In this document: piece after piece, positions 1 to 64,000 of the stretch
How positions within the stretch are numbered: the stretch's first letter is position 1
Layout: every line of letters begins with the position of its first letter
IMG/VR virus record: IMGVR_UViG_3300028364_000014
Coordinates: 124,001-188,000 of that record
Strand: one strand, 5' to 3'
Length of the DNA: 64,000 bases
The notes under the pieces: generated by a model
Told to the model about the DNA's origin: nothing
The model's database searches: none
Seen by the model: only the letters and a program-made list of their open reading frames with translations
Program-made: the position numbers and the translations under genes

Positions 1-1
1 C

Positions 2-844
2 CCAGCACATATTACTAGATGGGAAAAATTTAGAATGTCTGTTCTTGATGTCCCGGCTGTAACAGAACATATGAGAAAAGTTAAAGATGCTATTGTTCAA
101 AAAAGTGGTGGAACCAAGTATGGGCTAGCTAATTATAAATTTTGTGGATTTGACAGTAGTGGACAAGTTAATAGACTACATGTTGAATTACGAGTAATGG
201 ATGGGTTATTGTCTCCAAGTGCTGTAGCCGCTTTTTCATGTCTATATTATGCACTATTCATAAAAGCTGTGGAATTATCTAGGTATGGTGTAATGGATGC
301 AGGTAACGAGGCTTGGCTAAAACAATCTACTATTATCAAGAATGCAATAATGAATGGTGCGTCTTCTTGGGATGAAGCGCGGGATACAGGAAGGTTTAGT
401 GATACTTCCGAATTACATAAATACACAGATATTTTAGTAGCTGAATCGTACGAGATGATTTCAATGCTTAAGCACATACTAAGTTCGATTGGTCCAGCTT
501 ATGAGGTTCTTGAAAAATTGGCAGAGGCTCCTTGTGGTATTAGAAGATGTGAAGGCAAATCTTGGGAGGATATTGAAAAAGATCTTGCTGTGGAGCTTAC
601 TGAAGAAGGAGCTACTGAGTATGAGATACAAAAAATTATTGCTACACGCGCAGTTATAAAATCCGCATCTCTTGAAGAGTGGACAAAATGTGTAGCTAAG
701 CTTCTTAAAGAAAAAAATGAGTTAGAAATTTCAAAGGAATCTGAAGAAGAAATAGCTGATAGAGTCGCTATACATATTGAAGATAGTTATGCTAATGGAA
801 ATATGTTGTGGGCTGATAAAATTGGTTCAGTTATAGCAGTTTAA
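2..844 (+). CDS. Putative amidoligase, C-terminal part (frame is open to the left window edge)
   Basis: KYGLANYK and HVELRVMDG resemble the amidoligase_2 family C-terminal motifs. The frame has no stop from nt 2 to the ATG at 35. First gene of a phiEco32-like ligase cluster. Confidence 0.6.
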   Translation, partial: PAHITRWEKFRMSVLDVPAVTEHMRKVKDAIVQKSGGTKYGLANYKFCGFDSSGQVNRLHVELRVMDGLLSPSAVAAFSCLYYALFIKAVELSRYGVMDAGNEAWLKQSTIIKNAIMNGASSWDEARDTGRFSDTSELHKYTDILVAESYEMISMLKHILSSIGPAYEVLEKLAEAPCGIRRCEGKSWEDIEKDLAVELTEEGATEYEIQKIIATRAVIKSASLEEWTKCVAKLLKEKNELEISKESEEEIADRVAIHIEDSYANGNMLWADKIGSVIAV

Positions 845-864
845 ATAATAAATAAAGGAATTAT

Positions 865-1719
865 ATGTGTTCAATATTTGGAATGGGGTTTTTCAAGAAA
901 GATAGGATAAACTCCTTTTTACTAAGAAATGCACTAAAGTCATTAACTTTGAATGCTCAAGCTCGTGGTAGAGATGCGACTGGCTTAGCATTCACTACTA
1001 AAACATCAACTGATGTTTTTAAACATAATGTGTCAGCTAAAAAATTCATTGAATTGGAAAATTATCGCGAAGTAGTACGAAAACATACCAAAGATAACAT
1101 ACCCCTTTATTCAATTCTTGGGCACTGCAGAGCTAAGACTTTAGGTACACAATTAAACCCTCTTAATAATCACCCGATCACTACCAATAATATAGTTGGT
1201 GTACATAACGGTGTAATAAGTAACCATGATGGTGTATTTACTACATTAGAAGCAACAGCAGCTAATTATGATGTCAAAAGAGCTGGGCAAGTAGATAGTG
1301 AGGCTATTTTTAGAGCCATTGACCTTTATGCTCATCAGTATAAAAACCCTACTGACTCAGCAGGAAAAGTATTACTTGGGCATATTGCTAATCCGGTAAC
1401 TAAAGCCATACAGTCCGCAACTAGACTACTGAATGGATCGTTTACTTGTGCTATAGTAGATATCGAAAATCCAGAGTGTTTATGGGTATTTAAGCACTCT
1501 AACCCAGTTACTATTTATTTGTATAAAAAAGAAGGATTTTTAGTATTTGCTTCTCTTGAAAATTTTTTAGAAGCTTCTTTAGGGTCTATAGGCTTATCAG
1601 TACCAGAAAAAATAGAACTTACTAATGATACTGGGATTTGTTTTAATTTAATGAAAGGGGTATTTAGTAAATTTAATTTAGCAGAAAGTAGTAATGACTC
1701 AAAAGTCTTAAGTAAATAA
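865..1719 (+). CDS. Class II (Ntn) glutamine amidotransferase
   Basis: N-terminal MCSIFG (Cys2 nucleophile), RGRDATG, GHCRAKT, NNHP, GVHNG and DSE motifs; RBS AAAGGA. Confidence 0.9.
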   Translation: MCSIFGMGFFKKDRINSFLLRNALKSLTLNAQARGRDATGLAFTTKTSTDVFKHNVSAKKFIELENYREVVRKHTKDNIPLYSILGHCRAKTLGTQLNPLNNHPITTNNIVGVHNGVISNHDGVFTTLEATAANYDVKRAGQVDSEAIFRAIDLYAHQYKNPTDSAGKVLLGHIANPVTKAIQSATRLLNGSFTCAIVDIENPECLWVFKHSNPVTIYLYKKEGFLVFASLENFLEASLGSIGLSVPEKIELTNDTGICFNLMKGVFSKFNLAESSNDSKVLSK

Positions 1720-1751
1720 ATAAACACTTTGGGTTATTAGGGAGTATTAAA

Positions 1752-2897
1752 ATGGAAATTAATAGATTATTAGGTATTAACGAGTCTTTAGTTGAGGTAT
1801 TCACAGCAGTAGAGTCTGGCATTGTAATTGATGATTTAGGTACTGGAATTCGAACCGGAACTCCTTGTTTAATTCTAACAACTGGCTCAGATAAAGATGG
1901 TGGGGAGATAAAGTCTTTAGGTAATAAAGCTGCGTTGTTTATAGGACCGCATTGTCCAGGGGCTCCTCCAAGGCATATATTTGATATCAATCCAGGCTGC
2001 GGTGGTCCAATTATTAAATCACAAGGACCATCTAATATATTAGATGAATTTTCGTCTATTGAGATTAAAAAAATAGACTTGAAAAAAATCAACAAGTTAA
2101 TAGAAAATGTTCAAACTAAAGGACCTGTGTCTTTAATGGTTACAGAAAACAAAGAAAAGTGTTTAGCTAAAGATATCGCTACTTTGTGTAAGGAATTTAA
2201 TAAAAAATTTAAATTTATTTCTGTAATGTCTCACCATAAACGTGGTAAAAGAAATTTAGTTCCCAACGATAAAGTGGTGTGTGCCCTTACTTTTTCAGAC
2301 ATTAAAAATAGTTTACCAGTGTTTAGTCCTGAAAAATCTAATGGTATCTCTATGCACTTAGCGATTCTTTACACCGAACAAAGTAATAAAAATAAACAAT
2401 TAGTTACTGCGCTTGAGACTACTGTAATATTTTCCTCTTTTAAAGAGAATTTTACAATTATTAAAGGACAAAAAACCGGTATAAGCCTTGTACCTATAAC
2501 TGCATTATTAGACAGTATTCTAGGAGACAGTACTTATTTAGAAGTCGGTAAAACGCAATCAAAAAGTAAACAAGATATAAAACAAGAAGTAAGGGAAAAA
2601 AAGAAACGAAAAAAATTAAAAGTAAAACAATCGAGTCCCTTTGATAATGAACGTCCATTTGTCCCGGTCGAAAACCCTTTTGACAACAAAGACCCATTTG
2701 AGATGGTTGAACGTCCATTTGACCCGGTCGAAAACCCTTTTGACAACAAAGACCCATTTGAGATGGTTGAACTGGATTATTCTGATTCAATTGCTGTACG
2801 TGAGGTGCCAACCACTGTACGTGCAACTATGCGTACAGTACCAACGGGTACAGTTTATGGAAAATATACTAGTTTAAATGATAGTGATGATTTTTAA
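1752..2897 (+). CDS. Hypothetical protein with C-terminal xPF repeat tract
   Basis: 381-aa ORF with a GGAG RBS, collinear within the cluster; no family recognised. Confidence 0.7.
   Translation: MEINRLLGINESLVEVFTAVESGIVIDDLGTGIRTGTPCLILTTGSDKDGGEIKSLGNKAALFIGPHCPGAPPRHIFDINPGCGGPIIKSQGPSNILDEFSSIEIKKIDLKKINKLIENVQTKGPVSLMVTENKEKCLAKDIATLCKEFNKKFKFISVMSHHKRGKRNLVPNDKVVCALTFSDIKNSLPVFSPEKSNGISMHLAILYTEQSNKNKQLVTALETTVIFSSFKENFTIIKGQKTGISLVPITALLDSILGDSTYLEVGKTQSKSKQDIKQEVREKKKRKKLKVKQSSPFDNERPFVPVENPFDNKDPFEMVERPFDPVENPFDNKDPFEMVELDYSDSIAVREVPTTVRATMRTVPTGTVYGKYTSLNDSDDF
2648..2772 (+). repeat. 60-bp tandem repeat (about 2 copies) encoding ERPFxPVENPFDNKDPFEMV
   Basis: Lines 2641 and 2701 align at a 60-nt period with very few differences. 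Confidence 0.95.
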
Positions 2898-2929
2898 AAT
2901 ATAAAATAATATTTAAGGAGAGGTTAGTT

Positions 2930-4816
2930 ATGTGTGGAATTCTTGGAGCACTTCGTTTCGGAGAACTTAATGATTCAACCAACGAAGAACATAATTGGAT
3001 GAGAAAAGCTAGTTTGCTAATTGCAGCTGATATTCTAGAAAAAACTGAAAAAAGAGGAAAAGATGCTACTGGAATATCGGCTCTTTTTAATGATGGAAGA
3101 TTTATTTTACAAAAAATGGGTACAGACGCTAAAACCTTTATGAGTCGCTTTGGTGGTAAAAAGGAAGATTTTCAAGGGTTTATGAAAATTCTTCGTGAAT
3201 ATGAGTCAACTCTAAAGATTATTACTGGACATTGCCGTAAAAAATCAGTAGGAGGTTCTTTTGACAATGTTAATAATCATCCAGTTAAAGCTAATAAAAT
3301 AGTTGGACTACATAATGGTACTCTAAAAAATCAAAACATCATTTTTGAAAATCTTAAATGTAAAAGAGACGGGGATGTAGACAGTGAAGCTATTTTTAGG
3401 CTTCTGGATTATTATACTAAAGGAGGAAAGGAACCTTTTACTATGGAAATGGTAGAAGATACTTTTAATAGGCTAGAAGGTACTTTTAGTATTATTGCTT
3501 ACAATATTGATAATCCTAATCAAGTAGTAGTTGGTCGTGACGGTAGACCAGCCGAATTTTGTCTTGTTAAACCACTAAAGACAGTATTTATTGCTTCAGA
3601 AAAAGCTTATATTGAACACGCTCTTTGGAGATATAATCAAACAGCAGCTTTATTTTATGATGGGCAGTATCCTAGAATTAAATCAGCAGACGCAGTGTTT
3701 AAAACACTAATAGATGATACTGCTGGTATTTTTGATCTTACAAAAGAAATTGATGAAAATTCTGAAATGGCGGATTTACTAGACACTAAAAAATTACCTC
3801 TAACAAGTCAAAGAATATGGAAAGTGCCTGTTAAATCGACTGTTTATCCTAATGATGCTTACAGAAATAGACAACAAACTGATGACAAAAAAAAAGTAAC
3901 AGTGGGTGGTCAGGGGGAACCCCTAAACACTGCAGCATCAGACAAAAGTATGACAGGAACTACCAAAACCAAGGATGCTGCGGAATCTAAAAGAAGATTT
4001 GTAGCAAGAGTATGGAATGAGGATTTAAATAAATTTATTCCAAAAACAGATATCAAAGCCATGGAAAGCACACAAGTAATTAATTTGGAAAAAAAAACCA
4101 TCAATGATTTAACATCAGTATTTAGAGAGGTTACAAAAGAACAAAATGATCCTTTTAATAAATCAGAACAAAACGCATTGGTGGAAAAGAAATTCACACA
4201 CGAGGTTGAAGAGTATAAAAGTGGAAAAACAGCTGTACTAAATAACATTATACCTATAGAGGCTAAAGCTTTAGAGGTCGAAGTAAACCAATTAAAAGTG
4301 ATTAAAGAAAAGACAGCTTCAGCACGTTTAGAAAGTAAAGATCATCTAGACGGGCTAAAGGCTACTATTCAAGCATCCAAAGAATTACTAAGATTGGACA
4401 CTATTGATGAAGTAGCTGAATTACTAAATGCGGATGTAGAAAATATTGAAAAACTATCATTACCTGCAATTACAAACAGACTCTTGAAAGCCCAATTTTC
4501 TAAAATGTTTCTTACTGGCTGGATGGCTAAATGTGATGCATTAAAAACACAAACAATCGATAAGCATATAGAAGCAATCGATAAACACGTGGAAGAAGAA
4601 AAAGAGGTGAAATCTAGAAAACATATCAGAGTATTAAAACATATTGTAAACGCGCTCGGCCAGTACGATGAAAAACAATTAGTTTCTGAATGGGCCAAAA
4701 AATGGGCTACTTCCTATTCTGAAATCAATACAGAGACTCTATCCGCGGTGTTTAATGAGGGAGACCTTCGTGATAATGACAAAGTTACTGAAATAATGAA
4801 ATACGTAAAAAAGTAA
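2930..4816 (+). CDS. Class II glutamine amidotransferase with long C-terminal extension
   Basis: MCGILG start, RGKDATG, GHCRKKS, NNHP, GLHNG, DSE and RDGRP motifs; about 330 extra C-terminal residues. Confidence 0.9.
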   Translation: MCGILGALRFGELNDSTNEEHNWMRKASLLIAADILEKTEKRGKDATGISALFNDGRFILQKMGTDAKTFMSRFGGKKEDFQGFMKILREYESTLKIITGHCRKKSVGGSFDNVNNHPVKANKIVGLHNGTLKNQNIIFENLKCKRDGDVDSEAIFRLLDYYTKGGKEPFTMEMVEDTFNRLEGTFSIIAYNIDNPNQVVVGRDGRPAEFCLVKPLKTVFIASEKAYIEHALWRYNQTAALFYDGQYPRIKSADAVFKTLIDDTAGIFDLTKEIDENSEMADLLDTKKLPLTSQRIWKVPVKSTVYPNDAYRNRQQTDDKKKVTVGGQGEPLNTAASDKSMTGTTKTKDAAESKRRFVARVWNEDLNKFIPKTDIKAMESTQVINLEKKTINDLTSVFREVTKEQNDPFNKSEQNALVEKKFTHEVEEYKSGKTAVLNNIIPIEAKALEVEVNQLKVIKEKTASARLESKDHLDGLKATIQASKELLRLDTIDEVAELLNADVENIEKLSLPAITNRLLKAQFSKMFLTGWMAKCDALKTQTIDKHIEAIDKHVEEEKEVKSRKHIRVLKHIVNALGQYDEKQLVSEWAKKWATSYSEINTETLSAVFNEGDLRDNDKVTEIMKYVKK

Positions 4817-4834
4817 CAAAGGAGAAATATTAAC

Positions 4835-6130
4835 ATGACTAGTAAAAAAGAACTAATTTTGGTAACTTCGGCTAGAATGGAAAAAAATAAAAAACCTAAC
4901 CGTAATGAAAATAACCTTATAAGATTATCTGCAGTTACTAGAAATAGTTTGGGCTTTGGAGACAGTGTTGAAGTCTCAGGAAAACATTTAAAGTCTTTAG
5001 ACACTTTTCAAGCTTTTTCTAAGGACATAAAAGATTTACGTGAACAGGGCTCATTTACAGATAGTGAAATGAAAAGAATTGGCTTCGTAACCCCTGAAAC
5101 TTTTCGAAGTCTTACTGGTAAAAACAGTCTATTGGAAAAAAATAATATTTGGATTTCCAAAACAATACAAACAACACTAATTGGTGCAGACCCAGAATTT
5201 CTTTTATTTGATAATAAAGGGGACGTAGTGCATGCAAATAACCACCTTTCTAAACCTGGACTAGTAGGATCAGATGGCGCTATGATTGAAGTACGCCCTG
5301 AACCTTCAACTACTCCTGAAGGGTTGGTTCAAAATATAAAATATATTTTTTCTAATCAAGAATTAATGCGTGATGTCCAAGATTTCCAGTGGTTAGCTGC
5401 AGTTTACTATAAAAATGATCAAAGAGACTACCCAGTTGGTGGACATATCCATCTTGGAAATCCTGTAAGCATCAAAAAGCTTTCTGGTCCTCAAAAACAT
5501 TTTATGTTTGGTGTTTTTAATAAAATACTTGACGAATTACTTTCCTTACCTATGATTAAATTGGATGGGCAAGACTTGGGTGAGTGTCGTAGATCAAAAT
5601 GTAAAATGGCTATGGGAAACCGGGGTTTTGGCTATTACGGAGAATGGCGTCCATGTGATGGAAGATTAGAACATCGCACATTAAGCGGTTTATGGCTTAT
5701 GCACCCTTCAGTAGCGGAGGCTGTATTAGGTACTGCCAAAGCCATAGCAGATGAAATGTTTAGTCTTGTGGATGATAAAGGGTATGATTTAAACTATATT
5801 AAAAGTCCTGGTATTGAATTTAATGATCATAAGTATTTATATAGGGCTGAGTTTGATGATTGGGACAAAATAGGCATTGCTAAAGATTTAAGATGTGTTC
5901 AATCCTCTGCTTATATGCGTTCTATGCTTAATACCTCTAAAGCAAGTAGTATTACCAAACCATTTCTTACTAAATGGTATAATAATATAAAAAAACTTAG
6001 TACTTATAACAAATACGCAAAGCACATTGACATGCTTTATGCTATTCTATCAATGCCCAAAAAGAAAATCTCTAGCATAGGGCTAGATTTAAAGAAAAAT
6101 TGGGTAGAAGAAAATGAACTTTTGTTGTAG
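4835..6130 (+). CDS. phiEco32-like COOH-NH2 ligase type 2
   Basis: IGADPEFLL, GSDGAMIEVRPEP, GGHIHLG and LEHRTLS motifs typical of this family. Confidence 0.85.
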   Translation: MTSKKELILVTSARMEKNKKPNRNENNLIRLSAVTRNSLGFGDSVEVSGKHLKSLDTFQAFSKDIKDLREQGSFTDSEMKRIGFVTPETFRSLTGKNSLLEKNNIWISKTIQTTLIGADPEFLLFDNKGDVVHANNHLSKPGLVGSDGAMIEVRPEPSTTPEGLVQNIKYIFSNQELMRDVQDFQWLAAVYYKNDQRDYPVGGHIHLGNPVSIKKLSGPQKHFMFGVFNKILDELLSLPMIKLDGQDLGECRRSKCKMAMGNRGFGYYGEWRPCDGRLEHRTLSGLWLMHPSVAEAVLGTAKAIADEMFSLVDDKGYDLNYIKSPGIEFNDHKYLYRAEFDDWDKIGIAKDLRCVQSSAYMRSMLNTSKASSITKPFLTKWYNNIKKLSTYNKYAKHIDMLYAILSMPKKKISSIGLDLKKNWVEENELLL

Positions 6131-6138
6131 AATCAGCA

Positions 6139-7296
6139 ATGTTTAAAAAAATTTTAAATTATATTAAAAAAGGACTTGACATGAATAAAAAAGATGTTTA
6201 TATTACGTACAGTAGTGCCACAAATGTAACTGGAGAAAAATTACAAGCAGCTTTAAAAATTGCAGGTGGTTTAAAAATTCCTTCAAAAAAACAAAAACTA
6301 ATTATTGGGTGGGGAGCTAAAACAGACGAAGACGTAACTTTTCCAAAAGATACTATTGTATTAAACCATCCAAACGCCATCAGGACTAACCGCAATAAAC
6401 TTGGGGCTCTCGCACTTATGCTTGCTGGGGATGTATCAATAGCCCCATTTTCACCAACTGAAACAGTAGAAACTGATATTGCTAGTGGAAAAATTACACT
6501 ACCGCTTATTGGAAGAACAAAATATCATCAAGGTGGTAAAGGGTTTTGGGTATGCCCTACACTTACACATGTTAAGGACGCTATCAAAAACAATGCTGCT
6601 TATTTTCAGGCAATGATTGAGATTAAAGACGAATTCAGGTTTCATGTTTTTGGAGATACTGTAATTTATGCTGTAAAAAAAGTTCAACGAACTCCAGAAG
6701 ATTTTGAAGTAGCATTTATAGAAGATGAGCTTGCACGTCAGAAAAAATTGTGGGAAAAGAATAATGAGGGACCATTTCAAGAGAATTTTGCAAAAGAAAT
6801 ACTACGTAGACAAGCAAAAAATGCTACGGCTGGGGGTGCTAATATGATGGTACGCTCCAATAAAATGGGGTGGAGATTCTCTAGAATTAGTAAGCTAGAT
6901 AAAGCAGTTGAAGTTGAAGCTATAAAAGCTGTAAGAGCACTAGGTCTAGATTTTGGTGCCGTTGATTGTTGTACTGATGCTAATGGAGTTCCTTTTATTA
7001 TTGAAGTAAATACTGGACCTGGGCTTGAGGGCACACCATTTGATAATTATGTAAAAGCTTTTGAAGCTTTACTAGCAGATAAACCAAAAGCTATTCCTAC
7101 CAAACCTATATCTCCAGCTGCAAACATGGCTGCTGCAAAAACTAAAATTGGAAACTCTTCTATGGGTGCTGCTAAAAAAGCACTACTTCAGCAACAGCTC
7201 GGGAGACTTTCTAGTATTCTAGAAGAGACCCCTGATGATGAAATCGACACTTTGGAACGACTGGCAAAACACGTTATATTCGGTTCCGACTCATAA
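6139..7296 (+). CDS. ATP-grasp peptide ligase (RimK/YheCD-like)
   Basis: RTKYHQGGKG, EFRFHV and LGLDFGAVD...IIEVNTGPG ATP-grasp motifs. The true start may be the ATG at 6181. Confidence 0.85.
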   Translation: MFKKILNYIKKGLDMNKKDVYITYSSATNVTGEKLQAALKIAGGLKIPSKKQKLIIGWGAKTDEDVTFPKDTIVLNHPNAIRTNRNKLGALALMLAGDVSIAPFSPTETVETDIASGKITLPLIGRTKYHQGGKGFWVCPTLTHVKDAIKNNAAYFQAMIEIKDEFRFHVFGDTVIYAVKKVQRTPEDFEVAFIEDELARQKKLWEKNNEGPFQENFAKEILRRQAKNATAGGANMMVRSNKMGWRFSRISKLDKAVEVEAIKAVRALGLDFGAVDCCTDANGVPFIIEVNTGPGLEGTPFDNYVKAFEALLADKPKAIPTKPISPAANMAAAKTKIGNSSMGAAKKALLQQQLGRLSSILEETPDDEIDTLERLAKHVIFGSDS

Positions 7297-7705
7297 ATTT
7301 GATAACGGACTGACTGAATACCAAATAGCTGGGCAAATAGCTGATTTATTAAATAGTTATAACCACTTAAAAACTAAACATACACCTAGCACTATCCTGT
7401 CCGATAAAGTCAAGTACTTCATTGAGCTTTACGGACAGGATGTAATAGGTTGTGTAGGATTATTATATGAATTAGCCTTAGACAAGATATGTCATTTAAC
7501 TATTAAACCAGAATTTAGGCGAAAAGGTTTTGGTAGAAAATTAATTTATAGAGCTAAAGAATTTTCACAGAGATCGGCTGTGTATATGTCAATTAGAGAA
7601 GATAATATAGGCAGTTTAAATTTGGCAACCTCACTTGGTTTTCGTGCAATAGCCTATAAAAGAACTAATGACTATAATTTGCTTATTTTATTTATGGAGA
7701 AATAA
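7235..7705 (+). CDS. GNAT acetyltransferase
   Basis: LTIKPEFRRKGFGRKL acetyl-CoA motif and a N..S..L...LGF motif. Confidence 0.85.
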   Translation: MMKSTLWNDWQNTLYSVPTHKFDNGLTEYQIAGQIADLLNSYNHLKTKHTPSTILSDKVKYFIELYGQDVIGCVGLLYELALDKICHLTIKPEFRRKGFGRKLIYRAKEFSQRSAVYMSIREDNIGSLNLATSLGFRAIAYKRTNDYNLLILFMEK

Positions 7706-7711
7706 AAACAC

Positions 7712-8497
7712 ATGGACAAGCTTACACAGATTAAATACATCGGCATTGAAGTAATTAAAAAGGATGGTACTGGTAAGGACGATATTACTTCTGGATTTTT
7801 TCTAGGGGTTTGGGATAATTGGAATAGGAAAGAAAAACAAAATTTTATTGTTATAATGGACTCTAAGACAACTGTACGTTTATTTAATACTCAATTTTAT
7901 AATGTACTAGCTCTTAAGATTCTAGATAATGAAACAGAATATTTAACAGTGTTTAAAAAAGAATTAGAAGATCAAGAGTCTGCTATTAAAATGCTAAATG
8001 GATTTGTAGAACTGTTTAGAACAGACAATAAGTTAATGACAACAGATGCAACTGGACAATTAATAGATCCTAATGAATACTTTAATTACCCAAAGGCTAT
8101 ACTAGAAGGAAAAGATCTTACAGATACAGCATGTGAAACTGATCCTATTGACAAAGTTACTAATCTTAAAAATGCCAATGGTAGTACTAAAACTAATAAC
8201 AATTATAACCATAACGCTAATGCAGTAAACAAAGGCTATGGAGCAGCTTATTCTGATCCTTATGGGTATGGATATGAATACGGTGAATATGGTACTACAA
8301 AAACAGCTACAGTAACTTATTTAACTAGAAAAGGAGCTCCGCTTTCTATAGCTACTTTAAATACTATGAAGGATAAAGTTAAACGACTAGCTACAGGGGA
8401 TTACACAGTTACAAACATTCCAGTACCTAAATGTGATGAATTAGATACTATTGCTGATGACTATGATAAAAAAAACCTACCCACAGTAGTAATGTAA
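7712..8497 (+). CDS. Hypothetical protein
   Basis: 261-aa ORF with RBS and a Tyr/Gly-rich segment; no family recognised. Confidence 0.7.
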   Translation: MDKLTQIKYIGIEVIKKDGTGKDDITSGFFLGVWDNWNRKEKQNFIVIMDSKTTVRLFNTQFYNVLALKILDNETEYLTVFKKELEDQESAIKMLNGFVELFRTDNKLMTTDATGQLIDPNEYFNYPKAILEGKDLTDTACETDPIDKVTNLKNANGSTKTNNNYNHNANAVNKGYGAAYSDPYGYGYEYGEYGTTKTATVTYLTRKGAPLSIATLNTMKDKVKRLATGDYTVTNIPVPKCDELDTIADDYDKKNLPTVVM

Positions 8498-8642
8498 ATT
8501 ATTTAAAAATAAACTCTAATACTGCAATAATACATGCTAAACAAAAAATGTTACATAATTTACCTATTCAGTGTCCGTGCGATAACTACGCACATCCTGG
8601 ATGTGGGTTGAATTGTCCATATAGAGATTAAAAGGAGTAAAT

Positions 8643-9632
8643 TTGGAATTAATAGGGCATGAAAATACAAAAAGGAGAATTGGTGTAGCTGTTAAATCAG
8701 CTATAATTAGAAATAAAGCCCTACCTCATATTTTATTATCAGGAGCAGCTGGTTGTGGTAAAACTACCACAGCTAGATGGCTTGCAACACTTGGAGGGTA
8801 TGATTTTACCCCAGTTACTCCGTTAAGTTTAAAAACAGTTAAAGATGTATATACATTATTAGAAAAAATGAACCATTCTGGGTATAATAACACAGGAGAT
8901 CGTATTGGAAAAATAACACCTACTATCTTATTTTTTGATGAAATTCATCAAATGCCTGTAATAGCGCAAGAAATACTTGGAGTAGCTATGGAACGTTTTC
9001 TTTTGGATTCTGATAAGTCTAAAAGTTACATTTGGTTACCTTATTTTACTATAGTTGGTGCAACTACAGACGATGGAATTTTAACTAAACCATTCAGAGA
9101 CAGGCTTAAAATGAAATTTATTTTTGAACCCTACTCTGATGAAGAGATGGAAGAGATTGTGAAATTTCATGCAATTCAACAAAAATTAATTATTACTGAA
9201 GGGGCTGTTACTGGGATTACCCAACGAAGTAGAGGTGTACCAAGAATAATGGTAAATAATTTAGAAGTTGTTAGGGATGTAATGCTTAGTAATGGAGCTA
9301 AAGTAATATCATCTAAGTTAGTTGATTTTGCGTTTAATTCCATAGACGTAGACCCTACTGGACTTACTAAAGTAGAAGTAAAAATTCTTAAGTCCTTATA
9401 TGAAACAAGCGGTCCAATAGGATTAGATAATTTAGCAATTATTACTAATGAATCGCCAAAAACAATCTCTCAATCACTCGAACCTTTTCTTATTAGGAGA
9501 GGCTTACTTTTAAGACAAGCAAAAGGAAGAGCTATAACCGAAAAAGGGAAAGAATATCTTGAAACTATGGGTCATATAACTAGTAAAAACACTGATAAAT
9601 CTTACATAGATGTATCCCATGTAAGGATGTAG
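8643..9632 (+). CDS. ruvB: Holliday junction branch-migration ATPase RuvB
   Basis: Walker A GAAGCGKTT, FFDEIH, FTIVGATT, PFRDR, SRGVPR and EPFLIRRG..RQAKGR; TTG start after AAGGAG. Confidence 0.93.
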   Translation: MELIGHENTKRRIGVAVKSAIIRNKALPHILLSGAAGCGKTTTARWLATLGGYDFTPVTPLSLKTVKDVYTLLEKMNHSGYNNTGDRIGKITPTILFFDEIHQMPVIAQEILGVAMERFLLDSDKSKSYIWLPYFTIVGATTDDGILTKPFRDRLKMKFIFEPYSDEEMEEIVKFHAIQQKLIITEGAVTGITQRSRGVPRIMVNNLEVVRDVMLSNGAKVISSKLVDFAFNSIDVDPTGLTKVEVKILKSLYETSGPIGLDNLAIITNESPKTISQSLEPFLIRRGLLLRQAKGRAITEKGKEYLETMGHITSKNTDKSYIDVSHVRM

Positions 9633-9638
9633 GTATTT

Positions 9639-10436
9639 ATGATAAAATACAAAGTAATAACAGAAAAAGACTTAACTAGCACTGATACAGAAGCATTCCC
9701 TAAGTATTTACTTGGAGATACACTAATTGATGCAGAAGAGACCTTTACTTGTTTTGAAAAATACATCAATAATCTTGCTACTTCTTACCATTTTATAACA
9801 GGAATAGATAAAAGTGAGTTTTTTGGTGATGCTGTAATAGCCTTAGGCAAAGCCAGAAGAGACTTTGATATTAAAAGAAGTAATAATTTTATAGCTTATG
9901 CAAAATTTCTTATCGTGGATTCTATGAATGAGTGTATAAGAAATAACATAGCCATTGTTAAAATACCTTCGTATATCTATAAAGCTCATAGAATTATAGC
10001 AAGGATCAAATTACTTGCTGTAAATAATTGTGCAAATATTACTGATGTATTATATAGTGATGATTATCTTGTTTCTGAATCGGTAAAATTAAAAATTAAT
10101 GAGGATAAAAATAAATTGAAAAGAGCCGCAGAGAGGGCAAATTTACCTTATAGAGAGCTTATTAAACGAGCCGAGTACCTTCCATTGACGTTGAGTAAAG
10201 AGGATGGTATGAAGAACTTAATACACTCTAACAAGACACACGACGCAATGTTAGCAAAAATTGTTGTTGATACAATAACCCCATTACTAGATAAAGATGA
10301 AAAATCTATTGCAGAAATGTTGATGAAGGATTTACCCAGATCAGAGATTAGTAAAAAGCTTGGAAGATCTGATGATTGGATTCTTAGTAGAATGGATAAA
10401 ATTAAAAATAAAATTACTGGTAAATTTTTAAAATAA
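9639..10436 (+). CDS. Phage RNA polymerase sigma factor (sigma70/FliA-like)
   Basis: Region 2-like segment (FDIKRSNNFIAYAKFLI..M) and a C-terminal HTH (EISKKLGRS...). Confidence 0.75.
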   Translation: MIKYKVITEKDLTSTDTEAFPKYLLGDTLIDAEETFTCFEKYINNLATSYHFITGIDKSEFFGDAVIALGKARRDFDIKRSNNFIAYAKFLIVDSMNECIRNNIAIVKIPSYIYKAHRIIARIKLLAVNNCANITDVLYSDDYLVSESVKLKINEDKNKLKRAAERANLPYRELIKRAEYLPLTLSKEDGMKNLIHSNKTHDAMLAKIVVDTITPLLDKDEKSIAEMLMKDLPRSEISKKLGRSDDWILSRMDKIKNKITGKFLK

Positions 10437-10467
10437 AAAAAAATAAACAATTAAAAGGAGACTAAAA

Positions 10468-11859
10468 ATGAGAACATTAGAAGCTTTATGTAAACTTAAT
10501 GATACAAAGGCTGAGGTGTATCTTGTTGGGGGCTTCGTTAGAGATTTCATAAGAAGAAAGAAAAATAAAGACCTAGATATAGTAGTACGCTATATGGCAT
10601 TGTCTCAAATTTCTGACTTTTTAAGTACACACGGTAAAGTAAAAGAATTAATAATACATCGTAATCATGGACCAAAAGCTGACCCAATTAAATTTTTGTC
10701 TTTTTTCGGAAGTGATGGTGTAGAAGCTCAAATTACAACTGTGAAGGGTTCCGGTGAAGATCGAAACCCAAATGCGACGCTAAAACAAGACGGAAAACAT
10801 AGAGATTTTACAATAAATTCAATGTATCTTCCTGTTAATAATATAACATCAAAAGCAGTTATTGATCATTTTGGTGGAAAAAACGATATTGCTGCAAAAC
10901 AAGTCTTAACCGTAGGATCAGCAAAAGCAAAATTTGTAAAATCTCCAATTCGTATATTACGAGCATTTTCCATAGCCGCTCGAACAGGCTACAACATACA
11001 TGATCATGTTAAAGTAGCCATAAGTGCAAATGTACATCTATTAGCCGGAGTGCCTATGGAGGCTATTAGGGCTGAATTTGAGGACATACTTTTAAGTGCT
11101 AAACCATCAAAATATTTTAAAATGATGCAAAAACTTGGGGTATTAAAAATGATACTTCCAGAGCTAGAAGCTACTGTAGACTGCAAACAAGACAAAAGAT
11201 ACCATAAATACAACGTATTTGAACACTTGTTATACTCATGTGATAATATCGAGCCAGATTTAATTTTACGTTTAGCAGCAATTCTACATGATATTGGAAA
11301 GCCTGCTTCACGAAATAAAATTAATAATCACGTTACCTTCTATAAACATGAGGTTTATGGGGCTAGACTAGCTCGCGTTATACTTAAACGATTAAGGTAC
11401 GACAAGGTAACTATCAACAAAGTAACTCATTTAGTAAGAATGCATATGTACCACTATACCAGAGAATTTACTGATGCAGCTGTACGTAGATTCATTGTAA
11501 ATGCAGGTATTACTAAAGATAATATAGAAAATTTGGCGGATCTTCCATTATTTAAAGTAAGAGCAGCAGAACGGCTTGGAAATGGGTTTAAGAAAACCAA
11601 AAAAACCCAAAAGCAGTATGATTATGAGGATAGAATTAAATCAGTGTTTGAATCTAGTGCTGGATTCTCTATAAATGATTTAGCTATTGACGGTAATGAC
11701 CTAATGGACACTTTTAGTATGCCTCCTGGTAGAAATATCGGAGAACTTTTAAAGTATTTACTTAGTCTTGTAATGAGTACACCGGATATTAATAATAAAA
11801 AAGATCTTCTTAGGGCATCACTTGAATTTATTATAAATGAAAAAGAAAAACATGAATAA
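10468..11859 (+). CDS. cca: CCA tRNA nucleotidyltransferase with HD domain
   Basis: YLVGGFVRD, DLDIVV, RDFTINSM and IRILRAF motifs, plus H..HDIGK and HM HD-domain residues. Confidence 0.9.
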   Translation: MRTLEALCKLNDTKAEVYLVGGFVRDFIRRKKNKDLDIVVRYMALSQISDFLSTHGKVKELIIHRNHGPKADPIKFLSFFGSDGVEAQITTVKGSGEDRNPNATLKQDGKHRDFTINSMYLPVNNITSKAVIDHFGGKNDIAAKQVLTVGSAKAKFVKSPIRILRAFSIAARTGYNIHDHVKVAISANVHLLAGVPMEAIRAEFEDILLSAKPSKYFKMMQKLGVLKMILPELEATVDCKQDKRYHKYNVFEHLLYSCDNIEPDLILRLAAILHDIGKPASRNKINNHVTFYKHEVYGARLARVILKRLRYDKVTINKVTHLVRMHMYHYTREFTDAAVRRFIVNAGITKDNIENLADLPLFKVRAAERLGNGFKKTKKTQKQYDYEDRIKSVFESSAGFSINDLAIDGNDLMDTFSMPPGRNIGELLKYLLSLVMSTPDINNKKDLLRASLEFIINEKEKHE

Positions 11860-11960
11860 TGAGCATTCAAAAAATATTAAAAACGATAAAAATATCAGAA
11901 AAAACTTCAATAGCTATTGATGTGATTCTTAGTAAGATTAGAGATGGTATTTTTGAAGAT

Positions 11961-12443
11961 GGGAGGTAGGAGTTTGACGATCATTGTAACGCTTGTTACA
12001 GTGTTTATATAGAGTAAATATGAAAACTCTGTGGTTCCAGGCTATCAACAAGTAGGGTTCCGAAAAGGAATTGCAAACGTGTTCGCCTATAGTAACTAAA
12101 CATTAAAGCATATACCAGGAATTGATGCGGTATCAGCTAATGTAACTGATTAGGGAAATAACTTTTAGGGGTTTTAGTTGACACATCCTCTTGACAGCAA
12201 AAATTCAACTCCGATCTTTTTATTAGAAGCTCATCTGCAATAATAAAATAATACATTAGCACATATACGAAGTAAAGTTCAAATCTTACTAATGTTTGAG
12301 AATTTCATGTTTTCTTGATAAAGATAAACAGAGGTTAAATTAGAAATCTTTATCTAAAAGCACGGAGGGAAGTCCAAAGGGACGTTATTATATAGATGGG
12401 ATACCTCATTGATATAATAAGTGGTTCGAATCCACACCTCCGA
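11961..12443 (+). ncRNA. tmRNA-like RNA (atypical)
   Basis: 5' GGGAGGTAGGAGTTTGAC resembles a tmRNA 5' end. The 3' GTGG-TTCGAAT-CCAC T-arm is followed by ACCTCC, which pairs with GGAGGT. Internal GCA AAC GTG TTC GCC TAT AGT AAC TAA (12073-12099) would encode the tag ANVFAYSN. No G3:U70 pair. Confidence 0.55.
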
Positions 12444-12698
12444 TAAGGTACTTATAAATTATAAAATACGTTATATAAAAACTGAACAATCGCCGTTACA
12501 CTGCACAGACTATTATAGTCAATAAGTCAGTAAAAACCGCTACTTCTGTCACTGTATATAAAATTTTATAACTTGAATCTTAAGTTCGAGTGGGTTAGGG
12601 GTGGGAAATTATAAGTTATCTTAAAAGTGAGTACAATTGGTTTTGTATTTATTTCTCCTTGATTAAAGCAAAGAGTTGTCATGGGCTCTTTGCAAACA

Positions 12699-12766
12699 GT
12701 AAAGACTGACTTGTTTTGGGTTATCATACTGGATTAGTACTCCCTAAAACTATTACTTGTCTTTAC
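12699..12766 (+). ncRNA. Degenerate copy of the recurring CGAA/ACUU stem-loop motif
   Basis: gtaaagac/gtctttac stem with TTATC and ACTT elements; TGAC replaces CGAA. Confidence 0.45.
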
Positions 12767-12874
12767 ATAAGCTAAATACAAGCTTATTTTCTCCTTAAAT
12801 TGTATAGTAAGGTAATTGGGTTGGCTAATTACCTTACATAAGTAACTTAAACCTTTAATAGTTGAGGAATTCGT

Positions 12875-13291
12875 ATGATAGAGAATTTACCATTTCTTTT
12901 TGATTCAGATAAAGATAGTCCTTTCGATGATTGCTCTATGGCAGAAGATAATCTAAATAACCATGATCCTGACTTGTTTCAAGATTATGACACCTTGGAG
13001 TATGAAAACATCTATGATGATTGGGGAATAATTGACCCAATTAAAGATGGAATAAGACGAGGGGTTGACCGGGTAGGTGGTGAAGATTTCATGAAATATG
13101 TTATGCCATTTGCAGAAACAATGGCTGATTATAGCTCAGAAATCCTTAAAACTCAGTCAGAAGATAAACAACTTAAGTCAATGCATGAGGAATTGACAGA
13201 AAATCGGAAAGAGTCTTTACCAAAAAGATCTTTTGAGCGGTTAGTATCAAAAGTAATTTCTGGTGAAATAAAACGTAATAATGTCAATTAG
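12875..13291 (+). CDS. Hypothetical acidic protein
   Basis: ORF with GAGG RBS. Confidence 0.65.
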   Translation: MIENLPFLFDSDKDSPFDDCSMAEDNLNNHDPDLFQDYDTLEYENIYDDWGIIDPIKDGIRRGVDRVGGEDFMKYVMPFAETMADYSSEILKTQSEDKQLKSMHEELTENRKESLPKRSFERLVSKVISGEIKRNNVN

Positions 13292-13307
13292 TTAATAAAG
13301 GTAAGAA

Positions 13308-14075
13308 ATGAAGAACTTATCAATGATTGGTAGACCTGGTTCTAAATCCGTAAAAAATATAGTTAAAATTACTGGAATTCCAAAATACAGGAAGACTGCT
13401 AAAGTTCTTATTAATTATGGGTTGGCTGGTAAAAAAATGGAACAGTTTATTAGAAACTTCCCATCAGCTAGAGGAAAATATTTTATCAACCAGTATGTTG
13501 GATGTTCAAAATATAAAGCGGTGAAGGAAGCTGAAAAGCAAAAAATCAAAGTTCCAAAAACCTATATGGTACTTCCAAATTTTGTAGAAAGTTCTAACTT
13601 TCTTACCAAAAGATTACATTCCCAAGGTGGAATAGGTATTGCCAAAGTAATAGGTAAGACCAAAAAAAACAATGAGTATTTTCAAGAATTTATTAGTGAT
13701 CGTAGATATGAATTACGTGTTCATGCCTTCGCATGGATTCCCCAAGAAGAATGGGTTTTACAAAAACGTTTTGGGCTACCAAATGAAATTGCTTGGAATT
13801 TTCATAATGGTGGTAGATTTCAATCTATTAAAAGCACTAATGGTTATAATTTATTTAAAAAAGCTAAAGAAATTTCACAAAAGATTCTTAAAATACGAAA
13901 AATGGCATTTGGTGCTGTAGATTTAATAGTAAATTCTTCTGGGGAGATATATTTTATTGAAATTAATTCCGCTCCTGGGTTTACTGGATTAAGTCAACCA
14001 ATTTATGTAAACGCTTTTAATAAATTAAAATCTATGGCAGAAAATGATGTTTTGAAGTTGTGCAATAAAAGGTAA
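13308..14075 (+). CDS. Second ATP-grasp ligase (RimK-like)
   Basis: KRLHSQGGIG, YFQEFI...YELRVH and AFGAVDLI...YFIEINSAPG. Confidence 0.85.
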   Translation: MKNLSMIGRPGSKSVKNIVKITGIPKYRKTAKVLINYGLAGKKMEQFIRNFPSARGKYFINQYVGCSKYKAVKEAEKQKIKVPKTYMVLPNFVESSNFLTKRLHSQGGIGIAKVIGKTKKNNEYFQEFISDRRYELRVHAFAWIPQEEWVLQKRFGLPNEIAWNFHNGGRFQSIKSTNGYNLFKKAKEISQKILKIRKMAFGAVDLIVNSSGEIYFIEINSAPGFTGLSQPIYVNAFNKLKSMAENDVLKLCNKR

Positions 14076-14080
14076 AAGAT

Positions 14081-14851
14081 ATGATATATGATTATGGTAG
14101 AATAATTAAACCTCCAAGATCAAAACATTGTTATAAAATTAATTTTGGTATGTCTCTATTGTCTATAAAAGACGAACAAATTTGTCGTTTTGTTTCTTGT
14201 AAAGACCGTCTTCAAGATTATTTTAAAACAACATATTACAAGGAACGTGAAAAAGATGATTATCACTCATTTTTTCCAGAAAATGAAGACCCTTTTCCTT
14301 GTACTGAAAAACTAAAACTATTGTTACTACTTGACACCACTAAACACACTGTCAGAGAGTTTTCTGGGGCATTAGATAATTGGCATGTGATTGAAGATTT
14401 TGCAGGTATTGAAAGAACTAAGTCCGAATTAGTGAAATACGATAATACCTCTAAAATAGGAAAAGAAAAACTAGTATTGCTAACTGGCGATAAAATGTAT
14501 ACAAAAAAACTACAGCTACTATCAGCAATGACTTTATTTTTAAGATTTGGGTTTTTTAATCCTACATTTAGTATAAAAAGTATAAAAGATTTAAATACTT
14601 CATTTAAAGAAGTAATACATAACAACAAAGCTTATGAAGTTAAAGATAAATATCATATGGGAGCAGTTATCAACTTAATACCTTCTATTTTTAAAAATAA
14701 AGATGAGTTATTTGAAGGGCTTGTTGAATCTGATCTATTTCCTTTAGGAAATCCTTTAATGTTTCATTCACGTTCTGGTATCGTCGCTTTGTGTGAAGAA
14801 ACAAGTGTCGTTAAGGAATTAAATACCAGGATGTGTAATTTAAAAAAGTAA
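14081..14851 (+). CDS. Hypothetical protein coupled to the ATP-grasp gene
   Basis: Starts 5 nt after the ATP-grasp stop; 256 aa. Confidence 0.7.
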   Translation: MIYDYGRIIKPPRSKHCYKINFGMSLLSIKDEQICRFVSCKDRLQDYFKTTYYKEREKDDYHSFFPENEDPFPCTEKLKLLLLLDTTKHTVREFSGALDNWHVIEDFAGIERTKSELVKYDNTSKIGKEKLVLLTGDKMYTKKLQLLSAMTLFLRFGFFNPTFSIKSIKDLNTSFKEVIHNNKAYEVKDKYHMGAVINLIPSIFKNKDELFEGLVESDLFPLGNPLMFHSRSGIVALCEETSVVKELNTRMCNLKK

Positions 14852-15009
14852 TTTGTAGTATTTCGATTAGTTACTAGATATAATACCACTAAAAATATAG
14901 GTATTAATTCTTTGATAACTAGTTTTAAACGCAAGAGGCCATACATGGTATGAGCCGATTGTTAAGATTTAATTCTTTGTTATTAATTAATAACACTGAT
15001 AACCTTGAA

Positions 15010-15120
15010 TTAGATGAGAGCGCGTGGGTTGGTGGGTGGGCGAGCCGGTGCCGGAGGCGGTAAATCCTTCGGCTTATTAAAAGCTTCATGAGAAGCAAAC
15101 GCATAAAGCGTGGTAGACAT
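15010..15120 (-). CDS. 36-aa proline-rich peptide (MSTTLYAFASHEAFNKPKDLPPPAPARPPTNPRALI)
   Basis: AAGGAGG RBS 6 nt before the ATG on the - strand; accounts for the local G-richness of the + strand. Below the ORF-track length cutoff. Confidence 0.65.
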   Translation of the reverse strand: MSTTLYAFASHEAFNKPKDLPPPAPARPPTNPRALI

Positions 15121-15140
15121 AACTAACCTCCTTTTGATGA

Positions 15141-15180
15141 GGGAGCTAAGATTATATTACAATTTTAGCTCCCATTTTTT
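15141..15180 (+). terminator. Intrinsic terminator
   Basis: GGGAGCTAA...TTAGCTCCC hairpin followed by a T-tract. Confidence 0.7.
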
Positions 15181-15208
15181 TATCTTATTTTATTAATTTG
15201 TATACACT

Positions 15209-15292
15209 AGTGAAAAACCGAATACAATGGGTTATCAAAATCCGGTCTTAAGAACCAGATCTCTATCCACTGTAATACACTTGTTTTTCACT
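15209..15292 (+). ncRNA. Recurring CGAA/ACUU structured RNA motif
   Basis: agtgaaaaac-CGAA-tacaatgg-gTTATC...ccactgta-ATAC-ACTT-gtttttcact; 10-bp P1. Confidence 0.7.
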
Positions 15293-15325
15293 ATATATAT
15301 TTAATTTTTGTAAAATTTATTGCCG

Positions 15326-15402
15326 GGCTAATTAACTCAATAGGTAGAGTATAAGGTTTAAAAAAAATCTTAATGTTTCTGGTTCAAATCCAGAATTAGC
15401 CA
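15326..15402 (+). tRNA. tRNA-like gene/pseudo-tRNA with an 11-nt A-rich anticodon loop
   Basis: GGCTAAT/ATTAGCC acceptor, D-arm and GGTTCAAATCC T-arm are intact; loop reads TTTAAAAAAAA. Confidence 0.6.
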
Positions 15403-15443
15403 CAATATAATAATAAACTTATCTTTAATTATGGAATTAAATT

Positions 15444-16067
15444 ATGAGAATAGACGAAAAAGGGTTTTTAGTTTTTGACGTCGAAACTTCTGGACTTTAT
15501 AATAACGATTATCCAGCATATGACAAACAACAAGCTTGGATTGTTCAATTTGCTGGGCAAATTCTTGATAACAACTTAAAACTAGTAAGAGAAATTTCTT
15601 TATTACTTAAACCACCTTTTCCTGATGCAGTAATAGAAGAGAAAGCCGAAGAAACACACGGTATATCTCTGGCTGAGTGTTGGAAAGATGGAGTAAGTCC
15701 AGGAAAAGTACGATTATTTCTTAAACCGGTATTTGAAGGTAAATTAAGACTAGTAGGACATAACGTCAATTTTGATAGTAAGTTCTTACATAGATTTACT
15801 GCCAACAAAGCTGAAAGAGCGCAATTAATTGAAGCCTTCAAACAAGGTATTTGTACTATGCGTTCTGGTACTAGTATATGTAAATTACCACCAACTAAGG
15901 CAATGCTTAAGTATAAAAATCTTAAGTATAAAAATCCAAAACTAGAAGAGTTACATGAGTTCTTATTCAATGAGAAATTTGTTGGTGCCCATGATGCTCT
16001 CAATGATGTTAAAGCCACAGTACGTTGCCTACGTGAGATGATAAAAAGGGGTGCGATAAGGCTTTAG
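15444..16067 (+). CDS. DEDDh 3'-5' exonuclease (DnaQ-like)
   Basis: FDVETSG, GHNVNFD and HDALNDV. Confidence 0.9.
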   Translation: MRIDEKGFLVFDVETSGLYNNDYPAYDKQQAWIVQFAGQILDNNLKLVREISLLLKPPFPDAVIEEKAEETHGISLAECWKDGVSPGKVRLFLKPVFEGKLRLVGHNVNFDSKFLHRFTANKAERAQLIEAFKQGICTMRSGTSICKLPPTKAMLKYKNLKYKNPKLEELHEFLFNEKFVGAHDALNDVKATVRCLREMIKRGAIRL

Positions 16068-16075
16068 GAGTTATT

Positions 16076-16222
16076 ATGAAATGTATTAAAAACACAAAAG
16101 GAAAGGTAATTAGAGTTACCAACTTACTTGCCGAAGAACGCGTAGATTCTGGAGATTATAAGTACTGCGGTAAAGCAGAATGGAAGAAACAATCTAAAAA
16201 GAAAGCTTCTGTATCAATCTAA
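16076..16222 (+). CDS. Small basic hypothetical protein (48 aa)
   Basis: AGGAG RBS; MKCIKNTKGKVIRV...EWKKQ. Confidence 0.55.
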   Translation: MKCIKNTKGKVIRVTNLLAEERVDSGDYKYCGKAEWKKQSKKKASVSI

Positions 16223-16284
16223 AGTAGAAGCTCTCCTATCGTGGTCGGACTCTTCTTTAGAGTTCAGAAATAAAATTGAATAAT

Positions 16285-16362
16285 GTCCGTATAGCTCAAT
16301 CTGAATAGAGCAATGACCTTCTAAGTCGTAGATTTTCGGAGGTTCGAATCCTCCTGCGGATA
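16285..16362 (+). tRNA. tRNA-Arg(TCT)
   Basis: Full cloverleaf; anticodon loop CTTCTAA. Confidence 0.9.
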
Positions 16363-16374
16363 CAAGGAAAAATC

Positions 16375-16599
16375 ATGAAAGAATACAAATTAGATTTACA
16401 TGGTGTTAGACATGTAAATGCTAGGCAATTAGTAATCTCTCTCATAGAAAAGTATTGGAATGTACAAGCAGAGTTAAAAATTATCACCGGTAACAGTTTG
16501 AAAATGAAAGGTATAGTTATAAAAGTAATTAAAGAATATGATCTACCTTATCAAGTAAGTGAAATGTGCAGGGGATTTTTAATTACTTGGACGGGATAA
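16375..16599 (+). CDS. Stand-alone Smr-domain protein
   Basis: LDLHG and IITG motifs in 74 aa. Confidence 0.65.
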   Translation: MKEYKLDLHGVRHVNARQLVISLIEKYWNVQAELKIITGNSLKMKGIVIKVIKEYDLPYQVSEMCRGFLITWTG

Positions 16600-16612
16600 A
16601 GGAACTTATACA

Positions 16613-17278
16613 ATGAACAGACCAATAATTGATTATAATACAACGGATGTTAGAATAATAAAACATAACGCATTACGTGCAGCCCTTAGAGGTGATGATG
16701 CTATGATGAATTGCACTACTTACATTGATACACATGCTGGACCCGGATGCCATAACAACTGTCCAGGTTCTCCGATGATTGCAAGTGACCATTTTAATGA
16801 ATTATTTTTATATGAAAATAATCCCGAAGATTTTAATAAATTAAAAAGAAACATGAAAGCTGGTTGTATTCTTAGAGAAGCCGATGGGTTTAAGTCGTAT
16901 TGCTATTCTGATAAGAAAACGTTCGTTTTCATGGACCCTCCATTCAAATCTATTAGAGATTATTTTAAAGTAGCAAACTATTTGCAGACTGTCCCTGGGA
17001 TAGGTGCTCTTATGCTTATGTATCCTGTTAGTGCCTTTTTTCCTATTGAAGATTTTCATTGTATGTTACAAAGACAAATAGGGGGTGTAAATTTCTTAAT
17101 AAAAAAAGCAAGAGTATCTGAAACGAAATATTATTGTATGTTTTCTTCAGATGTTTCGGTAATACCGGCATGGAAAGACATCCTTGATCATTCTAGTTTA
17201 ATTGACACTTATAGTATGCAAAATCATATTGGGGATTATTTATTTAAAAAAAGGAAACAAAATCAAAGTGGATACTAA
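16613..17278 (+). CDS. RlmJ-like adenine-N6 methyltransferase
   Basis: DVRIIKH...YIDTHAGPG, FMDPPF..RDY and LMYPV parallel the RlmJ motifs DVLKH, YLDTHAGAG, IDPPYE..DY and LWYPV. Confidence 0.7.
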   Translation: MNRPIIDYNTTDVRIIKHNALRAALRGDDAMMNCTTYIDTHAGPGCHNNCPGSPMIASDHFNELFLYENNPEDFNKLKRNMKAGCILREADGFKSYCYSDKKTFVFMDPPFKSIRDYFKVANYLQTVPGIGALMLMYPVSAFFPIEDFHCMLQRQIGGVNFLIKKARVSETKYYCMFSSDVSVIPAWKDILDHSSLIDTYSMQNHIGDYLFKKRKQNQSGY

Positions 17279-17457
17279 TAAATTAATAAATTTGATTTTA
17301 TATGGAGATGTTCATGAAACCCCTTTAAATATACTTGGTAATTTATATAAAGTCAACACTAGTGTGGTTTTTGATGATGAACAAAATACGAGATTAGCTA
17401 TTGCAGCTACACTAAAAGATCTAATCACTAAAGGAGAACTTAAAATTAGTTAAAATA

Positions 17458-17718
17458 ATGAAAAAATATTCTAAAAGAGTGTGGTTAAATCCAAAAACGT
17501 CACCGTCTACAGGAAGCATTGTTGCGTATAGGGGTCCTGCCCATTGGGTAGACCCTAAAAAAGTACAAATTCCATATACATTTCTTGAAATAGCGGATTG
17601 TCAAGTTAAAGTAAGACTTCATATGACTAAAACCGATTCCCATAGAGATTTTATTAATAAATTAGAAAAACTTGGAAATACGGCTCTTGAATTTGCAGAA
17701 TTTTTAAAAAAAATTTAA
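17458..17718 (+). CDS. Hypothetical protein
   Basis: ORF track; plausible phage protein. Confidence 0.55.
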   Translation: MKKYSKRVWLNPKTSPSTGSIVAYRGPAHWVDPKKVQIPYTFLEIADCQVKVRLHMTKTDSHRDFINKLEKLGNTALEFAEFLKKI

Positions 17719-17790
17719 GAAATAATTAACTAACTTCCTTATAATAATGAGACGAGTTTATTAATTTTCTTGTATTATAAAAAATTAAAT

Positions 17791-17856
17791 GTAAAGACCG
17801 AATTTCTATGGCTTATCAATTGGTGAAAATACCATGGATGATAAACTTGTCTTTAC
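17791..17856 (+). ncRNA. Recurring CGAA/ACUU motif, copy 1 of a tandem pair
   Basis: gtaaagac-CGAA-tttctatgg-cTTATC...ccatggatg-ATAA-ACTT-gtctttac. Confidence 0.7.
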
Positions 17857-17861
17857 AAACG

Positions 17862-17924
17862 CAAGGACCGAAGCATCTGGTTCATCCTTTTAAGATAATA
17901 CACCAGAAGCACCACTTGTCCTTG
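17862..17924 (+). ncRNA. Recurring CGAA/ACUU motif, copy 2 of a tandem pair, abutting tRNA-Thr
   Basis: caaggac-CGAA-gcatctgg-TTCATC...ccagaagc-ACC-ACTT-gtccttg. Confidence 0.7.
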
Positions 17925-17928
17925 TTAT

Positions 17929-18000
17929 GCCTATATAGCTGAGATGGTTTAGCACAGCCCTTGTAAGGCTGAGACGTGGGATCGTGACCTACTATAGGCT
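17929..18000 (+). tRNA. tRNA-Thr(TGT)
   Basis: GCCTATA/TATAGGC acceptor; CAGCC-CTTGTAA-GGCTG anticodon arm; atypical T-loop ATCGTGA. Confidence 0.85.
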
Positions 18001-18032
18001 CAAATATTAAATTTAAAAAAAGGAATTAACTT

Positions 18033-18224
18033 ATGCTTTTTAAAGCACACTTTAAGAAAAGAGATTACTGGACAGTAATGTGTCCTGAGTGCCAATGTTC
18101 TATAGATACTTATAAAGACCCTGAGAACTGTAAGTTTGTTAAATGTAGTTCTTGTGGTCAAATTTACAACTTAGAAAATCCTGCAAAAACAATATTAAAA
18201 ATAGACAATAATAATAATAACTAA
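18033..18224 (+). CDS. Small zinc-ribbon protein
   Basis: CPEC and CSSC pairs. Confidence 0.6.
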   Translation: MLFKAHFKKRDYWTVMCPECQCSIDTYKDPENCKFVKCSSCGQIYNLENPAKTILKIDNNNNN

Positions 18225-18660
18225 CATACTATAAGGTCTTTACTTTCTTGCACTTATAGTTTCTATTAATAACAGCTAAGGAGAATGAAAAATGAAAAAG
18301 TTCACATGGTGGTCACCAGGAGGAGCTACAGCCAAACTTACTGAAAAAGAAAAAATATGGTTAAAAGAGCACCCAGATTGGGAAATAAAATGGACAGCCT
18401 TTTATAGATGTAATTTTTTAAATAACTTGGAAGTGAGACGTTACGATAAGTATATGACTAGTAAAGGGTATATCAAGACAAATTAATATTCTAATAAACT
18501 AACCTATTAATAAGTAAGCACAAATAATTTAATTGGTACATATTAGCAAATATTAAAGGGATAACAGATTATACATAACTTTTTAAATAGTTAAGAATAA
18601 ATAAGATTATTTTAAGGGGAGCAGATGAAAACTTGCTTCCCTTCTTATTTTAATAAATTA

Positions 18661-18732
18661 TTCTCTATAGTGAAATTGGCATCACGTGTGGCTGTTAACC
18701 ACAAATTTCTGGTTCAAATCCAGATAGAGGAG
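18661..18732 (+). tRNA. tRNA-Asn(GTT)
   Basis: Cloverleaf with TGTGG-CTGTTAA-CCACA and G73. Confidence 0.88.
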
Positions 18733-18768
18733 CAAGTAAAGTGTCTTTTAAATAAAAGGATAAATAAG

Positions 18769-18951
18769 ATGAATTTTGAAGCATTAAAACAAGTTATTAC
18801 CTATATAGCTAAAATAACCTGTGTTATTATTGCTATTCCCTTTGTAATTATAATTATTGTTTTAGGATTACTTATGAGTGCGGTAAGTATTACCATTGAA
18901 GCTGGTCAGGAAATAATTAGAGAAATTAAAATTATTATAGAAGACATGTAA
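18769..18951 (+). CDS. Small membrane protein (start corrected to lie downstream of tRNA-Asn)
   Basis: AAGGA RBS before the ATG at 18769; one hydrophobic helix. Confidence 0.55.
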   Translation: MNFEALKQVITYIAKITCVIIAIPFVIIIIVLGLLMSAVSITIEAGQEIIREIKIIIEDM

Positions 18952-18961
18952 AAAATTTAAC

Positions 18962-19033
18962 GCGAGTATAACTCAATTGGTAGAGTGTTGGTTTTCCAAA
19001 TCAATGATCTTGGTTCGAATCCAGGGACTCGCT
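18962..19033 (+). tRNA. tRNA-Gly(TCC)
   Basis: GCGAGT/ACTCGC acceptor, loop TTTCCAA, U73. Confidence 0.85.
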
Positions 19034-19101
19034 CAAAGAGTATAAAGGTTTAATAAAAACCCTCTTGAATTCAATAAAAATGATAATAAGGAGTATTAAA
19101 A

Positions 19102-19449
19102 ATGGTGAACGACGTAAAACAATTTGAAGGAAAAACAGTAAGGGAGCTTAATGATGAGCAGCTTACATCAATAGAGCTTTTGGAAAATGAAGATCGTATT
19201 AAAAACAGTGTTCTTGACCCTAAGTGGCTACATTATGAAACCAGAAAGGATCTTGGGGTACTCTCAGACTTTAAAAACAATCAAGTACTTTGTTTCGAAA
19301 ACGATGAACTTGTTACCGCATTTATTTGTGATGGGCTTCGCTATGCCAGCTTCGATGATAAACTTAATGTAGCGAAGGCTAAAGGGAGTAAAACTACCCA
19401 TGAATATCATTTTGAAAGTGGTGAATACAAGGAGAGTACTATTAAGTAA
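19102..19449 (+). CDS. Hypothetical protein
   Basis: AAGGAG RBS; 115 aa. Confidence 0.65.
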   Translation: MVNDVKQFEGKTVRELNDEQLTSIELLENEDRIKNSVLDPKWLHYETRKDLGVLSDFKNNQVLCFENDELVTAFICDGLRYASFDDKLNVAKAKGSKTTHEYHFESGEYKESTIK

Positions 19450-19457
19450 ATGAAGTA

Positions 19458-19531
19458 CGGGCGGTGACCAAGTCTGGTATGGTACTGGCTTTGGATGCCA
19501 GGAATCGGAGGTTCAAATCCTCTTCGCCCGA
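19458..19531 (+). tRNA. tRNA-Pro(TGG)
   Basis: CGGGCGG/TCGCCCG acceptor; CTGGC-TTTGGAT-GCCAG anticodon arm. Confidence 0.9.
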
Positions 19532-19661
19532 ATTTTTATTAGTATGGTCTTTAGTCCGTAAAACCCAATGTCTTTAGCTCGGGCTACCTCGATGAATCAG
19601 AAATCTTTAAGCGCGATCTTTTAGAATCCCAATCCTTTAGGTTTGGGAGTATGTCAAATTA

Positions 19662-19736
19662 GCAGAAGTAATTCAATTGGTAGAAAATTATCCACCAAGA
19701 TAATAAATGCAAGTTCAATCCTTGTCTTCTGCTCCA
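19662..19736 (+). tRNA. tRNA-Gly-like RNA with a 6-nt anticodon loop (CACCAA) and encoded CCA
   Basis: GCAGAAG/CTTCTGC acceptor, U73, CCA; TTATC-CACCAA-GATAA. Confidence 0.7.
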
Positions 19737-19866
19737 TTTATGCGGTAATCGTAAAAGGCGATCACTTATCTTCAACGGTTTGTATTGACGATATCTATAC
19801 ATATATTTCTGTTATGAATGATAGAGAAAGAAAAAAAGTGAAATTCTTTACTACTGCCCATAAAAT

Positions 19867-19937
19867 GCGAGTATAGTTCACTTTGGTAGAGCAATAGCCT
19901 TCCAAGCTATGTGCCAAGGTTCGACTCCTACTTCCCA
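19867..19937 (+). pseudogene. Degenerate tRNA-Gly(TCC)
   Basis: D and anticodon arms intact (ATAGC-CTTCCAA-GCTAT); the T-stem and 3' acceptor strand do not pair. Confidence 0.6.
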
Positions 19938-19981
19938 CACACGCCCCCCTAATCCAGGCAAACGACTATAAAGGAATTATT

Positions 19982-20209
19982 ATGGCAAGTTTAGAAGAAA
20001 TTGAAAATACTTTAAATCTCATACGCATGATTTGGAGAGAACAGCCTCAACTTAGATTATGCCAGTTATTAAATAATACAGCACGCCTGTATAAATGGAA
20101 AGATACGGGTCTTTTTTACATATCAGACAAAGAATTAAGAGAAGGTCTACAACAGTATCTTAAAGATATGTTAAAAATGGATCTAAAACAACGCGGCAAA
20201 AGTAATTAA
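19982..20209 (+). CDS. Hypothetical protein
   Basis: RBS; W...PQLRLCQLL...FY..D motif common in small phage proteins. Confidence 0.6.
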   Translation: MASLEEIENTLNLIRMIWREQPQLRLCQLLNNTARLYKWKDTGLFYISDKELREGLQQYLKDMLKMDLKQRGKSN

Positions 20210-20403
20210 CATGAGTATTATGTGTACTATGGGCTTTCATGATTGGAAAATTATTGAAATACCAAAATGGTTGATAAAAATTGAGAGAGTAAGTGTTGTC
20301 CCTTATATGCGTGCTTGTAAAAGACCCGGGTGTACGGCTAAACAAAAACAAAAAAGTACAGGACCGAACAAAGGTCAATGGTATAATATAGCAGAGGTTT
20401 AGA

Positions 20404-20739
20404 ATGATTGAAATAGTTTATACAGATAATGGTAAAGTAGTACCAGATGAGCAACTTGAAAAATGGAGTGAACAAGTAATAAAAGAACATAAAAATTTTG
20501 GTTACTTAAACATTGAAGTTGGTTCCTCAATTATGGTAGATATGATAAGAGTGCTTATTGTAAGAGAAAAATTGAAACCAGAAGAAGTTACTTTTTTTAA
20601 TAGAAACAAAGAGGAACCTATAAAAATAAATAGTGCTGGAAGATTATCAGATTGGCCAAGTAATTTTTGTAGTAAAGGAAATGAACTTCTTTATGAACTA
20701 ATAACAGCCTGTTCCAAAAGTAAAAAAAGAAGTATCTAA
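20404..20739 (+). CDS. Hypothetical protein
   Basis: GAGG RBS; 111 aa. Confidence 0.6.
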   Translation: MIEIVYTDNGKVVPDEQLEKWSEQVIKEHKNFGYLNIEVGSSIMVDMIRVLIVREKLKPEEVTFFNRNKEEPIKINSAGRLSDWPSNFCSKGNELLYELITACSKSKKRSI

Positions 20740-20793
20740 AAATAATTTATATTAATACAAGGATAGTGGTGCTTGAACTAAAATTAAATAACA

Positions 20794-20867
20794 CGCTGCA
20801 TGGCGAAATCTGATATCGCACTCCGTTTGGGGCGGATGGATTGCTGGTTTGAATCCAGCTACGGCGA
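20794..20867 (+). tRNA. tRNA-Pro(TGG), divergent
   Basis: Cloverleaf with loop TTTGGGG; several mismatches and T-loop TTTGAAT. Confidence 0.65.
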
Positions 20868-21122
20868 CAAGAGCTAAGAGGTATTAAAAACATGTTTACT
20901 GGAAGTGATGCAAGGTACATGGCAGAACAAAATCATAGTAGATTACAAGAAATTATTATAATGGTTGAAAAAACTGCTTTAAAGGGAGAACTTACATTAG
21001 TTATACATAATGAACCGATAGATCCTACACTAGTTAATATGTTACGAGGATTAAATTATAGAGTAACTTGTGAGGTTAATACGCATGAAAACACTATACA
21101 TAAATTAATTATCGAATGGTAA

Positions 21123-21339
21123 AATAACAGGAAGTTGGCTTAAAGGCAGCCACTTATAATGAGTGAGGCGAAGACCTACTGCTAGTTCATTTGCTTGACA
21201 GGCTTGGTATCGGTTATTAATGTTAAGGTCTGGGCAAACCATGGTGTCCAATAGCGTAGGAGATATCTCGGTAAAGTAACGAAGCACCCCAGAAATGGTA
21301 AGGCGGGTTTCCTCTTTGGCGTAGCAGCACACTATTATT
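21123..21339 (+). ncRNA. 23S rRNA H42-H44 (L11-binding domain) mimic with an insert of about 150 nt
   Basis: CAGGAAGTTGGCTTAAAGGCAGCCAC...AATGAGT and GCGTAGCAGCACACT match 23S nt ~1054-1105 as recalled; closing helix AATAACAG/CTATTATT. Confidence 0.75.
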
Positions 21340-21349
21340 TTATCATTTT

Positions 21350-21422
21350 GGAGCCATCGTCTAATGGCTAGGACGTATCCCTTTCAAGGATAAAATGTTG
21401 AGTTCAATTCTCACTGGCTTCA
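21350..21422 (+). tRNA. tRNA-Glu(TTC)
   Basis: Cloverleaf with TATCC-CTTTCAA-GGATA. Confidence 0.88.
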
Positions 21423-21435
21423 TAAATAACTATAT

Positions 21436-21506
21436 TGCGGAATAGAGTAGTGGTTACTCGTAGGACTCATATTCCTAACACGGAGGTTCGAATCCTCCTT
21501 CCGCTA
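21436..21506 (+). tRNA. tRNA-Met(CAT) with a 1:72 mismatch (initiator-like)
   Basis: TAGGA-CTCATAT-TCCTA anticodon arm; T1.T72 mismatch. Confidence 0.85.
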
Positions 21507-21628
21507 ATAGCTACTTACCAAGTAGCTCTATTAATCCTTGAGCACTGACGTTATGGTAGTCAGTTAGTAAAAAAAATCATACTCGAAAAGGTATGCACGT
21601 GTTTATATGGTTTGGAACACAAACATAT

Positions 21629-21762
21629 GAAGATTGTAGCTCAACTGGTTAGAGCGGCTGACCCAAAAATCTTTTTGCATCCACTTGTCACCCATCTATG
21701 ACCGAAGTAAAAAGTTTATCATACTTCAGCGAGTTGAGGGTTCAAATCCCTCCAATCTTCCA
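21629..21762 (+). ncRNA. tRNA scaffold with a 64-nt structured insert in the anticodon loop
   Basis: AAGATTG/CAATCTT acceptor, canonical D and T arms, and a GCTGA/TCAGC stem enclosing 21662-21725; G-1:C73. Confidence 0.75.
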
Positions 21763-22341
21763 AGTAAACCCTCTAATTTTCTAAGTAAAAAAAAATTAAA
21801 AACATTAAAGGTTCAAAACTTTTAGGCACTAAAGGAGATATTTTATGCTTTCATTTAAAGAACTAAAACAGTTGAAAATAAAAACTGATTTTTTAAATAG
21901 ACAAGTGAAGAAATTTTTTCTTTCTTTAAGTGGCAGTTGTGAATATAGAAAATTAAAACATCACGATAGTGGGGATTGGTACAAATGTACACATAAAAAT
22001 TATCACTTAGCAAAATATAGAGACATAACTCCTTGTGATGAAAAAGAATGTCCTAAATTAAATTAAAGATAATAATGCAGTCAGAACTCTACTTTTCAAC
22101 ATAGATCCCAAACTGTATATTAATAGGTATGGATTAGCAGATGATTCATATCAAAATCAAGTATCATGGTCGACTTATTTTTAATGAGTTGAAATTAAAA
22201 TTTGATGAACAACTTTATGGAGCACACCCGTATAGCTCAGCCAGGTGGGGGCCATCCAATCACAACGGGTAGTCAAAGGATAACTGGAATGGTTATCTAT
22301 AAGTAAACCCTAGCCAGTACTAAACTACTCAGTGTTGGCAC

Positions 22342-22632
22342 ATGAAAAATATAAAATTACCAGTAAATTATAATGAACTCCACTATAAAGATAGACGTAT
22401 TGTACGTGAAGAGTATATTAAATTACAAGACGGTAAATGCTTTCACTGTAGTGTCTCATTAGATAAGAAGCCCAATTTAAGTGTAAGAAAATTATCAGTA
22501 AATAAAAACCTTTTCCCAAAAGGATTCTTTGATTATCCAATACATTTACATCATAATCACGATACTGGAATGACTATAGGGGCTGTTCATTGTTATTGTA
22601 ATGCAGTATTGTGGCAGTACTACCATAAATAA
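22342..22632 (+). CDS. Endonuclease VII-like (His-Me finger) nuclease
   Basis: QDGKCFHC ... HLHHNH.TG ... VHCYCN. Confidence 0.75.
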   Translation: MKNIKLPVNYNELHYKDRRIVREEYIKLQDGKCFHCSVSLDKKPNLSVRKLSVNKNLFPKGFFDYPIHLHHNHDTGMTIGAVHCYCNAVLWQYYHK

Positions 22633-22644
22633 AGAGGACTACTT

Positions 22645-22908
22645 ATGGAAAAACTTAGAACTAAATCGACTTTCATAAAAGATAAATTTTATGTTAGATT
22701 ACTAGAAGACGATTATGTAATAAACGAAATGGCATGCAAAGATAAAGTTGATATTACTTGGTGTTGTAACTATATGCTGCGATGGTTTGATAAGTTGGAT
22801 GGTAGTTCTAAAATGGCTTCAGCATCTAGGTCTCGTTGGTATAAGAATAAATATAAACCTACTGGAAAAATTTGGCACGAGAAAGATTTAAGAAGGGAAA
22901 ATATATGA
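22645..22908 (+). CDS. Hypothetical protein
   Basis: GAGG RBS. Confidence 0.55.
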   Translation: MEKLRTKSTFIKDKFYVRLLEDDYVINEMACKDKVDITWCCNYMLRWFDKLDGSSKMASASRSRWYKNKYKPTGKIWHEKDLRRENI

Positions 22909-23236
22909 AAAAAGATGGTGGAAATATAAAAAATTGGCAGTTACATAATCTTACATACAAAGACGACTCTTTAAAACAATTAAAAGAGATGTATCCTGAA
23001 GCAGTTACTAAACCAAACCCAATGATAGTAACTGGCACTGTAGTTAATGAACCTACTGGTAGATGGAAACCTGGAAATCACTTTAGATCTTCTATGATTG
23101 TAAAGATAAATCGAAAAAATAACACTATTGAAACTTTAAATACAATTTACCATTTTGATCCTGAAACTGAAGGGCAAGACACTATACCTGACTTAGGTAA
23201 TGGGGTACTTGGTATATTTTATTAAGGAAATATTAA

Positions 23237-23587
23237 ATGAATAAAATAAAAATATGCGATAAAAAAGGATGTAACAACATCACAAGAACGCCTGATGTAA
23301 AATATCGTAGCATAGTTTGTGCTGCCACCGACTATGATTTTTTAATCAATGATAAAAAAAAACAAAATAAAATACCTTTTATTTCCGTAGGTAATAATGA
23401 ACTTAAAGATAATAAAAAATTAAAAAAAGGTAATTTAATAGATTGTCCTCACTGTCTGAAGAAACATAAAGTAGAACTAGGAAAAACATCTGATGGTGTA
23501 GAAACTGATTCCTTAATGTTCTATAAGTGCGGAAAAAATTTATATCTTTGTGGAGTAGACGGGGTGTCTCTAAGTGCATCCAGCTGA
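23237..23587 (+). CDS. Hypothetical Cys-containing protein
   Basis: RBS; CPHC and YKC...LCG. Confidence 0.55.
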   Translation: MNKIKICDKKGCNNITRTPDVKYRSIVCAATDYDFLINDKKKQNKIPFISVGNNELKDNKKLKKGNLIDCPHCLKKHKVELGKTSDGVETDSLMFYKCGKNLYLCGVDGVSLSASS

Positions 23588-23897
23588 AACATTAATTCAT
23601 TGGAGTTGCAGTGATAAAGAACATAAGCAATTATTAAAAGAATACAAACAATTTTACGATGTTATTGTAAATAATGGATTTAAAAAAGAATTAGATGTAT
23701 TAATAAGTGCTTCTTACCGTGTAGGCAGTATGGATGAGTGGGATGCTAATGAGGAAATAATATGAATTTATATGAAATTTTAAATACGCTTCATAAAGTT
23801 GAAGACCAGGGACCTGCCTCTTTAGATAAAAAAGAAAAGGATCAGTTAATATACAATATGACTGAATTCATTAAAGCAATAGTTAAAGAGGACTATA

Positions 23898-24455
23898 ATG
23901 ACTGATTTTTTTACGTCCGATTGGCATATGTTTCATTATAATATTATTAAATATGCCAATAGACCATTTAAAGATGAAAATACAATGAAAAATGAAATCA
24001 TTAAGAGACATAATGAAGTAGTAAGACCAGAAGACACTACATATGTTCTTGGTGATGTAGCAATGATTGGTAGACACGGACTGAGTAAATTAGAACCTAT
24101 ACTTAAAAAAATGAATGGTACTTTTCATCTTATTCTTGGTAATCACGATGAGGGTAAGCCATTTACTTATGAAAGGATGGGGTTTACTACAGTACATACA
24201 GCACTTCAATATGATACTAATACAATCCTAAGACATGACCCAGCGTCTGCTATTATTATGCCTGATAAGTTGTGGCTTGTAGGGCATGTGCATAATCTAT
24301 TTAAAATTTCTCTTAAACATACTATATGCTATAACGTAGGGGTCGATGTTAATAATTTCTATCCTGTAACTCTTGCACATATACATAAAGAAATTATTGA
24401 AGCTAAAAAAGATAGGGAATTATTTAATCGATTTAGAGAAAAAGGAGGCAGTTAA
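23898..24455 (+). CDS. Calcineurin-like metallophosphoesterase
   Basis: SDWH, LGD, GNHD and GHVH motifs. Confidence 0.9.
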   Translation: MTDFFTSDWHMFHYNIIKYANRPFKDENTMKNEIIKRHNEVVRPEDTTYVLGDVAMIGRHGLSKLEPILKKMNGTFHLILGNHDEGKPFTYERMGFTTVHTALQYDTNTILRHDPASAIIMPDKLWLVGHVHNLFKISLKHTICYNVGVDVNNFYPVTLAHIHKEIIEAKKDRELFNRFREKGGS

Positions 24456-25668
24456 CATTAAAACAAAATACTACGGTGATACCCCACTAGTATCAGCTGA
24501 ACTACCAAAAAATAACACCACTGAAGCTGAAGTAGAATCAGGGCTTAATATCTGTTTATACAAGCTAAAAGAAAGTAAACTACCCTACAATAAAAAATTA
24601 TTTGGTAATGTTACAGTTAATGATCTAAGAAAAGTATTAAAGACCAGTGTTGACGCAATTAGTTTTACAAAAAGTGAACTAGGTGAAGCTTGGTTTAAAT
24701 AATTATTCATAAAACAAGAAAATTATGAGGAGAGTAACTTTATGTCAAATAAAGATAGATTAGGTAAATTAACGATATGTAGGAGTTGTGGGTGGTTTGG
24801 TTATAAAATAGAATTTGAAAACAATATATGTCCAAACTGTTTTAAATACATTTGAAATGTTAAAAAAATTTACTAGTTGGGTATTTGATAGTGACGGTAG
24901 AAGAAAACGTAAGAGAGAGTATAAGTCTTATGACTTAGGGTTTGGTTGGGCAATGGCTGAACATTTAATTCACAAAAAATCTATTATGGAACTTCAAAGT
25001 TACATTGTAGAGCACACTGATAGCTCATTTGATTGGGGAGCACAAGACGCTATAGAACTTATTATTGAATCAGGACTAGAATTAGAATAAATTATAAAAG
25101 TGGGAAGCTGATTGCTTGGCGCAGCCCTGAAAATCGCACTATAAATATAATTCTAAATGCGTCATAGCCTTATGAATATAAAATATCTTATATTTATAAG
25201 GCATAAGCTAATGAACGTGTACTAATTAATTTTATAAATTATAATATAGACACTTTCACAAATACTAATAATATTGGGAGAATTAATGCAAAGAAAAGTT
25301 TGGACATTGGATAAAAGAATAGCGTTATTTAAATTTCTTAAAGATCGATTTGGACCACTTAGTGCTTGGCCTGGATCGTCTCCAGTAGAAGGGGCAACTA
25401 ATTTACTAAATTTTTGTAATCATTTTGCTGGATTAGTAAAAGCAAAATCTGGAAGAGCGGTACTTAATCAAGTTAGGTGGGCGGTTACAAGTCAACCATC
25501 CGTTAAAAATATTTCTACATTTTTTGAATGTAAAGCTGCAGCGTTGGATGCGGGATTTATTACTAGCAAAGAAATGCCTACTAAAGTTGAATGTAAGTAT
25601 TAATTAAAGATATTTAACTAACTCTTATATTATTAGGATGTTTTAAAATTAAAGGAGGTGATACCTAT

Positions 25669-25836
25669 ATGCCTGGAAAAGACGGAACTGGTCCTAACGG
25701 TAATGGACCAAAAAAAGTAAAGCAGGGTGTTCCTACACCAAAAAACAATAAGAATAAACGAGGGTCTAAAAATGATCCCGGAGCCGGAAGAGGTGGGGGA
25801 GGTGGCATCGGCGGTAGAGGTAGAGGAAATAGATAA
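25669..25836 (+). CDS. 55-aa Gly/Arg-rich DUF5320-like peptide (MPGKDGTGPNGNGP...GGRGRGNR)
   Basis: Strong AAAGGAGGTGA RBS; the MPGxDGTGP N-terminus is typical of DUF5320. Missed by the ORF track. Confidence 0.7.
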   Translation: MPGKDGTGPNGNGPKKVKQGVPTPKNNKNKRGSKNDPGAGRGGGGGIGGRGRGNR

Positions 25837-25920
25837 AAAGGAGATCTTATGCAAGTAAAGCATAAGAAATTTATAGAAGACACCCTTTAAGTTACTTAGT
25901 GTAACTAAAGGAGGTGTTTA

Positions 25921-26238
25921 ATGCAATACAAAGATATTTTTTATTTATACACTTATCATTTTACTAAGAATTGGAAAATAGTAACAACAATAAGATCCCA
26001 CCCATTTAGGTTTCGATTTGATCAAGTACCTCACACTGGTGGAAGAAAGCCGTGTATTTATGGTGGTGTTAGACACATGAAGACTACACAAGAACGTAAG
26101 TGGTCTTTAGCTCATGGTAAATACGTGAGAGGTAGAAGGAGTTTTCGTATACTTCCTAATAGTTGGGATGATTATTGGCATGCACGCCGTGAAAAAGGCT
26201 GGAAGCGATCAAAAAATAAGAAAAGACAGTGGCAGTAG
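25921..26238 (+). CDS. Hypothetical basic phage protein
   Basis: GGAGG RBS; RGRRSFRILPNSWDD. Confidence 0.6.
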   Translation: MQYKDIFYLYTYHFTKNWKIVTTIRSHPFRFRFDQVPHTGGRKPCIYGGVRHMKTTQERKWSLAHGKYVRGRRSFRILPNSWDDYWHARREKGWKRSKNKKRQWQ

Positions 26239-26308
26239 TTTAGTTAAAAGTTCCTATATTCGTCGTGAATATAGGGACATAACAATTATATTTTAGGGAG
26301 AATTAATA

Positions 26309-26590
26309 ATGTTTTTTAGAACTGAAAATGGTGAAGAAAAAAAAGTAATGTTTCGGCATAATCGCGAAGAACGTCCAGATAAGAATGGTATTTATAGAGG
26401 TCATCCAGTTAATACTGAGTGTAGTATTTTTGTTGATGATACAGTGGTAGGGCATGGCATTGCGATGTGCAACCCTGTGGACCATTTTGATAAACGAATT
26501 GGTAGAAAGAAGTCTTTTGAACGAGCACTAAGAAATGCTGATTTTAATGTTAAAGACAGAACTTTAGGTTGGGCAGAATTCTGGAAGTAA
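26309..26590 (+). CDS. Hypothetical phage protein
   Basis: GGAG RBS; AMCNPVDHFDKRIGRKKSFERAL, a motif type common in phages. Confidence 0.6.
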   Translation: MFFRTENGEEKKVMFRHNREERPDKNGIYRGHPVNTECSIFVDDTVVGHGIAMCNPVDHFDKRIGRKKSFERALRNADFNVKDRTLGWAEFWK

Positions 26591-26613
26591 CGATATATAA
26601 AATAAAATAAAAT

Positions 26614-26702
26614 TGAGAGTTGCCCGAGTGGTTGAAGGGGTTCGCCTGCTAAGCGAATGAGGTTAGAAATAGTCTCCGAGGGTTCAAATCCCTCACTCTC
26701 AG
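26614..26702 (+). tRNA. tRNA-Ser(GCT)
   Basis: Type II cloverleaf; loop CTGCTAA; G73. Confidence 0.92.
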
Positions 26703-26716
26703 ACGGGAAAATTATT

Positions 26717-27115
26717 ATGCAATGGCTGTATAAGCTATACATTAAATTTATAAATTCAAGTACTTGGCATCATTTATATTATAAACACACTAAAGAATTT
26801 AAAAAAATGATTTCTAACGTAGAAAAAAATGCATTAGAATTTAGAAAAAAATGTGAGGAACTAGAAACTTATCCATGCCAATACTGCCTTGAATTAGGTA
26901 ATAAAGTATGTATTAAAACTTGTGACTTGATTGAGCATGATAATGAGGTATTAACAGCATTAATAAATAAAAATAAATGTTGTCCTGATTGTGGAAATAA
27001 GAACTCATTATGTAAAGGACCTGAAGCAGGAGCATCACAAAATATTTATTGTACCAACTGTAATCATTGGTTTAATTTCTGTCTTGGTACTTTTACGCAT
27101 AGAATTATTAAATAA
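26717..27115 (+). CDS. Cys-rich hypothetical protein (start corrected to lie after tRNA-Ser)
   Basis: CQYC, CPDC and CTNC pairs. Confidence 0.6.
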   Translation: MQWLYKLYIKFINSSTWHHLYYKHTKEFKKMISNVEKNALEFRKKCEELETYPCQYCLELGNKVCIKTCDLIEHDNEVLTALINKNKCCPDCGNKNSLCKGPEAGASQNIYCTNCNHWFNFCLGTFTHRIIK

Positions 27116-27127
27116 GGAATTATATAT

Positions 27128-27865
27128 ATGGATACAACAGTTGATTTTACTTTTCCTGTAGTGCCTTTTTGCGAAGCACAATTAAAAGACATAAACCCTT
27201 CAGATATACTTATGAATAATATGTTTAGGGTTTGTAATGTCTATAAGGGTGGTGGAGGATATGATAAGTTTCCTGATATTGCTTTTAGACGTACTGGATG
27301 TATAACAGATAAACAATTTATAGTACAACTTAAAGGATGCCCACTTAAATGTTCTTACTGTTATGTTACTCCTGCCGGTATTAATGGGGAAGCTACATAT
27401 CATTCTTCTGACCTTTTAGTTTCTATATTTAAAACCTCTATGGAATTAAATAAAACTAAGGTATTTCACCTAATGGGCGGAGCTCCAGCAATATATATAG
27501 ATAAGTGGCACCACATCATATCAAAACTACCTAAAGGCGCTATATTTCATTCTGATATCATGCTAATTGAAAAAGCATACAATAAAGTAGACTTTAGTGC
27601 TTTAAATAAACCTAATTGTCTATACGCTGTATCAATAAAGGGAAATAATGCTGAAGAATTTTTTAAGAAAACCAGTACCGAATTAAATGAGAGTTTATTC
27701 TGGAAAAATTTTGATATTGTTGTAAATAGCGGTATAAGTTTTTATATTACATTTACTGATATTAATCCAACTGAAATATATCAAAAAATTGCCGATAGAT
27801 ACGGACTTGGTGTGTTGAAAGACTCATTTACTATTAAAAAAATAGAATATGAAGCTATAAAATAA
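27128..27865 (+). CDS. Radical SAM superfamily protein
   Basis: GCPLKCSYC (CxxxCxxC) and a HLMGGAP (GGEP-like) motif. Confidence 0.75.
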   Translation: MDTTVDFTFPVVPFCEAQLKDINPSDILMNNMFRVCNVYKGGGGYDKFPDIAFRRTGCITDKQFIVQLKGCPLKCSYCYVTPAGINGEATYHSSDLLVSIFKTSMELNKTKVFHLMGGAPAIYIDKWHHIISKLPKGAIFHSDIMLIEKAYNKVDFSALNKPNCLYAVSIKGNNAEEFFKKTSTELNESLFWKNFDIVVNSGISFYITFTDINPTEIYQKIADRYGLGVLKDSFTIKKIEYEAIK

Positions 27866-27878
27866 TAAAATTTATTGT

Positions 27879-27968
27879 GTTGGGAGTGGCGAAATTGGCT
27901 AGACGCGCTAGGTTGTGGTCCTAGTATCCGTAAAGGATGTGAGGGTTCGAATCCCTTCTCTCACCCCA
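27879..27968 (+). tRNA. tRNA-His(GTG) with a long variable arm
   Basis: CTAGG-TTGTGGT-CCTAG; G-1:C73 and CCA; ATCC-GTAAA-GGAT variable arm; Leu-type D-arm. Confidence 0.85.
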
Positions 27969-28113
27969 AAAATAATAATAATTAAATAAGGATTTAATTT
28001 ATGAAAGTAATTAAAACTATATGGAAAAAACTAAGCAGTGTTCTGTGTAAAAATGAAATTAATACAGATATTTCTGAGTGTATTCCACGAACAACAATAG
28101 TAAGAAGATAGGG

Positions 28114-28420
28114 TATGTGGGAAGTGGGCTTAGAGGCAGCCAGCTTTTAAAGAGTGAGACAAATACGTATCGCGAATCGATGAACCTATAAGTTGCCATG
28201 AATACTTATAGCGGAGACTGAAACATGGCCAGAGTAAAGAATAGTAGCTACCTTCTTACGAGGTGATGCACGGTTGTGATTTATAAGCTATTATAAAATA
28301 TCATATACTGTAAGATGCAATCCTGCTCCTGATGATGCGAACGAAATAGATATGGCAAGTTGAAAGGAACCCCGTAAATGGTAAGACCTGACATCTCTTT
28401 GGCGTAGAAGCACACCACTA
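28114..28420 (+). ncRNA. Second 23S rRNA H42-H44 mimic with an insert of about 245 nt
   Basis: GGGAAGTGGGCTTAGAGGCAGCCAGCTTTTAAAGAGT ... TCTCTTTGGCGTAGAAGCACAC. Confidence 0.75.
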
Positions 28421-28560
28421 TTTATTAAATATTTATATAAACCTGTAGTTACGAAGGGTATTAGGGAACCTAAGAAATGCCTCACTTCATAAATTGGAGA
28501 TTAATGGCTGGTATAGATCTAATATATTATAGATATTTTTAACAGCAAAGGGCTTAAATA

Positions 28561-29130
28561 ATGAATATAAATAAACTTTTGGCTTGGTTAGCGATAATTA
28601 TCCTAGGAATTTGTACTTACCTAGTTCCTGTATCAGCAAATCAAAATTGGCATTCAGAATATGTAATAAATCTTCAAGGCAATAAACCAGTTGTTATTAT
28701 TACTAATGGTAAAAATAAAATTGTGTATACACCAACTGAAGAACAAACATTTATGGTTGCTGTTACGAGAGCTATAAAACAGGGCGCTGATGCTTGTGAG
28801 TGTATGAAGATAGCCATAGATATGAATTATACCCCATATCTCGTTTTAAAGACCATATACTCAATCGGTAGCTACATAAAACTCGATCAGTTGTGCATGT
28901 GCGCCACCGAAACAGGGATAATGAAAGCTATTATTGTAAAAGCCGCTATTGATGCCACCTTACCGACAGGAGAACATAGATTTAGTAGGGATGAAATTAT
29001 TCAATCACAATGTTTAAAATTAGAAAAGGAAATTGATTATATATTTGTTGTACCAGCATTGCCCACTCTTCCACCCATAAAAATAGATATAGATAGCGAT
29101 AAATCCTTTGCTACAAAAACAACTTTTTAA
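28561..29130 (+). CDS. Exported hypothetical protein
   Basis: N-terminal signal/TM segment. Confidence 0.6.
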   Translation: MNINKLLAWLAIIILGICTYLVPVSANQNWHSEYVINLQGNKPVVIITNGKNKIVYTPTEEQTFMVAVTRAIKQGADACECMKIAIDMNYTPYLVLKTIYSIGSYIKLDQLCMCATETGIMKAIIVKAAIDATLPTGEHRFSRDEIIQSQCLKLEKEIDYIFVVPALPTLPPIKIDIDSDKSFATKTTF

Positions 29131-29143
29131 AGTATATAAAAAC

Positions 29144-29247
29144 GTAAGAACCGAAGCAAATAGTTCATCAAACTAAAAAGATAATGATGTAGTAAATCAT
29201 TACGTAACAAAAAACAACTTAAACTATTGGCACTCACTTGTTCTTAC
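29144..29247 (+). ncRNA. Recurring CGAA/ACUU motif
   Basis: gtaagaac-CGAA-gcaaatagtt-CATC...aactattggc-ACTC-ACTT-gttcttac. Confidence 0.7.
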
Positions 29248-29292
29248 AAAAGTATTCTAAAAATTCTTAATGAATTAATACAGGAGCCTCGT

Positions 29293-30231
29293 ATGACAGT
29301 GCAAAAATTTAATAATAGTGAAGTGGTATTAAACACTGATGTGTATTCATTACATTTTTTTAATCATGGAGAAGGTACTCCCGTATTTATAATCCCACCA
29401 CACGCAGGAAGACATGGAAACATCGCTCAAAAAATGATTGATATGTGTGTTAATCAAGACAAAACTGTCTTTGCTTTTGAACTTAAATCAGCAACTCAGG
29501 CTACAAAAAATACATCAATAAGTAATCTCATTGAAGCACTGACTGAGTGTCAAAACTTTATAGGTAAAAAAGTAGATATAATTGGGCTATGCCAAGGTGG
29601 ATGGGTTTCTGCTATCTATACTGCTTTATATCAGGAGCGAATTGAAAGATTTGCAGCTTTTGCAACCCCAATTAATACTAAGACCGGAAAGAAAAATGCA
29701 ATAGAAGATTATGTATCAAGTAATTCTTTTATTATAGCGTATCATAAAAAAATTGTAGAAATGCACAACGGTATCCAGCCAGGATATATGCAATGGTTGG
29801 CTTTCTCAATGGTTAGACCTGAGTACGTTTATATGGAACGATGGATGCGTTTACAGCAACTAATGTTGTCTTGTGATTATAATGGGCTTAAAAAATGGAA
29901 GAAAAATAATGACTGGTATGATGAACCACAAGACTTAGCAGGGGTTTGGTTTCTACAAGCTTTTAAGAATTTATTTTATAATAATGATCTTTATGAAGGA
30001 AGATGGAAAGTATGTAATAAAATAGTAAATCTTAATAATATAACTTGTCCTTGTTTTTTATATGCAGGAGAAGATGATGATATTACTCACCCACAACAAA
30101 TGTTTGATATGAAAAATAAAATAGGGACAACAAATGTTAAATGTACTTGTTTTCCGGGAGCTGGACATACTAAAGTATTTGTAGGTGCCAGTGAGCTTAA
30201 ACAATTTAAGAAGGATTTCTTTGGTGAGTAA
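29293..30231 (+). CDS. PHA synthase/depolymerase-like alpha/beta hydrolase (Cys nucleophile)
   Basis: PPHAG, GLCQGG nucleophile elbow, EDDDIT acid and GAGH His. Start corrected to the ATG after AGGAG. Confidence 0.75.
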   Translation: MTVQKFNNSEVVLNTDVYSLHFFNHGEGTPVFIIPPHAGRHGNIAQKMIDMCVNQDKTVFAFELKSATQATKNTSISNLIEALTECQNFIGKKVDIIGLCQGGWVSAIYTALYQERIERFAAFATPINTKTGKKNAIEDYVSSNSFIIAYHKKIVEMHNGIQPGYMQWLAFSMVRPEYVYMERWMRLQQLMLSCDYNGLKKWKKNNDWYDEPQDLAGVWFLQAFKNLFYNNDLYEGRWKVCNKIVNLNNITCPCFLYAGEDDDITHPQQMFDMKNKIGTTNVKCTCFPGAGHTKVFVGASELKQFKKDFFGE

Positions 30232-30232
30232 T

Positions 30233-30802
30233 ATGTTTAGTAAAATAGAAAATTGGTTTCTTAATCACTCAGCTGTGGAGAACACGGAACTAGAACATTA
30301 CTATTTTTTTATTTGTAGAACTAAGAATAAACTTGAAGACTTGTATTGGTATGGTCCCAAGAATTTTATTAAAAATGTATGGTTGTATAGAGAATTTCTA
30401 TGGACTAATCATTGGTGGGATTACGTTTATCTATTAGAAATGATAAGGACTAAACTTACTATTGATAGGCAGTATTATGATAAGTATGGTACTTCAGTAA
30501 GTTCAAAAATATATGCACTTGAAATGAAGCTTTGTGCTCTTATACTGGAAAGACTAATTAGAGATGATTATGATTCAGAACTCATTAATAAACATGATAA
30601 AAAATGGCGAATTGATCAATGTAATGGTGATGATTTTATTGATTGTATTAATAATAGAAAAAACCATTTAACGGGGAGTGAAAAAACTCAAGAAAAATTA
30701 GAGTACCTTCAAACCATTAAACAGATTAATGAAAATAAAGATAAAGATTTTGAGAAGGTTTTTACTTATATTTACAAAAATGTACAGAATTGGTGGGATT
30801 AA
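30233..30802 (+). CDS. Hypothetical protein
   Basis: ORF track; ATG directly after the previous stop. Confidence 0.6.
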   Translation: MFSKIENWFLNHSAVENTELEHYYFFICRTKNKLEDLYWYGPKNFIKNVWLYREFLWTNHWWDYVYLLEMIRTKLTIDRQYYDKYGTSVSSKIYALEMKLCALILERLIRDDYDSELINKHDKKWRIDQCNGDDFIDCINNRKNHLTGSEKTQEKLEYLQTIKQINENKDKDFEKVFTYIYKNVQNWWD

Positions 30803-30821
30803 TAGTAAGATCTAGTATAAA

Positions 30822-31037
30822 GAGCGTGTGACGGCAAAAGGAAGCCGGCCTCAAAACGGAGGGGGTAAGGTTAATCACCTAAGAGTTAAATTTATACCCG
30901 TATGGTTGTGAAAGGTCACTGCTCTGTGGGCCTATAAAGGTTTGGTAAACACATCAGGAAGCCCGTTATCCAAGGGAAAAATGCTGGCGGTAATGTTCCA
31001 GTAACTCTAAATGCAGGTTCGAGTCCTGTCACGCTCA
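30822..31037 (+). ncRNA. Giant tRNA-like RNA (216 nt) with an expanded variable region
   Basis: Perfect GAGCGTG/CACGCTC acceptor with A73, CGGC/GCCG D-stem and GCAGG-TTCGAGT-CCTGT T-arm around a multi-hairpin insert of about 145 nt. Confidence 0.7.
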
Positions 31038-31058
31038 CTAATTTTAAATAAGGAATAT

Positions 31059-31148
31059 TCCAGAGTACTCTAATGGAAAGAGGCTTGCCTGTTAAGCAAG
31101 TGTAGTCCTTAATTTGGTATGGTGGTTCGAATCCACCCTCTGGAGCCA
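31059..31148 (+). tRNA. tRNA-Asn(GTT) with a long (20-nt) variable region
   Basis: TCCAGAG/CTCTGGA acceptor, G73 and CCA; CTTGC-CTGTTAA-GCAAG. Confidence 0.85.
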
Positions 31149-31158
31149 AAAAACATAA

Positions 31159-31233
31159 GCGGAAGTAATTCAATTGGTAGAAGCCTATCCTCCAAGATAG
31201 TTAATGCAAGTTCAATCCTTGCCTTCCGCTCCA
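31159..31233 (+). tRNA. tRNA-Gly-like RNA with a 6-nt anticodon loop (CTCCAA) and encoded CCA
   Basis: GCGGAAG/CTTCCGC acceptor, U73, CCA; paralog of 19662-19736. Confidence 0.75.
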
Positions 31234-31244
31234 TTAATTAATAA

Positions 31245-31330
31245 GCGTCGTTAACCCGTACATGGAAGCGGTCCAGTCTGTAAAACTGGTGGCCTAACGG
31301 TCTCGGGATGTTCGAGTCATCCACGGCGCA
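31245..31330 (+). tRNA. tRNA-Tyr(GTA)
   Basis: Type II cloverleaf; CCAGT-CTGTAAA-ACTGG. Confidence 0.9.
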
Positions 31331-31403
31331 CAATTAAGTTTCAAATTATTTTAGATAAAGTTCCACGAGATAGAAGTAAAATAAAACTTTAAAAGGAAAA
31401 ACG

Positions 31404-32624
31404 ATGAAACTATTGAAACTATATAGTCAATTCTATATAAAAAAATTTATTAATCTTTTAAATACTGAAGCCATCCCTCTTGAAATTGTGGATTTATCTG
31501 GTAAGGTATATAAAACCGCGTCAAATAGCATTAGCCATAGGTTAATTATAAAAGATCCTAGATTTTTTAAATCTTTACATTCCCCTAATGCTTTATCTTT
31601 AGGTGAAGCCTACATTAAAGAATACTTTGACATTGAAGGGGATGTTAGAACGCTATATACCATGCTTCATGATAGAATATTGAATACTGAGCAAAAGAAA
31701 AATAAACTAACCTCTTTCATAAAATCTTTTGTGGATGTAAGACAAAAGGAAAAAGAAAATATTGAGTATCACTATGACGCTCCTAGTACTTTTTATAGAA
31801 TTTTTTTAGGGCGAACAATGGGCTATACGTGTGGTTATTATCCTGATCAAACCACCACAATGAGTGAAGCACAAGAAAGAAAAATGGATATCATCTGTAA
31901 AAAATTAAAATTGAAAAAAGGTGAGCATCTTCTAGATGTTGGGTGTGGTTGGGGTAATTTTGCAATTTATGCTGCTGAACACTATGGAGTTACTGTCACA
32001 GGTATTACTTTAAGTGAAGAACAAAAAATATATGCAGACAAATTAGTAGAGGCAAGTCAACTCAGTGTTTCAATTAAAATTATGAACTACCGTGACCTTC
32101 CGTTAAATTATTATGATAAAATATCATGTATTGGGATGTCAGAGCATGTAGGTCAAAAACATATGCAGGAATTTTTTAATACTATATATAAAACACTTAA
32201 ACAAGGCGGATTATTTCTACATCATAGTATCACAACTAATACTAAAAGACAAAAAGGATTAGAAAATTCTTTTTTAAATAAATACATGTACCCTGGAGGG
32301 GAGTTAATGTTTGAGCACGATCTTGTTAAGTGTGCTGAAATAGCTAACTTTGAGTTACTAAATGCTGAGAACTTTAGACCTCATTATGTTACAACGTTGA
32401 ATGATTGGATAGATCGAATAGAGGATAGAAAGTCTGATATATTGAATGTTATTTCCGAACAAGTGTATAGAATATACCATACTTTTTTTATAGGGTCAGC
32501 AGCCTCATTCAAATTAAAAGAAATATCCTTATTTCAAAATCTTTTTTATAAGACTAGTGTATATGACACTGACAATTATTTTAATAGTATCTGTGACTAC
32601 TCCCCCTCTAAGCCGAAGCTATAG
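31404..32624 (+). CDS. cfa: Cyclopropane-fatty-acyl-phospholipid synthase (C-terminus replaced by IS end)
   Basis: IEYHYD, MGYTCGYY, LLDVGCGWG, GITLSEEQ, GMSEHVG, KYMYPGG and HYVTTL..W. Confidence 0.9.
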   Translation: MKLLKLYSQFYIKKFINLLNTEAIPLEIVDLSGKVYKTASNSISHRLIIKDPRFFKSLHSPNALSLGEAYIKEYFDIEGDVRTLYTMLHDRILNTEQKKNKLTSFIKSFVDVRQKEKENIEYHYDAPSTFYRIFLGRTMGYTCGYYPDQTTTMSEAQERKMDIICKKLKLKKGEHLLDVGCGWGNFAIYAAEHYGVTVTGITLSEEQKIYADKLVEASQLSVSIKIMNYRDLPLNYYDKISCIGMSEHVGQKHMQEFFNTIYKTLKQGGLFLHHSITTNTKRQKGLENSFLNKYMYPGGELMFEHDLVKCAEIANFELLNAENFRPHYVTTLNDWIDRIEDRKSDILNVISEQVYRIYHTFFIGSAASFKLKEISLFQNLFYKTSVYDTDNYFNSICDYSPSKPKL

Positions 32625-33874
32625 AGGAGGCTTCTTGGGGGATTAACCCCTGAGACTGTAGCCCCAGTCTCAAAATATTTATGGCAGCATTATGGTCTCT
32701 ATTTAGTACTAAATTGCAGTGAGGACACCTGTGAATTCTGGTTGAAAGGGTCTTTTTTACGACCCGCCCGCAAGCTGGATTTGAGCACATTTGGGATGTA
32801 TATGCTGGATTTACTGGTATTAATTGTTTGCCTAAAATTGATGCTTTATATTGTAGAAAAAGTATGAACTTATTCCAGCTTGCGTCAGCGATAGATTTAT
32901 TTAAACCAGATTTTACCGACGCACCATTAGGTAAATATCCATCAGAATTAGGATCTTTTATTGGAGTAGCTCGCTTAACCATATTCTTTACGTCAAGTTT
33001 TTCATAAACTATAACATTGGAGATAGACAAGAGCTTGTTGGCTGTTTTATGGAGAAAATCATTACGTTGGCACTTTATTCTGTAATGACATTTCCTAATT
33101 GCTTTTAACAGCCTGTAGTATTTCTTTGTTCTTTTAGTAGTTTTTGATAACTTTCTTTGTAGATTAGCGAGACTTTTTTCATTAGCTCTAAAACTTTTTG
33201 GTGATTTTACAGAATTTCCATCTGAATCATAATAGAAATCATTTAAACCTAAATCTATTCCTAAAAAGGTAGTTGGATTCTGCTTAATCTCTACTTTAAG
33301 ATGATTCTCAAAGGAGAAGCAGACAAACCATTTACCAGCTTCTTTGGATATAGTTAAGGTTTTAATTGTTCCATTTTCTGGAATTTCTCTGTGGTATTTA
33401 ATCTTAATATTACCTATTTTGGAGATTTTTAGTATACCATCGACAGGACGTTCTTTAAACTGTGGGTAAGTAATGCTGCTCCAGTCTTTAAACTTTTTAA
33501 ACTTTGGAAAACCCGCCTTAGCTTCCCCAGATTTAATTCTTCTGAAGAAAGATTTATAGGCTGTGTCTAAACGTTTTAGTGTATTTTGAAGCACCTGTGA
33601 ATGTACTGAACCAAACCACGGACGTTCTTTCTTTAGAAAAGTAAGTTCATTGCTTTGTTCAAAAAGACTGATTGAAATACTGTGGTTTTCATAAAGCCAG
33701 ATTCTGTCCTCAAGAGCCCAGTTATACAAATACCTACACATGGAGAACTGATTCTCCAGGCGTGTGGTTTGAGCTTTAGTAGGATAAATTCTGTATTTAT
33801 GTGTAAGTAGCATTTCTCTCCATAAGTAAAATAATTAGTTTCTAATACATAATATATCACAGCATGTGATGTAT
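32593..33874 (-). mobile_element. IS200/IS605-family tnpB-only element (IS1341-like)
   Basis: The - strand right end has a subterminal hairpin ending in TCAC at 32593; left end adjoins TTGAC; rejoining the flanks restores an in-frame cfa C-terminus. No tnpA is present in the window. Confidence 0.8.
32608..33813 (-). CDS. tnpB: RNA-guided endonuclease TnpB
   Basis: HKYRIYPT HTH, GIDLG (RuvC-I), VYEKL (RuvC-II), TSQMCS..C zinc finger and RDHNAAINI (RuvC-III). Confidence 0.95.
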   Translation of the reverse strand: MLLTHKYRIYPTKAQTTRLENQFSMCRYLYNWALEDRIWLYENHSISISLFEQSNELTFLKKERPWFGSVHSQVLQNTLKRLDTAYKSFFRRIKSGEAKAGFPKFKKFKDWSSITYPQFKERPVDGILKISKIGNIKIKYHREIPENGTIKTLTISKEAGKWFVCFSFENHLKVEIKQNPTTFLGIDLGLNDFYYDSDGNSVKSPKSFRANEKSLANLQRKLSKTTKRTKKYYRLLKAIRKCHYRIKCQRNDFLHKTANKLLSISNVIVYEKLDVKNMVKRATPIKDPNSDGYLPNGASVKSGLNKSIADASWNKFILFLQYKASILGKQLIPVNPAYTSQMCSNPACGRVVKKTLSTRIHRCPHCNLVLNRDHNAAINILRLGLQSQGLIPQEASSIASA

Positions 33875-33986
33875 GTCAACTAAAAACTTTAACTTATTTA
33901 TAAATAGGTTAAATAAACCAGTTCGGCCTATCCATCCACCACCAAACTTTGTTATGGTGGGGGTATTTCGGCCGGGGAAGATAAAT

Positions 33987-34068
33987 GCCGGAATGATGGA
34001 ATGAAGACATACAGGACTTAAAATCCTGTGACCGTAAGGTCGTGGGGGTTCGTATCCCCCTTCCGGCA
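33987..34068 (+). tRNA. tRNA-Leu(TAA)
   Basis: Type II cloverleaf; CAGGA-CTTAAAA-TCCTG; A73. Confidence 0.9.
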
Positions 34069-34148
34069 CATATAAATTTAGTTTAAAGAGCTTTTAACTT
34101 TTCTATAAATTGATGTTAAAGTGTGACAATAGTGTAAAGTAACAACAT

Positions 34149-34221
34149 AGGGCTATCGTCCAGCCTGGTAGGACAACACCCTTTGACGGTGTTGACATAG
34201 GTTCAAATCCTATTAGCCCTT
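34149..34221 (+). tRNA. tRNA-Gln(TTG)
   Basis: AGGGCTA/TAGCCCT acceptor; ACACC-CTTTGAC-GGTGT. Confidence 0.88.
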
Positions 34222-34239
34222 CACTAAAAAGGAAGAAAA

Positions 34240-34563
34240 ATGAATGACACAGTAGGTATATTTTACGAACTATCTGATGGAAGAATTGCTAAAACATATG
34301 GATTTTCAGATAAGGGGAATACTGTTTCTTATTATTTTGATAAGGAACAAGGTAGCCATAGCATTTCTAATAATAAGTTCCAATCTTGGAAGCCAAGACT
34401 AGATCTAAAAGATTTTCCAAATGCCTCTGACCCTAGGTTACCTTATATTTTTGATTTATATTATGATATTAAATATACGTCTGAACTTAAGAAAGAACTT
34501 AAAAACCACTTGTATGAAGATGAAATTAAAGAGTTAATGATTGAGCATAATATTGTATTATAG
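34240..34563 (+). CDS. Hypothetical protein
   Basis: AAGGA RBS. Confidence 0.6.
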   Translation: MNDTVGIFYELSDGRIAKTYGFSDKGNTVSYYFDKEQGSHSISNNKFQSWKPRLDLKDFPNASDPRLPYIFDLYYDIKYTSELKKELKNHLYEDEIKELMIEHNIVL

Positions 34564-34976
34564 AAGGGAGAAAGAGATGAATAATAACAACGGTGAAGTA
34601 AACACAAGTAAAAAATTAATGGAGCTTTCTTATAATAAAGAATATTATATTATGAATCTAAGTACTCCTGGGGGGCAAAGTGAGGTACTATCCATGTATA
34701 AACGAGCACATGTTATTTATAAAGATAAGACCATTACAGAATTTTCATTTCCTCCCCCTAACAGATCTCCCGTCCTTATAGAATGTGATGATGCAGGTGA
34801 AATTAAACACACTATCAGCTCTATGAGAGTTTATTACGATAAAGAAGCTGCTACTAAAGGAGTAATTCAAAAACGTATTGAACTTTATCAAAATAAAGCC
34901 GAAGATTACAGGTATAAAATTGATACTATAAATAGCGAAATTAATAAATTGATGAAATATATTTAAGGATAAAATA

Positions 34977-35390
34977 ATGCTAGAAAGAAATGTAATGCAT
35001 GTATTTACAGATGGGGCATGTTCTGGTAACCCTGGACCTGCTGGTGCTGGAGCAGTGCTACATTATAATGGAGAAGAATGTAATTTATTTAAGTATCTTG
35101 GTAATGCTACAAGTAATATTGCTGAATTGTCTGCTATTAAAATGGCATTAGAAATAATTAAATCAGAATCTCAAGTAAGAATTTACACTGATAGTAATTA
35201 TTGTATTGGTGTATTAAGTAAAAACTGGAAAGCAAAAGTAAATGTTGAACTAATAAGAAATATTAAAACTATGCTTAAAAATTTTAAGAGCATTCAATTC
35301 ATAAAAATAAAAGGACACTCAGGACACACATATAATGAAAGAGCGGACACATTAGCAGTTAAAGCATATCAACCATACCTAATCCATTAG
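34977..35390 (+). CDS. rnhA: Ribonuclease HI
   Basis: FTDGACSGNPGPAG, TSNIAELSA, YTDSNY and KGHSG..YNERAD. Confidence 0.93.
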   Translation: MLERNVMHVFTDGACSGNPGPAGAGAVLHYNGEECNLFKYLGNATSNIAELSAIKMALEIIKSESQVRIYTDSNYCIGVLSKNWKAKVNVELIRNIKTMLKNFKSIQFIKIKGHSGHTYNERADTLAVKAYQPYLIH

Positions 35391-35449
35391 AGATATTCTA
35401 GCCAAAGAAAAATAATAAAGTAACTATATAACTAGTAAAGGGGTGTCAC

Positions 35450-35920
35450 ATGGCAGCTACAATGGCACAACTACAAAACGCTATACTACTTTCAACAAAG
35501 GCTCACTACGGTCAGTACGACAAAGCAGGAGCTCCTTATATCTTACACCCTATTAGGGTAATGATGAGAATGCCGACCATTGAGGGGAAAATAGTGGCTA
35601 TAGGGCATGATATTATAGAAGACACGCCTATCACTATAGCAGATCTAGTTAGAGAAGACTGGCCTGATGAATGTGTTTATGCTATTGACAGTATGACTAA
35701 ATGTAAAAATGAGAAGTACTCAGATTATTTAGATAGGGTTATTAGTGATCCATTAGCTTCTGAATGTAAACTAGAAGATATGAGAGACAACTCAAATATT
35801 TATAGACTTCAAAAAGTAGCTAAACACCATCTTCGAATGATAGCAAAATACCATAAAGGAGCAACAAGAATATTAAAAGCATACCCTGAATTCGCTCCTA
35901 GATTTACATTAATAAATTAA
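35450..35920 (+). CDS. HD-domain hydrolase of the RelA/SpoT (small alarmone hydrolase-like) type
   Basis: AH.GQ.DKAG.PYILHP, HDIIEDT and KLEDMRDN (compare KLADRLHN). Confidence 0.7.
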   Translation: MAATMAQLQNAILLSTKAHYGQYDKAGAPYILHPIRVMMRMPTIEGKIVAIGHDIIEDTPITIADLVREDWPDECVYAIDSMTKCKNEKYSDYLDRVISDPLASECKLEDMRDNSNIYRLQKVAKHHLRMIAKYHKGATRILKAYPEFAPRFTLIN

Positions 35921-35934
35921 AAGGAAATGAACAA

Positions 35935-36339
35935 ATGTTTAAAAAACAATTATTAACGTTAGCACTAATGATTTTTACAGTCATGAGTTTTACAGCTTGT
36001 GCCCCTAAATCTTTTACTACTTCTGAAAAGGTTATTTACACATCGGTAAAATCTCTACAAGCCGCAAAAGAACTTAGAGTAACAGCTCTTAAAACTATTG
36101 GAGATATGTACAAAGCGGGTATCCTAATAGACACAGATTTTCAAAAAGATGTTATTAGAGTTGGGGACAATTTACAGGAGGCAATAAATACTACTTCAGA
36201 AACTATTTTAATATATTATAATGCGTCTACCATCAAAAATAAAGAAACCTTAGCAGAAAAAATATCTTTGTATCAAAAAATTTATGGCGAATTCTCGGAC
36301 TTAGTTATGCCTTATGTTCTTGAACATTTGGTAGAATAA
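35935..36339 (+). CDS. Lipoprotein
   Basis: Signal peptide with FTAC lipobox. Confidence 0.7.
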   Translation: MFKKQLLTLALMIFTVMSFTACAPKSFTTSEKVIYTSVKSLQAAKELRVTALKTIGDMYKAGILIDTDFQKDVIRVGDNLQEAINTTSETILIYYNASTIKNKETLAEKISLYQKIYGEFSDLVMPYVLEHLVE

Positions 36340-36579
36340 AGGAGGAAACTTATGGATGATTCAACAAAAATTCAAGTTGGTGTAGCTGGACTTGAGGCGT
36401 TATTTAAGTACGGTCTTCCTGCAATGATTAGCATGTTGACTATTCTTAATAACAAAGAAAAAATTACTATAGAAGATATTTTAGCCTTAAGAGGTGAACT
36501 TGATTCTGCTAGTTATTTTGAACCAGAACTTGAAATTCCACCAGTTTTAAAAAACTAGGTTTAATTGTTTAAAATAAAA

Positions 36580-36618
36580 GGCACGACCTAGTAAATTACT
36601 AGGTTGTGTCTTTTTTTT
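36580..36618 (+). terminator. Intrinsic terminator
   Basis: GGCACGACCTAG/CTAGGTTGTGTC hairpin followed by T8. Confidence 0.85.
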
Positions 36619-36861
36619 ATTCCAGGAGGTTCTGATGAAAAATAGAATTTTTCACTTCTATGAATGGAGAGAGTATTACTTAATTCTACCTAAAAAAATT
36701 AATAAGCATTGGAGATGGTTTGAAACTGTTGAAAGACGTAGAGCATTAACACCGGATTCTAATCAAACAGACACTCTATCATATAAATGGGTGTATCGAA
36801 TCAAGGAGTATAATAAAATACCTGGATGGGATAGACCTTTTGAATCAGGAATAGATGATAA

Positions 36862-37188
36862 ATGAACTATTGTATATACGCTTTTGTAGATGAAGAAGAT
36901 AATCCATATTACATAGGAAAAACTAAAAACTATAACAAACGCTACAAAGATCATTTATTTGAAGTTAAAACAAAAAACATGCTTCCAAAATATATACAAG
37001 CTAGAAAGTTATTTGGAGAAGGTCACAGTTTTAAAATGAAAAAATTGGCGGAAGTTGCTACTGAACAAGACGCTTGGTTAATTGAGCGTGTATTCATTAA
37101 AGAATATTTTAAACGTGGATATAAACTCACCAATTTAACTAAAGGCGGACCAAACGAAGAGCTATTTAAACCTAAAAACAAGGTATAA
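36862..37188 (+). CDS. GIY-YIG nuclease
   Basis: CIYAF...PYYIGKT..R...H ... E. Confidence 0.8.
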   Translation: MNYCIYAFVDEEDNPYYIGKTKNYNKRYKDHLFEVKTKNMLPKYIQARKLFGEGHSFKMKKLAEVATEQDAWLIERVFIKEYFKRGYKLTNLTKGGPNEELFKPKNKV

Positions 37189-37354
37189 TATGTCAATAAC
37201 AGGAATAATTTTATTTTGTATAATAATAGTGTGGATTTATGTAATAAAAAATCAAAAATATGAGCACCCAAAACAAATAGAATGGGAAATATTGGATTGG
37301 AATGAGATGCCTACACCTAAACAAGAAAAAACAATAAATAATAAAGGAAAATAA

Positions 37355-37825
37355 ATGCAATCAACCACTACTTGGACAACAACTTATGATACGTACTCAA
37401 TAAAAAAGGCGGCTCAAGACTGTCGTGATAATAATAAACTCATGTATGAAAATGAAGTATCCTATAGTCACCAACCTGAAACAACTCAGGGCATTAAAAA
37501 AGCTTCAAGAAAAAGCACCGATGAAATAATTGCAGGATTGAATAAAGCTGTAGAGGGCATTCACTTGGATATGCATGAAAATAATTACGATGAGCCTAAA
37601 ATAATACCTACTATTAGAAAATTCTTAAAAGAAAAAACACCAGGTCACTACGAAATTCCTATTGTATCTGCAGTAACAACAGAAAGTAAAAAAGAAGTAA
37701 AATCTTCTGAGAATATCTATAAAGAAAGGGCTGACACACGTCCTTTCCCGTCGACAAAAGCAAACAAAGAAAAAGAACTTCCATTTAAAGATCTTACACC
37801 GGAAGAATGTGCAGCGTTTATTTAA
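37355..37825 (+). CDS. Hypothetical protein
   Basis: AAGGA RBS. Confidence 0.6.
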   Translation: MQSTTTWTTTYDTYSIKKAAQDCRDNNKLMYENEVSYSHQPETTQGIKKASRKSTDEIIAGLNKAVEGIHLDMHENNYDEPKIIPTIRKFLKEKTPGHYEIPIVSAVTTESKKEVKSSENIYKERADTRPFPSTKANKEKELPFKDLTPEECAAFI

Positions 37826-37834
37826 GGAGATTAA

Positions 37835-38287
37835 ATGTATTTAGAAATAAAGGGACATGATAATGATTTCGGATGGCCGTTAGTAGAAGCTCTTGAAGAA
37901 TTGTGGAAATTTATAAGAGAAAATAATTCTGAGTGTTTTTTTGACACAGAGATAAATAATATTGAAGAAAAATTTATAAGTCCTAATGACTTATTTCAAT
38001 GCTTAAATAATAAAGGACACCTAGTACCATTAATACATAGAACATGGGTATTACGTACTTATTTACGAGATGTAGAAACTATGACCAGAAATCTTGATAA
38101 AGAAGGGGTTAGTAAATATATGAGAAAAGATTGGTTAACTAAGATGAAACCAATTGAGGATGAATACACTAAATATCTTAATGATTTTAGTATTGAATTT
38201 CATCAAACTAATAATTTTACTAGCAAAGATGAAAACGGAGAACATGCATGGTTAAATCTAACTAATGGTGAAGCAGGGTGTTTTTAA
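37835..38287 (+). CDS. Hypothetical protein
   Basis: AAGGAG RBS. Confidence 0.65.
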   Translation: MYLEIKGHDNDFGWPLVEALEELWKFIRENNSECFFDTEINNIEEKFISPNDLFQCLNNKGHLVPLIHRTWVLRTYLRDVETMTRNLDKEGVSKYMRKDWLTKMKPIEDEYTKYLNDFSIEFHQTNNFTSKDENGEHAWLNLTNGEAGCF

Positions 38288-38910
38288 TGGAAACAACTAT
38301 ACATAAGATAACAATGGTAAGACACTATATAAAAGAATGTAGTGTACAAATAACAGGCAATTATACATCTGATCAAGCTATGAAGAAAGGATTGGATTTA
38401 ATTGATAATCAACAATACAATGAAGGTCCCTTGGAGTACCTTGGAGATCTAGATGAATTTAGTATTAAAAAATTTAGTCCTAATTAGAACTAATTTTAAA
38501 AGTACTTTCAGATTTTCCCCATCTGAAAGTACTTATCACCTAAGAACAGGAGTACTAATTGTGGAAAAGAAGAAAAAAAGAAAACTAAATACAGATAAAC
38601 TAAACTTAACTGCTATACTAATAAATTGTAATACTAAAGATATTAATACTAATAAGAAATATAGATACTATAGGATAGAGAATACTTATATGTCTAGATA
38701 GATAGTTGTTTGTTTTGTTAAAAAATTTTTTTCACGCACACGCCGCCTAAGAACAGGGCTTCTATTTATACCTACGGTTTTTAAAACTAAAAACCCTTCC
38801 TAAGTAAATTAAAAAAACAATAATAAAAAAAGATTAAATACACATATAAGTATTAAATCAGGTTAAATTTACCTCATTTATCTATACACCCCCTCCCTAG
38901 GTATTTTATA

Positions 38911-39354
38911 CTATTGTTTTGGTGCTATTATTATTTTTCTAGCACGAGCTACGCTTGCACATTTAGAGGCAGCTAGTCTTACCACTTGATAAGAACATTC
39001 TGCCCTTAATTTCCACATTTTATCCTCTATACATACCTGTTTCATTAAAGAATCTACATAGCTTCTAAACGAATTAGGAATAAGTCCCAAACGCATTAAT
39101 TGATAAAGAGCATCGTGAATTAAACTAGCTCTCATCCAGTTAGGAGTATCTATTGAAGGACCTGATGGACCATCCCATGCGTACCCTTTTATACAAGTTA
39201 ATACCCCAATAGACGATAGTTTTAAAAATGAGTTATCTATAGTATACCCAATTATATCTGTTTTTATACTATAAGTCTCATATAATTGATATTTATAACC
39301 CTTTTTGTACTTAATTTGTTGCATAACTGTCCTCCATATTTTTAATGAAAACAC
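38911..39354 (-). CDS. DUF1353-family protein
   Basis: GYAWDGPS and ASLIHDALY. First gene of the - strand block. Confidence 0.75.
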   Translation of the reverse strand: MFSLKIWRTVMQQIKYKKGYKYQLYETYSIKTDIIGYTIDNSFLKLSSIGVLTCIKGYAWDGPSGPSIDTPNWMRASLIHDALYQLMRLGLIPNSFRSYVDSLMKQVCIEDKMWKLRAECSYQVVRLAASKCASVARARKIIIAPKQ

Positions 39355-39453
39355 CTAGTACAATTACTAGTAAGTTACTTAAAACAAAAAGAACCAGAAC
39401 ATAAATTAATACGTCCTGGTCCTTAGTATTAAATAAATTTAATACAAATAATT

Positions 39454-39825
39454 TTATTTATTGCTTTCAATATCTACAACTTCTATCACCTCATCCGGTT
39501 TACCAATAACGGCTAATTCAAATCCTGCTTTATCGAGGTCAAGCCCAAGAGTTACACAAATCTTTTCAGCTAGTCTAACCAATTCAGTAACAGATACTTT
39601 GTTATCATCTGCTATAAGAGCCAACTCATCAATAATTTCAGACACTAAATCAATAGAAGCTTGTACTTTAGCACTAACAGGTAGTTTAATTTCCTGTGAT
39701 AGTGTTTTATACATAGTCAACACCTCTTTAGCAGTCAACATATTATCATCCGCATAAGCCTTATTAATAGCTTCCCTTACTTTAAGTCCCCAGCTAATTA
39801 ATTGAAACATTCCTACTTTTTCCAT
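39454..39825 (-). CDS. Hypothetical protein with duplicated ADDN...E motif
   Basis: AGGAGG RBS; AYADDNMLTAKE and IADDNKVSVTE. Confidence 0.65.
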   Translation of the reverse strand: MEKVGMFQLISWGLKVREAINKAYADDNMLTAKEVLTMYKTLSQEIKLPVSAKVQASIDLVSEIIDELALIADDNKVSVTELVRLAEKICVTLGLDLDKAGFELAVIGKPDEVIEVVDIESNK

Positions 39826-39910
39826 AACGTCACCTCCTATTTAATTCCCGCCCACTCTAAATAAAATGAATTTAAATTAACTATCTTAGTCTTCAGTATA
39901 AAGATAGTGA

Positions 39911-41803
39911 TTATACATTACTAGTTTCTTCAAAGTCTGCATCAACTACGTCATCTTCCTGAGTTGTGTCCTCTTGGTCTGGCGTTGATCCTTCCTGCGA
40001 GGCTTGTTGATACATAGCTTCGGCAAGTTTGTGGGATGCTTGGGACAAAGCTTCACTCTTCTCCTTAATTGCAGCCACATCTGTACCGTCCTTGACCTTT
40101 TTCAAGTCTTCACAAGCTTCTTCAATTAAAATCTTAGTAGCATCTTCAAGTTTATCAGTATTTTCTTTCATATTCTTTTCTGTTTGATGAATAAGAGACT
40201 CCGCAGAATTCTTTGCTTCTACAAGTTCACATTTCTTTTTATCTTCGTCCGCGTGGAGTTCAGCGTCATTAATCATATTTTTAATTTCTTCGTCAGTAAG
40301 TCCGCTTGCAGCGGTGATACTAATAGATTGCTCTTTATCAGTAGCAATATCTTTAGCCGCAACATTTACTATTCCATTTACATCTATATTAAAAGTTACT
40401 TCTATTTGGGGAACCCCTCTTGGTGCCGCAGGGATATCAGATAGTTCAAATTGGCCAAGGGTTTTATTACCTGACGCCACATCACGCTCTCCTTGGAGTA
40501 CATGTATTGTTACTGCAGGTTGATCATCCGCCGCTGTAGAAAATACTTGGCTTTTCTTAATAGGGATAGTGGAGTTTTTTTCAATAAGTTTAGTCATAAT
40601 CCCGCCAAGAGTCTCAATCCCAAGACTTAAAGGTGTAACATCCAAAAGAAGCACATCATTTACATCTCCTTGAAGAACCCCTGCTTGAATTGCTGCCCCC
40701 ATAGCCACCACTTCATCGGGGTTAACACCCTTATGAGGTTTTTTTCCAAATATTTTTTCTACTCGTGCTTGAACTGCGGGCATACGAGTCATCCCACCCA
40801 CAAGTACCACCTCATTGATATTACCTATAGGAATTTTTGCATCTTTAAGTGCAGTATTACATGGTCCTTCTAAATTATCAAGAAGATCCGCCACAAGGGA
40901 TTCTAGTTTTGCTCTAGTAAGTTTTACATCAAGGTGCTTAGGTCCATTTGCATCGGCAGTGATGAATGGTAGATTGATATCTGTCTCAACAACTGAAGAT
41001 AGTTCCATTTTAGCCTTTTCTGCGGCTTCTTTTAGGCGCTGAAGAGCCATCTTATCAGTTCTGATATCTATGCCCTGACTTTTTTTAAACTCATCAGCAA
41101 CGTAGTCTATAATTCTGAGGTCAAAATCCTCACCACCGAGATGCGTATCACCATTAGTAGATTTTACTTCAAACACCCCGTCTCCAATTTCCAGTATGGA
41201 CACATCAAACGTGCCTCCACCAAGATCGAACACAGCAATCTTCTCTTCCCCTTTTTTGTCAAGACCATAGGCTAAAGAAGCGGCAGTGGGTTCATTAATA
41301 ATACGTTTTACATCCAGCCCTGCAATCCTTCCTGCATCTTTTGTAGCTTGTCGTTGGCTATCATTAAAATAAGCTGGTACAGTAATAACAGCTTCTTTAA
41401 CTTCTTCACCGAGATAATCTTCCGCCATTTTTTTAATATCCGCTAATATAAATGACGAGATTTCAGCTGGACTGTGTTGTTTTCCTCTGAGATTGATCCT
41501 AGTATCGCCGTTAGATGCCTCTTCAATTAAAAATGGGAGCACTTTTTTATCTTTTTGAATCTGAGGAGAGTTAAACTTCCTACCAACTAAACGTTTTACA
41601 CCGAATACAGTATTTTCAGGATTTGTAATGGCTTGACGCCTTGCTGTTTGTCCTACTAATCTATCACCACTCTCAGTTAGAGCTACTACGGATGAAGTTG
41701 TTCTATTCCCCTCTGAATTTGTAATTACTTTAGGTTCTCCTGCTTCCATAACAGCTACACACGAGTTCGTTGTTCCAAGATCAATTCCAATTATTTTAGT
41801 CAT
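39911..41803 (-). CDS. dnaK: Chaperone DnaK (Hsp70)
   Basis: [42 protein letters not shown] and QGER..; full length. Confidence 0.98.
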
Positions 41804-41839
41804 TTTTCCTCCAATCTATAAAAATTATTTAGTTTTACA

Positions 41840-42607
41840 TTACCCACTTATTGTAATGGGCAACTTTACTTCGTCTTCTACTTCTTTTACAATAGTGTCA
41901 TAATCTACACGCTTTTGATAAGTACCTTCTAATTCTTTTGCAAGTGCTAATTTAATCTTTTTCAAATCTCCTAATTTCATAAAAACCTCATCCAACTGTG
42001 AATCAGCAATTAAACCATTAACAGTAGTTTCTATTACTTCATCAGGATCAAATTTTCCAGCTTGTACTTTAGACCTACTCATAGCCTCTACTACATCACA
42101 CATCATTAAAACTGCGGCCTCTATAGTAGCAGGCTTAGGTGTTTTGTAGCGATAAAAGTCATCCACATTTGACTCAGACTTATTAAAAAAATATTTAAGC
42201 ACAGTCTGTCCATGGTGCGTTGATATAATGTCAATAATATCTCTGGAAAAATTTGGATCATTTAATAGTATGATCACAGAATCACTTACATGTCTAGTAA
42301 TGATTTGATAACTAATACGGGGGTCTAAATCTTTATGTGGGTCTTCGTTATCTTTTTGATTCTCTGTAAACATAGCAGGATTATAAATCTTTCCAACATC
42401 GTGGTAAGTAGCGGCTATTTTCATTGTTTTAACATTTAATCCTAGTGATAAACTAACCCCTTCTACCATAGATGCAAGGGCTTGACAATGTTTATAAGTT
42501 CCTGCCGCGAGATCTCTAAACTTAGCCAATAATGGATAAGTTGGGTCTAATAAGTCCACAGTATCTATACTAGATTCAGTTGAACTATTACCATTTTCTG
42601 TACTCAT
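41840..42607 (-). CDS. Soluble HD-domain phosphohydrolase similar to the 7TM-HD/PgpH C-terminal domain
   Basis: AAGTYKH, YHDVGK, FTENQ, HHG, YRY..PKP...EAA and CDVVEA. Confidence 0.8.
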   Translation of the reverse strand: MSTENGNSSTESSIDTVDLLDPTYPLLAKFRDLAAGTYKHCQALASMVEGVSLSLGLNVKTMKIAATYHDVGKIYNPAMFTENQKDNEDPHKDLDPRISYQIITRHVSDSVIILLNDPNFSRDIIDIISTHHGQTVLKYFFNKSESNVDDFYRYKTPKPATIEAAVLMMCDVVEAMSRSKVQAGKFDPDEVIETTVNGLIADSQLDEVFMKLGDLKKIKLALAKELEGTYQKRVDYDTIVKEVEDEVKLPITISG

Positions 42608-42849
42608 ATAATCTCCTAATATTCTACATTTTTTAACTACTTTTAATGATAAAAATAAATTACTCCTGATTATTTTCTATCATATATTTCCCACAGTCAC
42701 AAACAATTAGTTCTCCAAACTCAATATTAGCTAAAGATTTTTTTTTACCACAAACCGAACAAATAAATTCCTTGTAGTGCTTACTATCTTTTTTGTTACT
42801 TACTTCTTTTTTTACTCTCCCATTAACTTTAAACATTACTAATCTCCTT

Positions 42850-43335
42850 TTATGGCATATAGTCAAAGAACGATGGGTCTTTAGATAACAGTTGCCTAAT
42901 AGGCATGTTCTTTGCTATTATATTATCCTGAATAAGAAACTTATATTTAGGTAAATCATTCCACCTATCTATACGTTCTTTTATAATTCTATTTCCAAGC
43001 CCATCAGTCTCCAAAATATTAGAAAACTGAGCAGAATACTGAAACCTTAACCACTTCATATACCCTGATTTCATTAAAGCCCAAATAATCTCATAACGCT
43101 TCACATTTAAATCCTCTGAGTTGGTAACAAATACCTTTCTCCAACCTTTAAATGTACTATCTAAACGTTCATCGACTGTGGTATAATTCTCTGGCGAAAA
43201 TACACTAACTATTACACCAAAATCTTGTATAATAAATTGAGTAGTTACATTTTTAATAATGTTGGTTATTTTATAGGGCACCCTTAGTGCCCCCAAAAGC
43301 ACCCCAGTATCATACGAAAGTCTATCTATGGACAT
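42850..43335 (-). CDS. Hypothetical protein
   Basis: ORF track. Confidence 0.6.
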   Translation of the reverse strand: MSIDRLSYDTGVLLGALRVPYKITNIIKNVTTQFIIQDFGVIVSVFSPENYTTVDERLDSTFKGWRKVFVTNSEDLNVKRYEIIWALMKSGYMKWLRFQYSAQFSNILETDGLGNRIIKERIDRWNDLPKYKFLIQDNIIAKNMPIRQLLSKDPSFFDYMP

Positions 43336-43338
43336 AAT

Positions 43339-46300
43339 TTATTTACCTTCATGTAATAATAAGCATTTTTCTTTATGTGTTTTAGGTTCTACAACAGTAA
43401 GTTTTATTTTACCTTTCACCGCACTCACATTAACAGTAGATTCAGGAGAATAGTCATTACTTAACAACTCAGTGGCTATATCAGTTGAAATGAATTTTTC
43501 AATAGCCCTTGTAATAGGTCTAGCTCCAAATTTCTCATCCACTCCTTCTTTGTAAATAAAATTACGTACTTTATTATCAAAAATTAATTCTATGTCTTTA
43601 TAGTCAGTAGCACTAGTGTGAAGATTGTCAGATAGTTTAGTTAATTCTAAATCTATGATTTGCATATAGTCTTTCTTATTTAAATCTTTAAAGTGGACTA
43701 TTGAATCAATTCTGTTTAGAAATTCTGGTTTAAATTTACCCTTTAAAGCTGTGTCTAATGCAGAGTTCTTCTTAACCTCAGTAAGTAATGCTACATCACC
43801 AAACCCGATAGTTTTAGTAACTTCTTCTACTTCTTTTACGCCAATATTAGAAGTCATCAAAATAATAGTATCTTTAAATGATACAGAAACTCCTTTACCA
43901 TCAGTTAATCTACCCTCATCTAGGACTTGTAACAATAGGTCGTATACTTTAGTGCTTGCCTTTTCAATTTCATCAAACACTACTACAGAGAAAGGATTTT
44001 CAGCTATGGCATTAGTAAGAACACCTCCACTATCATGCCCTATGTATCCTGCCGGAGAGTTATGTACTGAGAACTCAATTACATATGAAGTGTCTTTTTC
44101 TACCGCAAGGTCGTAAACTTTTCCTGTATATTTTATTTTTTTTATGTCTTTAAGTTGAAAATATACATAATTATCATCTATCCAAGTCTTTCTTTGTATA
44201 TTAGTATTTTTAGTATCTTCAAAGTCTATATTAAAATTAAACTCACTATTAAGTTTTTCTACTTGATTACCACTAATATATAATCTATATCTTTTTCTGT
44301 GCTTAGGATTTTTAGGAGTTTCAACATTTTTATATGTTATATATCCAAGTCTTCTAAATAGAAGTTCCATTTGAGAAAATAAAGTCGAAGAAACTGTACT
44401 ATAATCCATTCTTCTTTTTATAACTGTACACCCATCACCAAATACTGCAGTCTCAAGAAATCCTTTTACTAAATTATCAGGTAAATCCTTAAACCAACTT
44501 GGAACTTTTTTTAAATAGGTATTACGCCCAAATAAATCACTCATCATTTTACATACTATTTTAGATGACATCCAAACTCTATGAGAATTATTATTAGATC
44601 TATCTTCGAGGCTAACTTTAACATCGTTACCAAAAACACATCGTATAAGTTTGACCACTTCTGTTATATAAGAGTGTTCTTTACTATTAAAAGTAAAGTT
44701 AATAGTTTTACTAGGTCCTGAACTTCCTCCTTCGCTTACATAGTATCCAGCTAATCTAGTAAAATTCTCATTCACTTCAATATATCTTGGTACTTTGACT
44801 TGCTTCTGGGCCCAAATATACTCATCGTCGTATTTATAGTAACTATCACTTTCAATATAATTAACAAGGTCTATTCTATTAGGGTATATCCCAGTAGATT
44901 TATATCTAGGGTATGCCACAATATCATTTTTTTCTAAGCTTGAAGCCGCTACCCAGTTTAATTTATAACCAGCATAAGGAGGATTAACACAGTATTCCTG
45001 TTTACAAGTAGGTTTACATACTCTATAAGAACGTTTTTCTCCTTTATCGCAATTATCGTGTTTGATTGCTAAAACCTCGTGGGTCTTAGTGGTTACTACA
45101 GGTACATTAGTATTGCTCATCACGAGCTCTACCATTTCACCGTCTTGGTCATATTCGTGTACAAATTCAACAGCCCGTTCGTTACCTGTATGTGAAATTA
45201 CTTTTTCCCCTATCTTAATAGCTTCTATGTTTTTTAAGCTACCATCTCCCATAAGAACCTTACTACCTGGCACAAAACAACCAATTAATTTTGCATATTC
45301 ATGATCCGAAGAGTACTCTGAGCAATCAATAATGATTCTATTTTTTTTAGACTTAATCAAAGAATCAGCCAGTACTTTACTAGCTAGTGTTTTACCAATA
45401 CCTGTTCTACCCGCAAATAAGAATGAACCAATAGGCTTCTTAGGGTCTTTGAGCCCTACACTTGCTCTTTTCACTGATTCAGATATCTTGTCAACAGCTG
45501 TGTCTTGTCCAATTAAAGACATTTTCATTTCAGAATTTAATTTAAGAAGCTCTGCTTTTTTAACTGCTTTAAAACTTAGTCCTTGCTTCTTCTTTTTACT
45601 ACTGTCATGTCCTTTAGTGTATGATTTTAATCCATTTTTTCTAGCAGGCTTCTCGTCTTGCTCATCAATTTCTTCATCTTTTTGATAAGAAAGTACTACA
45701 TCAAAATCAATGCCCTCATTAACTCCCTTACAAAGACTAAATAACTCTTTAATTATAGGAGCAGGACTTAATTTAACTCCCATACCATCAATAAGCTCAT
45801 AAAGTTCTTCCACATCTATAACACATTCTTGGACAATGAAAGTTTTAAAACTCATATTATTGTGAAAATATCTTTGTCTAATTAAATGCTCTACATCGTC
45901 AATCTCAAAATCTTTAACAAAAATGTACTCACCTATCCTATCCCACCAAACCTTGGTTTTGGTCCATTTTAATTCAGATAGTGATTTCACATCCTCTGAA
46001 GACGCTTCTTTCTTTTTTGGGTTTTCCATATAATTCTTAGTGGCTTCTTTGTCTGAACCATCAATAGGGGAATAGTTTCCCTCTGAATCATAGTAAGTTT
46101 TACTCCAGTGGGAGTTCTCATTTAATAAAGTACCTTCATCATTATCACTTATTTTAATTTTTAATACATTATTTTTATTAATGATAATATTACTAGCATC
46201 TAAACTAGGGTTATGATTTATAATAGCCTTAGTTAATTCTTCTCTTACTTTTAATAAATTAACTTCTTTTACTACAGCAGGAGAATTAAGATAAGCCATA

Positions 46301-46491
46301 AATTGGTTAAGATTAGCCACAAAATGGGCAATTAATACATCTTCATAATAACTTCTTGATATTTTACCCTTCTCACTAACAAACTGTGTAAGAAAGTCTT
46401 CTAAATCACTTTCAGGAAACCCTATAAGTAACAACTCATAGTCAATAGAGTCTATCATCTGGGGGTGTATTTTATAATCGGTATTAGACAT
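43339..46491 (-). CDS. ClpA/ClpB D2-like AAA+ ATPase with novel N-terminus and an intein
   Basis: LIGQD.AV, FLFAGRTGIGKT, IDCSEY, [intein] SPAGYIG, VVFDEIEKA, LQVLDEGRLTD, FKPEFLNRID and GARP. Confidence 0.9.
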   Translation of the reverse strand: MSNTDYKIHPQMIDSIDYELLLIGFPESDLEDFLTQFVSEKGKISRSYYEDVLIAHFVANLNQFMAYLNSPAVVKEVNLLKVREELTKAIINHNPSLDASNIIINKNNVLKIKISDNDEGTLLNENSHWSKTYYDSEGNYSPIDGSDKEATKNYMENPKKKEASSEDVKSLSELKWTKTKVWWDRIGEYIFVKDFEIDDVEHLIRQRYFHNNMSFKTFIVQECVIDVEELYELIDGMGVKLSPAPIIKELFSLCKGVNEGIDFDVVLSYQKDEEIDEQDEKPARKNGLKSYTKGHDSSKKKKQGLSFKAVKKAELLKLNSEMKMSLIGQDTAVDKISESVKRASVGLKDPKKPIGSFLFAGRTGIGKTLASKVLADSLIKSKKNRIIIDCSEYSSDHEYAKLIGCFVPGSKVLMGDGSLKNIEAIKIGEKVISHTGNERAVEFVHEYDQDGEMVELVMSNTNVPVVTTKTHEVLAIKHDNCDKGEKRSYRVCKPTCKQEYCVNPPYAGYKLNWVAASSLEKNDIVAYPRYKSTGIYPNRIDLVNYIESDSYYKYDDEYIWAQKQVKVPRYIEVNENFTRLAGYYVSEGGSSGPSKTINFTFNSKEHSYITEVVKLIRCVFGNDVKVSLEDRSNNNSHRVWMSSKIVCKMMSDLFGRNTYLKKVPSWFKDLPDNLVKGFLETAVFGDGCTVIKRRMDYSTVSSTLFSQMELLFRRLGYITYKNVETPKNPKHRKRYRLYISGNQVEKLNSEFNFNIDFEDTKNTNIQRKTWIDDNYVYFQLKDIKKIKYTGKVYDLAVEKDTSYVIEFSVHNSPAGYIGHDSGGVLTNAIAENPFSVVVFDEIEKASTKVYDLLLQVLDEGRLTDGKGVSVSFKDTIILMTSNIGVKEVEEVTKTIGFGDVALLTEVKKNSALDTALKGKFKPEFLNRIDSIVHFKDLNKKDYMQIIDLELTKLSDNLHTSATDYKDIELIFDNKVRNFIYKEGVDEKFGARPITRAIEKFISTDIATELLSNDYSPESTVNVSAVKGKIKLTVVEPKTHKEKCLLLHEGK
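44059..45279 (-). mobile_element. Intein (407 aa) with LAGLIDADG homing endonuclease
   Basis: Begins CFVPGSKV, ends SVHN before a +1 Ser; T.THEV block B; LAGYYVSEG and FLETAVFGDG motifs. Confidence 0.92.
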
Positions 46492-46502
46492 GTATTCTCC
46501 TA

Positions 46503-47522
46503 TTATTGTGCTTTAGGTTGATTCTTAGCAGTTTTAATTACCAGCACTGCTTCATCATAGCTTAAATCATTAACATTAGTTACTGCCCTACTAACCTCGT
46601 TGTCAGACTTTTCAACTAGAGACTTAATAAGTAACTCAGGTGTTTCGAAATTACCTAGTCTGGCTAAATTTTTGATAGCCATTTCTTGTACATTATTAAT
46701 AGACCCAGGCACATCTGCGTTTGGCTCATCTATCGGTGCAGTAGCCCCAAAAGGCTGATTATTAGAAGACATACTAGGTGGTGCCTGTGGAAAACCAGCG
46801 TCATTAATAGACTGGGTTACTGAATTATTTGTTGACGGCATCTCAGGAGGCATTCCAGGAGACGGCGGCAAATTTACTACAGGGGCTGGGCCTGCAGAAG
46901 GTGGTGATGGCGGTGATGGTGGTCCTTGCCGTGTATTAGGTGGAGCTGGAGCTGTCTCATAACCAGTAAACCCTGAAGGCATACTAGGAGGAATTCCCTG
47001 GCTTGGTTTAGCTGGGGAAGCTTGATTTGTTATCGGTCCTTTTGGTGTTGGTACATCTGGTGGCATTGACTGTGCCGGTGTCTGTGAAAGCGGTGCCGAT
47101 GGGGGCGCTGATTGAGAGGGAGGGGTCATTTGTTGTCGGTATCCTCCGTCTGAAGATTGGTTATCATCAACAAGATGCAATCCAATACCCCATTTTTTAC
47201 AAGCGTCCTTCAATGCCTTTGAGTATGCCCCTTTATGTGCTGAGCCAGCCTCATCAGAAGAGCGTAATACTGAACCACCAAACCCTTCTTGACAAAACAG
47301 CTCTTTAGATACAGGGTCTTTAGCACAAACACTGACTCTTATAATAATTTGATCATTAATGGTTTCTTGTTCCATAACACTACTTGACCAATTCATACCA
47401 AATACCTCGTTCATTCTATCTGCTACATCTTTCCAAGAAACATAATCATATGTTCCTCCACGACCTTTTCTAGATTTAATATCATCAAAAGACTCATATA
47501 ATGCTTCTTTAATATCTACCAT
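46503..47522 (-). CDS. Rad52/Sak-like ssDNA annealing protein with Pro-rich linker
   Basis: YVSWKDVADRMNEVFG.NWS and KGAYSKALKDAC..WGIG; long P/S/Q-rich tract. Confidence 0.8.
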   Translation of the reverse strand: MVDIKEALYESFDDIKSRKGRGGTYDYVSWKDVADRMNEVFGMNWSSSVMEQETINDQIIIRVSVCAKDPVSKELFCQEGFGGSVLRSSDEAGSAHKGAYSKALKDACKKWGIGLHLVDDNQSSDGGYRQQMTPPSQSAPPSAPLSQTPAQSMPPDVPTPKGPITNQASPAKPSQGIPPSMPSGFTGYETAPAPPNTRQGPPSPPSPPSAGPAPVVNLPPSPGMPPEMPSTNNSVTQSINDAGFPQAPPSMSSNNQPFGATAPIDEPNADVPGSINNVQEMAIKNLARLGNFETPELLIKSLVEKSDNEVSRAVTNVNDLSYDEAVLVIKTAKNQPKAQ

Positions 47523-47548
47523 TTAAATCTCCTTTATATCATCATTAT

Positions 47549-47578
47549 ATTATAATTATTAATTTTTGTTTGTCAAGT
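47549..47578 (-). promoter_or_regulatory. Sigma70-type promoter (ACTTGACA-N16-TATAAT)
   Basis: The same architecture recurs with -35 boxes at 47669, 49188, 50026, 50519, 59587 and 62894. Confidence 0.7.
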
Positions 47579-47719
47579 AATTATTTTGAAAAATATATTA
47601 TATTACTTAAATTCTCTCCGGTCAGTAATTATCTGGAATAGTATGTAATATAAACATTTATTTTAAATTGTCAAGTGTTTTTCTTTTGTGGGGTGTATTA
47701 ATTACACCCCTTTATTTAA

Positions 47720-48319
47720 TTAATTAATTTCTTTAATTTTTAGCGGCTTATTTTTAATAGCCTTATGGATATTTGATATAACAAATGTCTGTTTTATTGG
47801 CACTACTACATTCCCCAAAGTATCATCGACCCAATCTTTAAAAGATACTAAACTTCGTACATCTATATTTTTAGTTTTTATCGCTCTAGCGTTATCTACA
47901 ATCCATTTTCTGGCTTTTTCAGTGAACCCATTACCTTCCATTACAATGAATACATTCTTTTCTTCCATACAATTACAATCAAATAAAAGTTTTACTAATT
48001 TATCTTGGGCGGAACCTGGTACATGCTGTGCTCTACATTCAATTCTATAAACTCCTATATCATGGAGATACAATAAGAACTCCCCATAGGCATTAGCACC
48101 AAATTCATTAGTATAAGGTACATTTTTTAGAAGATAACCTCTTGGACTGCTTGCTATAACAGCCTGACTTTCTTCAGTATCAAGCTTACTATAATATACA
48201 GACTTAATGCCGTATTTAAGAAAATACTTTTCTACTTGATTCTCCAAGTCCTTGCCTGTTTTATTCGCATTATAACCTTGTTCGTCTACACCTTGAGTGA
48301 TTGCTTGTACATTTGTCAT
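47720..48319 (-). CDS. PD-(D/E)XK nuclease, putative restriction endonuclease next to dam
   Basis: GEF....IECRAQ..GSAQDKL; stop/start adjacent to dam. Confidence 0.6.
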   Translation of the reverse strand: MTNVQAITQGVDEQGYNANKTGKDLENQVEKYFLKYGIKSVYYSKLDTEESQAVIASSPRGYLLKNVPYTNEFGANAYGEFLLYLHDIGVYRIECRAQHVPGSAQDKLVKLLFDCNCMEEKNVFIVMEGNGFTEKARKWIVDNARAIKTKNIDVRSLVSFKDWVDDTLGNVVVPIKQTFVISNIHKAIKNKPLKIKEIN

Positions 48320-49159
48320 TTATTTAATACTCCTATTATATATTGCCAATAATTCAGTGACTTTTTTTCTTGAGTCACCATCAGCAGAAATAAATCTACT
48401 GACTTCTTTAGTTTCAATTCTATCCGCGTTCTTATAAAGCTCTCTGGTTACTTCATTGTCATGATTAGATATTAAAAATCGACACTTTGATTCCTCAGCT
48501 AATTTAACTAATAGTTTTTGTTGCTCCATATTAAAACCAGTAGCACTATAATCCGTAAATGCTGCTGTGTCTGACATAGGTACGTACGGAGGATCAGCAT
48601 AAATCACGTCGTTCTGGTTAGCTAGTGCTATTGTTTTCTCAAAGCTTTGATTATAAATATTAACATTATTCAATTTTTTAATTACTGTTTTAAATGCGTT
48701 CTCTGGAAAATTAACATTAGTGTATCTACCAAAAGGAACATTAAATTTACCAGACTTATTATATCTACATAACCCATTAAATCCATGACGATTTAAATAC
48801 ACAAAAAATGAAGCTCTTTTTACTATATCCTTAGTTTCATTAAATTGTTTTCTTATACTATAATATACTTCTTCTATATTATTTTCCTTCTTAAAAAGTA
48901 ATTTACATTCCTGTATAAAAGTTTCTCCATTTTCTTTTAATAAATTGTATATATTAGTTAAATCTTTATTAACATCACTGATTATATATTCTTTAAAATC
49001 CATATTCATAAATACAACACCAGAACCAACAAAGGGCTCAATAAAGCGCCCCGTTATTGTAGGAGAAAAATCCTCCCGATTATGTATATACCAATCTAAA
49101 AAATTTATACTCTGTGATTTTCCACCTGCCCATTTTAAAAACGATTTCGTTATTTTCAT
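48320..49159 (-). CDS. dam: DNA adenine methylase (D12 class)
   Basis: FLKWAGGK, FIEPFVGSG, YLNRHGFNGL.RYN..G.FNVPFG and YADPPY. Confidence 0.92.
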   Translation of the reverse strand: MKITKSFLKWAGGKSQSINFLDWYIHNREDFSPTITGRFIEPFVGSGVVFMNMDFKEYIISDVNKDLTNIYNLLKENGETFIQECKLLFKKENNIEEVYYSIRKQFNETKDIVKRASFFVYLNRHGFNGLCRYNKSGKFNVPFGRYTNVNFPENAFKTVIKKLNNVNIYNQSFEKTIALANQNDVIYADPPYVPMSDTAAFTDYSATGFNMEQQKLLVKLAEESKCRFLISNHDNEVTRELYKNADRIETKEVSRFISADGDSRKKVTELLAIYNRSIK

Positions 49160-49199
49160 ATTATTAATATAAACACTATTTATAATTTGTCAAGTTATT

Positions 49200-49969
49200 T
49201 TATTTATGATTAGCATTAATTCTTTCTATCGCTTTATTAAACCATTCAAGCTCTTTTTCAATACCGATAAAGTTCCTATTATTATGTAAGCAACTAATTC
49301 CAGTAGTACCACGCCCCATAGCGAAATCAAGAACAGTGTCCCCTTCATTAGAATAACATTTAATTAAGTAATCCATAAGCTTAATTGGTTTTTCTGTTTT
49401 ATGCCCATTTTTTACTCTTGGATTTGATATCTCTATAACACTAGTGGCGTGTCTATATCCGTTATTAATAGTTGTATTATTTCTTTGTTTACCATAAGTC
49501 CCACTAAAAGATAGCGCTTTTCTTGTTATTTTATAAGGAGTACCTTTGGTTTTTTGTTCGTTATAAGTTCCTGGTTTATCATAAAATATTAAAATATTTT
49601 CGTGCATCCTTAAAGGTTGCCGCTTTATATTAAGCTGTCCTGACCCTATGGCTTTCTTCCAAATAATGTCATATTTATACCAATCAGGGTTACTTAATAT
49701 CAACTGGCTTGTAAACGGTTGGGCTGAGGTTAGCACCACTAAACCTCTAGGTTTTAAAACCCTTTTAATATTTTCCCATAAAGGTTTAAATGGAATAACG
49801 ACATCCCATTTATTATTTGTTGTACAACTCAACCGTAAGGCGGGTCTGACAGCACTAAATCTACAGAATTATCAGGAATATTACTCATAACATCCAAACA
49901 ATCCCCATAGATAAGTAACCCAGGACCAATACGCCTTACAGCTTCGTCTTTTTTTATCGAGTCAGACAA
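49200..49969 (-). pseudogene. N4/N6 DNA methyltransferase (beta class) split into two frames
   Basis: The 49829-49969 ORF encodes ..GDCLDVM..VDLVLSDPPYG*. The 49200-49832 ORF in the -1 frame continues TTNNKWD, H.TEKP and VLDFAMGRGTT. Confidence 0.8.
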
Positions 49970-50019
49970 AGTAATCTCCTATCCCTTTTTTAACTTCATT
50001 AATAATATAATACTTTTTC

Positions 50020-50460
50020 CTAAGTTGTCAAGTAATTATTTTTACTACTAACGCAACGTTCCATAAGCACCAATCTAACTAAGTTCCCATCAGCACTTCC
50101 TTTTAGCTCTGACATAATAAAACCCATTGCTTTTATAGGAGTAGCATAAGAATCAAAGTCAACATTATTAAATATCCAACTCTCTATTTCTTTTTCTGTC
50201 ATCATAGCAGGTATAAAACTTTTCAATATATTTAGGTATTCAGATTTAGATTCATCAACCCCTGAATACTCTAAAACAATGAGCTCTGATTTAATTAACT
50301 TAGTAATAATACCATTAATGTCGTCTTTAGTTACTTCTTCCCCTTTCTTCTTATTTAACCTAGGAATTTCCCCTAAGATCATCCTCAATGTGTATTTCTT
50401 ATTAATATCTTTAGCCTTAGTAGCTTTTTTTAGCATCACCTTTAAATCTTTTTCTTTCAT
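50020..50460 (-). CDS. GatB/YqeY domain protein
   Basis: LRMILGEI and a MG.IM..LKG.ADG..V..V C-terminus. Confidence 0.75.
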   Translation of the reverse strand: MKEKDLKVMLKKATKAKDINKKYTLRMILGEIPRLNKKKGEEVTKDDINGIITKLIKSELIVLEYSGVDESKSEYLNILKSFIPAMMTEKEIESWIFNNVDFDSYATPIKAMGFIMSELKGSADGNLVRLVLMERCVSSKNNYLTT

Positions 50461-50532
50461 AATTATTCCTTTAGTATATATTTAAACTTTACACATAATA
50501 TAATACATTTATTCAACTTGTCAAGTAATTAT

Positions 50533-51069
50533 TTAAGAATCTGGGGTTTCAGAAACTACTGAGTTATCATCCGTATTTACTGAGTTATCATCTACTGCAC
50601 TCGAATGATCGTCTATAATAGTTGAATTATCATCGGTGTATTCTGACTTATCAGTTGTACTATGGTCTGAATGATTAGAACTATCTGGATTATAACTATC
50701 TTTATAAGTTGTGTCCCCACTACTAGCATTAATCACACGTTCTAAAGCCTTACCTCCCTCTCTAATACCAAACACAGTACCTACGGATGTAATAGCTGTA
50801 TTAACTGATTTCCAAGCTGGGTGTGGTGGAGGATTATAAGGAGCCAATCTAATAACCTTACGTTCAGGATACATTTTTATCCCTTCTATTCTCCCATCTT
50901 CCCCTATTTGAAGGTCAATTAACGGTTTTGGTTCTTGATTTATTTGAGTAAGCATGGCTTGTTGATACGCGGCATAATTCGGGTCTATTAATGCGGTATT
51001 TCTCGAAGTACATGATGGAAGTATAAATACAGATAATAAACAACCAATTAAAAAATAGTACCTTATCAT
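50533..51069 (-). CDS. Lipoprotein with Asp/Ser-rich tail
   Basis: Signal peptide ending LPSC. Confidence 0.65.
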   Translation of the reverse strand: MIRYYFLIGCLLSVFILPSCTSRNTALIDPNYAAYQQAMLTQINQEPKPLIDLQIGEDGRIEGIKMYPERKVIRLAPYNPPPHPAWKSVNTAITSVGTVFGIREGGKALERVINASSGDTTYKDSYNPDSSNHSDHSTTDKSEYTDDNSTIIDDHSSAVDDNSVNTDDNSVVSETPDS

Positions 51070-51522
51070 TTTATCACCCCCTTTCTTTTTGTAAGCTTTT
51101 AAATACTAACTTATTTCTCCTTCATATTGTCCCTCCCCAAAATGGTTTTTGTTTTTAGATCTTCTATGTTTACCGTCCGGAACAGTAGTCCCATCAGTAT
51201 CTTCAGACGGTCTATTTCCTGAATCAGCCTCATGAAAATGTTCTTTATTTAAATCAGCGTGATTATTAGTCTCCGCTTGTCTAGAAAATTCCCTCTTACG
51301 TATAGAAGGGTCTGTCATTTCATCTATATCACGCGTAGTTTTATCTACTGGATTCACTTTAGTATTACAATTTCCTCCTACTACTTTTGTATAATCATGT
51401 TGTTTTCGTTGAATACCTGTAGTGTGTTTTCTATTGCCACCAAAATCTCCATCACTAGAATCACTAGATGAATTATTAACTGGATTATCATTAGGACTTA
51501 AAAAATTCATAGTATTACTCCT

Positions 51523-52104
51523 TTATTTTCGTTCTATTATTTCTTTACACCACGATAAATCATCAATAAATTTTTTATAAACTTTGTGCTTAATTCCTCC
51601 CAATCTTACTAGATAAGATGGGTGATAAGTAACTACTATACTTATTTTCTCTGTGAATTTATATCGTTTGCCCCGCATAGAACTAAGAGAAGTAGAAGGT
51701 GTTTTATTTAATAGGGCTCTGCTTACGTCACCTCCAAGCGCTAGTATAATCATAGGCTCTATAGCATTTATTTGTTCTACTAAATAAGGAAAACAATTAT
51801 TTATCCATTCTTCTTCTAATTTAAAACCGGGTTGAATAAAGCATTTAATTAAGTTTGTTATATAAACATCCCGTAAGGATAATTCAGAATCAATTAATGC
51901 TTTATCCAACAACTTACCCGATCTTCCTATAAAAGGTAATCCAGCTTTATTTGTTATTGTATTTTCATCAGCTCCAGGACACATACCACATATCATTATC
52001 TTAGAATATGGATTTCCTTTAGCAAACACTAAGGATGCACGTGTTTTATATAAATCACATTTTTTACAAAATTTAATTTTTTCTTGTAGCTTGTTTAATT
52101 TCAT
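51523..52104 (-). CDS. Uracil-DNA glycosylase family 4-like
   Basis: C..C.L..R, PFIGRSG, YITNLIKC and TYHPSY; motif A reads GMCPG. Confidence 0.85.
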   Translation of the reverse strand: MKLNKLQEKIKFCKKCDLYKTRASLVFAKGNPYSKIMICGMCPGADENTITNKAGLPFIGRSGKLLDKALIDSELSLRDVYITNLIKCFIQPGFKLEEEWINNCFPYLVEQINAIEPMIILALGGDVSRALLNKTPSTSLSSMRGKRYKFTEKISIVVTYHPSYLVRLGGIKHKVYKKFIDDLSWCKEIIERK

Positions 52105-52127
52105 CTTACCCTACTTATAACAAATAA

Positions 52128-52676
52128 TTAAGAAAAGAATAACCCATAAAAAGGATTAACTAATTTTTCAGGTGTGCTCATATCCATCCAGCCTATTAAA
52201 ACGCCTTTGTTTGAAACACATCGTTTGGCCGCGGCTACTAAATCCGCAATCATAGGCAATGTTTCATTAGTAATACGAGAATAACAATCAAGAAAAATAA
52301 AATCAAATTTTTGTTTAGTAGTGTATAGATAAGTAATATAGTTTTCCCTTACAGCGGTTAGCCTTTCATCATAAATTATACCATAATCTACTTGACTGTT
52401 TATAATATCTAAAGACTCTTCAACTACCGTTAATTTTTTCACCTTATTTAAAGATAGAATATATTTAGTAGCAACCCCGAGACCTAAACCTAGTACTAAA
52501 CAATTACCAAAAGGCTTACTACTAATTTGCCATATATAGTCACTTAATTCTCGGTCGGAATAAATAAGTTGTTTATCTTGTTCCATGAATAACTCGTTAT
52601 TCATACTATAAACTTTAATATTACCGTGTTGTGACACTAAATCACCTTCTATGTAATGAAAACTACCTTGGTCCAT
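52128..52676 (-). CDS. Spermidine-synthase-like SAM-dependent methyltransferase
   Basis: CLVLGLGLG, VVE and FDFIFLD. Confidence 0.75.
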   Translation of the reverse strand: MDQGSFHYIEGDLVSQHGNIKVYSMNNELFMEQDKQLIYSDRELSDYIWQISSKPFGNCLVLGLGLGVATKYILSLNKVKKLTVVEESLDIINSQVDYGIIYDERLTAVRENYITYLYTTKQKFDFIFLDCYSRITNETLPMIADLVAAAKRCVSNKGVLIGWMDMSTPEKLVNPFYGLFFS

Positions 52677-53069
52677 AACGGTCTCCTACAAGTATTAAAT
52701 TATATTATTAAGTGAATTTCATTTCTTTTAGTTTTAAATTATCTGCAAATGTAAAAACTATACGTAACTCAGCACCGTTAGTTAAATCCTCATTATAAAC
52801 TGTGTATGACTCATATACTTCTTTAATTGGATTAAAATATCTGGTGCCCATATTACATTCTTTTGCTACACTCAATAAGTTATCAAGGTACTCATTAACT
52901 CGTTCCTTTACAGAGAGTTCCCATTGTTCCTCAGAAGTAAGTAAAGCCTCAGTTTCCACAATTTTTTCCTTTTTTTTAGGTGGTATTGTTTTAGCATAGG
53001 ACTCTTTAATTACTTTTTTCTTAGTAATATTCTCAGTATTTGATTCTTTAGATGTAAGTTTTGTCATAA

Positions 53070-53564
53070 TTAATTTCCTTTATTGGTTTTATCCAGTAAC
53101 TTTTTAGCTTTTTCTGTTTCTTGTTCTTGATCATACACATCTGTAGTCAAACGAACAAGTTTTCTAGCCCATTCCGGATCATCCTCATTTCTTTTTATTT
53201 CTTGATAAAAATCCTCAATTTCGTGCCCTACAATTTTAGCTTTGTCTTTTTCATCAATATAAATATGCTGCAATTCGTGAGAAATAATTCTTTGTTTGTC
53301 TTTTAAACTGGCTAAATCCCATGCCCTTTTATCTACAAATAAAATATAATCATATCCCTCTTCAGCAGTATTATCAGTAGTAAAAAATTTAATTTTAGCA
53401 GAGGCTAGCTCAATACAAGCTAGTACCATAGCGCCACCGCTCACTTTTTTCTTTAAGTCATAAACTAGTTTAAATTTTAAATAATTATACTGAGGGAATC
53501 TTTCAGCTAGTATATAATAAAATACTTTCTCTAGATCTTCATCCGATGTTTGATATCTTAACAT
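53070..53564 (-). CDS. Putative phage metallopeptidase
   Basis: IISHELQHI ... HEIEDF. Confidence 0.7.
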   Translation of the reverse strand: MLRYQTSDEDLEKVFYYILAERFPQYNYLKFKLVYDLKKKVSGGAMVLACIELASAKIKFFTTDNTAEEGYDYILFVDKRAWDLASLKDKQRIISHELQHIYIDEKDKAKIVGHEIEDFYQEIKRNEDDPEWARKLVRLTTDVYDQEQETEKAKKLLDKTNKGN

Positions 53565-53865
53565 AATTTAATACCTTTTAATTATTACTTCGTTGATTAA
53601 AATGCTCCGCCAAATTTATCAAACTGTCTGGGGAAGCAGGACCAAATTGTTTATTATTATTTCTATTATTTTTTTTATTACTATTTTTATAATGAGGATT
53701 TCCATTACTATCGTAACAAATTTTTACTGTTTTGCCATTTTTTAACTTTTTTATTACTATCTTTCCACCGTCTTTTGCACACTCACTAAAATTTTTAACC
53801 ATTTAGTTCTCCTTAATTAATAATAAAATCTTTTCTTACTGTATAAATATGTTTACTAACAAACC

Positions 53866-55659
53866 TCAAGGAAAATCTATATGGGTTAACTTATTTGCAA
53901 CCTCAGGTTCTAACACCCAATAAATTTTAGCTGTATCCGAACTTCCTTTTAGTAATTGAACATTGCCAGTAACTAGTCCACGTTTAATGAGATTAAGTAT
54001 AGAATCAGCACTTTCTGTACAATTATTTGCAAATCCTAATACATTAGTACACTCACCAAATTCATTAAATATAGGTGTTTTTCTTACTCTTAAAATAAAC
54101 CACTTTGAATTACCCTTTTTATGCTCAATGTATCCAGCTTCTATATAATCACAAGGACAGCCTTGATCAATGCAATGCTGATCAGTAATAATACTTATGT
54201 CTTTAAATCCGTGTTCCCTGCCGTTCTTTTTAAACGATTGTAATAACTCTGAGGTAGTTTTACCAACCACTTCTTTACAAGTAGGACCACTTGTTGTTTT
54301 AATACCATAAAAATCTGTACAAAAACTAGAATCTATAAAGGCATATTCAAATTCCTCATTAGCACCGCGCTCTTTATCCCATATATATCCATCCACCGCC
54401 TCTGTTAAAAAATTAATTCTATTATAGGCACTAACCATTTTATTATAATACACTTCTCTATTTAATTTTTCATTCTTTAAATCAGTAATATCTCTTAAAT
54501 GCTCAATTACTTTAACTACTTGACCTTCTTCGTTTAAAATAGGATAAGATCTACAGTCGTACCAACCTTCGAGCCTTTCAATATATCTTTCAAGTTTTTC
54601 TGGTTTCTTACTTATTTTACACTTAGCTGTTTGGCAGTCATCACAAGGAGCAGTACGACCTATTAACTCATAACACCTACGCTTAACTACAGTAGATTGG
54701 TCCTCACCAAACATAGCTAAACCGGCTTTATTATAGGCTAATATATTACTATGAGCATCTTGTACACCTATTACATCAGGTATAGCGTCTAATATTCCTT
54801 TTATTAGGGCACTTGTTTCATCGATTTCTTGTTGTATTAAAACACTCTTCGTAATATCTTGAACTGTACCTACGGATTTTATAGGGCAACCTTCTACAGT
54901 ATATTCTGTTTCACACCATCCTACAACATACTTCAAGCGTCCATCAGGCATTGCCAATCTGTATGTAGTAATATAAGGGGTTTTATTGTCTAAAGAATTA
55001 ATATAGGCATCAGATATTTTGTCCCGATCCTCATGATAAACTGATGTTACAAACATACTCCATAAATTTATAGAAGTGTCTTCTTCTACTTCAAATATTT
55101 TATACATTTCATCTGACCATATTAATTTACCGGGACATGCACCTTCTTTCCAAACATTATTTGGTGCAAGCAAAGACCAGCTACCTATCAAAGCCATTCT
55201 TTGTGATTCAGCTAGTAGATACGACATATCTTGAATTTTTGTATCCGCCTGTCTAATTTTAGTTATATCCTCAATAATAAACATATAACCAATTGTTACA
55301 TCTCTGTCATCCTTTATAGTAGACTTAGTCATATTAAACCATTTATTTATAGCTTGAATATAAAAGGAATCAAATGTATGTGGCTTGTTAATAGCAGGCT
55401 CAATTATTTCACACTCTTCAGTTATAATTTGATTATTATATAAACCACTTAATTTTTTATTTATGAGTTCTTTTTGGGGGATATCTAAAAAAGCTAAGAA
55501 GGGTTTATTAACAAATTTAATTTTACAAGAAGGATTAACAATGCAAATAAATTCCTTTACTGAATCGAATGCATATTTCCAGGAATCAGTCTGGTCTTTT
55601 AGATAACCATTAGTAGTTAGAGTTCTAGTTAGATCTCTAAGTTTATTTAATTCATCCAT
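53866..55659 (-). CDS. Multi-PAS/PAC sensor protein without an output domain
   Basis: Four PAS/PAC units (AFDSV..VN, GSW..WSDEMY..HEDR..QDIT, ILDAIPD..N..LRDITD, TPIFNE.G); no HisKA, GGDEF or REC motif seen. Confidence 0.8.
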   Translation of the reverse strand: MDELNKLRDLTRTLTTNGYLKDQTDSWKYAFDSVKEFICIVNPSCKIKFVNKPFLAFLDIPQKELINKKLSGLYNNQIITEECEIIEPAINKPHTFDSFYIQAINKWFNMTKSTIKDDRDVTIGYMFIIEDITKIRQADTKIQDMSYLLAESQRMALIGSWSLLAPNNVWKEGACPGKLIWSDEMYKIFEVEEDTSINLWSMFVTSVYHEDRDKISDAYINSLDNKTPYITTYRLAMPDGRLKYVVGWCETEYTVEGCPIKSVGTVQDITKSVLIQQEIDETSALIKGILDAIPDVIGVQDAHSNILAYNKAGLAMFGEDQSTVVKRRCYELIGRTAPCDDCQTAKCKISKKPEKLERYIERLEGWYDCRSYPILNEEGQVVKVIEHLRDITDLKNEKLNREVYYNKMVSAYNRINFLTEAVDGYIWDKERGANEEFEYAFIDSSFCTDFYGIKTTSGPTCKEVVGKTTSELLQSFKKNGREHGFKDISIITDQHCIDQGCPCDYIEAGYIEHKKGNSKWFILRVRKTPIFNEFGECTNVLGFANNCTESADSILNLIKRGLVTGNVQLLKGSSDTAKIYWVLEPEVANKLTHIDFP

Positions 55660-55665
55660 TTTTAT

Positions 55666-56157
55666 CTAAGCTCCTATCCAAGCTTTAATTGCATCTTTAA
55701 AGACCATTAACACCCCCGTAGCCATTACTCCTAACAAAGAAGTTACACCTATAGTAATCATAGCTATATAAGCGGTCAATTTAGTGCCTATTGCCGTTTG
55801 ATTAATCGATAATACATCCACTTTATTATCCAAACATTTAAAATCCTCTTTACAAAAAACATTTAATTGCCTTTCTACAGCCCTTATTATACATTGTAAC
55901 CTAGTTTCTAATTTTTCTAACTCTTTAGAACTAATAGCCGCATTAGCTTTCAAATCCAGTAAAAGATCTTCTTTAAGTTTTATAAGTTCTTGATGGATTT
56001 TATCTCTGTCTTTTTGTGATTGTCTAGAAGTTTCAGCTATCTGCTCATGAAGCCTATTAAGGGTTTCAAATACATAAGAAAACCATTGTTTTTTCATAAT
56101 CTCGGCTTCTTCTAAATGCATGTGCACAATTGGATCAGAGAAATGATCTTCCCTCAT
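55666..56157 (-). CDS. Coiled-coil protein with C-terminal TM segment
   Basis: Hydrophobic C-terminal helix. Confidence 0.6.
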   Translation of the reverse strand: MREDHFSDPIVHMHLEEAEIMKKQWFSYVFETLNRLHEQIAETSRQSQKDRDKIHQELIKLKEDLLLDLKANAAISSKELEKLETRLQCIIRAVERQLNVFCKEDFKCLDNKVDVLSINQTAIGTKLTAYIAMITIGVTSLLGVMATGVLMVFKDAIKAWIGA

Positions 56158-56396
56158 TACAGGTTATTTCCCCTTATGATTTGATTAACTTCTTACCACA
56201 ACAGGGACAAAACGACATGGGTATACAGTATCTACTCACGTGAGTTATCCCGTCCTGGTCTTCTAGGTGTGTCCATTGAATATACCATTTATTAACGTCT
56301 GGATACCAATAAAAAACCTCACTATAGTTTCTAACATAAGACTCAAAAATCTCACAACAAAAAGCATGTTTCATTTTTTTTTAATCCTTAATTATA

Positions 56397-56936
56397 TTAA
56401 TGTACACTTCCTCCACCAACATAAGGAGTAAAATCGTATTTGCCACCTAGAGAACGCCAACCTTCAGTAGGCCAATTCTTACCGGCAACCATACCACTTA
56501 TAGTAACATTAGTATCCATAACATCAAAGCCAGGAAGTTCCATAGTAGCTCCAGTAGTACCAGACCCGCTAACAGTAGTAGCTGACAAACCTAGTCTAAA
56601 AAACTGGTCATCTCTAACTCTATTTATTGTAGAGCCAACTATATAAGGATTATGATCAACATTGATCGCCCTACCACCAATATTTTGACCCATCCCAGTA
56701 TCCTCCGTAATAACATTGTGATCTAACAAGTTATCTTTTGATTCAAAATCAAGAACTGTTCTGGTATAATCCGCACCCATCCTATCTCCAACATTTAATG
56801 CGCCAAAATTAGCAATCTTTGAATCGAAAGTACGCCTGATAGAAGTACTTGTATCGGTTCTAGCAACACCAGACGCCGTAAGTTCAACCTCACTAACTCC
56901 TGTAGCATCTATTTGATAAAAATCATACTCACTCAT
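56397..56936 (-). CDS. Hypothetical protein (possibly virion-associated)
   Basis: AAGGAG RBS; Gly/Thr-rich. Confidence 0.55.
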   Translation of the reverse strand: MSEYDFYQIDATGVSEVELTASGVARTDTSTSIRRTFDSKIANFGALNVGDRMGADYTRTVLDFESKDNLLDHNVITEDTGMGQNIGGRAINVDHNPYIVGSTINRVRDDQFFRLGLSATTVSGSGTTGATMELPGFDVMDTNVTISGMVAGKNWPTEGWRSLGGKYDFTPYVGGGSVH

Positions 56937-57016
56937 AATATTTCTCCTTTATATTTTTTAATGAGGGCTACTCCCTCTATATATAGTATAGTACATAAAA
57001 CAATAAATCTCAGATT

Positions 57017-57988
57017 TTATTTAAAATTATACAGTCTTACTTTAACTTTACTATTATTTAATAAAAATTCTGAGTTATCATCATAAAAGGTTACACCGGT
57101 TACTACCACTTCTGAAATGCCGGCGTTAATTATCTTAATAATGCATCTAAAACACGGTATTCCGCAACTTAAATAAAGAGTAGCTCCTTTAGTAGCTATA
57201 CCATGCCAAGCAGCATTCAAGATTGCATTTTCTTCTGCATGACCTGCTATACATATGTCCAACATCTCACCGGATTTAGCGCCCATAGAGTGTCTAGGGC
57301 ATATTGGATTACATGGATCAATAGGTTTAATTACCTTATCTTTGTACTTATTTATAAAATTAGAATCTAACTCCCATCTACGCTCACAGCTTGGTATCCC
57401 TCTAGGAGGTCCATTATATCCAGTACTTACTATACTTTTATCTTTAACTAGGACAGCCCCTATTCGTCTAGATAAACACTTAGAATGTCTTGCTGCTTGT
57501 CTACACACATTAAAAAAATACTCATCCCAGTTTTTAACTGGAGGGTCGGTAATAGAATAAACATCTACTGGGTTATTTAATAATTTATCCTTATCTTCAT
57601 CAGTAACCAACTCAACCGGTAAATGTAGCTTCTGAGCAGTAACTTCTGCTACAAAATCCCTACGTTTTTGTATAAAAGCACTAATACCTGTTACTTTAGT
57701 CATTATTAAATATTTCAAAGTTAATGATAGTATAAATTTATCCAAAATTTCTTTGTCATCATGTAATCTTTCAATTAAAGTATCTTTAATTTCATTATAA
57801 GCTTCAGTAAAAGAATACCCTACTTCTTTTGATACTTTTAATATATTAGCTACGTCAATTATAACAGTAGAATCAAAAGTTAATATAAAACTATCGATTT
57901 TTTTTAAAGTTCTTTCTGTTACTGGACCTTTAAAATACTTATGAAATAAGGTCTTAAAAAAATCATCTAAAATTAATTGGTTTATCAT
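57017..57988 (-). CDS. dCMP deaminase with N-terminal extension
   Basis: WDEYF...S.C.SRRIGAV, GYNGPPRG, HAEENA and PCFRC. Confidence 0.9.
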   Translation of the reverse strand: MINQLILDDFFKTLFHKYFKGPVTERTLKKIDSFILTFDSTVIIDVANILKVSKEVGYSFTEAYNEIKDTLIERLHDDKEILDKFILSLTLKYLIMTKVTGISAFIQKRRDFVAEVTAQKLHLPVELVTDEDKDKLLNNPVDVYSITDPPVKNWDEYFFNVCRQAARHSKCLSRRIGAVLVKDKSIVSTGYNGPPRGIPSCERRWELDSNFINKYKDKVIKPIDPCNPICPRHSMGAKSGEMLDICIAGHAEENAILNAAWHGIATKGATLYLSCGIPCFRCIIKIINAGISEVVVTGVTFYDDNSEFLLNNSKVKVRLYNFK

Positions 57989-58256
57989 CTACTACTTATC
58001 CTTAAGTTATATTATTATCAATAATTATTGGCCAATAATAATCTACATCATTATTATCTTTACCTAGTCTTATTCTTTCTTCTTCCGTATCATACTGCAT
58101 AATCTTGAGTCTTTTTTTATCGTTACATATTGGGCAAGTAATATCTAACACCATAATCAAACTACCTGACCTTGGTCTGAAGATACACTCCCCCTGTACT
58201 CCACAATCACATGAGTATTTAATCGTGTCGCCGTCTGTTTTAATTATTTTTAGCAT

Positions 58257-59528
58257 TTAAAATCCTTTTTCATCTATTACAATATCTTTAGGTAACTTAT
58301 CTTCATGTTTTTTACTATAAGATGGAAACTGGTAAGCCCCTGTAGGAAATCTTTGTGAATAGGAAATCTCTATAACACACGGTAGTTCCCAATAATCTAT
58401 TTCGCATTCACCTTGTTTAATTTTTAGCCCTGAACCTACTCTACCTAGAGGAATTATCTTACCTACCTGATTATATTTACCTATTAAAAGACTACCGACT
58501 TTACCTTGTTTAGCACCAGTACCTTCCTTCCAATCATAAGCTACAACATCATCTTCTTTAACAGCTTTTACCTTCCAACATGCCCTTCTTGTGGGTTTTC
58601 CTGTGTAGGTAATTTCTGCATTCTCATGAGCGTGCCAAAGAACTAATCCTTCATATTGCATTTTATTTTTATCTACCCACCCATATGCCTCATTATACGA
58701 ATCAAATAGTTTCTCTTTGGGTAGTATTACAGAACTATTAGCTATTAAACTTTTTGTAAGAAATCCTAACGAATCCTCATAATTTTCTTCTGTAAAGTCC
58801 TCTCTATCTGAAAACAACACATTAAAAACTACAGCTATAACTTTATGTTTTTCCTGCAAAGCTAGTGATGTTTTAATATCTTCCTTCAATTCACCATTTA
58901 AAGTGTCAGATTTAGAGATACTTTGCATCAACTTAAACCCTTCCATATGGGATATTTTTAACTCAGGATCGATTACAAATTCAGCAATCAATAAGGTATT
59001 ATACGGCAATTTCATATCTTCTATGGTTTTTACAATGTTTAAGTACTTTTTAGTATGGTCATTAATACGTCTAGTATATATTTTAACTTCTCCTATAGAA
59101 GTTACTAAAATATAATGACACAAACCATTATATTTTAAAAAAAACCTTGCTAACTTATCCTTAATCAATTTATTACATTTTGTTTTAGAAATACTTGTAT
59201 TAGGTTTAGAACAACAAAACTGGACAGGTAAATTATTAAAATCCATTTGATTATTATTTAAGTCTGGTAAATCATCTAAAGATTTAGCTATTTGTAACCC
59301 TTCCTTTAATCTAGTTTCAATTAATCTAGTATAGTCAGCTTTAGCAGCCTCATCTGGGTTAAGTTCATTAGCTTTACCTCTATTAATGTAGCCATAGGTA
59401 TGAAAGGTGGTTTGAATTTTTCCACCAACTAGTCCCCACTTACGGGTAATTGTATCACCAACCAATGTTAAAATGACAAATTTTACTCTCCCAGTAGAGT
59501 GATTTTGTACTAAAATTATTTCTTCCAT
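58257..59528 (-). CDS. ATP-dependent DNA ligase with WGR-like N-terminus
   Basis: RKWG..GG, motif I KYNG, AEF, EGLVL, WKVK and an OB-fold with VGSG ... RFP. Confidence 0.8.
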   Translation of the reverse strand: MEEIILVQNHSTGRVKFVILTLVGDTITRKWGLVGGKIQTTFHTYGYINRGKANELNPDEAAKADYTRLIETRLKEGLQIAKSLDDLPDLNNNQMDFNNLPVQFCCSKPNTSISKTKCNKLIKDKLARFFLKYNGLCHYILVTSIGEVKIYTRRINDHTKKYLNIVKTIEDMKLPYNTLLIAEFVIDPELKISHMEGFKLMQSISKSDTLNGELKEDIKTSLALQEKHKVIAVVFNVLFSDREDFTEENYEDSLGFLTKSLIANSSVILPKEKLFDSYNEAYGWVDKNKMQYEGLVLWHAHENAEITYTGKPTRRACWKVKAVKEDDVVAYDWKEGTGAKQGKVGSLLIGKYNQVGKIIPLGRVGSGLKIKQGECEIDYWELPCVIEISYSQRFPTGAYQFPSYSKKHEDKLPKDIVIDEKGF

Positions 59529-59588
59529 TTTATAGCTCCTTTAATTTTCCTCAATCTTACACATAATATAGTACATTTTATGGATTTG

Positions 59589-60452
59589 TCAAGTAAATAT
59601 TTGATCCTTAACACATCTAAGTTCATAATACCCACAACCAGGGAGCTTGTGTACGTCCTTATGACATGTTTTGCATAAAGTAATGGTGTTAGCCACATCA
59701 TTTCCTAAACGTGGATTCTGGGTGTATCCTTCGATGTGATGGCAATGAAGCGGAGCTTCCTTTTGGATGGCTCCGCAAATTTGGCACTTCCAGTTGTCAC
59801 GCTCAAAACACATTTGTCTAACTAGAGGATTAACTTCGCGGGATGATGCAGGTTTGAATTCTTTAGGCCATAATTTTTGATTATACACAGGACAAGCTTC
59901 TTTACAATTATCTGAACAGTATAATGAACATTCACCTTCCATCTGTCCTTTAATTGTTTTAATTCTTGAACTTACTTCTATATTTGTAGGTATAAAGTAT
60001 TTACCACAGTACCTACATTTAACTTCTAAAGAGATACCATCTTTAGAAAGTCTGGGTGACTCATCAACAGTGAGTTTATCTTTATAAGTTTTATAAATAG
60101 CAAAATTATTATTGTATTCAATACTTCGTGCTTTTATTACTTCTTTATTCATTTCTTTATATATTTTATTTTGTTTGTTTATTTTTATTTTATTATGTGT
60201 TCTATATTTATATTTTCTACTGCTTATTTCTTTTTTATTGTTATTATAATATTCTTTGTGTTGTTTATTTATTTTTTCTTTGTTATTTTGATAATATAAT
60301 TTCATAAATAAAGAGTGTTCTTTTTTATTATTATAATAATAACCTTTCTTACAGTCTTTACATATTGTATAAATACCATCTTTGGAATTCTTATCCTTAC
60401 TGAACTCACTAGAATCTTTAACTTCTTTACATTTTGTACACATTTTTTCCAT
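59589..60452 (-). CDS. HNH endonuclease
   Basis: N-terminal CxxC zinc finger, YYxNNK repeats and CQICG..HCHHI..TLCKTCH. Confidence 0.85.
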   Translation of the reverse strand: MEKMCTKCKEVKDSSEFSKDKNSKDGIYTICKDCKKGYYYNNKKEHSLFMKLYYQNNKEKINKQHKEYYNNNKKEISSRKYKYRTHNKIKINKQNKIYKEMNKEVIKARSIEYNNNFAIYKTYKDKLTVDESPRLSKDGISLEVKCRYCGKYFIPTNIEVSSRIKTIKGQMEGECSLYCSDNCKEACPVYNQKLWPKEFKPASSREVNPLVRQMCFERDNWKCQICGAIQKEAPLHCHHIEGYTQNPRLGNDVANTITLCKTCHKDVHKLPGCGYYELRCVKDQIFT

Positions 60453-60669
60453 GTAATTTCTCCTTATAAGATATCTAGTTACTCCACTATCTATAAGAAA
60501 GTTAGTTAACTATCACTAAAAATAGGGTAAAGTTCTTGCATAATAACTATTAAATCATCTTGCATTTTTAGTTCCTCTATATTAGACCAACCCATACCAT
60601 CACTTATAATTACCACAGTGTAATCGTCGTAAGGTTCAAGACTTTTTATTAATTCTTTTTTTGTCATAC

Positions 60670-61446
60670 TTATTCCTTATAATTAGATGTAATATAATCA
60701 TACATAATTTCTTCTACTAGTTTTTCAACTTTTTCTGTCTCTGGTTTTTCTGGTAAATCACACTTTTGATAAATTTCTTTGGTTTTTTCAAATAACATAT
60801 CTGATTCACTTTTAACTTCGTCTAGAGTCCATTTACCATTCTTAATATCAATAAGTTCCTGAGAATCTTTAGTTCTATAAACAGTTAACTCGCCTGTGTC
60901 TAAGAACTCATAACCCATACGAAGTAACCTAATACTATGACTTGCCATTTTTGAATCGTAACCTACTTTATCGACCAACCTCTTTCTTTTAGCCCCCATA
61001 TAACCTTCAAATTTTAACTTATTAACCCTTGCTAGTTGCCCATGAGCATAACCTACATAAGCATTGTACGCTCTCTTAGACGAGAATAAATCCCTATTAT
61101 TTAGCAAAGCCTTACCATAAATATTTGTTTTTAAATAGTGGTCTTTGTGCAACCACAAAATAGGCATTACATTAGGGTTAGATTTTAATAACATACTTAT
61201 CATTTTTTTAAATTCATAATGAACTACGTCATATTGTCCTATAAAACTTTCTTGTACCTCTTTAATTTTTCCTAAACCAAGATACTCTAATACGGGAGCA
61301 AAGTATACACCCATAAGGTCAACATCATCAGAGCTGTTTGGTTGGTCAGGAGGTATAAACGTATTGTGGGAAACACTTCCTCTATATGTTGCCAATAAAG
61401 TTCTATCATTGAACATCTCCAACATCTTTTCTTTCTCTCCCATCAT
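60670..61446 (-). CDS. Predicted nucleotidyltransferase (Pol-beta fold, RlaP/PF10127-like)
   Basis: RGSVSHN..SDDVDLMGVY, LLKSNPN and K.ASHSIRLL. Confidence 0.8.
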   Translation of the reverse strand: MMGEKEKMLEMFNDRTLLATYRGSVSHNTFIPPDQPNSSDDVDLMGVYFAPVLEYLGLGKIKEVQESFIGQYDVVHYEFKKMISMLLKSNPNVMPILWLHKDHYLKTNIYGKALLNNRDLFSSKRAYNAYVGYAHGQLARVNKLKFEGYMGAKRKRLVDKVGYDSKMASHSIRLLRMGYEFLDTGELTVYRTKDSQELIDIKNGKWTLDEVKSESDMLFEKTKEIYQKCDLPEKPETEKVEKLVEEIMYDYITSNYKE

Positions 61447-61759
61447 TAATCACCTGTAATCCTTTACTATCTATTTTAAACCCATTATCCCTAGCCGCAA
61501 AAAACCGTGAGGTATGTTTAGATTTTTTTAAATTAGTAACATAATCAATTTTATCTTGAGACATTGCACTAGAACCAAAGAACAGTCCTTCGGGGTCATT
61601 TCTATAATCCCACACGCCTCCTAAACTTTCTGAACCATCTTCTTCAATAATTACTTCCAAAGCAAGACCCACGGGGTGAAAAAACTGTCTGTTAGCTTCT
61701 TGTAAAAACCCTAATTCTCTAAACTCCTTTATATTCATTCTTTTAATATCTTCGGGCAT
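61406..61759 (-). CDS. Hypothetical phage protein
   Basis: GFLQEANRQFFHPVGLAL. Confidence 0.65.
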   Translation of the reverse strand: MPEDIKRMNIKEFRELGFLQEANRQFFHPVGLALEVIIEEDGSESLGGVWDYRNDPEGLFFGSSAMSQDKIDYVTNLKKSKHTSRFFAARDNGFKIDSKGLQVINDGRERKDVGDVQ

Positions 61760-61761
61760 CC

Positions 61762-61908
61762 CTAATTCTCCTCATTTAAAATATCTATTGCGTAATCATA
61801 TCCTTCCCAGTTATCTACCCCCGCTTGTTCTAAAGCCCTCATAAAACTTGAATCCTCTAAAAGACTTTCATACTCTTTAACTGTAATTGTTATAGTTTTT
61901 TCCGTCAT
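61762..61908 (-). CDS. Small conserved-type phage protein (48 aa)
   Basis: MTEKTITI...ALEQAGVDNWEGYDYA; below the ORF-track cutoff. Confidence 0.6.
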   Translation of the reverse strand: MTEKTITITVKEYESLLEDSSFMRALEQAGVDNWEGYDYAIDILNEEN

Positions 61909-61946
61909 TCACCCGTCTCCCTACATTTAAAATTTCCATTTTAACC

Positions 61947-62585
61947 CTATACATAATCTTTACAAATACCAAAAGTTTTTCTATGTAGTTTATTTAAACC
62001 ATAAGTCTTAATTGCGTCTCTATGTTTTTGGGTACCATATCCTTTATTGTTAGCTATGTCCCAAATATTGTAGTAATCGATATCAGGTAAATTTAAAATA
62101 GCATTATCTCTATAAGTTTTAGCTATTATAGAGGCCGCGGCTATTGATAACACTAAAGCATCTCCACCTACAATCGGCTGTTGATACTCATTTACCATCT
62201 TAAGATTAATAGGACCGTCTATAAGCACACAGTCATAATTAATATCGTTATCCATATATAATTTAGAAAGAGCCAAAGCCATAGCCTGTTCTGTTGCTCT
62301 AAGAATATTTATATCATCTATAACATCAGGACCAATTTCACCTATACCATAAAAACAATTATCTTTAATTAAATCAGCAAGTTCATTTCTTTTTTTAGCG
62401 GTAAGTTGTTTAGAATCATGCACTTTATTTAATAACTTGGGAATGTTTTGTTGAGGTATGTATACAGATGCGGCTACAACACTACCCCATAAAGTCCCTC
62501 TAGCACACTCATCTATTCCTACCACACAGGAGAAACCCTTACCATACATCTCATTTTCTAAATCATATGTAGGATAAGCCTTCAA
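61947..62585 (-). CDS. rnhB: Ribonuclease HII
   Basis: GIDECARG, DSKQL, LIDG, GDA..SIAAASIIAK..RD and KGYGT..H. Confidence 0.93.
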   Translation of the reverse strand: MKAYPTYDLENEMYGKGFSCVVGIDECARGTLWGSVVAASVYIPQQNIPKLLNKVHDSKQLTAKKRNELADLIKDNCFYGIGEIGPDVIDDINILRATEQAMALALSKLYMDNDINYDCVLIDGPINLKMVNEYQQPIVGGDALVLSIAAASIIAKTYRDNAILNLPDIDYYNIWDIANNKGYGTQKHRDAIKTYGLNKLHRKTFGICKDYV

Positions 62586-63055
62586 TATAATTATCCAGCC
62601 ACATTGGATCTAAATCTGCTCAAAACATCTGGTTTGCTATAAGCATTAGAAACTGCTTCATCTCTGCGGTCAGCTGTATGTACAACTCTATCTGTTTTAT
62701 TTATTTCTCTCTGAACATCAAACACATAGTCATCGCACTTTCTACTCTTATTAAGTTTAATTGTTGTTTTTTTAATAAGGCATTTTCTATTAGATTCGTT
62801 CTTACAAAAAGCACATTTAATTTTCATTATCTATCTCCAATATTTAAAAATGTCATTTAATCTTATGTTATAATATAATACTTAAGTTTAATTTGTCAAG
62901 TATTTATTTTTTTTAATACCTCATAATATACACAGGTGAGTCATTCATAATACTAAAGTATAAAACAGGTAATTCTATAAACGCTATAAGAAACGTTAAT
63001 ACTAGTATAGCAATCAACACACTACATGCTTTAGTCATTAGAAATTTAACCCTCC

Positions 63056-63658
63056 TTACTTCAATCTATTACCAATCTCAATATTTCGTATAATATCTTG
63101 CCAAGTATTTACCCTAGTAATAATATCCGGGTTAAAATTAAGCCAACTATTCCAAGGACGAGTAAGCACCATTAACCCTTTACGCCATCTAAGCTGTGCT
63201 TGTGCCATTTCTTCTAAATTAGGAAGACAATCATCGACATAACAATCAAGTTTATATTTCTTAATATGTTGTCCTTTCTCATTACCGTCAGTCATAACCA
63301 ACTTAGTAAACGGTATATTATTATGACATAACCAAGTAGCAGTAGAGTCTTTAAAATCATGCTCACGTTTAGTTATAATATAAATTTTATGACCTGATTT
63401 ATTTAATATATTTAAACACTTAACTGCATTTTTATAGGGCTTTACTGTAGCCAACATATCCTCTGAGTGAACAGCCCATGTCATAGCACTACACATAGCT
63501 TTCTGTTTTTCCTCATTCGCTGTAAATATGTTTTTTTGAAACCAAAAATGATTCAAATCTTCTACCTTAGCATTTGTACCAAGCTCATAATTACAATAAT
63601 CTATAGCCATGTGAGCTGTCTTACTTATTACTTCATCCAAATCAAAACCTAGATTCAT
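63056..63658 (-). CDS. HAD-family 5'(3')-deoxyribonucleotidase
   Basis: GFDLDEV, IITKR and YVDD. Confidence 0.8.
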   Translation of the reverse strand: MNLGFDLDEVISKTAHMAIDYCNYELGTNAKVEDLNHFWFQKNIFTANEEKQKAMCSAMTWAVHSEDMLATVKPYKNAVKCLNILNKSGHKIYIITKREHDFKDSTATWLCHNNIPFTKLVMTDGNEKGQHIKKYKLDCYVDDCLPNLEEMAQAQLRWRKGLMVLTRPWNSWLNFNPDIITRVNTWQDIIRNIEIGNRLK

Positions 63659-63667
63659 TTAATCTCC

Positions 63668-63988
63668 TTAAACATCAGCGTTATAAATATTAGAACCATC
63701 TTCGTCTGCTACAACCAATCTACCGTTATATTCAATATTTCTTTTATAAGGTCTTGGGTTAAATGAATCTGTTTTAACAGCATAATGTATCTGACATCCT
63801 GCCACTAGCATGTTACCAATCTCAAGATACCAATTAGTTGACCCTTTATTAGTTTTAATTCCTAAAGTTTCTTCATCGTTTCTAATACCTTTAACCGTAC
63901 CGAATACAGCTCTGTACATTTGACCATCTGGAGCAAAAAACCAACCATCAGTAGTCACTACTGCTTTTTGTCCTTCTTCTATTTTCAT
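63668..63988 (-). CDS. Hypothetical phage protein
   Basis: TTDGWFFAPDGQMYRAVFG. Confidence 0.65.
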   Translation of the reverse strand: MKIEEGQKAVVTTDGWFFAPDGQMYRAVFGTVKGIRNDEETLGIKTNKGSTNWYLEIGNMLVAGCQIHYAVKTDSFNPRPYKRNIEYNGRLVVADEDGSNIYNADV

Positions 63989-64000
63989 TTTAATCCCTCT

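Follow-up and report, generated by a model that had tools for sequence, protein, structure and literature searches.

The mRNA leaders for the ribosomal proteins (r-proteins) L10, L1, S8, S15 and L20 each carry an extra-ribosomal copy of an r-protein site in ribosomal RNA (rRNA). These leaders are bacterial cis-regulators located upstream of r-protein operons, and the copied portion is usually a local motif. In phages, the species 1 and 2 RNAs of T4 (rnaC and rnaD) are stable RNAs produced by small genes within the phage tRNA cluster, with which they are co-processed, and their function is unexplained. Phage PhiTE encodes pseudo-ToxI, an RNA that imitates a host RNA (PMC3475682). Within 23S rRNA, the L11-binding domain or GTPase-associated centre (GAC) forms a high-affinity complex with L11 when it is isolated as an RNA of nucleotides 1050-1109 (PMC1802607).

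Here we describe a phage RNA whose conserved core corresponds to 23S rRNA nucleotides 1051-1108, comprising distal H42, H43 and H44. Two copies reside in the window, a term used here for the whole 64,000-nucleotide stretch of viral DNA that was analysed. A preliminary description made from the sequence of the window had proposed that the first copy is a free-standing phage replica of the L11-binding/GTPase-associated domain, and this proposal is borne out by covariation across a family of such RNAs, by invariant nucleotides at tertiary-contact positions and by the existence of the second copy. The observation of an rRNA GAC-like RNA is thus confirmed, far beyond chance.

Two GAC-like elements and their family

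Copy 1 extends from outer helix to outer helix over positions 21121-21341 (+). It is matched at 21123-21343 (92.4 bits, E 1e-21) by a covariance model, R1, that was built from 33 short-arm phage members and had neither the window sequences nor rRNA in its training set. The 5ʹ strand of the outer helix P1 (21121-21130) represents distal H42 (23S 1051-1055) plus an extension, and it pairs with 21332-21341 to give 10 bp with one mismatch, in agreement with the H42-like closing helix that had been claimed. Next comes the H43 equivalent at 21132-21155, with a lower stem AAG/CUU, an upper stem GGC/GCC and the loop UUAAAGGCA; U1060 corresponds to 21135 and A1067 to 21142, and position 1078 is deleted. 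The junction strand (21156-21164, equivalent to 1082-1090) contributes A21156:U21160 as the 1082:1086 pair, followed by G1087 (21161), A1088 (21162) and then G-U. Beyond an extra arm, which is considered below, the sequence reads as a UUUG linker, the H44 hairpin and A-C-A (1101-1103) at 21315-21331. The hairpin itself, GC-GUAGCA-GC, occupies 21319-21328 and places the A1095 equivalent at 21323. Both sequence strings quoted in the preliminary description are present in the window where it had located them (GGAAGUUGGCUUAAAGGCAGCCAC-UUAUAAUGAGU at 21130-21164 and GC-GUAGCA-GC-ACACU at 21319-21333). Its quotation of E. coli 23S rRNA likewise agrees with the fetched rrlH sequence (our reference L106, in which 23S position n is position n+59).

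Copy 2, at 28113-28426 (+), has a longer arm, is alignable with copy 1 and is matched by R1 at 84.0 bits (E 1e-19). Its P1 core is formed by 28117-28120 and 28415-28418, its A1067 and A1095 equivalents are 28132 and 28406, and its arm helix pairs GAGA (28156-28159) with UCUC (28394-28397). A 20-nt H43 motif, allowing up to 3 mismatches, occurs twice in the window and in none of 100 shuffled versions. By single-sequence folding, the minimum free energy of copy 1 is no better than that of shuffled sequences (z = +1.88), and stability must therefore derive from tertiary contacts or protein. A candidate third copy at 25469-25629 (+) was not counted. It scores only 11.3 bits with R1 (E 0.12), lacks H44 and lies inside an ORF (25274-25603); an H43-like hairpin, GGUGGGCGGUUACAAGUCAACCAUCC, is followed there by GUUAAAA, and the match could represent a decayed copy or chance.

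At least 99 distinct members make up the family; their sources are phage contigs of IMG/VR, MAG contigs of phage-like character, and cultured phages of jumbo or large size. Searches of IMG/VR with two exact patterns recovered 81 loci with a 16-nt H43 motif and 29 loci with a 19-nt H44 motif, among which loci L071 and L054 are the matches to window copies 1 and 2. Both motifs were found in order, 90-307 nt apart, in 88 IMG/VR cases, 74 of them unique, and R1 identified 98 elements in 105 IMG/VR loci. A single scan of a collection of genomes from 185,579 species with a family-specific 3ʹ motif yielded 29 further loci, at least 23 of which are clear members. These 29 loci are on MAG contigs assigned to many phyla, and since they carry phage-type tRNA, tmRNA and suppressor-tRNA arrays, the MAG members most likely represent phage or prophage DNA that was included during binning. 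Four of the genome-collection loci (L111, L114, L127 and L137) have tmRNA genes together with suppressor-type tRNAs with CUA and UUA anticodons, which suggests that stop-codon-recoding large phages were binned into bacterial MAGs.

A blastn comparison with GenBank phages revealed about 20 cultured carriers. These include Cronobacter phage GAP32, Pectobacterium phage CBB, Serratia phage BF, Yersinia phage fHe-Yen9-04 and several Erwinia jumbo phages, as well as Xanthomonas phages XacN1, XbC2 and XaC1, Pseudomonas phages pf16, Milchi, Astolliot and UNO-G1W1, and Aeromonas phage 4_4572. A search with R1 recovered the complete element in GAP32, pf16 and XacN1, and a megablast of window positions 20000-29000 against INPHARED gave no match. 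In the cultured-phage records, the element resides in unannotated gaps or beneath ‘hypothetical protein’ calls. Coding sequences of the latter kind overlie it in PQ464597 (phage Milchi) at 79029-79188, in PP551948 at 70500-70674 and in PQ464595 at 96608-96646, and each is probably a mis-annotated RNA gene.

Members range from 97 to 350 nt in length, with the shortest (in L114) carrying G at 1067, and from 0.34 to 0.68 in GC content, and they come from many environments and many MAG phyla. Several copies can occur in one genome. For example, locus L092 holds tandem members on its minus strand at 3843-4085 and 4096-4335, only 10 nt apart.

Core fold and departures from rRNA

The similarity between the family and the ribosomal domain can be detected from either side. 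R1 matches E. coli 23S rRNA at nt 1048-1115 (54.5 bits, E 3e-12), and the Rfam LSU_rRNA_bacteria model matches member L045 over model positions 1083-1154 at 38.8 bits (E 8e-9), below its gathering score of 50. Member L099 is identical to E. coli at 34 of 34 positions from 1055 to 1088.

Base pairing is conserved to a degree that shuffled sequences do not approach. Across the 99 distinct members (alignment A4), 94.6% of cells are paired, compared with 68.4% after shuffling; all 500 shuffles fell short of the observed figure, and controls in which the partner strand was slid gave 34-59%. A structure-blind MAFFT alignment (A2) produced similar figures, with 93.9% paired as opposed to 69% for shuffled and 32-49% for slid sequences. 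Compensatory changes are present in 20 of the 21 pairs of the GAC structure and arm basal helix in the same 99 members, including all seven modelled P1 pairs. H43, with its two 3-bp stems and the U1060/N1061 bulge, is retained in the family; pairing reaches 98-99% of cells in its stems, where compensatory changes also occur, as illustrated by pair 1058:1080 (GC 41, UA 29, AU 17). The 1082:1086 pair also covaries (UA 39, CG 28, AU 16). The helix that closes the domain (1051-1055/1104-1108) is present, as is G1087:C1102, which is GC in 96 of 99 members and AU in two.

The conservation of each half of the core was counted only in members found via the motif of the other half (n = 40 for the H43 side, n = 54 for the H44 side). 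On the H43 side, U1060, G1071, A1085, G1087 and A1088 are each retained in 40 of 40 members. Within the 9-nt H43 loop, UUAGAAGCA, G1071 is accompanied by U1066 and C1072 (39/40 each), A1073 (37/40) and A1067 (34/40). On the H44 side, G1091, C1092, G1093, U1094, A1098, G1099 and C1100 are present in 54 of 54. The H44 loop, GUAAUA in the E. coli hexaloop, keeps A1095 in 46 of 54 members, a purine at 1096 and any base at 1097. We take the invariant nucleotides to be the builders of the H43-H44 tertiary core, with contacts assigned from the literature. The tertiary signature as read from sequence (U1060-A1088, 1082:1086, 1072/(1092:1099) and A1084/A1085) appears to be intact in the family. One member (L092:4096-4335) combines U1072 with U1092:A1099 and has G at 1069-1070; the U1072/(U1092:A1099) combination is reportedly the alternative, isosteric form of the base triple that Conn, Gutell and Draper described in 1998. 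In rRNA, A1084 and A1085 form A-minor triples at the H42 junction, A1085 with G1055=C1104 (PMC1919483). Position 1061, where a U-to-A change stabilises the GAC fold (PMC1802607), varies freely in the family. These sequence patterns strongly support the prediction that the family shares the compact GAC tertiary fold.

The nucleotides of the ligand-facing surface are somewhat less constant. A1067 and A1095 are the solvent-exposed adenines that face thiostrepton, EF-G and the tRNA elbow. The preliminary description reported both as kept, which holds for copy 1 but not for the family as a whole, where each is retained in only about 85% of members. This level of retention suggests that the cleft is important in most, but not all, lineages.

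All members depart from rRNA at the same place. An extra helix is inserted between the G1087-A1088-G-U strand and G1091 of the G1091:C1100 pair, which converts the three-way junction of rRNA to a four-way junction. Accordingly, no member has the rRNA three-way junction, the continuous 1087-1092 strand or the 1090:1101 pair. In copy 1, the arm occupies 21165-21314, has no rRNA counterpart, and encloses a branched 142-nt interior within a basal helix of GAGG (21165-21168) and CCUC (21311-21314). The insert of about 150 nt that had been reported is therefore branched and closed as claimed, but it lies outside the H44 stem proper to which it had been assigned. In the family, four of four basal-helix pairs covary, and the interior of about 20 to 240 nt is not alignable family-wide. 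Position 1101 is A in 54 of 54 members (U in E. coli), opposite G or A, and is preceded by a UUU linker. The outer helix stops at 6-10 bp, and the H42 kink-turn and the L10 site are absent.

One sub-family, to which both window copies belong, shares a module within the arm that reads GCGAAG ... AAGUR ... GCACCCC-hairpin-GGUAAGGC. In copy 1, this module lies at 21274-21304 as AAGUA..GCACCCC-(A GAAA U)-GGUAAGGC. Among 13 aligned members (alignment A3), AGU, ACCCC and GGUAAG are invariant, and the closing pair of the small 3-bp hairpin covaries. We considered whether the arm mimics another region of 23S rRNA, but a blastn-short comparison with E. coli 23S rRNA gave only random 7-10-mers outside the GAC. 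Mimicry of the sarcin-ricin loop was also rejected, as inspection of the sub-family module revealed no AGUA-C-GAGA-G-GA arrangement. Separately, seven loci (L022, L044, L059, L063, L065, L068 and L077) carry an extra hairpin directly after A1077 in the H43 3ʹ strand, such as GACGAAAGUC... in L068, and this position is a second permitted expansion site.

The tRNA-array context

The strongest contextual clue to the role of the element is its association with tRNA genes, which the preliminary description missed although its identification of a structural mimic was correct. In 97 loci with 99 elements, ARAGORN placed 764 of 764 tRNA or tmRNA genes on the strand of the element and none on the opposite strand. 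A tRNA lies within 30 nt of at least one side of 34 of the 99 elements, and on both sides of seven; the gaps in these 34 elements measure 0-25 nt and resemble ordinary inter-tRNA spacers. The association is not strict, given that the nearest tRNA is over 1 kb away for 38 of the 99 elements and that many arrays have no element. When ORFs within 2.5 kb were clustered, no conserved protein neighbour emerged; the largest cluster drew its members from 6 near-identical loci out of 108. Because the tRNAs share one strand and no protein neighbour is shared, the element behaves like a further member of the tRNA array rather than like the leader of a gene.

Both window copies fall within a same-strand run of 16-18 tRNA genes that extends over 15.3-34.2 kb. 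The stop codon of a 76-aa ORF marks the start of copy 1, and copy 2 also follows a small ORF. A gene for tRNA-Glu (21349-21423, +; ARAGORN and Rfam) starts 7 nt after the end of P1 in copy 1, such that RNase P cleavage of this tRNA would set the 3ʹ side of the copy 1 RNA. Copy 2 has tRNA-His (27880-27968, +; ARAGORN and Rfam) 144 nt upstream. Neither ARAGORN nor the Rfam tRNA model calls the elements themselves (21121-21341 and 28113-28426) as tRNA or tmRNA, and a scan for promoter and terminator signals near the element found only background levels. The window is a standard-code jumbo-phage segment; its ORFs are dense under table 11 and give no sign of stop-codon recoding.

Several other features of this region were recorded. 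The Rfam tRNA model matches 131 nt at 21630-21760 (+, 50.7 bits), where ARAGORN makes no call. The match corresponds to a tRNA in which about 60 nt are inserted downstream of the anticodon region; a short intron of such length is unusual for a phage tRNA. At 31159-31233 (+), ARAGORN reports an unusual tRNA whose ‘anticodon’ is 2 nt long, and Rfam alone finds tRNA-like genes at 19662-19733 and 19867-19939 (+; 43.3 and 34.7 bits). These three may be degenerate or non-canonical. A TnpB/OrfB_IS605 protein with a Cas12f-like TNB domain is encoded on the opposite strand amid the tRNA region (32608-33813, -), flanked by tRNA-Tyr (31245-31331) and tRNA-Leu (33987-34069). Also in the tRNA region, the ORF at 16613-17278 (+) matches RlmJ, a 23S rRNA methyltransferase, only marginally in Pfam (27.1 bits, cut-off 27); its product may methylate phage RNAs. 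The segments at 865-7296 and 13308-14075 (+) encode a cluster of glutamine amidotransferase-like proteins, a phiEco32-type COOH-NH2 ligase and another ATP-grasp protein, with a RimK-like ‘ribosomal protein S6 glutaminyl transferase’ at 6139-7296 (+). This cluster is a peptide- or protein-modification module adjoining a CCA-adding enzyme (10468-11859). The window additionally encodes an RNase T-like exonuclease and an RlaP RNA-repair protein, and in phage XacN1 a 2ʹ-5ʹ RNA ligase gene adjoins the element. No r-protein was found among the 40 window ORFs scanned.

Proposed function and relation to known systems

The isolated 58-60-nt rRNA domain alone binds uL11 tightly, and for this reason the phage RNA most likely binds host uL11; the broad distribution of the family similarly favours a universal partner such as uL11. 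We propose, at what we judge to be an even chance, that the element specifies a stable tRNA-array RNA with the GAC fold that captures host uL11 and acts as an off-ribosome uL11/GAC decoy. The RNA would be transcribed as part of the phage tRNA array and freed by RNase P and by 3ʹ-end processing of the flanking tRNAs. Its core is predicted to fold like 23S 1051-1108, with H43 and H44 docking via U1060-A1088, G1071, C1072 and the A-minor contacts of A1084 and A1085, and a fourth, variable helix would project from the junction. On capturing host uL11, the RNA would become an off-ribosome copy of the uL11/GAC stalk-base platform.

This platform might divert newly made uL11, yielding uL11-poor ribosomes that are unresponsive to RelA. 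Other candidate targets are toxins or antibiotics directed at the GAC, and factors or tRNA elbows that dock there. Attack on the GAC has a precedent in Tre23, which ADP-ribosylates H44 nt 1095-1098 (PMC8661411). The version of the proposal in which factors are decoyed is tempered by the incomplete retention of A1067 and A1095 and by the loss of the H42 kink-turn and L10 site, and the surfaces for uL11 or factors could be changed or obstructed by the arm, the UUUG linker and the A1101 peculiar to the family. Most cellular uL11 is already bound to ribosomes, and titration would thus require high levels of the RNA. That such a trans-acting replica of a ribosomal centre, as a uL11/GAC particle, disarms GAC-directed toxins or immunity or the uL11-dependent RelA stringent response is possible but tentative, its chances falling a little short of even. 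Overall, we regard this functional interpretation as plausible. The preliminary description had likewise inferred a decoy, one that would titrate L11, translation GTPases, RelA or defence ribotoxins, and its reading as a whole is partly supported.

The naked RNA might instead serve as a target mimic for GAC-directed toxins, such as Tre23-type ADP-ribosyltransferases or unknown defence nucleases, independently of uL11. The positions that Tre23 modifies are included in the replica, the neighbourhood is rich in tRNA- and RNA-repair functions (the XacN1 ligase, and RlaP and the CCA-adding enzyme in the window), and multiple copies per genome occur. There is also an analogy to phage tRNA arrays and pseudo-ToxI in countering RNA-directed defences, the latter providing a precedent for RNA mimicry against abortive infection (PMC3475682). 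However, 1096 and 1097 vary freely, A1095 and A1067 are each missing from some 15% of members, and the very broad host range implies a universal rather than a strain-specific opponent. We also know of no anti-phage defence that targets the GAC, and we consider uL11-independent toxin mimicry unlikely. A binding role of another kind would have the A1067/H43 surface hold tRNA elbows or translational GTPases off the ribosome. On the ribosome, this surface is in contact with domain V of EF-G and the elbow of the A/T-tRNA; Munishkin and Wool are said to have reported in 1997 that EF-G binds isolated oligonucleotides of the thiostrepton region, and the element is co-located with tRNAs. The contacts are nevertheless weak and dependent on the context of the ribosome, and 6 of 40 members carry another nucleotide in place of A1067, which together make a tRNA- or factor-directed RNA very unlikely.

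The genomic setting could also be read without any role in trans, by viewing the element as a very stable, compact spacer that acts as a barrier to exonucleases or directs RNase P/E/Z cleavage of the tRNA polycistron. The tRNA-like slots and spacers and the variable arm would fit a processing or stability module of this type. It would leave unexplained why rRNA loop sequences are retained down to single nucleotides, with the solvent-exposed A1067 and A1095 among them at 85%, in hosts of 34-68% GC, and the arrays without an element and the elements remote from any tRNA also argue against it, so we rate it as quite improbable. Control of an adjacent gene in cis through uL11 would resemble the r-protein leaders, which work by mimicry of rRNA sites, and both window copies do follow a small ORF; yet no protein family is conserved upstream or downstream, the usual neighbours are tRNAs and no Rfam leader model matches, which makes this arrangement improbable in the extreme. 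Finally, genuine host 23S contamination does exist in some INPHARED ‘phage’ records, and one could ask whether the element is non-functional debris, either a piece of host 23S rDNA, captured or chimeric, or an artefact of assembly. The arm and A1101, both foreign to rRNA, occur in all members, compensatory changes affect nearly every pair, and the element is found in finished genomes of cultured phages, leaving this explanation with a negligible chance.

Viruses are partly defined by the absence of rRNA. In this case, a functional domain of rRNA has been copied, remodelled and strongly selected in many large phages, some of them cultured. If correct, the interpretation offered here would establish the first viral mimic of an rRNA domain, and with it a novel class of RNA for host takeover or counter-defence. 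Should the RNA bind uL11 or GAC ligands, the ribosomal stalk base would emerge as a new site of conflict between phage and host. Such binding would also suggest that defences aimed at the GAC, or signalling through uL11 and RelA, are important during infection, and the phage translation toolkit would include a third RNA class beside tRNA and tmRNA. There are practical consequences as well, in that ‘hypothetical protein’ mis-annotations can be corrected and a textbook RNA tertiary fold gains a natural variant with a four-way junction.

Within the reach of the tools used, the RNA represents a class not described before, namely a free-standing viral copy of an rRNA domain, and no Rfam family is dedicated to it. 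Full-text literature searches, including jumbo-phage reviews, recovered no description of such an RNA, as the preliminary description had supposed, and papers on phage-encoded r-proteins make no mention of one. An Rfam scan of the whole window gave no match to either element at the gathering threshold, and at E<=10 no family matched copy 1 in a scan of 20900-21600. At E<=1, members L045 and L114 returned only the sub-threshold LSU match to L045 and matches to flanking tRNAs and tmRNA. GOLLD and ROOL, which had been named as families to be excluded, are thereby set aside together with the other families of Rfam 15. Like the phage RNA, GOLLD, ROOL, HEARO and OLE are structured ncRNAs, and GOLLD and ROOL often reside near phage tRNAs, but their architecture is unrelated.

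The T4 species 1 and 2 RNAs resemble the phage RNA in being encoded in a phage tRNA cluster, and they were considered as relatives. They proved unrelated in sequence and structure: with filters off, the best R1 match within T4 positions 68000-75000 reached 7.6 bits and lay off rnaC and rnaD. The r-protein leaders share with the phage RNA the principle of copying an rRNA site, but the phage RNA reproduces a near-complete domain, is viral, is unlinked to r-protein genes and matches no Rfam model for such leaders. Pseudo-ToxI mimics an antitoxin repeat and concerns one toxin and one host, whereas the GAC-like RNA mimics a universal ribosomal domain in many lineages. Compared with the 23S GAC itself (E. 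coli nt 1051-1108), the helices, loop sequences and tertiary-contact nucleotides are the same and each RNA is detectable from the other with covariance models, although neither window copy matches an LSU model at E<=10 and both are flanked by phage tRNAs and ORFs. The phage RNA dispenses with lower H42 and its kink-turn and with the remainder of the rRNA, and it differs from the ribosomal domain by being free-standing, by residing in tRNA arrays, and by its four-way junction, A1101 and UUUG linker.

What the first reader, a model, noticed from the sequence alone, without database searches (positions are those of the whole stretch)
21629..21762. tRNA whose anticodon loop is replaced by a circularly permuted copy of the new motif
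Seen: canonical acceptor, D and T arms with G-1:C73 (a His identity pair). The 64-nt loop contains ctttttgc-ATCC-ACTT-gtca[loop]tgac-CGAA-gtaaaaag-TTTATC, the same motif permuted so that the tRNA body is its variable domain. No clean excision gives a canonical 7-nt loop. Inference: a mini-intron/self-processing tRNA, or an aminoacylatable carrier RNA. The permutation independently supports the motif's fold.
Basis: partly seen in the sequence, partly recalled or inferred. Interest (0 to 1): 0.85.

Follow-up and report, generated by a model that had tools for sequence, protein, structure and literature searches.

The report
A tRNA-shaped Ro60-binding Y RNA
This phage gene is a complete tRNA body whose anticodon loop is replaced by the bulged stem that Ro60 proteins bind in Y RNAs; it is neither an intron-containing nor a self-cleaving tRNA, and belongs to a widespread form of bacterial and phage Y RNA that I could not find described.

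Summary
Window 21630-21759 is a near-perfect tRNA body (Rfam tRNA 50.7 bits) with a 64-nt anticodon loop, and no excision restores U33.

The "new motif" is the Ro60/Rsr-binding module of Y RNAs: P1, a bulged C, G·U and A-U pairs, P2, then GUUAUC. Its five linear copies in the window find only nematode stem-bulge (Y RNA-type) models in Rfam, at sub-threshold scores.

The same tRNA-with-Y-module design recurs in at least 81 RNAs from phage contigs and bacterial genomes, especially cyanobacteria. Most sit beside TROVE+vWA Ro60 genes. The stems covary (92.7% of cells paired, against 41-49% in slid controls).

A covariance model built without the window sequence scores it at 69.6 bits, against 42.1 or less for ordinary tRNAs. 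The source phage encodes a Ro60 orthologue 46 kb upstream on the same contig.

Best reading: a YrlA-type Y RNA in native tRNA topology, with an open acceptor end and a capped Ro60 stem. Published YrlA has the reverse arrangement. It would tether Ro60 to tRNA-recognising factors.

G-1:C73 occurs in 45 of 81 members, so aminoacylation is open. Intron and ribozyme readings are not supported. I rate it a new variant of a known kind.

The parts
21629..21629 (+). G at position -1, able to pair with C73 (21760)
   Evidence: Direct reading. G-1:C73 is present in 45 of 81 family members.
21630..21661 (+). 5' half of the tRNA body: acceptor 5' strand 21630-21636, U8 A9, D arm 21639-21655, G26, anticodon-stem 5' strand 21657-21661
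   Evidence: Rfam tRNA alignment, family model R1 alignment, MFE fold.
21662..21670 (+). 5' strand of the internal loop between the anticodon stem and P2 (CCCAAAAAU). It corresponds to the CUAAAAC linker that follows the D arm in relatives.
   Evidence: Alignments A1 and A3 and the R1 alignment.
21671..21678 (+). P2 strand CUUUUUGC, which pairs with 21707-21714
   Evidence: P2 covaries across the family.
21679..21706 (+). Ro60-binding module. Junction AUCCAC (21679-21684). U21685 and U21686 pair with A21705 and G21704. P1 is GUCA (21687-21690) with UGAC (21699-21702). Capping loop CCCAUCUA (21691-21698). Bulged C21703. Unpaired A21706.
   Evidence: Matches the bulged helix described for Y RNAs (GGUCCGA; GNCGAAN0-1G) in Chen et al. 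2014. The helix is 92% paired across 81 relatives. Linear copies hit Rfam RF01656 stem-bulge RNA.
21707..21714 (+). P2 strand GUAAAAAG
21715..21725 (+). UUUAUC (the conserved YUAY/GUUAUC element of YrlA) plus AUACU; 3' strand of the internal loop
   Evidence: TTATC is invariant in alignments A1 and A3. The conserved YUAY is described.
21726..21760 (+). 3' half of the tRNA body: anticodon-stem 3' strand 21726-21730, variable loop 21731-21735, T arm 21736-21752, acceptor 3' strand 21753-21759, C73 at 21760. It is followed by CAA, so CCA is not encoded.
12699..12766 (+). Linear hairpin Y-like RNA, copy E (bulged U variant; its P1 is the same as in copy C)
   Evidence: Structure-aware scan with P1 of 8 bp and P2 7 of 8; sequence.
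15208..15293 (+). Linear hairpin Y-like RNA, copy D, 33 nt upstream of a tRNA (15326)
17790..17857 (+). Linear hairpin Y-like RNA, copy C
   Evidence: Rfam RF01656 at 16.3 bits, E = 0.38, full length.
17861..17925 (+). Linear hairpin Y-like RNA, copy A, ending 3 nt before tRNA-Thr (17929)
   Evidence: Rfam RF01656 at 23.2 bits, E = 0.006, full length.
29144..29247 (+). Linear hairpin Y-like RNA, copy B, with an extra hairpin in its loop. It lies in the leader of an alpha/beta-hydrolase ORF.
10468..11859 (+). CCA-adding enzyme / poly(A) polymerase-family ORF in the same tRNA island. It is a candidate to complete the 3' end of the tRNA-form RNA.
   Evidence: Pfam PolyA_pol, PolyA_pol_RNAbd, tRNA_NucTran2_2 and HD. 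The functional link is inferred.
23898..24455 (+). Metallophosphoesterase ORF. Its homologues lie next to Ro60 genes in other phages.
   Evidence: Pfam Metallophos. Homologues are at L192:3380-4006 and L147:7423-8058, beside TROVE ORFs. A Metallophos ORF (homology to this one not tested) also lies 0.9 kb downstream of this phage's own Ro60 gene.

Best explanation
Window 21630-21759 encodes a Y RNA of the bacterial YrlA kind, built in the native tRNA topology. The 5' and 3' ends form an open acceptor stem. The D and T arms make a normal tRNA elbow. The anticodon arm is extended by P2 and by the Ro60-binding bulged helix, which a loop caps.

Inferred life cycle:
1. It is transcribed with the neighbouring tRNAs.
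2. RNase P cuts the 5' end, probably leaving G-1.
3. The 3' end is trimmed and completed by a CCA-adding enzyme.
4. The capped helix is bound by the phage's own Ro60 orthologue, which is encoded 46 kb upstream on the same contig.
5. The tRNA-shaped half then serves as the effector module. It would bring Ro60 to proteins that recognise tRNAs (processing, repair or decay enzymes, possibly a synthetase), or recruit such proteins to RNAs held in the Ro60 ring.
6. The five hairpin Y-like RNAs in the same tRNA island would be alternative Ro60 partners or gates, like YrlB and Yrn2.

Shown here: the architecture, membership of the family, covariation, the genomic association with Ro60 genes, and a Ro60 gene in this phage.

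Inferred, not shown: transcription, processing, Ro60 binding, and the identity of the effector.
For: (1) tRNA body. Rfam tRNA scores 50.7 bits, with the insertion only in the anticodon loop.

(2) Nature of the insert. Its conserved nucleotides are those of the Ro60 site.
- Chen et al. 2014 (PMC4201824) describe GNCGAAN0-1G / GGUCCGA and a conserved YUAY.
- The linear copies' only notable Rfam matches are the nematode stem-bulge RNA family RF01656 (the Y RNA link is from memory). The matches run full length at 23.2 and 16.3 bits, below the gathering score of 38.

(3) Family.
- A pattern scan of viral contigs returned both canonical YrlA and tRNA-form RNAs.
- ARAGORN with introns found 27 unique tRNA-form RNAs in 20 phage loci. 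Fifteen of them share a locus with a TROVE ORF, mostly less than 600 nt away.
- Pfam confirms TROVE + vWA_Ro60 for the neighbouring ORFs.
- Control: 0 of 118 chance-pattern loci carry TROVE, against 49 of 127.

(4) Independent, protein-selected sample. Of 80 phage Ro60 loci, 13 carry 18 tRNA-form RNAs, all on the Ro60 strand.

(5) Bacteria. There are 39 candidates in 120 loci, often in tandem arrays. Many are cyanobacterial. Seventeen of the 21 loci also carry TROVE.

(6) Membership test. Model R1 was built from 25 relatives, with the window and its duplicate L178 excluded. It scores the window RNA at 69.6 bits (E = 1e-15) over all 122 positions. The best ordinary tRNA scores 42.1 bits, with the module deleted.

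(7) Structure.
- 92.7% of cells are paired, against 41-49% when partners are slid. The covariation score is 0.618 against about 0.12.
- P2 pairs with its own partner strand at 7 or more of 8 positions in 82% of RNAs. With other RNAs' partner strands the figure is 21.5%.

(8) This phage has the protein partner. L497:685-2307, on the same contig IMGVR_UViG_3300028364_000014, is TROVE (7e-37) + vWA_Ro60 (1e-50). It lies at contig 97.7-99.3 kb; the RNA lies at 145.6 kb.

(9) Precedent for distance. A 296-kb phage contig has a canonical YrlA in its tRNA array about 130 kb from its Ro60 gene.

(10) Orthologue. The related phage L227 has a tRNA-form RNA in the syntenic place, with different stem sequences.
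Against: - There are no expression, processing or binding data of any kind.
- The Ro60 gene is 46 kb away. Typical YrlA lies within 4 kb of Ro60.
- P1 is only 4 bp, plus the G·U and A-U pairs.
- The 'GNCGAA' motif reads ACCGAA here, with A in place of the first G.
- The window RNA scores lower with R1 (69.6 bits) than most relatives (75-117 bits). Unlike its closest relative, it keeps a 5-bp anticodon stem.
- The inner three pairs of P2 are only 58% paired family-wide.
- Alignment A4 was fitted to the model's structure, which inflates the pairing counts.
- The effector of the tRNA-like module is unknown even for canonical YrlA.
Confidence: 0.75

Rival explanations
1. It is an intron-containing tRNA. 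The 57-nt insert is removed by self-splicing or by a protein endonuclease and ligase, giving a functional tRNA, for example Leu(CAA) as ARAGORN calls it.
For: ARAGORN with introns reports tRNA-Leu(caa) with a 57-nt intron. The body is an excellent tRNA. The phage carries RNA-end-processing genes.
Against: - Every contiguous excision leaves C33, and the forced loop reads CCCAAAA (direct reading).
- No group I or group II intron family matches, and 57 nt is far below the size of group I introns (known size range, from memory).
- ARAGORN's 'anticodons' for relatives scatter over Arg, Leu, Ile, Pro, Gly, Cys, Val and Pyl.
- Most relatives have no anticodon stem at all.
- Conservation lies in the insert (CCGAA, UUAUC, CUUG), not at any splice junction.
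Confidence: 0.04
2. The motif is a small self-cleaving ribozyme, circularly permutable like hammerhead or twister. It cuts the tRNA or its neighbours out of the polycistronic transcript.
For: The motif occurs in linear and permuted forms, and right next to tRNA 5' ends; copy A ends 3 nt before tRNA-Thr. Ribozymes are known beside phage tRNAs (from memory: theta/HDV-like ribozymes).
Against: - No ribozyme family matches at the gathering or E-value threshold.
- The conserved core is not that of a hammerhead (no CUGANGA...GAAA) or of the other small ribozymes. It is a rod of two helices with an internal loop and has no multi-helix junction.
- It co-occurs with Ro60 genes, which a general processing ribozyme would not need.
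Confidence: 0.02
3. It is a tRNA-derived decoy or degenerating tRNA gene that works without Ro60. For example, it could soak up host tRNA-targeting nucleases or modification enzymes, and the insert would be a repeated element that landed in the anticodon loop.
For: The phage has an 18-gene tRNA island and RNA-repair-type enzymes, a setting linked to conflicts over tRNA cleavage (PMC7824862). Ro60 is not adjacent in this genome.
Against: - The same design is conserved, with compensatory changes, in at least 81 RNAs from unrelated phages and bacteria. That is not what a decaying gene looks like.
- The design is tightly linked to Ro60 genes elsewhere, and this phage encodes Ro60.
- A decoy for anticodon nucleases would be expected to keep an anticodon loop.
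Confidence: 0.08

Closest known systems
YrlA (Y RNA-like A) of Salmonella, Mycobacterium smegmatis and mycobacteriophages (Chen et al. 2014, PMC4201824; Wang et al. 2018, bioRxiv 10.1101/312249)
   Same: - A Ro60/Rsr-binding bulged stem with the CGAA motif.
- The conserved YUAY (GUUAUC) element.
- A tRNA-like domain with D arm, T arm, acceptor-type stem and a Levitt pair.
- The linker after the D arm (CUAAAAC) is also shared with canonical phage YrlA.
- Genes lie next to Ro60 and among tRNAs.
   Different: - The topology is the reverse. In published YrlA the RNA ends are in the Ro60 stem and the acceptor stem is closed by a loop. [quoted passage not shown]
- Here the acceptor stem is open and the Ro60 stem is capped.
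- The window copy also keeps a 5-bp anticodon stem and a class I variable loop.
Processed M. smegmatis YrlA (cut by RNase P, CCA added; Chen et al. 2014)
   Same: It ends up with an open 7-bp acceptor stem carrying CCA on a tRNA-like domain attached to a Ro60-binding stem.
   Different: That RNA becomes two pieces held together by base pairing. Here the same end state is encoded as one continuous RNA.
Deinococcus radiodurans Yrn1
   Same: A Y RNA with tRNA-like features and with its T and D arms in a different orientation from YrlA.
   Different: In Yrn1 the Ro60 stem takes the place of the acceptor stem and an anticodon-like arm is kept. Here the Ro60 stem takes the place of the anticodon loop.
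Metazoan Y RNAs and nematode stem-bulge RNAs (Rfam RF00019, RF01656)
   Same: The five linear copies share the design: a lower stem, a bulged C, GA/UU pairs, an upper stem, GUUAUC and a small loop. RF01656 is their only notable Rfam match.
   Different: The scores are below the gathering threshold. The source is a phage. The tRNA-form copy has no counterpart in animals.
Aminoacylatable tRNA mimics: tmRNA and plant-virus tRNA-like structures
   Same: An L-shaped tRNA-like domain with a free acceptor end, attached to a non-tRNA functional module.
   Different: No evidence of charging here. The added module binds Ro60 and is neither an mRNA-like segment nor a viral 3' UTR.
Intron-containing and circularly permuted tRNA genes (cyanobacterial group I introns; algal and archaeal permuted tRNAs)
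   Same: An insertion at the anticodon loop, or a permutation relative to another form.
   Different: No intron family matches, no bulge-helix-bulge motif was noticed on reading, and no mature anticodon loop can be recovered.

Membership tests
YrlA-type bacterial/phage Y RNA | Ro60/Rsr-binding motif (GNCGAAN0-1G; a bulged helix like GGUCCGA / UUGACC) | tested here: met
   UGAC-C-GA-AG (21699-21707) lies opposite UU-GUCA (21685-21690). The first G of the motif is A here and is G in most relatives.
YrlA-type bacterial/phage Y RNA | tRNA-like domain (D arm, T arm, acceptor-type stem, Levitt pair) and the conserved YUAY | tested here: met
   Rfam tRNA 50.7 bits. A15:U48 and UUUAUC are present on direct reading.
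YrlA-type bacterial/phage Y RNA | Encoded within about 4 kb of the Ro60 gene, on the same strand | tested here: not met
   No TROVE ORF in the 64-kb window. The Ro60 gene is 46 kb upstream on the same strand of the same contig. The criterion is met for most relatives.
YrlA-type bacterial/phage Y RNA | Topology: RNA termini in the Ro60-binding stem, acceptor-like stem closed by a loop | tested here: not met
   The reverse holds: an open acceptor stem, with P1 capped by CCCAUCUA.
YrlA-type bacterial/phage Y RNA | Bound by Ro60/Rsr in vivo | not testable with these tools
   Needs RIP or EMSA.
tRNA-form (tRNA-topology) Y RNA family defined here | A full-length match to a covariance model built from other members, including the module | tested here: met
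   R1 scores 69.6 bits, E = 1e-15, over positions 1-122. Ordinary tRNAs score 42.1 bits or less, with the module deleted.
Canonical tRNA | A 7-nt anticodon loop with U33 and a purine at 37 | tested here: not met
   The loop is 64 nt and no excision gives U33.
Group I / group II intron-containing tRNA | A recognisable intron core within the insert | tested here: not met
   No intron family at E <= 1 in 21550-21850. The insert is 57 nt.
Small self-cleaving ribozymes (hammerhead, twister, pistol, hatchet, HDV-like) | A match to the family covariance model or catalytic core | tested here: not met
   No such Rfam match at the gathering or E-value threshold over the copies.
Metazoan Y RNA / nematode sbRNA (Rfam) | A score at or above the family gathering threshold | tested here: not met
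   RF01656 scores 23.2 and 16.3 bits against a threshold of 38 for linear copies A and C. The alignments are full length with matching conserved positions. Resemblance only.
tRNA-His-type acceptor end | G-1 paired with C73, followed directly by CCA | tested here: inconclusive
   G-1 and C73 are present, but are followed by CAA. Family-wide, G-1:C73 occurs in 45 of 81. C73 is followed by CCA in 7 and by NCCA in 6.

The most novel reading that the evidence does not exclude
tRNA-form Y RNAs are matured like tRNAs (RNase P, CCA addition) and are aminoacylated, perhaps by HisRS through G-1:C73. Ro60 would then be coupled to the charging state of the cell, or delivered to EF-Tu, the ribosome or a synthetase. 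In phages, this complex would be a countermeasure in conflicts over tRNA cleavage and repair. The class would also be the long-missing Y RNA partner of Ro60 in cyanobacteria.
Probability: 0.2. Interest if true: 0.85.

Novelty: new variant of a known kind. Interest (0 to 1): 0.62.

Why it matters
The role of the tRNA-like domain of bacterial Y RNAs has been open since 2014. The published forms have a closed acceptor stem and no CCA end, which argued against aminoacylation.

A widespread natural form has an open acceptor end. CCA is encoded in part of the family, and G-1:C73 occurs in more than half. This makes the question directly testable.

It would also explain why few YrlA RNAs were found in cyanobacteria. 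The original survey discarded candidates that overlapped tandem tRNA genes.

It also affects annotation. Intron-tolerant tRNA finders call these RNAs intron-containing tRNAs with arbitrary anticodons, which would inflate phage and cyanobacterial tRNA counts.

For phage biology, it places a Ro60/Y RNA system inside a tRNA and RNA-repair island of a 238-kb phage: one protein, five hairpin RNAs and one tRNA-form RNA.

Tried and rejected
- **Ribozyme and RNA-motif readings.** I compared the conserved nucleotides by eye with hammerhead, hairpin-ribozyme, twister and pistol cores, and with the K-turn, loop E and tetraloop-receptor motifs. None fits, and Rfam gives no support.
- **Promoter reading** of TTCATC...GATAAT. 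The spacing is wrong (7 nt) and the flanking stems covary. The promoter/terminator scan was uninformative.
- **First collection pattern** (CACTTG..ACCGAA..TYATC). It returned almost only chance matches, with 1 true hit. I reused those loci as a negative control.
- **A motif regex requiring ATCC...CGAA...TTTATC.** It found only the query itself.
- **blastn of the region and of relatives against GenBank phages.** There were no informative matches.
- **Seven cultured-phage Ro60 loci** (Phosso, Sixama, FuzzBuster, Moab, StarPlatinum, Big4, BearBQ). No tRNA-form RNA was found. Sixama has canonical YrlA-like RNAs between its tRNAs.
- **Looking for Ro60 in the window.** It is absent by Pfam on 30 ORFs, by tblastn and by HMM.
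- **The search for related loci for Ro60.** It did not list the source contig among its best 80. A codon-biased TDNETW pattern then found it.
- **MAFFT alignments.** They misaligned P2. I used an anchor-based parse and a covariance-model realignment instead.
- **Literature.** No paper in the held library describes an open-acceptor, capped-stem Y RNA. The 2020 Annual Review on bacterial Ro60 (PMC10870794) is not held, so prior description cannot be fully excluded.
Full report
**Observation**

Rfam's tRNA model matches 21630-21760 end to end at 50.7 bits, with a single 63-nt insertion inside the anticodon loop.

The elements are:
- acceptor 21630-21636 / 21753-21759
- D arm 21639-21655
- a 5-bp anticodon stem 21657-21661 / 21726-21730
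- a 5-nt variable loop 21731-21735
- T arm 21736-21752
- G-1 at 21629 and C73 at 21760, followed by CAA

All the usual tertiary nucleotides are present on direct reading: U8, A14, A15:U48, G18G19, U54U55C56 and A58.

Default ARAGORN does not call it. With introns allowed, it forces 'tRNA-Leu(caa), 57-nt intron'.

The 64-nt loop begins CCCAAAA and ends UCAUACU. Each of the eight possible contiguous 57-nt deletions therefore leaves C at position 33.

The MFE fold (-34.2 kcal/mol, z = -3.26) keeps the cloverleaf arms and adds two helices in the insert.

**The motif and its copies**

A repeat search led to linear copies of the motif. A structure-aware scan then found five on the + strand: 12699-12766, 15208-15293, 17790-17857, 17861-17925 and 29144-29247. 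Each has P1 of at least 8 bp and P2 with 7 of 8 pairs.

Their common plan is: P1a - C(bulge) - GA - (A) - P2a (8 nt) - [G/U]U[U/C]AUC - variable loop - P2b - A(N)NC A - CUU - P1b. P1 and P2 have different sequences in each copy.

In the tRNA copy the same parts appear in the same relative order, permuted. P1 (GUCA/UGAC) is closed by a loop, and the 'variable loop' position is occupied by the whole tRNA body. The permutation is real.

**What the motif is**

The plan recalled the Ro60-binding stem of Y RNAs. That was a lead from memory, so I tested it in four ways.

1. *Rfam.* A scan of 17785-17928 at the E-value threshold gives only one notable family for both copies there: RF01656, nematode stem-bulge RNA (Y RNA homologues; from memory). 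The alignments run full length, and the conserved positions coincide: GGUCCG.A.G-stem-GUUAUC ... stem-CACCAACUUGACC. Scores are 23.2 bits (E = 0.006) and 16.3 bits (E = 0.38), below the gathering score of 38.

2. *Literature.* Chen et al. 2014 (PMC4201824) define bacterial YrlA RNAs by three features:
   - a GNCGAAN0-1G motif resembling the GGUCCGA contacted by Ro60
   - a conserved YUAY
   - a tRNA-like domain

   - About 64 matches have the published YrlA topology, with an acceptor-like hairpin right after the T arm. Eighteen unique RNAs have the window's topology.
   - The most common large ORF in these loci is a protein of about 540 aa that Pfam identifies as TROVE + vWA_Ro60.
   - ARAGORN with introns found 27 unique tRNA-form RNAs in 20 loci. 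Fifteen of them share a locus with a TROVE ORF, mostly less than 600 nt away.
   - As a control, none of 118 loci (1.03 Mb) fetched by a chance-dominated pattern carries TROVE. By contrast, 49 of 127 loci do.

4. *A sample chosen by protein, not RNA.* 477 viral contigs encode Ro60 relatives. Among the best 80 loci (±3 kb), 13 carry 18 tRNA-form RNAs, all on the Ro60 strand and mostly just upstream. Twenty-three carry canonical YrlA by a strict pattern.

**Bacteria have it too**

The same pattern in one-genome-per-species bacterial contigs gave 39 tRNA-form candidates in 120 loci.
- They are often in tandem arrays directly upstream of Ro60. In L330, four copies at 3998-4531 precede a 544-aa ORF.
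- Some have an encoded CCA.
- Seventeen of the 21 loci that carry them hold a TROVE ORF.
- Many are cyanobacteria, including cultured Nostoc, Dendronalium and Iningainema strains.

[quoted passage not shown] That procedure would have removed this class.

**Formal membership and structure**

I built covariance model R1 from 25 phage tRNA-form RNAs, excluding the window and its identical copy L178.
- With filters off, R1 scores window 21630-21759 at 69.6 bits (E = 1e-15) over all 122 model positions, with the Y module aligned.
- The next hits are the window's ordinary tRNAs, at 42.1 bits or less, with the 48 module positions deleted.
- The window holds only one tRNA-form RNA.

Over 50 sources, R1 finds 81 such RNAs of at least 110 nt. 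On that alignment:

| Measure | Observed | Slid controls |
|---|---|---|
| Cells forming standard pairs | 92.7% | 41-49% |
| Covariation score | 0.618 | about 0.12 |

Per helix, the same alignment gives:

| Helix | Cells paired |
|---|---|
| Ro60 helix (U-A, U·G, bulge, then P1) | 92% |
| Outer P2 | 89.8% |
| Inner three pairs of P2 | 58% |

The low value for inner P2 is consistent with the mismatch or bulge seen there in most copies.

Because this alignment is fitted to the model, I also ran an alignment-free test. P2a pairs with its own P2b at 7 or more of 8 positions in 82% of 34 parsed RNAs. With other RNAs' P2b, under the same offset optimisation, the figure is 21.5%. There are 34 distinct P2 sequences.

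RNAalifold on a plain MAFFT alignment independently recovers the acceptor, D, T and P1 helices, with compensatory changes in 16 of its 20 predicted pairs.

**The protein partner in this phage**

The window itself has no TROVE ORF. I checked by Pfam on 30 ORFs, by tblastn and by an HMM over six-frame ORFs.

The window equals positions 124,001-188,000 of contig IMGVR_UViG_3300028364_000014 (237,910 bp). This is inferred from locus L178, which is identical over the RNA and whose three ORFs compared translate identically.

A codon-biased scan for the Ro60 motif TDNETW found locus L497 on that same contig.
- ORF L497:685-2307 is TROVE (7e-37) + vWA_Ro60 (1e-50). Precomputed Pfam on other assemblies agrees.
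- It lies at contig 97.7-99.3 kb, on the same strand, 46 kb upstream of the RNA.
- Another phage contig of 296 kb likewise has a canonical YrlA in its tRNA array about 130 kb from its Ro60 gene. Distance alone is therefore not an objection.

A related phage (L227, proteins 55-79% identical) has a tRNA-form RNA in the syntenic position with different acceptor, P1 and P2 sequences.

**How it most likely works**

*Established for canonical systems (literature):*
- Ro60/Rsr binds the bulged stem of Y RNA.
- The other module of the Y RNA tethers an effector, which is PNPase in Deinococcus and Salmonella.
- YrlA's tRNA-like module is modified by TruB and DusA.
- M. smegmatis YrlA is cut by RNase P and receives CCA.
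- Its binding partner is unknown.

*Inference for the window RNA:*
- It is transcribed with the tRNA array and matured at both ends like a tRNA. The island encodes a CCA-adding enzyme at 10468-11859 and an RNase T-like exonuclease at 15444-16067.
- The phage Ro60 binds it at 21685-21705.
- Its tRNA half recruits tRNA-recognising proteins.
- The five hairpin RNAs would be YrlB/Yrn2-like alternative partners.
- Copy A ends 3 nt before tRNA-Thr, so RNase P cleavage of that tRNA would define the hairpin's 3' end.
- A metallophosphoesterase (23898-24455) has homologues beside Ro60 in two other phages. A Metallophos ORF also follows this phage's own Ro60 gene. This hints at an RNA-end-healing context, as proposed for jumbo phages (PMC7824862).

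**The acceptor end**

G-1:C73 occurs in 45 of 81 members, 24 of 42 from phages and 21 of 39 from bacteria. C73 is followed directly by CCA in 7 members, which is His-like. It is followed by NCCA in 6, which means an 8-bp acceptor stem plus a discriminator. In the window it is followed by CAA.

**Rivals**

- *Intron-containing tRNA.* No usable loop can be recovered, no intron family matches, the called anticodons are arbitrary, and most relatives lack an anticodon stem.
- *Self-cleaving ribozyme.* No family or core matches, the shape is a rod with no junction, and linkage to Ro60 would be unexplained.
- *Ro60-independent decoy or decaying gene.* This is contradicted by conservation with covariation and by the Ro60 linkage.

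**Novelty**

YrlA and its tRNA mimicry are known. [quoted passage not shown]

The form found here is the complementary topology, encoded as one RNA. I found no description of it in the held literature.

The nearest statement is a speculation that some annotated tRNAs next to a Ro60-like gene of phage Bas63 'are possibly Y RNAs' (PMC11482910).

The 2020 review of bacterial Ro60 is not held, so prior description cannot be excluded. I therefore rate it a new variant of a known kind.

Noticed in passing
L497:656-687 (contig IMGVR_UViG_3300028364_000014, outside the window): The Ro60 gene's ribosome-binding site sits inside a closed Ro60-binding-like hairpin: ACUU-GUUCU-[UAAAAGG]-AGAAC-C-GA-AA-AUG. 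Similar hairpins lie within 25 nt of a candidate start codon in 6 of 69 phage Ro60 loci, against about 1% background per 66 nt. This suggests autoregulation of Ro60 translation.
   Followed up: partly
window 12699-12766, 15208-15293, 17790-17857, 17861-17925, 29144-29247: Five hairpin Y RNA-like genes (YrlB/stem-bulge type) are scattered through the tRNA island. Two are in tandem right before tRNA-Thr. One lies in the leader of an alpha/beta-hydrolase ORF (29227-30231).
   Followed up: yes
window 23898-24455; L192:3380-4006; L147:7423-8058; L497:3184-3933: A metallophosphoesterase family recurs next to phage Ro60 genes and lies 2 kb downstream of the tRNA-form RNA here. It may be an RNA-end-healing partner.
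   Followed up: partly
window 15326-15403: A tRNA called Phe(aaa), with Rfam tRNA at 59.4 bits, has an oversized A-rich anticodon loop (UUUAAAAAAAA between the stem strands). ARAGORN needs a 2-nt 'intron' to fit it.
   Followed up: no
window 27880-27968 and 31059-31148: tRNA-His(gtg) of 89 nt and tRNA-Asn(gtt) of 90 nt both carry a long extra arm, which is unusual for these class I tRNAs. The His gene scores only 38.3 bits in Rfam.
   Followed up: no
window 19658-19741 and 31155-31238: Two 87%-identical tRNA-like paralogues. ARAGORN calls one 'tRNA-??? (cc)' and misses the other. Rfam tRNA scores them at 43.3 and 48.4 bits.
   Followed up: no
window 43339-46491 (-): A ClpB-like AAA+ ATPase is interrupted by an intein (Hint plus LAGLIDADG domains), next to a full-length Hsp70/DnaK at 39911-41803.
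   Followed up: no
window 32608-33813 (-): A TnpB / IS605 OrfB-type ORF (OrfB_IS605, Cas12f1-like TNB domain, HTH) lies inside the tRNA island on the opposite strand.
   Followed up: no
L240 (Gordonia phage Sixama, MN484601.1), about 6660-7200 of the locus: Canonical YrlA-like RNAs lie unannotated in the gaps between annotated tRNA genes downstream of the Ro-like protein gene.
   Followed up: partly
L330:3998-4531, L358:4644-5096, L437:107-583, L433:4729-5074 (cyanobacterial genomes): Tandem arrays of 2-4 tRNA-form Y RNAs lie directly upstream of Ro60, several with an encoded CCA. Some units in the L330, L373 and L420 arrays have the module in yet another arrangement, with CCGAA before the CUUG strand.
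   Followed up: partly

Follow-up and report, generated by a model that had tools for sequence, protein, structure and literature searches.

The DNA at positions 28117-28418 (+ strand) of the analyzed window, by which we mean the whole stretch of 64,000 nucleotides, encodes a stable non-coding RNA that belongs to a large, previously undescribed phage family. Direct reading of the sequence revealed the whole three-way junction 1051-1108 of 23S rRNA, comprising helices H42, H43 and H44 (element positions are numbered as in E. coli 23S rRNA throughout). We are highly confident that the family consists of functional RNAs that mimic the GTPase-associated centre (GAC). It is a new, large and phage-specific RNA family with a modular build; the broader principle, mimicry of a protein site by RNA, is already known.

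The first-pass annotation had described the site as a second mimic of the L11-binding domain, with the H43 and H44 elements joined by the same junction as in another copy. Both points were borne out. The elements and the junction were read directly in 28117-28418, and the Rfam bacterial LSU rRNA model aligned 28117-28173 to model positions 1093-1148, which correspond to the GAC (E=0.003). The same frame was also read at 21122-21340, and two occurrences of the 18-nt 3′ motif were counted in the window, where 0.01 were expected. The first copy stops 9 to 10 nt short of a tRNA-Glu gene (tRNA start at 21349/21350) and was matched by a covariance model of the family (see below) with 74.9 bits (E=8e-20). 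Matches to the Rfam LSU model were confined to GAC positions in the element and in the family loci scanned, including one member (L112) with 31.4 bits. A fragment or pseudogene of LSU rRNA (RF02541) was rejected as an identity for the element. Only model positions 1093-1148 were matched, at 16.9 bits where the gathering score is 50, and the element is flanked by open reading frames (ORFs) and tRNAs, not by the neighboring rRNA helices. Moreover, an insert of 242 nt and UUUG interrupt its H44, and position 1101 is A, not U. No signal was obtained when the sequences were folded singly (z of copy 2 at 28117-28418, +0.34; z of copy 1 at 21122-21340, +1.54); the fold of the RNA is visible by comparison only, not from single sequences. 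The parts of the element are listed in Table 1.

Table 1. Parts of the RNA element and location of its first copy in the window
Feature	Position	Strand	Remarks
H42 5′ strand	28117-28120	+	= 1052-1055; partner 28415-28418; read directly
H43 hairpin	28122-28146	+	= 1057-1081; Rfam LSU model alignment
H43 loop UUAGAGGCA	28130-28138	+	A1067 = 28132; A1070G variant = 28135
UUAAA turn (junction)	28147-28151	+	= 1082-1086
GAGU (junction)	28152-28155	+	= 1087-1090
Insert	28156-28397	+	242 nt, between U1090 and G1091
P-ins (insert base helix) 5′ strand, GAGA	28156-28159	+	partner 28394-28397
Class A cargo domain	28160-28393	+	alignment and RNAalifold of class A
Class A 3′ module, AAGU	28357-28360	+	class A alignment
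Class A 3′ module, hairpin	28366-28389	+	3-bp stem, UAAG bulge, GNRA/UMAC-like tetraloop 28375-28378
P-ins (insert base helix) 3′ strand, UCUC	28394-28397	+	partner 28156-28159
UUUG linker, base helix to G1091	28398-28401	+	without rRNA counterpart
Upper H44 hairpin GCGUAGAAGC	28402-28411	+	= 1091-1100; A1095 = 28406; A1096G variant = 28407
ACAC and H42 3′ strand	28412-28418	+	A1101, C1102, A1103, then C1104-C1107
First copy of the same RNA	21122-21340	+	150-nt class A cargo at 21165-21314

The extent of the family was determined by two pattern scans of IMG/VR, each of which fixed only one half of the frame and left the other half as an unbiased measure of conservation. An exact scan with the 18-nt 3′ motif yielded 70 loci, and a scan with a 16-nt H43 motif yielded at least 120. 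For nearly all motif matches listed, the other half of the frame was found 40 to 490 nt away. Once duplicates were removed, the IMG/VR matches listed contained at least 125 distinct elements in addition to copy 2, on contigs spanning 35 to 65% GC, and contiguous ordinary rRNA accounted for 2 of the more than 100 5′-motif matches listed. A search of viral metagenomes for covariation had been suggested at the outset; the at least 125 homologues found there retain H42, H43, H44 and both loops. Cultured carriers are Aeromonas phage 4_4572, Cronobacter phage GAP32, Pectobacterium phage CBB, Serratia phage BF and the Erwinia pEa_SNUABM phages, and further Xanthomonas phages XacN1 and XbC2, Ralstonia phage RSP15, Pseudomonas phage pf16, Acinetobacter phage ME3, Paenibacillus phage Pd_22F and others. 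GAP32, CBB, XacN1 and Aeromonas 4_4572 are jumbo phages. The element carries no annotation in cultured phages, with two exceptions: a hypothetical protein overlies it in the records of Erwinia phage Kaldavass and Pseudomonas phage Milchi. When one genome per species (185,579 species) was scanned with the commoner 3′ motif, 57 places were found, of which approximately 35 to 40 were real elements, mostly on MAG contigs with same-strand tRNA arrays, and approximately 15 were chance matches within ORFs. The family is therefore restricted essentially to viruses. Rfam scans returned only tRNAs, tmRNA and the weak LSU rRNA match; they covered the complete window, its 22-kb tRNA region, the isolated element and 16 loci of the family. 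A literature search yielded no account of this RNA. ROOL, GOLLD and other described phage non-coding RNAs were dismissed as identities since none was matched by Rfam in the window or the 16 family loci; a tRNA or tmRNA was dismissed because neither ARAGORN nor Rfam made a call over 28100-28430.

RNA-level selection acts on the fold. In a set of 144 anchor pairs to which no H42 filter was applied, 5.94 of the 7 H42 positions were paired in register, compared to 2.3 to 3.3 when the strands were shifted by 1 to 3 nt. Across the family, the pairs between 1051-1055 and 1104-1108 were formed in 89 to 98% of cases and included all four Watson-Crick types. In lower H43, pair 1058:1080 (UA 37, GC 34, AU 21, CG 7) and pair 1057:1081 (AU 86, CG 15) were both 100% paired, and the lone pair 1082:1086, which we take to be a hallmark of the rRNA domain, covaried as well (UA 51, CG 30, AU 12). 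The first four pairs of P-ins were formed in 100, 97, 93 and 75% of members with every pair type, while a shifted control mostly gave 0 to 2 bp. RNAalifold, applied to 28 short members, found H42, both parts of H43, the insert-base helix and the H44 hairpin by itself. A covariance model built from this alignment gave full-length matches of up to 124 bits; it splits members with a cargo above approximately 270 nt, copy 2 included, and the frame statistics of these members were taken from anchor-based scripts. In the covariance-model alignment, 91.6% of the cells were paired, compared to 69.5% in shuffles. Compensatory double changes occurred at 19 of the 23 modeled pairs, and the covariation score of 0.401 was attained by none of 500 shuffles (0.105), with slid partners reaching at most 0.114. 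H42, lower H43, the pair 1082:1086 and a 3- to 4-bp helix at the insert base are thus backed by covariation, which also upholds the proposal of the first-pass annotation that selection maintains an rRNA-like fold and that the element is not stray rRNA.

The nucleotides that make the tertiary contacts are also nearly invariant. In the set found by the 3′ motif, the unselected half retained G1059 (47/47), U1060 (46/47), U1066 (47/47), A1067 (43/47), G1071 (45/47), C1072 (46/47) and A1073 (46/47), and the H43 loop positions were 91 to 100% conserved except for 1065 (39/47), 1068 (37/47) and 1070 (32/47). In the set found by the 5′ motif, G1093, U1094, A1098, A1101 and A1103 were each present in 78/78 and A1095 in 72/78 members of the unselected half. 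U1060 and A1088 were retained in 101/101 members. The tertiary contacts known from crystal structures comprise U1060-A1088, 1082:1086, G1071 and C1072 with the H44 stem, U1065-A1073 and G1093-A1098. The nucleotides involved, among them U1060, A1088, G1071, C1072, A1073, G1093 and A1098, were 96 to 100% conserved in the subsets unselected on them, apart from U1065 with its 39/47. For membership in the GAC/L11-binding-domain fold class, both the covarying three-way junction and the tertiary nucleotides were found.

Compared with the 23S GAC, the phage RNA has the same helices, tertiary-pair nucleotides and loop sequences (UUAGAAGCA and GUAAUA in most family members), and the covarying pairs 1057:1081, 1058:1080 and 1082:1086 are common to both. 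It differs in being a free-standing gene of 110 to 500 nt within tRNA arrays, in having H44 broken after U1090, where a helix, the cargo domain and UUUG intervene, in always carrying A at 1101 and in lacking lower H42. The helix is inserted exactly between U1090 and G1091 throughout the family. In rRNA, H44 is coaxial on H42 and H43 leans on H44; the insert in H44 turns the three-way junction into a four-way junction. The UUUG that joins the inserted helix to G1091 is invariant across phages of 35 to 65% GC and was retained in 72 to 77 of 78 members in the subset unselected on that region. Position 1101 is A in all 126 members listed and U in the Rfam LSU consensus, so that U1090-A1101 becomes a Watson-Crick pair. 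GAGU at 1087-1090 is near-invariant (99 to 101 of 101 members), whereas 1089-1090 are variable in rRNA. In approximately 13% of the members, the H43 stem is expanded after A1077 by another hairpin, whose loop often reads YUUGAGMA. Nothing rRNA-like was found outside positions 1051-1108; below 1051/1108, the stem that closes the element covaries as a simple helix and has no conserved sequence. In rRNA, lower H42 bears the L10 site, Kt-42 and the contact to H97 (PMC2952862); the mimic therefore covers the L11 site but not these lower-H42 sites.

These differences also bear on whether the element could be a non-functional remnant, either a 23S fragment captured together with an intron or intervening sequence or a DNA-level attachment or homing site. 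Removal of the insert and UUUG does restore the rRNA consensus, GAGU followed directly by GCGUAA, and the boundaries resemble group I splice sites, with U as the final nucleotide of the 5′ flank and G as that of the insert. In the family, U1090 is U in 99/101, and insert plus linker end in UUUG. Nevertheless, no intron match was obtained at E values up to 10, and the inserts can be as short as 41 nt, where a group I intron takes approximately 200 nt or more; a group I intron in an rRNA-like exon was rejected on these grounds, and the group I-like U and G ends were judged coincidental because no intron core was detected and inserts of such a length occur. The strong RNA-level covariation already contradicts a remnant, which would furthermore have to account for a closing stem that is not rRNA sequence, for the lack of a match to group I or any other intron model, for the invariance of A1101 and UUUG across phages of such different GC content and for the near absence of contiguous rRNA (only 2 of the more than 100 5′-motif matches listed from IMG/VR). 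We consider a remnant to be extremely improbable.

Relative to rRNA, positions 1056, 1061, 1068, 1070 and 1096 are looser; those relaxed against the rRNA consensus lie in exposed loops (1068, 1070 and 1096) or at 1061. The isolated rRNA domain is stabilized by U1061A, and position 1061 is A or G in one third of the members, which fits an RNA that folds on its own. Both window copies carry G at 1070 and at 1096, as the first-pass annotation had pointed out, but the two changes are minority states and not signatures of the family: in subsets unselected on those positions, 1070 was A in 32 and G in 15 members and 1096 was A in 71 and G in 6. Tertiary covariation between A1070G and A1096G was dismissed, as no association was detected (Fisher p=1).

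The exposed A1067 and A1095 are more than 90% conserved although the fold does not need them. Such a pattern would be compatible with a decoy or tight-binding pseudo-substrate for a host effector (of an abortive-infection system or a competitor toxin) that attacks the GAC by modifying or cutting H43/H44, so that the ribosomes would be spared. Precedent for a toxin of this kind is provided by Tre23, which ADP-ribosylates H44 at 1095-1098 and blocks the GTPase of EF-G (PMC8661411). The A1096G variants, both window copies included, would change the target stretch of Tre23; however, they are a minority (6/78 in the unselected subset). The location of the RNA in tRNA arrays, which are themselves regarded as anti-defense cargo, would also suit an effector decoy. 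Against it stands that no known anti-phage system targets this rRNA site, and we know of no cognate defense system for an RNA imitating this rRNA domain. In addition, a substrate-like RNA would compete poorly with tens of thousands of ribosomes for a catalytic enzyme. Overall, we regard protection from such an effector as an unlikely function.

The first-pass annotation had further proposed a conserved frame with variable cargo and had taken the two inserts in the window as unrelated. At the family level the proposal holds: the cargo length ranges from 41 to 441 nt (median, 135), and the clustering of 108 cargos resulted in 55 clusters, half of which are singletons. The two cargos in the window, however, are homologous. 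The last 62 nt of both inserts aligned with a score of 13, compared to -4.6 ± 3.4 for shuffles (attained by 0/2000), and the first 24 nt also outperformed shuffles (17/2000 attained the score). The middle of the inserts aligned no better than shuffles, and approximately 90 nt in copy 2 have no counterpart in copy 1. Both inserts belong to the largest cluster, class A (34/108), and share its 5′ module GAGRC-RAA-. The class A cargo of the 28117-28418 element starts with CAAAU ACG... and finishes with the conserved 3′ module of approximately 60 nt, which consists of AAGU and the hairpin RGC-A-CCCC-[tetraloop]-GG-UAAG-GCY. The stem of this hairpin covaries (pair 298:318 is GC in 14 and UA in 7 cases; alignment and RNAalifold). 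At least two further cargo classes recur, one with UGCGAAAUG...GUGAUGUG and another ending in GACCCUUAGAGC. Class A cargo matched no Rfam family. A mimic of the sarcin-ricin loop, which would complete a factor-binding site, was considered for class A cargo and rejected: a GNRA-capped hairpin and AGUR/GAA strands are present, but their arrangement differs, and the LSU model had no match in the cargo. K-turn and 11-nt tetraloop-receptor readings of the cargo motifs were also discarded, as the consensus, checked by hand, fits neither.

Recurrence of cargo classes with conserved motifs and covariation in unrelated phages (34 members in class A), the wide span of cargo sizes (41 to 441 nt) and the occurrence of two copies with different cargos in one phage (in the window, and as a tandem found in locus L030) could indicate that the cargo is the active part, e.g., as an RNA- or protein-binding module. 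The frame, bound by the abundant uL11 or simply very stable, would then only protect and present it. This division of roles seems improbable to us, given that the frame is conserved far beyond the need of a mere stabilizer and that half of the cargo clusters are singletons. Minimal members also exist, with an intact frame and only a small cargo; the shortest measured inserts are 41 nt long, and the L004 group has a single 25-nt hairpin. Their existence implies that the frame itself is functional and favors a frame-centered function of the uL11 type.

The genomic context of the family is dominated by tRNA genes. The window is AT-rich phage sequence (33% GC), and its segment from 15.3 to 34.2 kb holds approximately 18 + strand tRNA genes. 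For 92 of the 125 elements listed, tRNAs were present in the locus, and the nearest tRNA was always on the same strand; over all loci listed, 794 tRNAs had the strand of the element and 1 the opposite one. Fifty of the 125 elements listed lay within 50 nt of a tRNA. A scan for promoter and terminator consensus sequences found no more sites than in shuffles. The context suggests that transcription probably takes place together with the tRNAs and that tRNA-processing nucleases then free the RNA. No recurrent neighboring protein family was detected, the commonest one occurring in 5 of the 125 loci listed, which points to a host partner or a universal partner. In the window, the neighbors are a 36-aa ORF, a radical SAM protein, an alpha/beta hydrolase, a CFA-synthase-like methyltransferase, TnpB and tRNAs. 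An autoregulatory leader of a ribosomal protein was ruled out, as the element adjoins the 36-aa ORF, the radical SAM and hydrolase genes and tRNAs, and no ribosomal-protein gene.

The tight linkage to tRNA genes, together with tmRNA in 7 loci and amber-suppressor tRNA(CUA) calls in 11, might also reflect a docking platform that acts off the ribosome. It would serve a ligand that recognizes the 1067/1095 face, whether uL11 is bound or not, and would act on tRNA or factor traffic and not on the uL11 supply. Candidate ligands are domain V of EF-G, release factors and the elbow of a tRNA in its A/T or RelA-bound state. Oligonucleotides derived from the GAC domain are bound by EF-G in isolation and A1067 contacts the tRNA elbow, and the conservation of A1067 and A1095 would agree with such contacts, which are, however, weak off the ribosome. 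Positions 1068, 1070 and 1096 of the phage RNA are relaxed, and the coding density of the window fits the standard genetic code, which also led us to reject stop-codon recoding in this phage. We think a docking platform quite unlikely.

The reading that we prefer, with a probability of roughly 45%, is a decoy that would act off the ribosome by titrating uL11 or a stalk-recognizing factor. The frame of the RNA is a replica of the 58-nt L11-binding domain: H42 closes it, H43 and H44 dock via their loops, and the junction is completed by the 1082-1086 turn. The helix between U1090 and G1091 makes the four-way junction and bears the variable cargo domain. According to this model, the folded frame would bind host uL11 away from the ribosome, like the isolated rRNA domain, and the RNA would serve as a decoy of the L11 stalk base. 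The decoy would reduce the supply of uL11 to the ribosomes; such a shortage is known to weaken RelA-dependent stringent signaling and to alter how efficiently release factors act. Alternatively or additionally, the RNA may titrate a factor that recognizes the 1067/1095 face, and the cargo may add class-specific stability or contacts. Binding of uL11 by the phage RNA is in itself fairly likely. A frame-centered function of the uL11 type is favored by the near-invariance of the core for the fold and for uL11 recognition, with several exposed loop positions relaxed, and by the A or G at position 1061 in one third of the members. Expression of an L11-binding rRNA fragment in E. coli, in the work of Van Dyke, Xu and Murgola (J Mol Biol 2002), reportedly limited L11 and altered termination. 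RelA activation requires L11, and ribosomes deficient in L11 do not activate RelA. Given this precedent and this requirement, a phage decoy could damp stringent signaling or shift the release-factor balance.

Several observations speak against a decoy. The expansion after A1077 lies in the part of the H43 stem that is contacted by the C-terminal domain of L11 and might hinder L11 binding. A1067 and A1095 are conserved although they are dispensable for L11 binding, and another ligand may use this face. Titration of an abundant ribosomal protein is demanding within a short lytic cycle. L11 binding leaves UUUG, A1101 and the obligatory inserted helix unaccounted for, and the conserved cargo classes suggest functions of their own.

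Among known systems, the leaders of ribosomal-protein operons (L1 and L10) resemble the phage RNA in that a protein-binding site of rRNA is copied outside the ribosome. These leaders regulate in cis from positions upstream of ribosomal-protein genes and are only loosely like rRNA, whereas the RNA described here is phage-encoded and modular, has a core near-identical to rRNA and adjoins no ribosomal-protein gene. To our knowledge, RNAs that mimic rRNA sites are known only as such loose, cis-acting operon leaders. ROOL and GOLLD are likewise structured phage non-coding RNAs that adjoin tRNA genes, but they are larger, are not rRNA mimics and share no sequence or structure match with the phage RNA. 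Pseudo-ToxI and tRNAs that bypass anticodon nucleases are also phage RNAs that imitate a host RNA to neutralize or bypass a host activity; compared with these decoys and anti-defense RNAs, the imitated object here is a domain of ribosomal RNA. The L11-binding-domain fragment expressed from a plasmid in E. coli (Van Dyke, Xu and Murgola 2002) is the same domain as a free copy in vivo, and its reported effects on L11 and termination correspond to the mechanism proposed here; it was built in the laboratory, whereas the phage RNA occurs in nature as a gene under selection and has a junction and a cargo in addition.

At a minimum, annotation pipelines have missed a large new RNA family. A near-exact, covariation-supported copy of a highly conserved ribosomal center exists as an independent gene in more than 100 phage genomes, and its carriers include cultured jumbo phages that are open to laboratory manipulation. 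If the RNA binds uL11 or a stalk-recognizing factor, it would represent a new viral route to reprogram translation or to evade ribosome-linked defenses. It would then also exemplify natural modularity in RNA, a fixed frame for protein binding combined with an exchangeable cargo, and would supply a ready set of variants for studies of folding and recognition of this rRNA domain. More speculatively, phages may encode a class of "ribosome-piece" RNAs, that is, free-standing replicas of the L11 stalk base that are loaded with uL11 and aim interchangeable cargos at different partners. If this proves true, such RNAs would constitute a general countermeasure against host responses linked to the ribosome (stringent signaling, stalk-dependent toxins or, in phages that have suppressor tRNAs, release-factor competition), and they would be the rRNA counterpart of the phage tRNA arrays.

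The 3′ strand of the helix that closes the insert, together with the UUU that follows it (CUCUUU, window 28394-28400), is also complementary to AAAGAG at positions 1084 to 1089 in E. coli 23S numbering (window 28149-28152). These two segments may thus pair with each other in an alternative structure, in which the junction of the rRNA-like RNA would come apart. Across the family, only the pairing of (C/U)UUU with AAAG is compatible with this alternative at the equivalent positions; RNAalifold instead pairs the UG of the UUUG linker with A1103 and C1102. A second expansion site was found in H43, where approximately 13% of family members carry a hairpin insertion between A1077 and U1078, frequently with a YUUGAGMA loop (loci L099, L075, L096, L154, L157, L029, L131, L166, L178, and others).

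Some phages contain tandem pairs of the rRNA-like RNA (family loci L030 and L132), which recall the two copies in the phage of the window. Within the plus-strand tRNA array, the only large minus-strand gene encodes TnpB. The radical-SAM and cyclopropane-fatty-acid-synthase-like methyltransferase genes found inside the tRNA region constitute unusual phage auxiliary genes.

Coordinates of the additional features in the window and at two family loci
Feature	Location	Strand	Details
tRNA	window 21630-21760	+	Rfam, 131 nt, 50.7 bits
Two odd tRNA calls	window 31159-31233 and 15326-15403	+	one with unassignable two-base "anticodon" (cc), the other tRNA-Phe with anticodon AAA
Radical-SAM protein gene	window 27128-27865	+	
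Cyclopropane-fatty-acid-synthase-like methyltransferase gene	window 31404-32624	+	
TnpB/IS605 OrfB transposon-associated nuclease gene	window 32608-33813	-	HTH, OrfB_IS605, and Cas12f-like TNB domains
rRNA-like RNA, tandem copies	L030 3845-4087 and 4098-4337	-	10 nt apart
rRNA-like RNA, two copies	L132 5138 and 5456	+	

The 131-nt Rfam tRNA match is not called by ARAGORN. It resembles a tRNA gene interrupted behind the anticodon stem by about 58 additional nt, and this insertion may be an intron.

When TAG was read as sense across the whole window, the number of open reading frames of at least 600 amino acids rose from 3 to 5, and therefore a few large genes may carry in-frame TAG codons; the overall coding density of the window was consistent with the standard code. 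Among the family loci, 11 calls of amber-suppressor-like tRNA(CUA), which ARAGORN labels "Pyl," share tRNA arrays with the rRNA-like RNA (L003, L017, L030, L031, L058, L067, and others). Their presence in these arrays hints that TAG has been reassigned in some of the phages that carry it.

What the first reader, a model, noticed from the sequence alone, without database searches (positions are those of the whole stretch)
30822..31037. Giant 216-nt tRNA-framed RNA with multi-hairpin cargo
Seen: a perfect 7-bp acceptor with A73, a 4-bp D-stem and a canonical T-arm, a stunted anticodon arm (CCUC-AAAACG-GAGG) and ~145 nt of branched structure in the variable position. It is too short for a typical group I intron and shows no tag ORF. 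Together with 11961 and 21629 it suggests the phage repeatedly uses the tRNA frame, which RNase P and its own CCA enzyme could mature, as a chassis for functional RNAs.
Basis: partly seen in the sequence, partly recalled or inferred. Interest (0 to 1): 0.8.

Follow-up and report, generated by a model that had tools for sequence, protein, structure and literature searches.

The report
Giant tRNA-shaped RNA gene in phage
A jumbo lake phage carries, at the head of a small tRNA cluster, a 216-base gene with the ends and core of a long-variable-arm tRNA, no usable anticodon loop and about 127 extra bases, so it is probably a stable tRNA look-alike of unknown role rather than a decoding tRNA.

Summary
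Window 30822-31037 (+) has a perfect 7-bp acceptor stem, A73, a 4-bp D-arm with G18G19 and a canonical T-arm. It also has a 4-bp/6-nt stub where the anticodon arm should be, a second small hairpin, and a 7-bp long-range stem enclosing 113 nt. The frame and these sub-helices exceed chance. The fold inside the 113 nt does not.

It is not a decoding tRNA, a tmRNA, a group I intron host or any Rfam family. It has no homologue in the three sequence collections scanned or in GenBank phages. Pairing conservation and transcript ends could therefore not be tested for this RNA.

An RNA of the same layout turned up in two related phages (L116/L123). It sits in a tRNA array, encodes CCA, and shows 8 compensatory pairs with none broken. 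Such RNAs therefore exist as a selected class. Its cargo is not detectably homologous to this one.

The frame is class II (Leu/Tyr-like). It keeps A73, A15-U48 and G18G19, the set that E. coli LeuRS needs.

Best reading: an RNA matured by the tRNA pathway that mimics a tRNA, comparable to T4 RNAC. Its function is inferred, not shown. I rate it a new variant of a known kind, interest about 0.6.

The parts
30822..30828 (+). acceptor stem, 5' strand (GAGCGUG)
   Evidence: 7 Watson-Crick pairs with 31030-31036; pair probability at least 0.98; found by the frame script
30829..30831 (+). linker U8-G9-A (one nt longer than canonical)
   Evidence: sequence
30832..30847 (+). D-arm CGGC-AAAAGGAA-GCCG with A14, A15, G18G19
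   Evidence: pair probability at least 0.98
30849..30862 (+). anticodon-position hairpin CCUC-AAAACG-GAGG: 4 bp, 6-nt A-rich loop, no U33
   Evidence: probability 0.69; p = 0.02 against shuffles
30868..30880 (+). second hairpin AGGU-UAAUC-ACCU, read as the ordinary class II variable arm
   Evidence: probability about 0.6; ARAGORN draws it as the variable arm once 60-186 of the RNA is deleted in silico
30882..30888 (+). long-range stem, 5' strand (AGAGUUA)
   Evidence: 7 Watson-Crick pairs with 31002-31008; probability about 0.9; p = 0.02
30889..31001 (+). 113-nt cargo interior; 45% G+C; internal fold uncertain
   Evidence: no Rfam match; no repeat in the window
31002..31008 (+). long-range stem, 3' strand (UAACUCU)
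31009..31012 (+). 4-nt connector AAAU; its last U sits at position 48 (A15-U48)
   Evidence: sequence
31013..31029 (+). T-arm GCAGG-UUCGAGU-CCUGU (G53-C61, U54, U55, C56, A58)
31030..31037 (+). acceptor stem 3' strand (CACGCUC) and discriminator A73; no CCA encoded
31059..31331 (+). three tRNA genes immediately downstream (spacers 21, 10 and 11 nt); probably one transcript with the giant RNA
   Evidence: no terminator-like site predicted in 30000-32000
10468..11859 (+). phage CCA-adding enzyme gene, the candidate 3'-end maturase
   Evidence: Pfam PolyA_pol head, PolyA_pol_RNAbd, tRNA_NucTran2_2 and HD

Best explanation
This is a real RNA gene derived from a class II (long-variable-arm, Leu/Tyr-like) tRNA. 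It has lost decoding ability and carries an extra domain of about 127 nt, closed by a 7-bp stem, inserted after the variable arm.

Inferred steps, none shown here:
1. It is transcribed with the three tRNAs that follow it.
2. RNase P cuts at G1.
3. The 3' end is trimmed at A73, and the phage or host nucleotidyltransferase adds CCA.
4. It accumulates as a stable L-shaped tRNA mimic of about 219 nt whose elbow and acceptor end are intact.

It has no 7-nt anticodon loop and no U33, so it cannot read codons.

The most likely role is a tRNA look-alike acting in trans. It would occupy or divert a protein that recognises the tRNA body: a host tRNA-cleaving defence nuclease, LeuRS, or another tRNA-handling enzyme. 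The extra domain would supply the specificity or a second binding surface.
For: - Frame and sub-helices exceed chance. Tertiary-interaction nucleotides are all present: U8, A14, A15-U48, G18G19, G53-C61, U54-A58.
- The interior is G+C-rich for this genome. The element lies 20 nt after a stop codon and 21 nt before the next tRNA, on the same strand.
- After in-silico removal of the cargo, ARAGORN draws a class II cloverleaf.
- No decoding loop: ARAGORN, with or without introns allowed, and the Rfam tRNA model do not call it.
- An RNA of the same layout in L116/L123 has 8 compensatory pairs and none broken out of 73. These fall in the acceptor stem, the long-range stem and both cargo domains. 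CCA is encoded and it sits in a tRNA array.
- The phage invests in tRNA maintenance: CCA enzyme, RlaP-type nucleotidyltransferase, ATP-dependent ligase, and 19 tRNA-model matches including several aberrant ones.
- Host nucleases that cut tRNA-Tyr, and phage tRNAs that counter them, are documented (PMC13096335, PMC11555353).
- E. coli LeuRS needs A73, A15-U48, G18G19 and the elbow, but neither the anticodon nor the variable arm (PMC9976931).
- Phage T4 has small stable RNAs of unknown role in its tRNA cluster (PMC3014915). T4 rnaC carries a canonical T-arm.
Against: - No expression data: no RNA run was listed.
- No homologue, so no covariation for this RNA itself. DNA runs show a clonal population with no variants in it.
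- Folding energy of the cargo is no better than shuffles.
- Homology to the L116 type is not demonstrated. The whole-RNA model scores it 17.5 bits, while ordinary tRNAs score 11-32 bits. The cargo-only model does not find it.
- The target of the proposed mimicry is pure inference.
Confidence: 0.55

Rival explanations
1. It is a decaying tRNA pseudogene: a class II tRNA gene hit by an insertion and no longer under selection.
For: The anticodon arm is defective. The cargo fold is not better than shuffles. No relatives are available to show constraint. This phage carries many aberrant tRNA genes.
Against: All 7 acceptor pairs, the D-arm, the T-arm and every tertiary-contact nucleotide are intact. 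The insert is closed by a perfect 7-bp stem (p = 0.02). It is G+C-rich like structured RNA, not like the 32% G+C background. It is not a repeat or mobile-element copy in the window. The same layout is under clear structural selection in L116/L123.
Confidence: 0.15
2. It is a cis-acting processing signal. The tRNA-shaped fold only recruits RNase P and 3' nucleases to separate the upstream mRNA from the tRNA cluster, and the released RNA has no role of its own.
For: It sits 20 nt after the stop codon of ORF 30185-30802 and heads a four-gene RNA cluster. tRNA-like punctuation elements are known in organelles (established knowledge; PMC1920247 listed).
Against: An ordinary tRNA would do the same job. 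Nothing explains a 127-nt G+C-rich domain closed by a perfect stem, or the covariation throughout the cargo of the L116 type.
Confidence: 0.1
3. It is a chargeable giant tRNA. LeuRS aminoacylates it, and it then acts as an amino-acid donor outside normal decoding, as a LeuRS or EF-Tu sink, or on the ribosome.
For: A73, A14, A15-U48, G18G19 and an intact elbow are present. This is the set required by E. coli LeuRS, for which the anticodon and variable arm are dispensable (PMC9976931). The L116 type has the same set and encodes CCA.
Against: No charging data. Identity rules are taken from E. coli, while the host is probably a Desulfobacterota member. The extra nucleotide in the 8-9 linker and the bulky domain next to the core may prevent LeuRS binding. 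The D-arm and T-loop resemble the phage's own tRNA-Tyr at least as much as its tRNA-Leu.
Confidence: 0.1
4. It is the precursor of a normal tRNA, and the extra sequence is removed by a new kind of intron splicing.
For: L116 encodes RtcB inside its tRNA array. The window has an RlaP-type nucleotidyltransferase and a ligase. Another tRNA in the window has a 57-nt insert in its anticodon loop.
Against: 1932 single contiguous deletions around the cargo were tested. ARAGORN called 59 of them, and those shown have defective anticodon arms or A-rich, non-standard anticodons. The one drawn has a mismatched anticodon stem and no U33. The best L116 product is 'Phe(AAA)' with A33. There is no Rfam group I match here, whereas a group I intron in another phage tRNA was detected by the same tool. 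L123 has lost most of RtcB yet keeps the RNA.
Confidence: 0.05
5. It is a divergent tmRNA or tmRNA-like rescue RNA.
For: tRNA-like ends surround a large body. A short ORF (AUG plus 10 codons, then UAA) lies in the cargo.
Against: Position 3:70 is G-C, not G.U. It has a true D-stem and is only 216 nt. There is no ARAGORN tmRNA call. No Rfam tmRNA family matches at E up to 10, whereas a phage tmRNA in L047 was detected by the same tool.
Confidence: 0.02

Closest known systems
Phage T4 RNAC (species 1) and RNAD (species 2): small stable RNAs of the T4 tRNA cluster
   Same: Encoded inside a phage tRNA gene cluster and longer than a tRNA (139 and 119 nt). rnaC has a canonical T-arm (CCGGG-UUCGAAU-CCCGG) followed by a 3' strand that pairs imperfectly with its 5' end. 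Their biological role is unknown (PMC3014915; PMC9697503).
   Different: There is no sequence similarity. T4 rnaC lacks a perfect 7-bp acceptor and a recognisable D-arm in my fold. The window RNA keeps the complete class II core and places its extra domain in the variable region.
Class II tRNAs (bacterial tRNA-Leu, tRNA-Tyr, tRNA-Ser)
   Same: 7-bp acceptor, D-arm with G18G19, A15-U48, A73, T-arm, and a hairpin in the variable position. ARAGORN draws a class II cloverleaf once the cargo is removed.
   Different: It has a 4-bp stem with a 6-nt loop lacking U33 instead of an anticodon arm. The variable region is 150 nt. The known long variable arms I am aware of reach only about 20-25 nt (own knowledge).
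The L116/L123 RNA found here (IMGVR_UViG_3300005002_000005 and 3300044961_000333)
   Same: The order of parts is the same: acceptor, class II-type D-arm with an AAAGGAAG loop, anticodon-position hairpin with an A-rich loop, small hairpin, long-range stem enclosing two domains, 4-nt connector ending in U, T-arm, A73. It also lies in a phage tRNA array.
   Different: 244 nt, with CCA encoded, and a canonical 5-bp/7-nt anticodon arm. The cargo is not detectably homologous, and the whole-RNA model does not separate the window RNA from ordinary tRNAs.
tmRNA
   Same: tRNA-like acceptor and T-arm ends with a large body in between; phages do encode it (L047).
   Different: The window RNA has no G3.U70, no tag reading frame with a conventional ending, a real D-stem, and no match to tmRNA models.
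Engineered 'tRNA scaffold' RNAs (own knowledge: Ponchon and Dardel, 2007)
   Same: A foreign RNA is embedded in a tRNA body so that the cell's tRNA maturation gives defined ends and stability.
   Different: The engineered version replaces the anticodon arm. Here the cargo follows the variable arm, and the origin is natural.

Membership tests
canonical decoding tRNA | cloverleaf with 7-bp acceptor, D-arm, T-arm and conserved tertiary nucleotides | tested here: met
   Sequence and fold; frame script.
canonical decoding tRNA | 5-bp anticodon stem with a 7-nt loop, U33 and a readable anticodon | tested here: not met
   CCUC-AAAACG-GAGG: 4 bp, 6-nt loop, no U33. Not called by ARAGORN with or without introns, nor by the Rfam tRNA model.
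class II tRNA-derived frame | variable-position hairpin, A15-U48-type core and long D-loop; recognised as class II when the insert is removed | tested here: met
   ARAGORN on the in-silico deletion of RNA positions 60-186; D-arm and T-loop closest to the phage's tRNA-Tyr.
tmRNA | G3.U70 alanine identity pair | tested here: not met
   G3-C70.
tmRNA | match to tmRNA models, with a tag ORF and pseudoknots | tested here: not met
   No ARAGORN tmRNA call. No Rfam tmRNA hit at E up to 10. Positive control found in L047.
tRNA interrupted by a group I intron | group I catalytic core inserted in the anticodon loop | tested here: not met
   No Intron_gpI match at E up to 10. Positive control found in L016. 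The insert is not in an anticodon loop.
phage tRNA-cluster stable RNAs (T4 RNAC/RNAD type) | non-tRNA RNA gene embedded in a phage tRNA cluster with tRNA-like 3' features | tested here: met
   Position in the cluster; T4 rnaC T-arm seen. This is a descriptive class, not a homology family.
phage tRNA-cluster stable RNAs (T4 RNAC/RNAD type) | accumulates as a discrete stable RNA during infection | not testable with these tools
   No RNA run was listed.
L116/L123-type giant tRNA-like RNA | same order of helices (frame, two small hairpins, long-range stem 4 nt before the T-stem) | tested here: met
   Layout script: in about 1.1 Mb of phage tRNA-rich loci plus the window, only the window RNA and L116 passed as single RNAs; the four other passes (L010, L066 twice, L112) I judged to span adjacent tRNA genes. 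L123 was fetched later.
L116/L123-type giant tRNA-like RNA | sequence and structure homology detectable by covariance model | tested here: inconclusive
   Whole-RNA model: best hit in the window (17.5 bits), but tRNAs score 11-32 bits. Cargo-only model: no hit on the window cargo.
Rfam large phage-associated RNAs (GOLLD, ROOL, Y RNA-like and others) | match to the family model | tested here: not met
   No match at E up to 10 in 30700-31150. GOLLD was detected as a positive control in L034.

The most novel reading that the evidence does not exclude
Phages have a so far undescribed class of giant class II tRNA derivatives. They keep exactly the LeuRS-type identity set (A73, A15-U48, G18G19, intact elbow) while replacing the decoding loop and adding a 130-170-nt domain. 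They are CCA-tailed and leucylated, and they use the charged end or the synthetase interaction for something other than decoding. Candidate roles are a LeuRS or EF-Tu sink, an aminoacyl donor, or a ribosome-binding regulator. Different lineages would carry different cargo domains.
Probability: 0.12. Interest if true: 0.9.

Novelty: new variant of a known kind. Interest (0 to 1): 0.6.

Why it matters
Phage tRNA clusters are now known to be weapons in conflicts with host tRNA-cleaving defences. Non-tRNA RNAs in such clusters (T4 RNAC and RNAD) have nevertheless stayed unexplained for decades.

The window RNA has a complete tRNA core, a disabled decoding loop and a large extra domain. The second lineage shows the same layout with clear covariation. 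Together they give a concrete class to test.

If such RNAs are matured and act as tRNA mimics, they would be a new kind of phage counter-defence or translation-control RNA. They would also be a natural precedent for the tRNA-scaffold trick used in RNA engineering. If they are aminoacylated, the known size range of synthetase substrates would grow well beyond today's long-variable-arm tRNAs.

Tried and rejected
- Rfam at gathering and at E up to 10, and ARAGORN with and without introns and with tmRNA search: nothing at 30822-31037.
- Repeat or mobile-element origin: no second copy of any part in the window. The 7-bp inverted ends have no target-site duplication (sequence).
- Close relatives through neighbouring proteins: ORF 30185-30802 and the CMAS gene retrieve only the same contig. 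CMAS homologues are bacterial (Desulfobacterales, about 63% identity), not phage.
- Exact and loop-anchored degenerate DNA patterns in viral, metagenome and genome collections: only self and chance hits.
- GenBank phages, blastn: only T-arm matches.
- Population variants from four DNA runs: none in the RNA. RNA runs: none listed.
- Covariance models of the L116 type. The whole model is not discriminating against tRNAs. The cargo model gives no hit.
- More L116-type members: only L123.
- A recurrent 228-nt 'frame' in L053/L093/L094/L104 proved to be an ordinary tRNA plus a chance upstream match.
- Shared upstream protein between the two RNA types: none.
- Stop-codon recoding, which would invite a suppressor reading: no sign. 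Stop-free stretches fit the standard code, and TAA is the main stop.
- A 4-5-nt complementarity between the A-rich loop and a 'GGAAGC..CGUU / GCUU' cargo segment appears in both RNA types, with CG in one and GC in the other. I estimate it at chance level for such short matches and do not rely on it.

Full report
WHAT IS THERE. The window is part of a 237,910-bp viral contig (IMGVR_UViG_3300028364_000014 = Ga0306898_1000003) from lake and salt-lake metagenomes, with about 32% G+C.

At 30822-31037 (+) the sequence reads as follows, by RNA position:
- 1-7: GAGCGUG, acceptor 5' strand.
- 8-10: UGA linker.
- 11-26: CGGC-AAAAGGAA-GCCG, the D-arm.
- 27: G.
- 28-41: CCUC-AAAACG-GAGG, hairpin 1.
- 42-46: GGGUA.
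- 47-59: AGGU-UAAUC-ACCU, hairpin 2.
- 60: A.
- 61-67: AGAGUUA, long-range stem 5' strand.
- 68-180: 113-nt interior.
- 181-187: UAACUCU, long-range stem 3' strand.
- 188-191: AAAU.
- 192-208: GCAGG-UUCGAGU-CCUGU, the T-arm.
- 209-215: CACGCUC, acceptor 3' strand.
- 216: A73.

The nucleotides that hold a tRNA in its L shape are all present: U8, A14, A15 with U48, G18G19, G53-C61, U54/A58 and C56. No CCA is encoded.

IS IT MORE THAN CHANCE? Twenty shuffles of the whole window gave one hit in total. With the frame fixed and everything between D-arm and T-arm shuffled, two features remain unusual:
- A 7-bp Watson-Crick stem ending 3-6 nt before the T-stem appears in 2% of shuffles.
- A 4-bp hairpin directly after the D-arm appears in 2% of shuffles.

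The interior is 45% G+C in a window that averages 32.6% (top 3% of 113-nt windows). Folding energy does not help. The z-score is -1.0 to -1.4 for the whole RNA and about 0 for the cargo. The frame, the two small hairpins and the closing stem are therefore credible. The 'branched' interior is only a prediction.

WHAT IT IS NOT.
- ARAGORN finds no tRNA or tmRNA here, even with introns up to 400 nt allowed.
- Rfam 15 gives no match at gathering scores, and none at E up to 10 in a 451-nt search.
- The same tools detected a group I intron in a phage tRNA (L016), a phage tmRNA (L047) and GOLLD (L034) in other loci, so they do find such elements in phage tRNA arrays.
- Position 3:70 is G-C, which excludes alanine identity.
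- No part of the element is repeated in the window.
- The genome uses the standard code, so a suppressor reading is not called for.
- 1932 single contiguous deletions around the cargo were tested. ARAGORN called 59 of them, and those shown have defective anticodon arms or A-rich, non-standard anticodons. The one drawn has a mismatched anticodon stem and no U33.

HOMOLOGUES. None was found.
- The flanking ORFs are orphans or retrieve only the same contig.
- The CMAS-type methyltransferase gene downstream is about 63% identical to Desulfobacula/Desulfobacterales proteins. This hints at the host but gives no related phage.
- An exact 25-mer, and a pattern fixing the loops while leaving the stems free, found only the source contig and chance hits in viral, metagenome and genome collections.
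- GenBank phages match only the T-arm.
- Four DNA runs holding the phage show no variant in the RNA. No RNA run was listed.

AN RNA OF THE SAME LAYOUT ELSEWHERE. A scan for the T-arm sequence brought in about 1.1 Mb of phage tRNA-rich loci. I screened them for a frame plus U8 plus a D-arm with GG plus a long-range stem just before the T-stem. Only the window RNA and L116:14733-14976 passed as single RNAs. The other passes I judged to span adjacent tRNA genes.

The L116 RNA is 244 nt. It ends a 13-tRNA array, has A73, and encodes CCA. A related phage (L123, 80-92% identical) has it too. The two copies differ at 25 aligned columns. RNAalifold places 73 pairs, of which 8 changed on both sides and stayed paired, 3 changed on one side and stayed paired, and none is broken. 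The compensatory pairs lie in the acceptor stem, the long-range stem and both cargo domains. That RNA is therefore under selection for this fold.

Removing positions 44-216 from it leaves a perfect 74-nt cloverleaf with an AAAAAGC loop, which ARAGORN calls 'Phe(AAA)' with A33. Removing 60-186 from the window RNA leaves a class II cloverleaf with hairpin 2 as the variable arm.

The two RNAs share the order of parts, an AAAGGAAG-type D-loop, an A-rich loop at the anticodon position and a 4-nt connector ending in U. Homology is not shown. A model of the whole L116 type gives the window RNA the best score in the window (17.5 bits, E = 2e-4), but ordinary tRNAs score 11-32 bits. A model of the cargo alone does not find the window cargo. 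I therefore treat L116/L123 as evidence that this kind of RNA exists and is functional, not as homologues.

FRAME ORIGIN AND IDENTITY. The D-arm and the UUCGAGU T-loop resemble the phage's own tRNA-Tyr (31245-31331) more than any other tRNA in the window. The L116 D-arm looks like that of tRNA-Leu (own reading). Both parents are class II.

According to the identity review PMC9976931, E. coli LeuRS requires A73, the A15-U48 pair, G18G19 and A20a in the D-loop, and the D/T-loop contacts. The anticodon and the long variable arm are dispensable, and minimal RNAs lacking both arms are still charged. The window RNA has A73, A15-U48, G18G19 and the elbow contacts. I could not place an A20a. The extra linker nucleotide and the bulky domain could interfere.

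CONTEXT. The RNA lies 20 nt after the stop of ORF 30185-30802. Spacers of 21, 10 and 11 nt separate it and the next three tRNA genes:
- A class II tRNA with a GUU anticodon and G73.
- A tRNA with a 6-nt anticodon loop.
- tRNA-Tyr.

No terminator-like site is predicted in 30000-32000.

The window also encodes a CCA-adding enzyme, an RNase T-like exonuclease, an RlaP-type nucleotidyltransferase, an ATP-dependent ligase, DnaK and ClpB. It holds 19 matches to tRNA models.

- 21630-21761 scores 50.7 bits on the tRNA model and has a 57-nt insert in the anticodon loop.
- About 11961-12446 has a tmRNA-like 5' end, a T-arm and six closing pairs, with no model match.

MECHANISM. Shown:
- The sequence can form a complete tRNA core with an extra closed domain.
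- It lies in a tRNA cluster.
- It cannot decode.
- It matches no Rfam family and is not a tRNA or tmRNA by ARAGORN.
- An RNA of the same layout is under structural selection in another phage lineage.

Inferred:
- Co-transcription with the tRNAs.
- RNase P cleavage at G1.
- 3' trimming and CCA addition.
- Accumulation as a stable mimic.

I favour a trans-acting tRNA look-alike that engages a protein recognising the tRNA body. Host nucleases that cut tRNA-Tyr, one of them in the variable loop, and phage tRNAs that counter them are documented (PMC13096335, PMC11555353). This phage carries repair and maturation enzymes. The link to those systems is still a hypothesis.

Rivals are a pseudogene (0.15), a mere processing signal (0.10), a charged giant tRNA (0.10), a novel intron (0.05) and a tmRNA-like RNA (0.02).

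COMPARISON WITH KNOWN RNAs. The nearest precedent is T4 RNAC/RNAD. They are small stable RNAs in the T4 tRNA cluster whose roles are unknown (PMC3014915; confirmed as late RNAs in PMC9697503). T4 rnaC has a canonical T-arm and imperfect end pairing. The window RNA differs in three ways: it keeps the whole class II core, it places its cargo after the variable arm, and it shows no sequence relation.

I rate it a new variant of a known kind, with moderate to high interest. The interest comes mainly from the existence of the L116/L123 counterpart and from the retained synthetase-type identity set.

Noticed in passing
L116:14733-14979 and L123:13335-13581: A 244-nt tRNA-framed RNA with encoded CCA at the end of a phage tRNA array. 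It shows 8 compensatory and no broken pairs between two phages about 92% identical over the RNA. It has no Rfam match. Removing positions 44-216 leaves a perfect cloverleaf with an AAAAAGC loop.
   Followed up: yes
window 11961-12446 (+): An RNA candidate of about 485 nt directly after the CCA-enzyme gene. Its 5' end (GGGAGGUAGGAGUUUGACGA) resembles a tmRNA start, and its 3' end has GUGG-UUCGAAU-CCAC followed by ACCUCC, which pairs with the 5' GGAGGU. Position 3:70 is G-C. Neither ARAGORN nor Rfam calls it.
   Followed up: partly
window 21630-21761 (+): A tRNA (Rfam 50.7 bits; ARAGORN calls Leu-CAA) with a 57-nt insert in the anticodon loop. That is far too short for a group I intron, in a phage with bacterial-type tRNAs.
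   Followed up: partly
window 27880-27968 and 31059-31148 (+): Two tRNAs with long variable arms (class II bodies) carry GUG (His) and GUU (Asn) anticodons. The second has G73, like tRNA-Ser. Together with tRNA-Tyr (GUA) at 31245, all three have GUN anticodons.
   Followed up: no
window 31159-31233 and 19662-19736 (+): Paralogous Gly-like tRNAs (U73, CCA encoded) have 6-nt anticodon loops (CUCCAA and CACCAA). DNA runs also hold a relative of the first, with 9 differences, in a different flank.
   Followed up: no
window 15326-15403 (+); L123:12197-12274 and 12754-12830: tRNAs with A-rich or odd-length anticodon loops: an A8 run in the window tRNA, and ARAGORN 'aaag' and 'tt' anticodons in L123. 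These echo the A-rich loops of the two giant RNAs.
   Followed up: no
window 32608-33813 (-): An IS605-type TnpB gene (OrfB_IS605, Cas12f1-like TNB) overlaps the 3' end of the CMAS gene. The stretch at its 3' end (32566-32655, minus strand) may be its guide RNA; the only sign of structure there is a chance-level covariance-model hit (E = 1.1).
   Followed up: no
window 31404-32624 (+): A cyclopropane-fatty-acyl-phospholipid-synthase-like gene is about 63% identical to Desulfobacula/Desulfobacterales proteins. This suggests a Desulfobacterota host and a host-derived gene.
   Followed up: partly
window 43339-46491 (-): A ClpB-like AAA+ gene is interrupted by an intein (Hint plus LAGLIDADG domains). 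A full-length DnaK gene lies next to it (39911-41803).
   Followed up: no
window 58257-61446 (-); L116:9927-11435: RNA-repair-type genes: an ATP-dependent ligase and an RlaP-family nucleotidyltransferase in the window, and RtcB inside the L116 tRNA array. RtcB is largely deleted in L123.
   Followed up: no
L123:13590-13790: Two further tRNA-like sequences follow the giant RNA and are not called by ARAGORN. One ends in UCGGG-UGCAAAU-CCCGA-GCGCC-A. The other has a class II Leu-like body ending in ACCA.
   Followed up: no
L133:264-345 (Escherichia phage 121Q 'tRNA-Leu(taa)'): This annotated tRNA appears to lack a D-arm and has a 23-nt variable region. Its last 36 nt are 86% identical to RNA positions 176-211 of the window RNA, at a chance-level E-value.
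   Followed up: no
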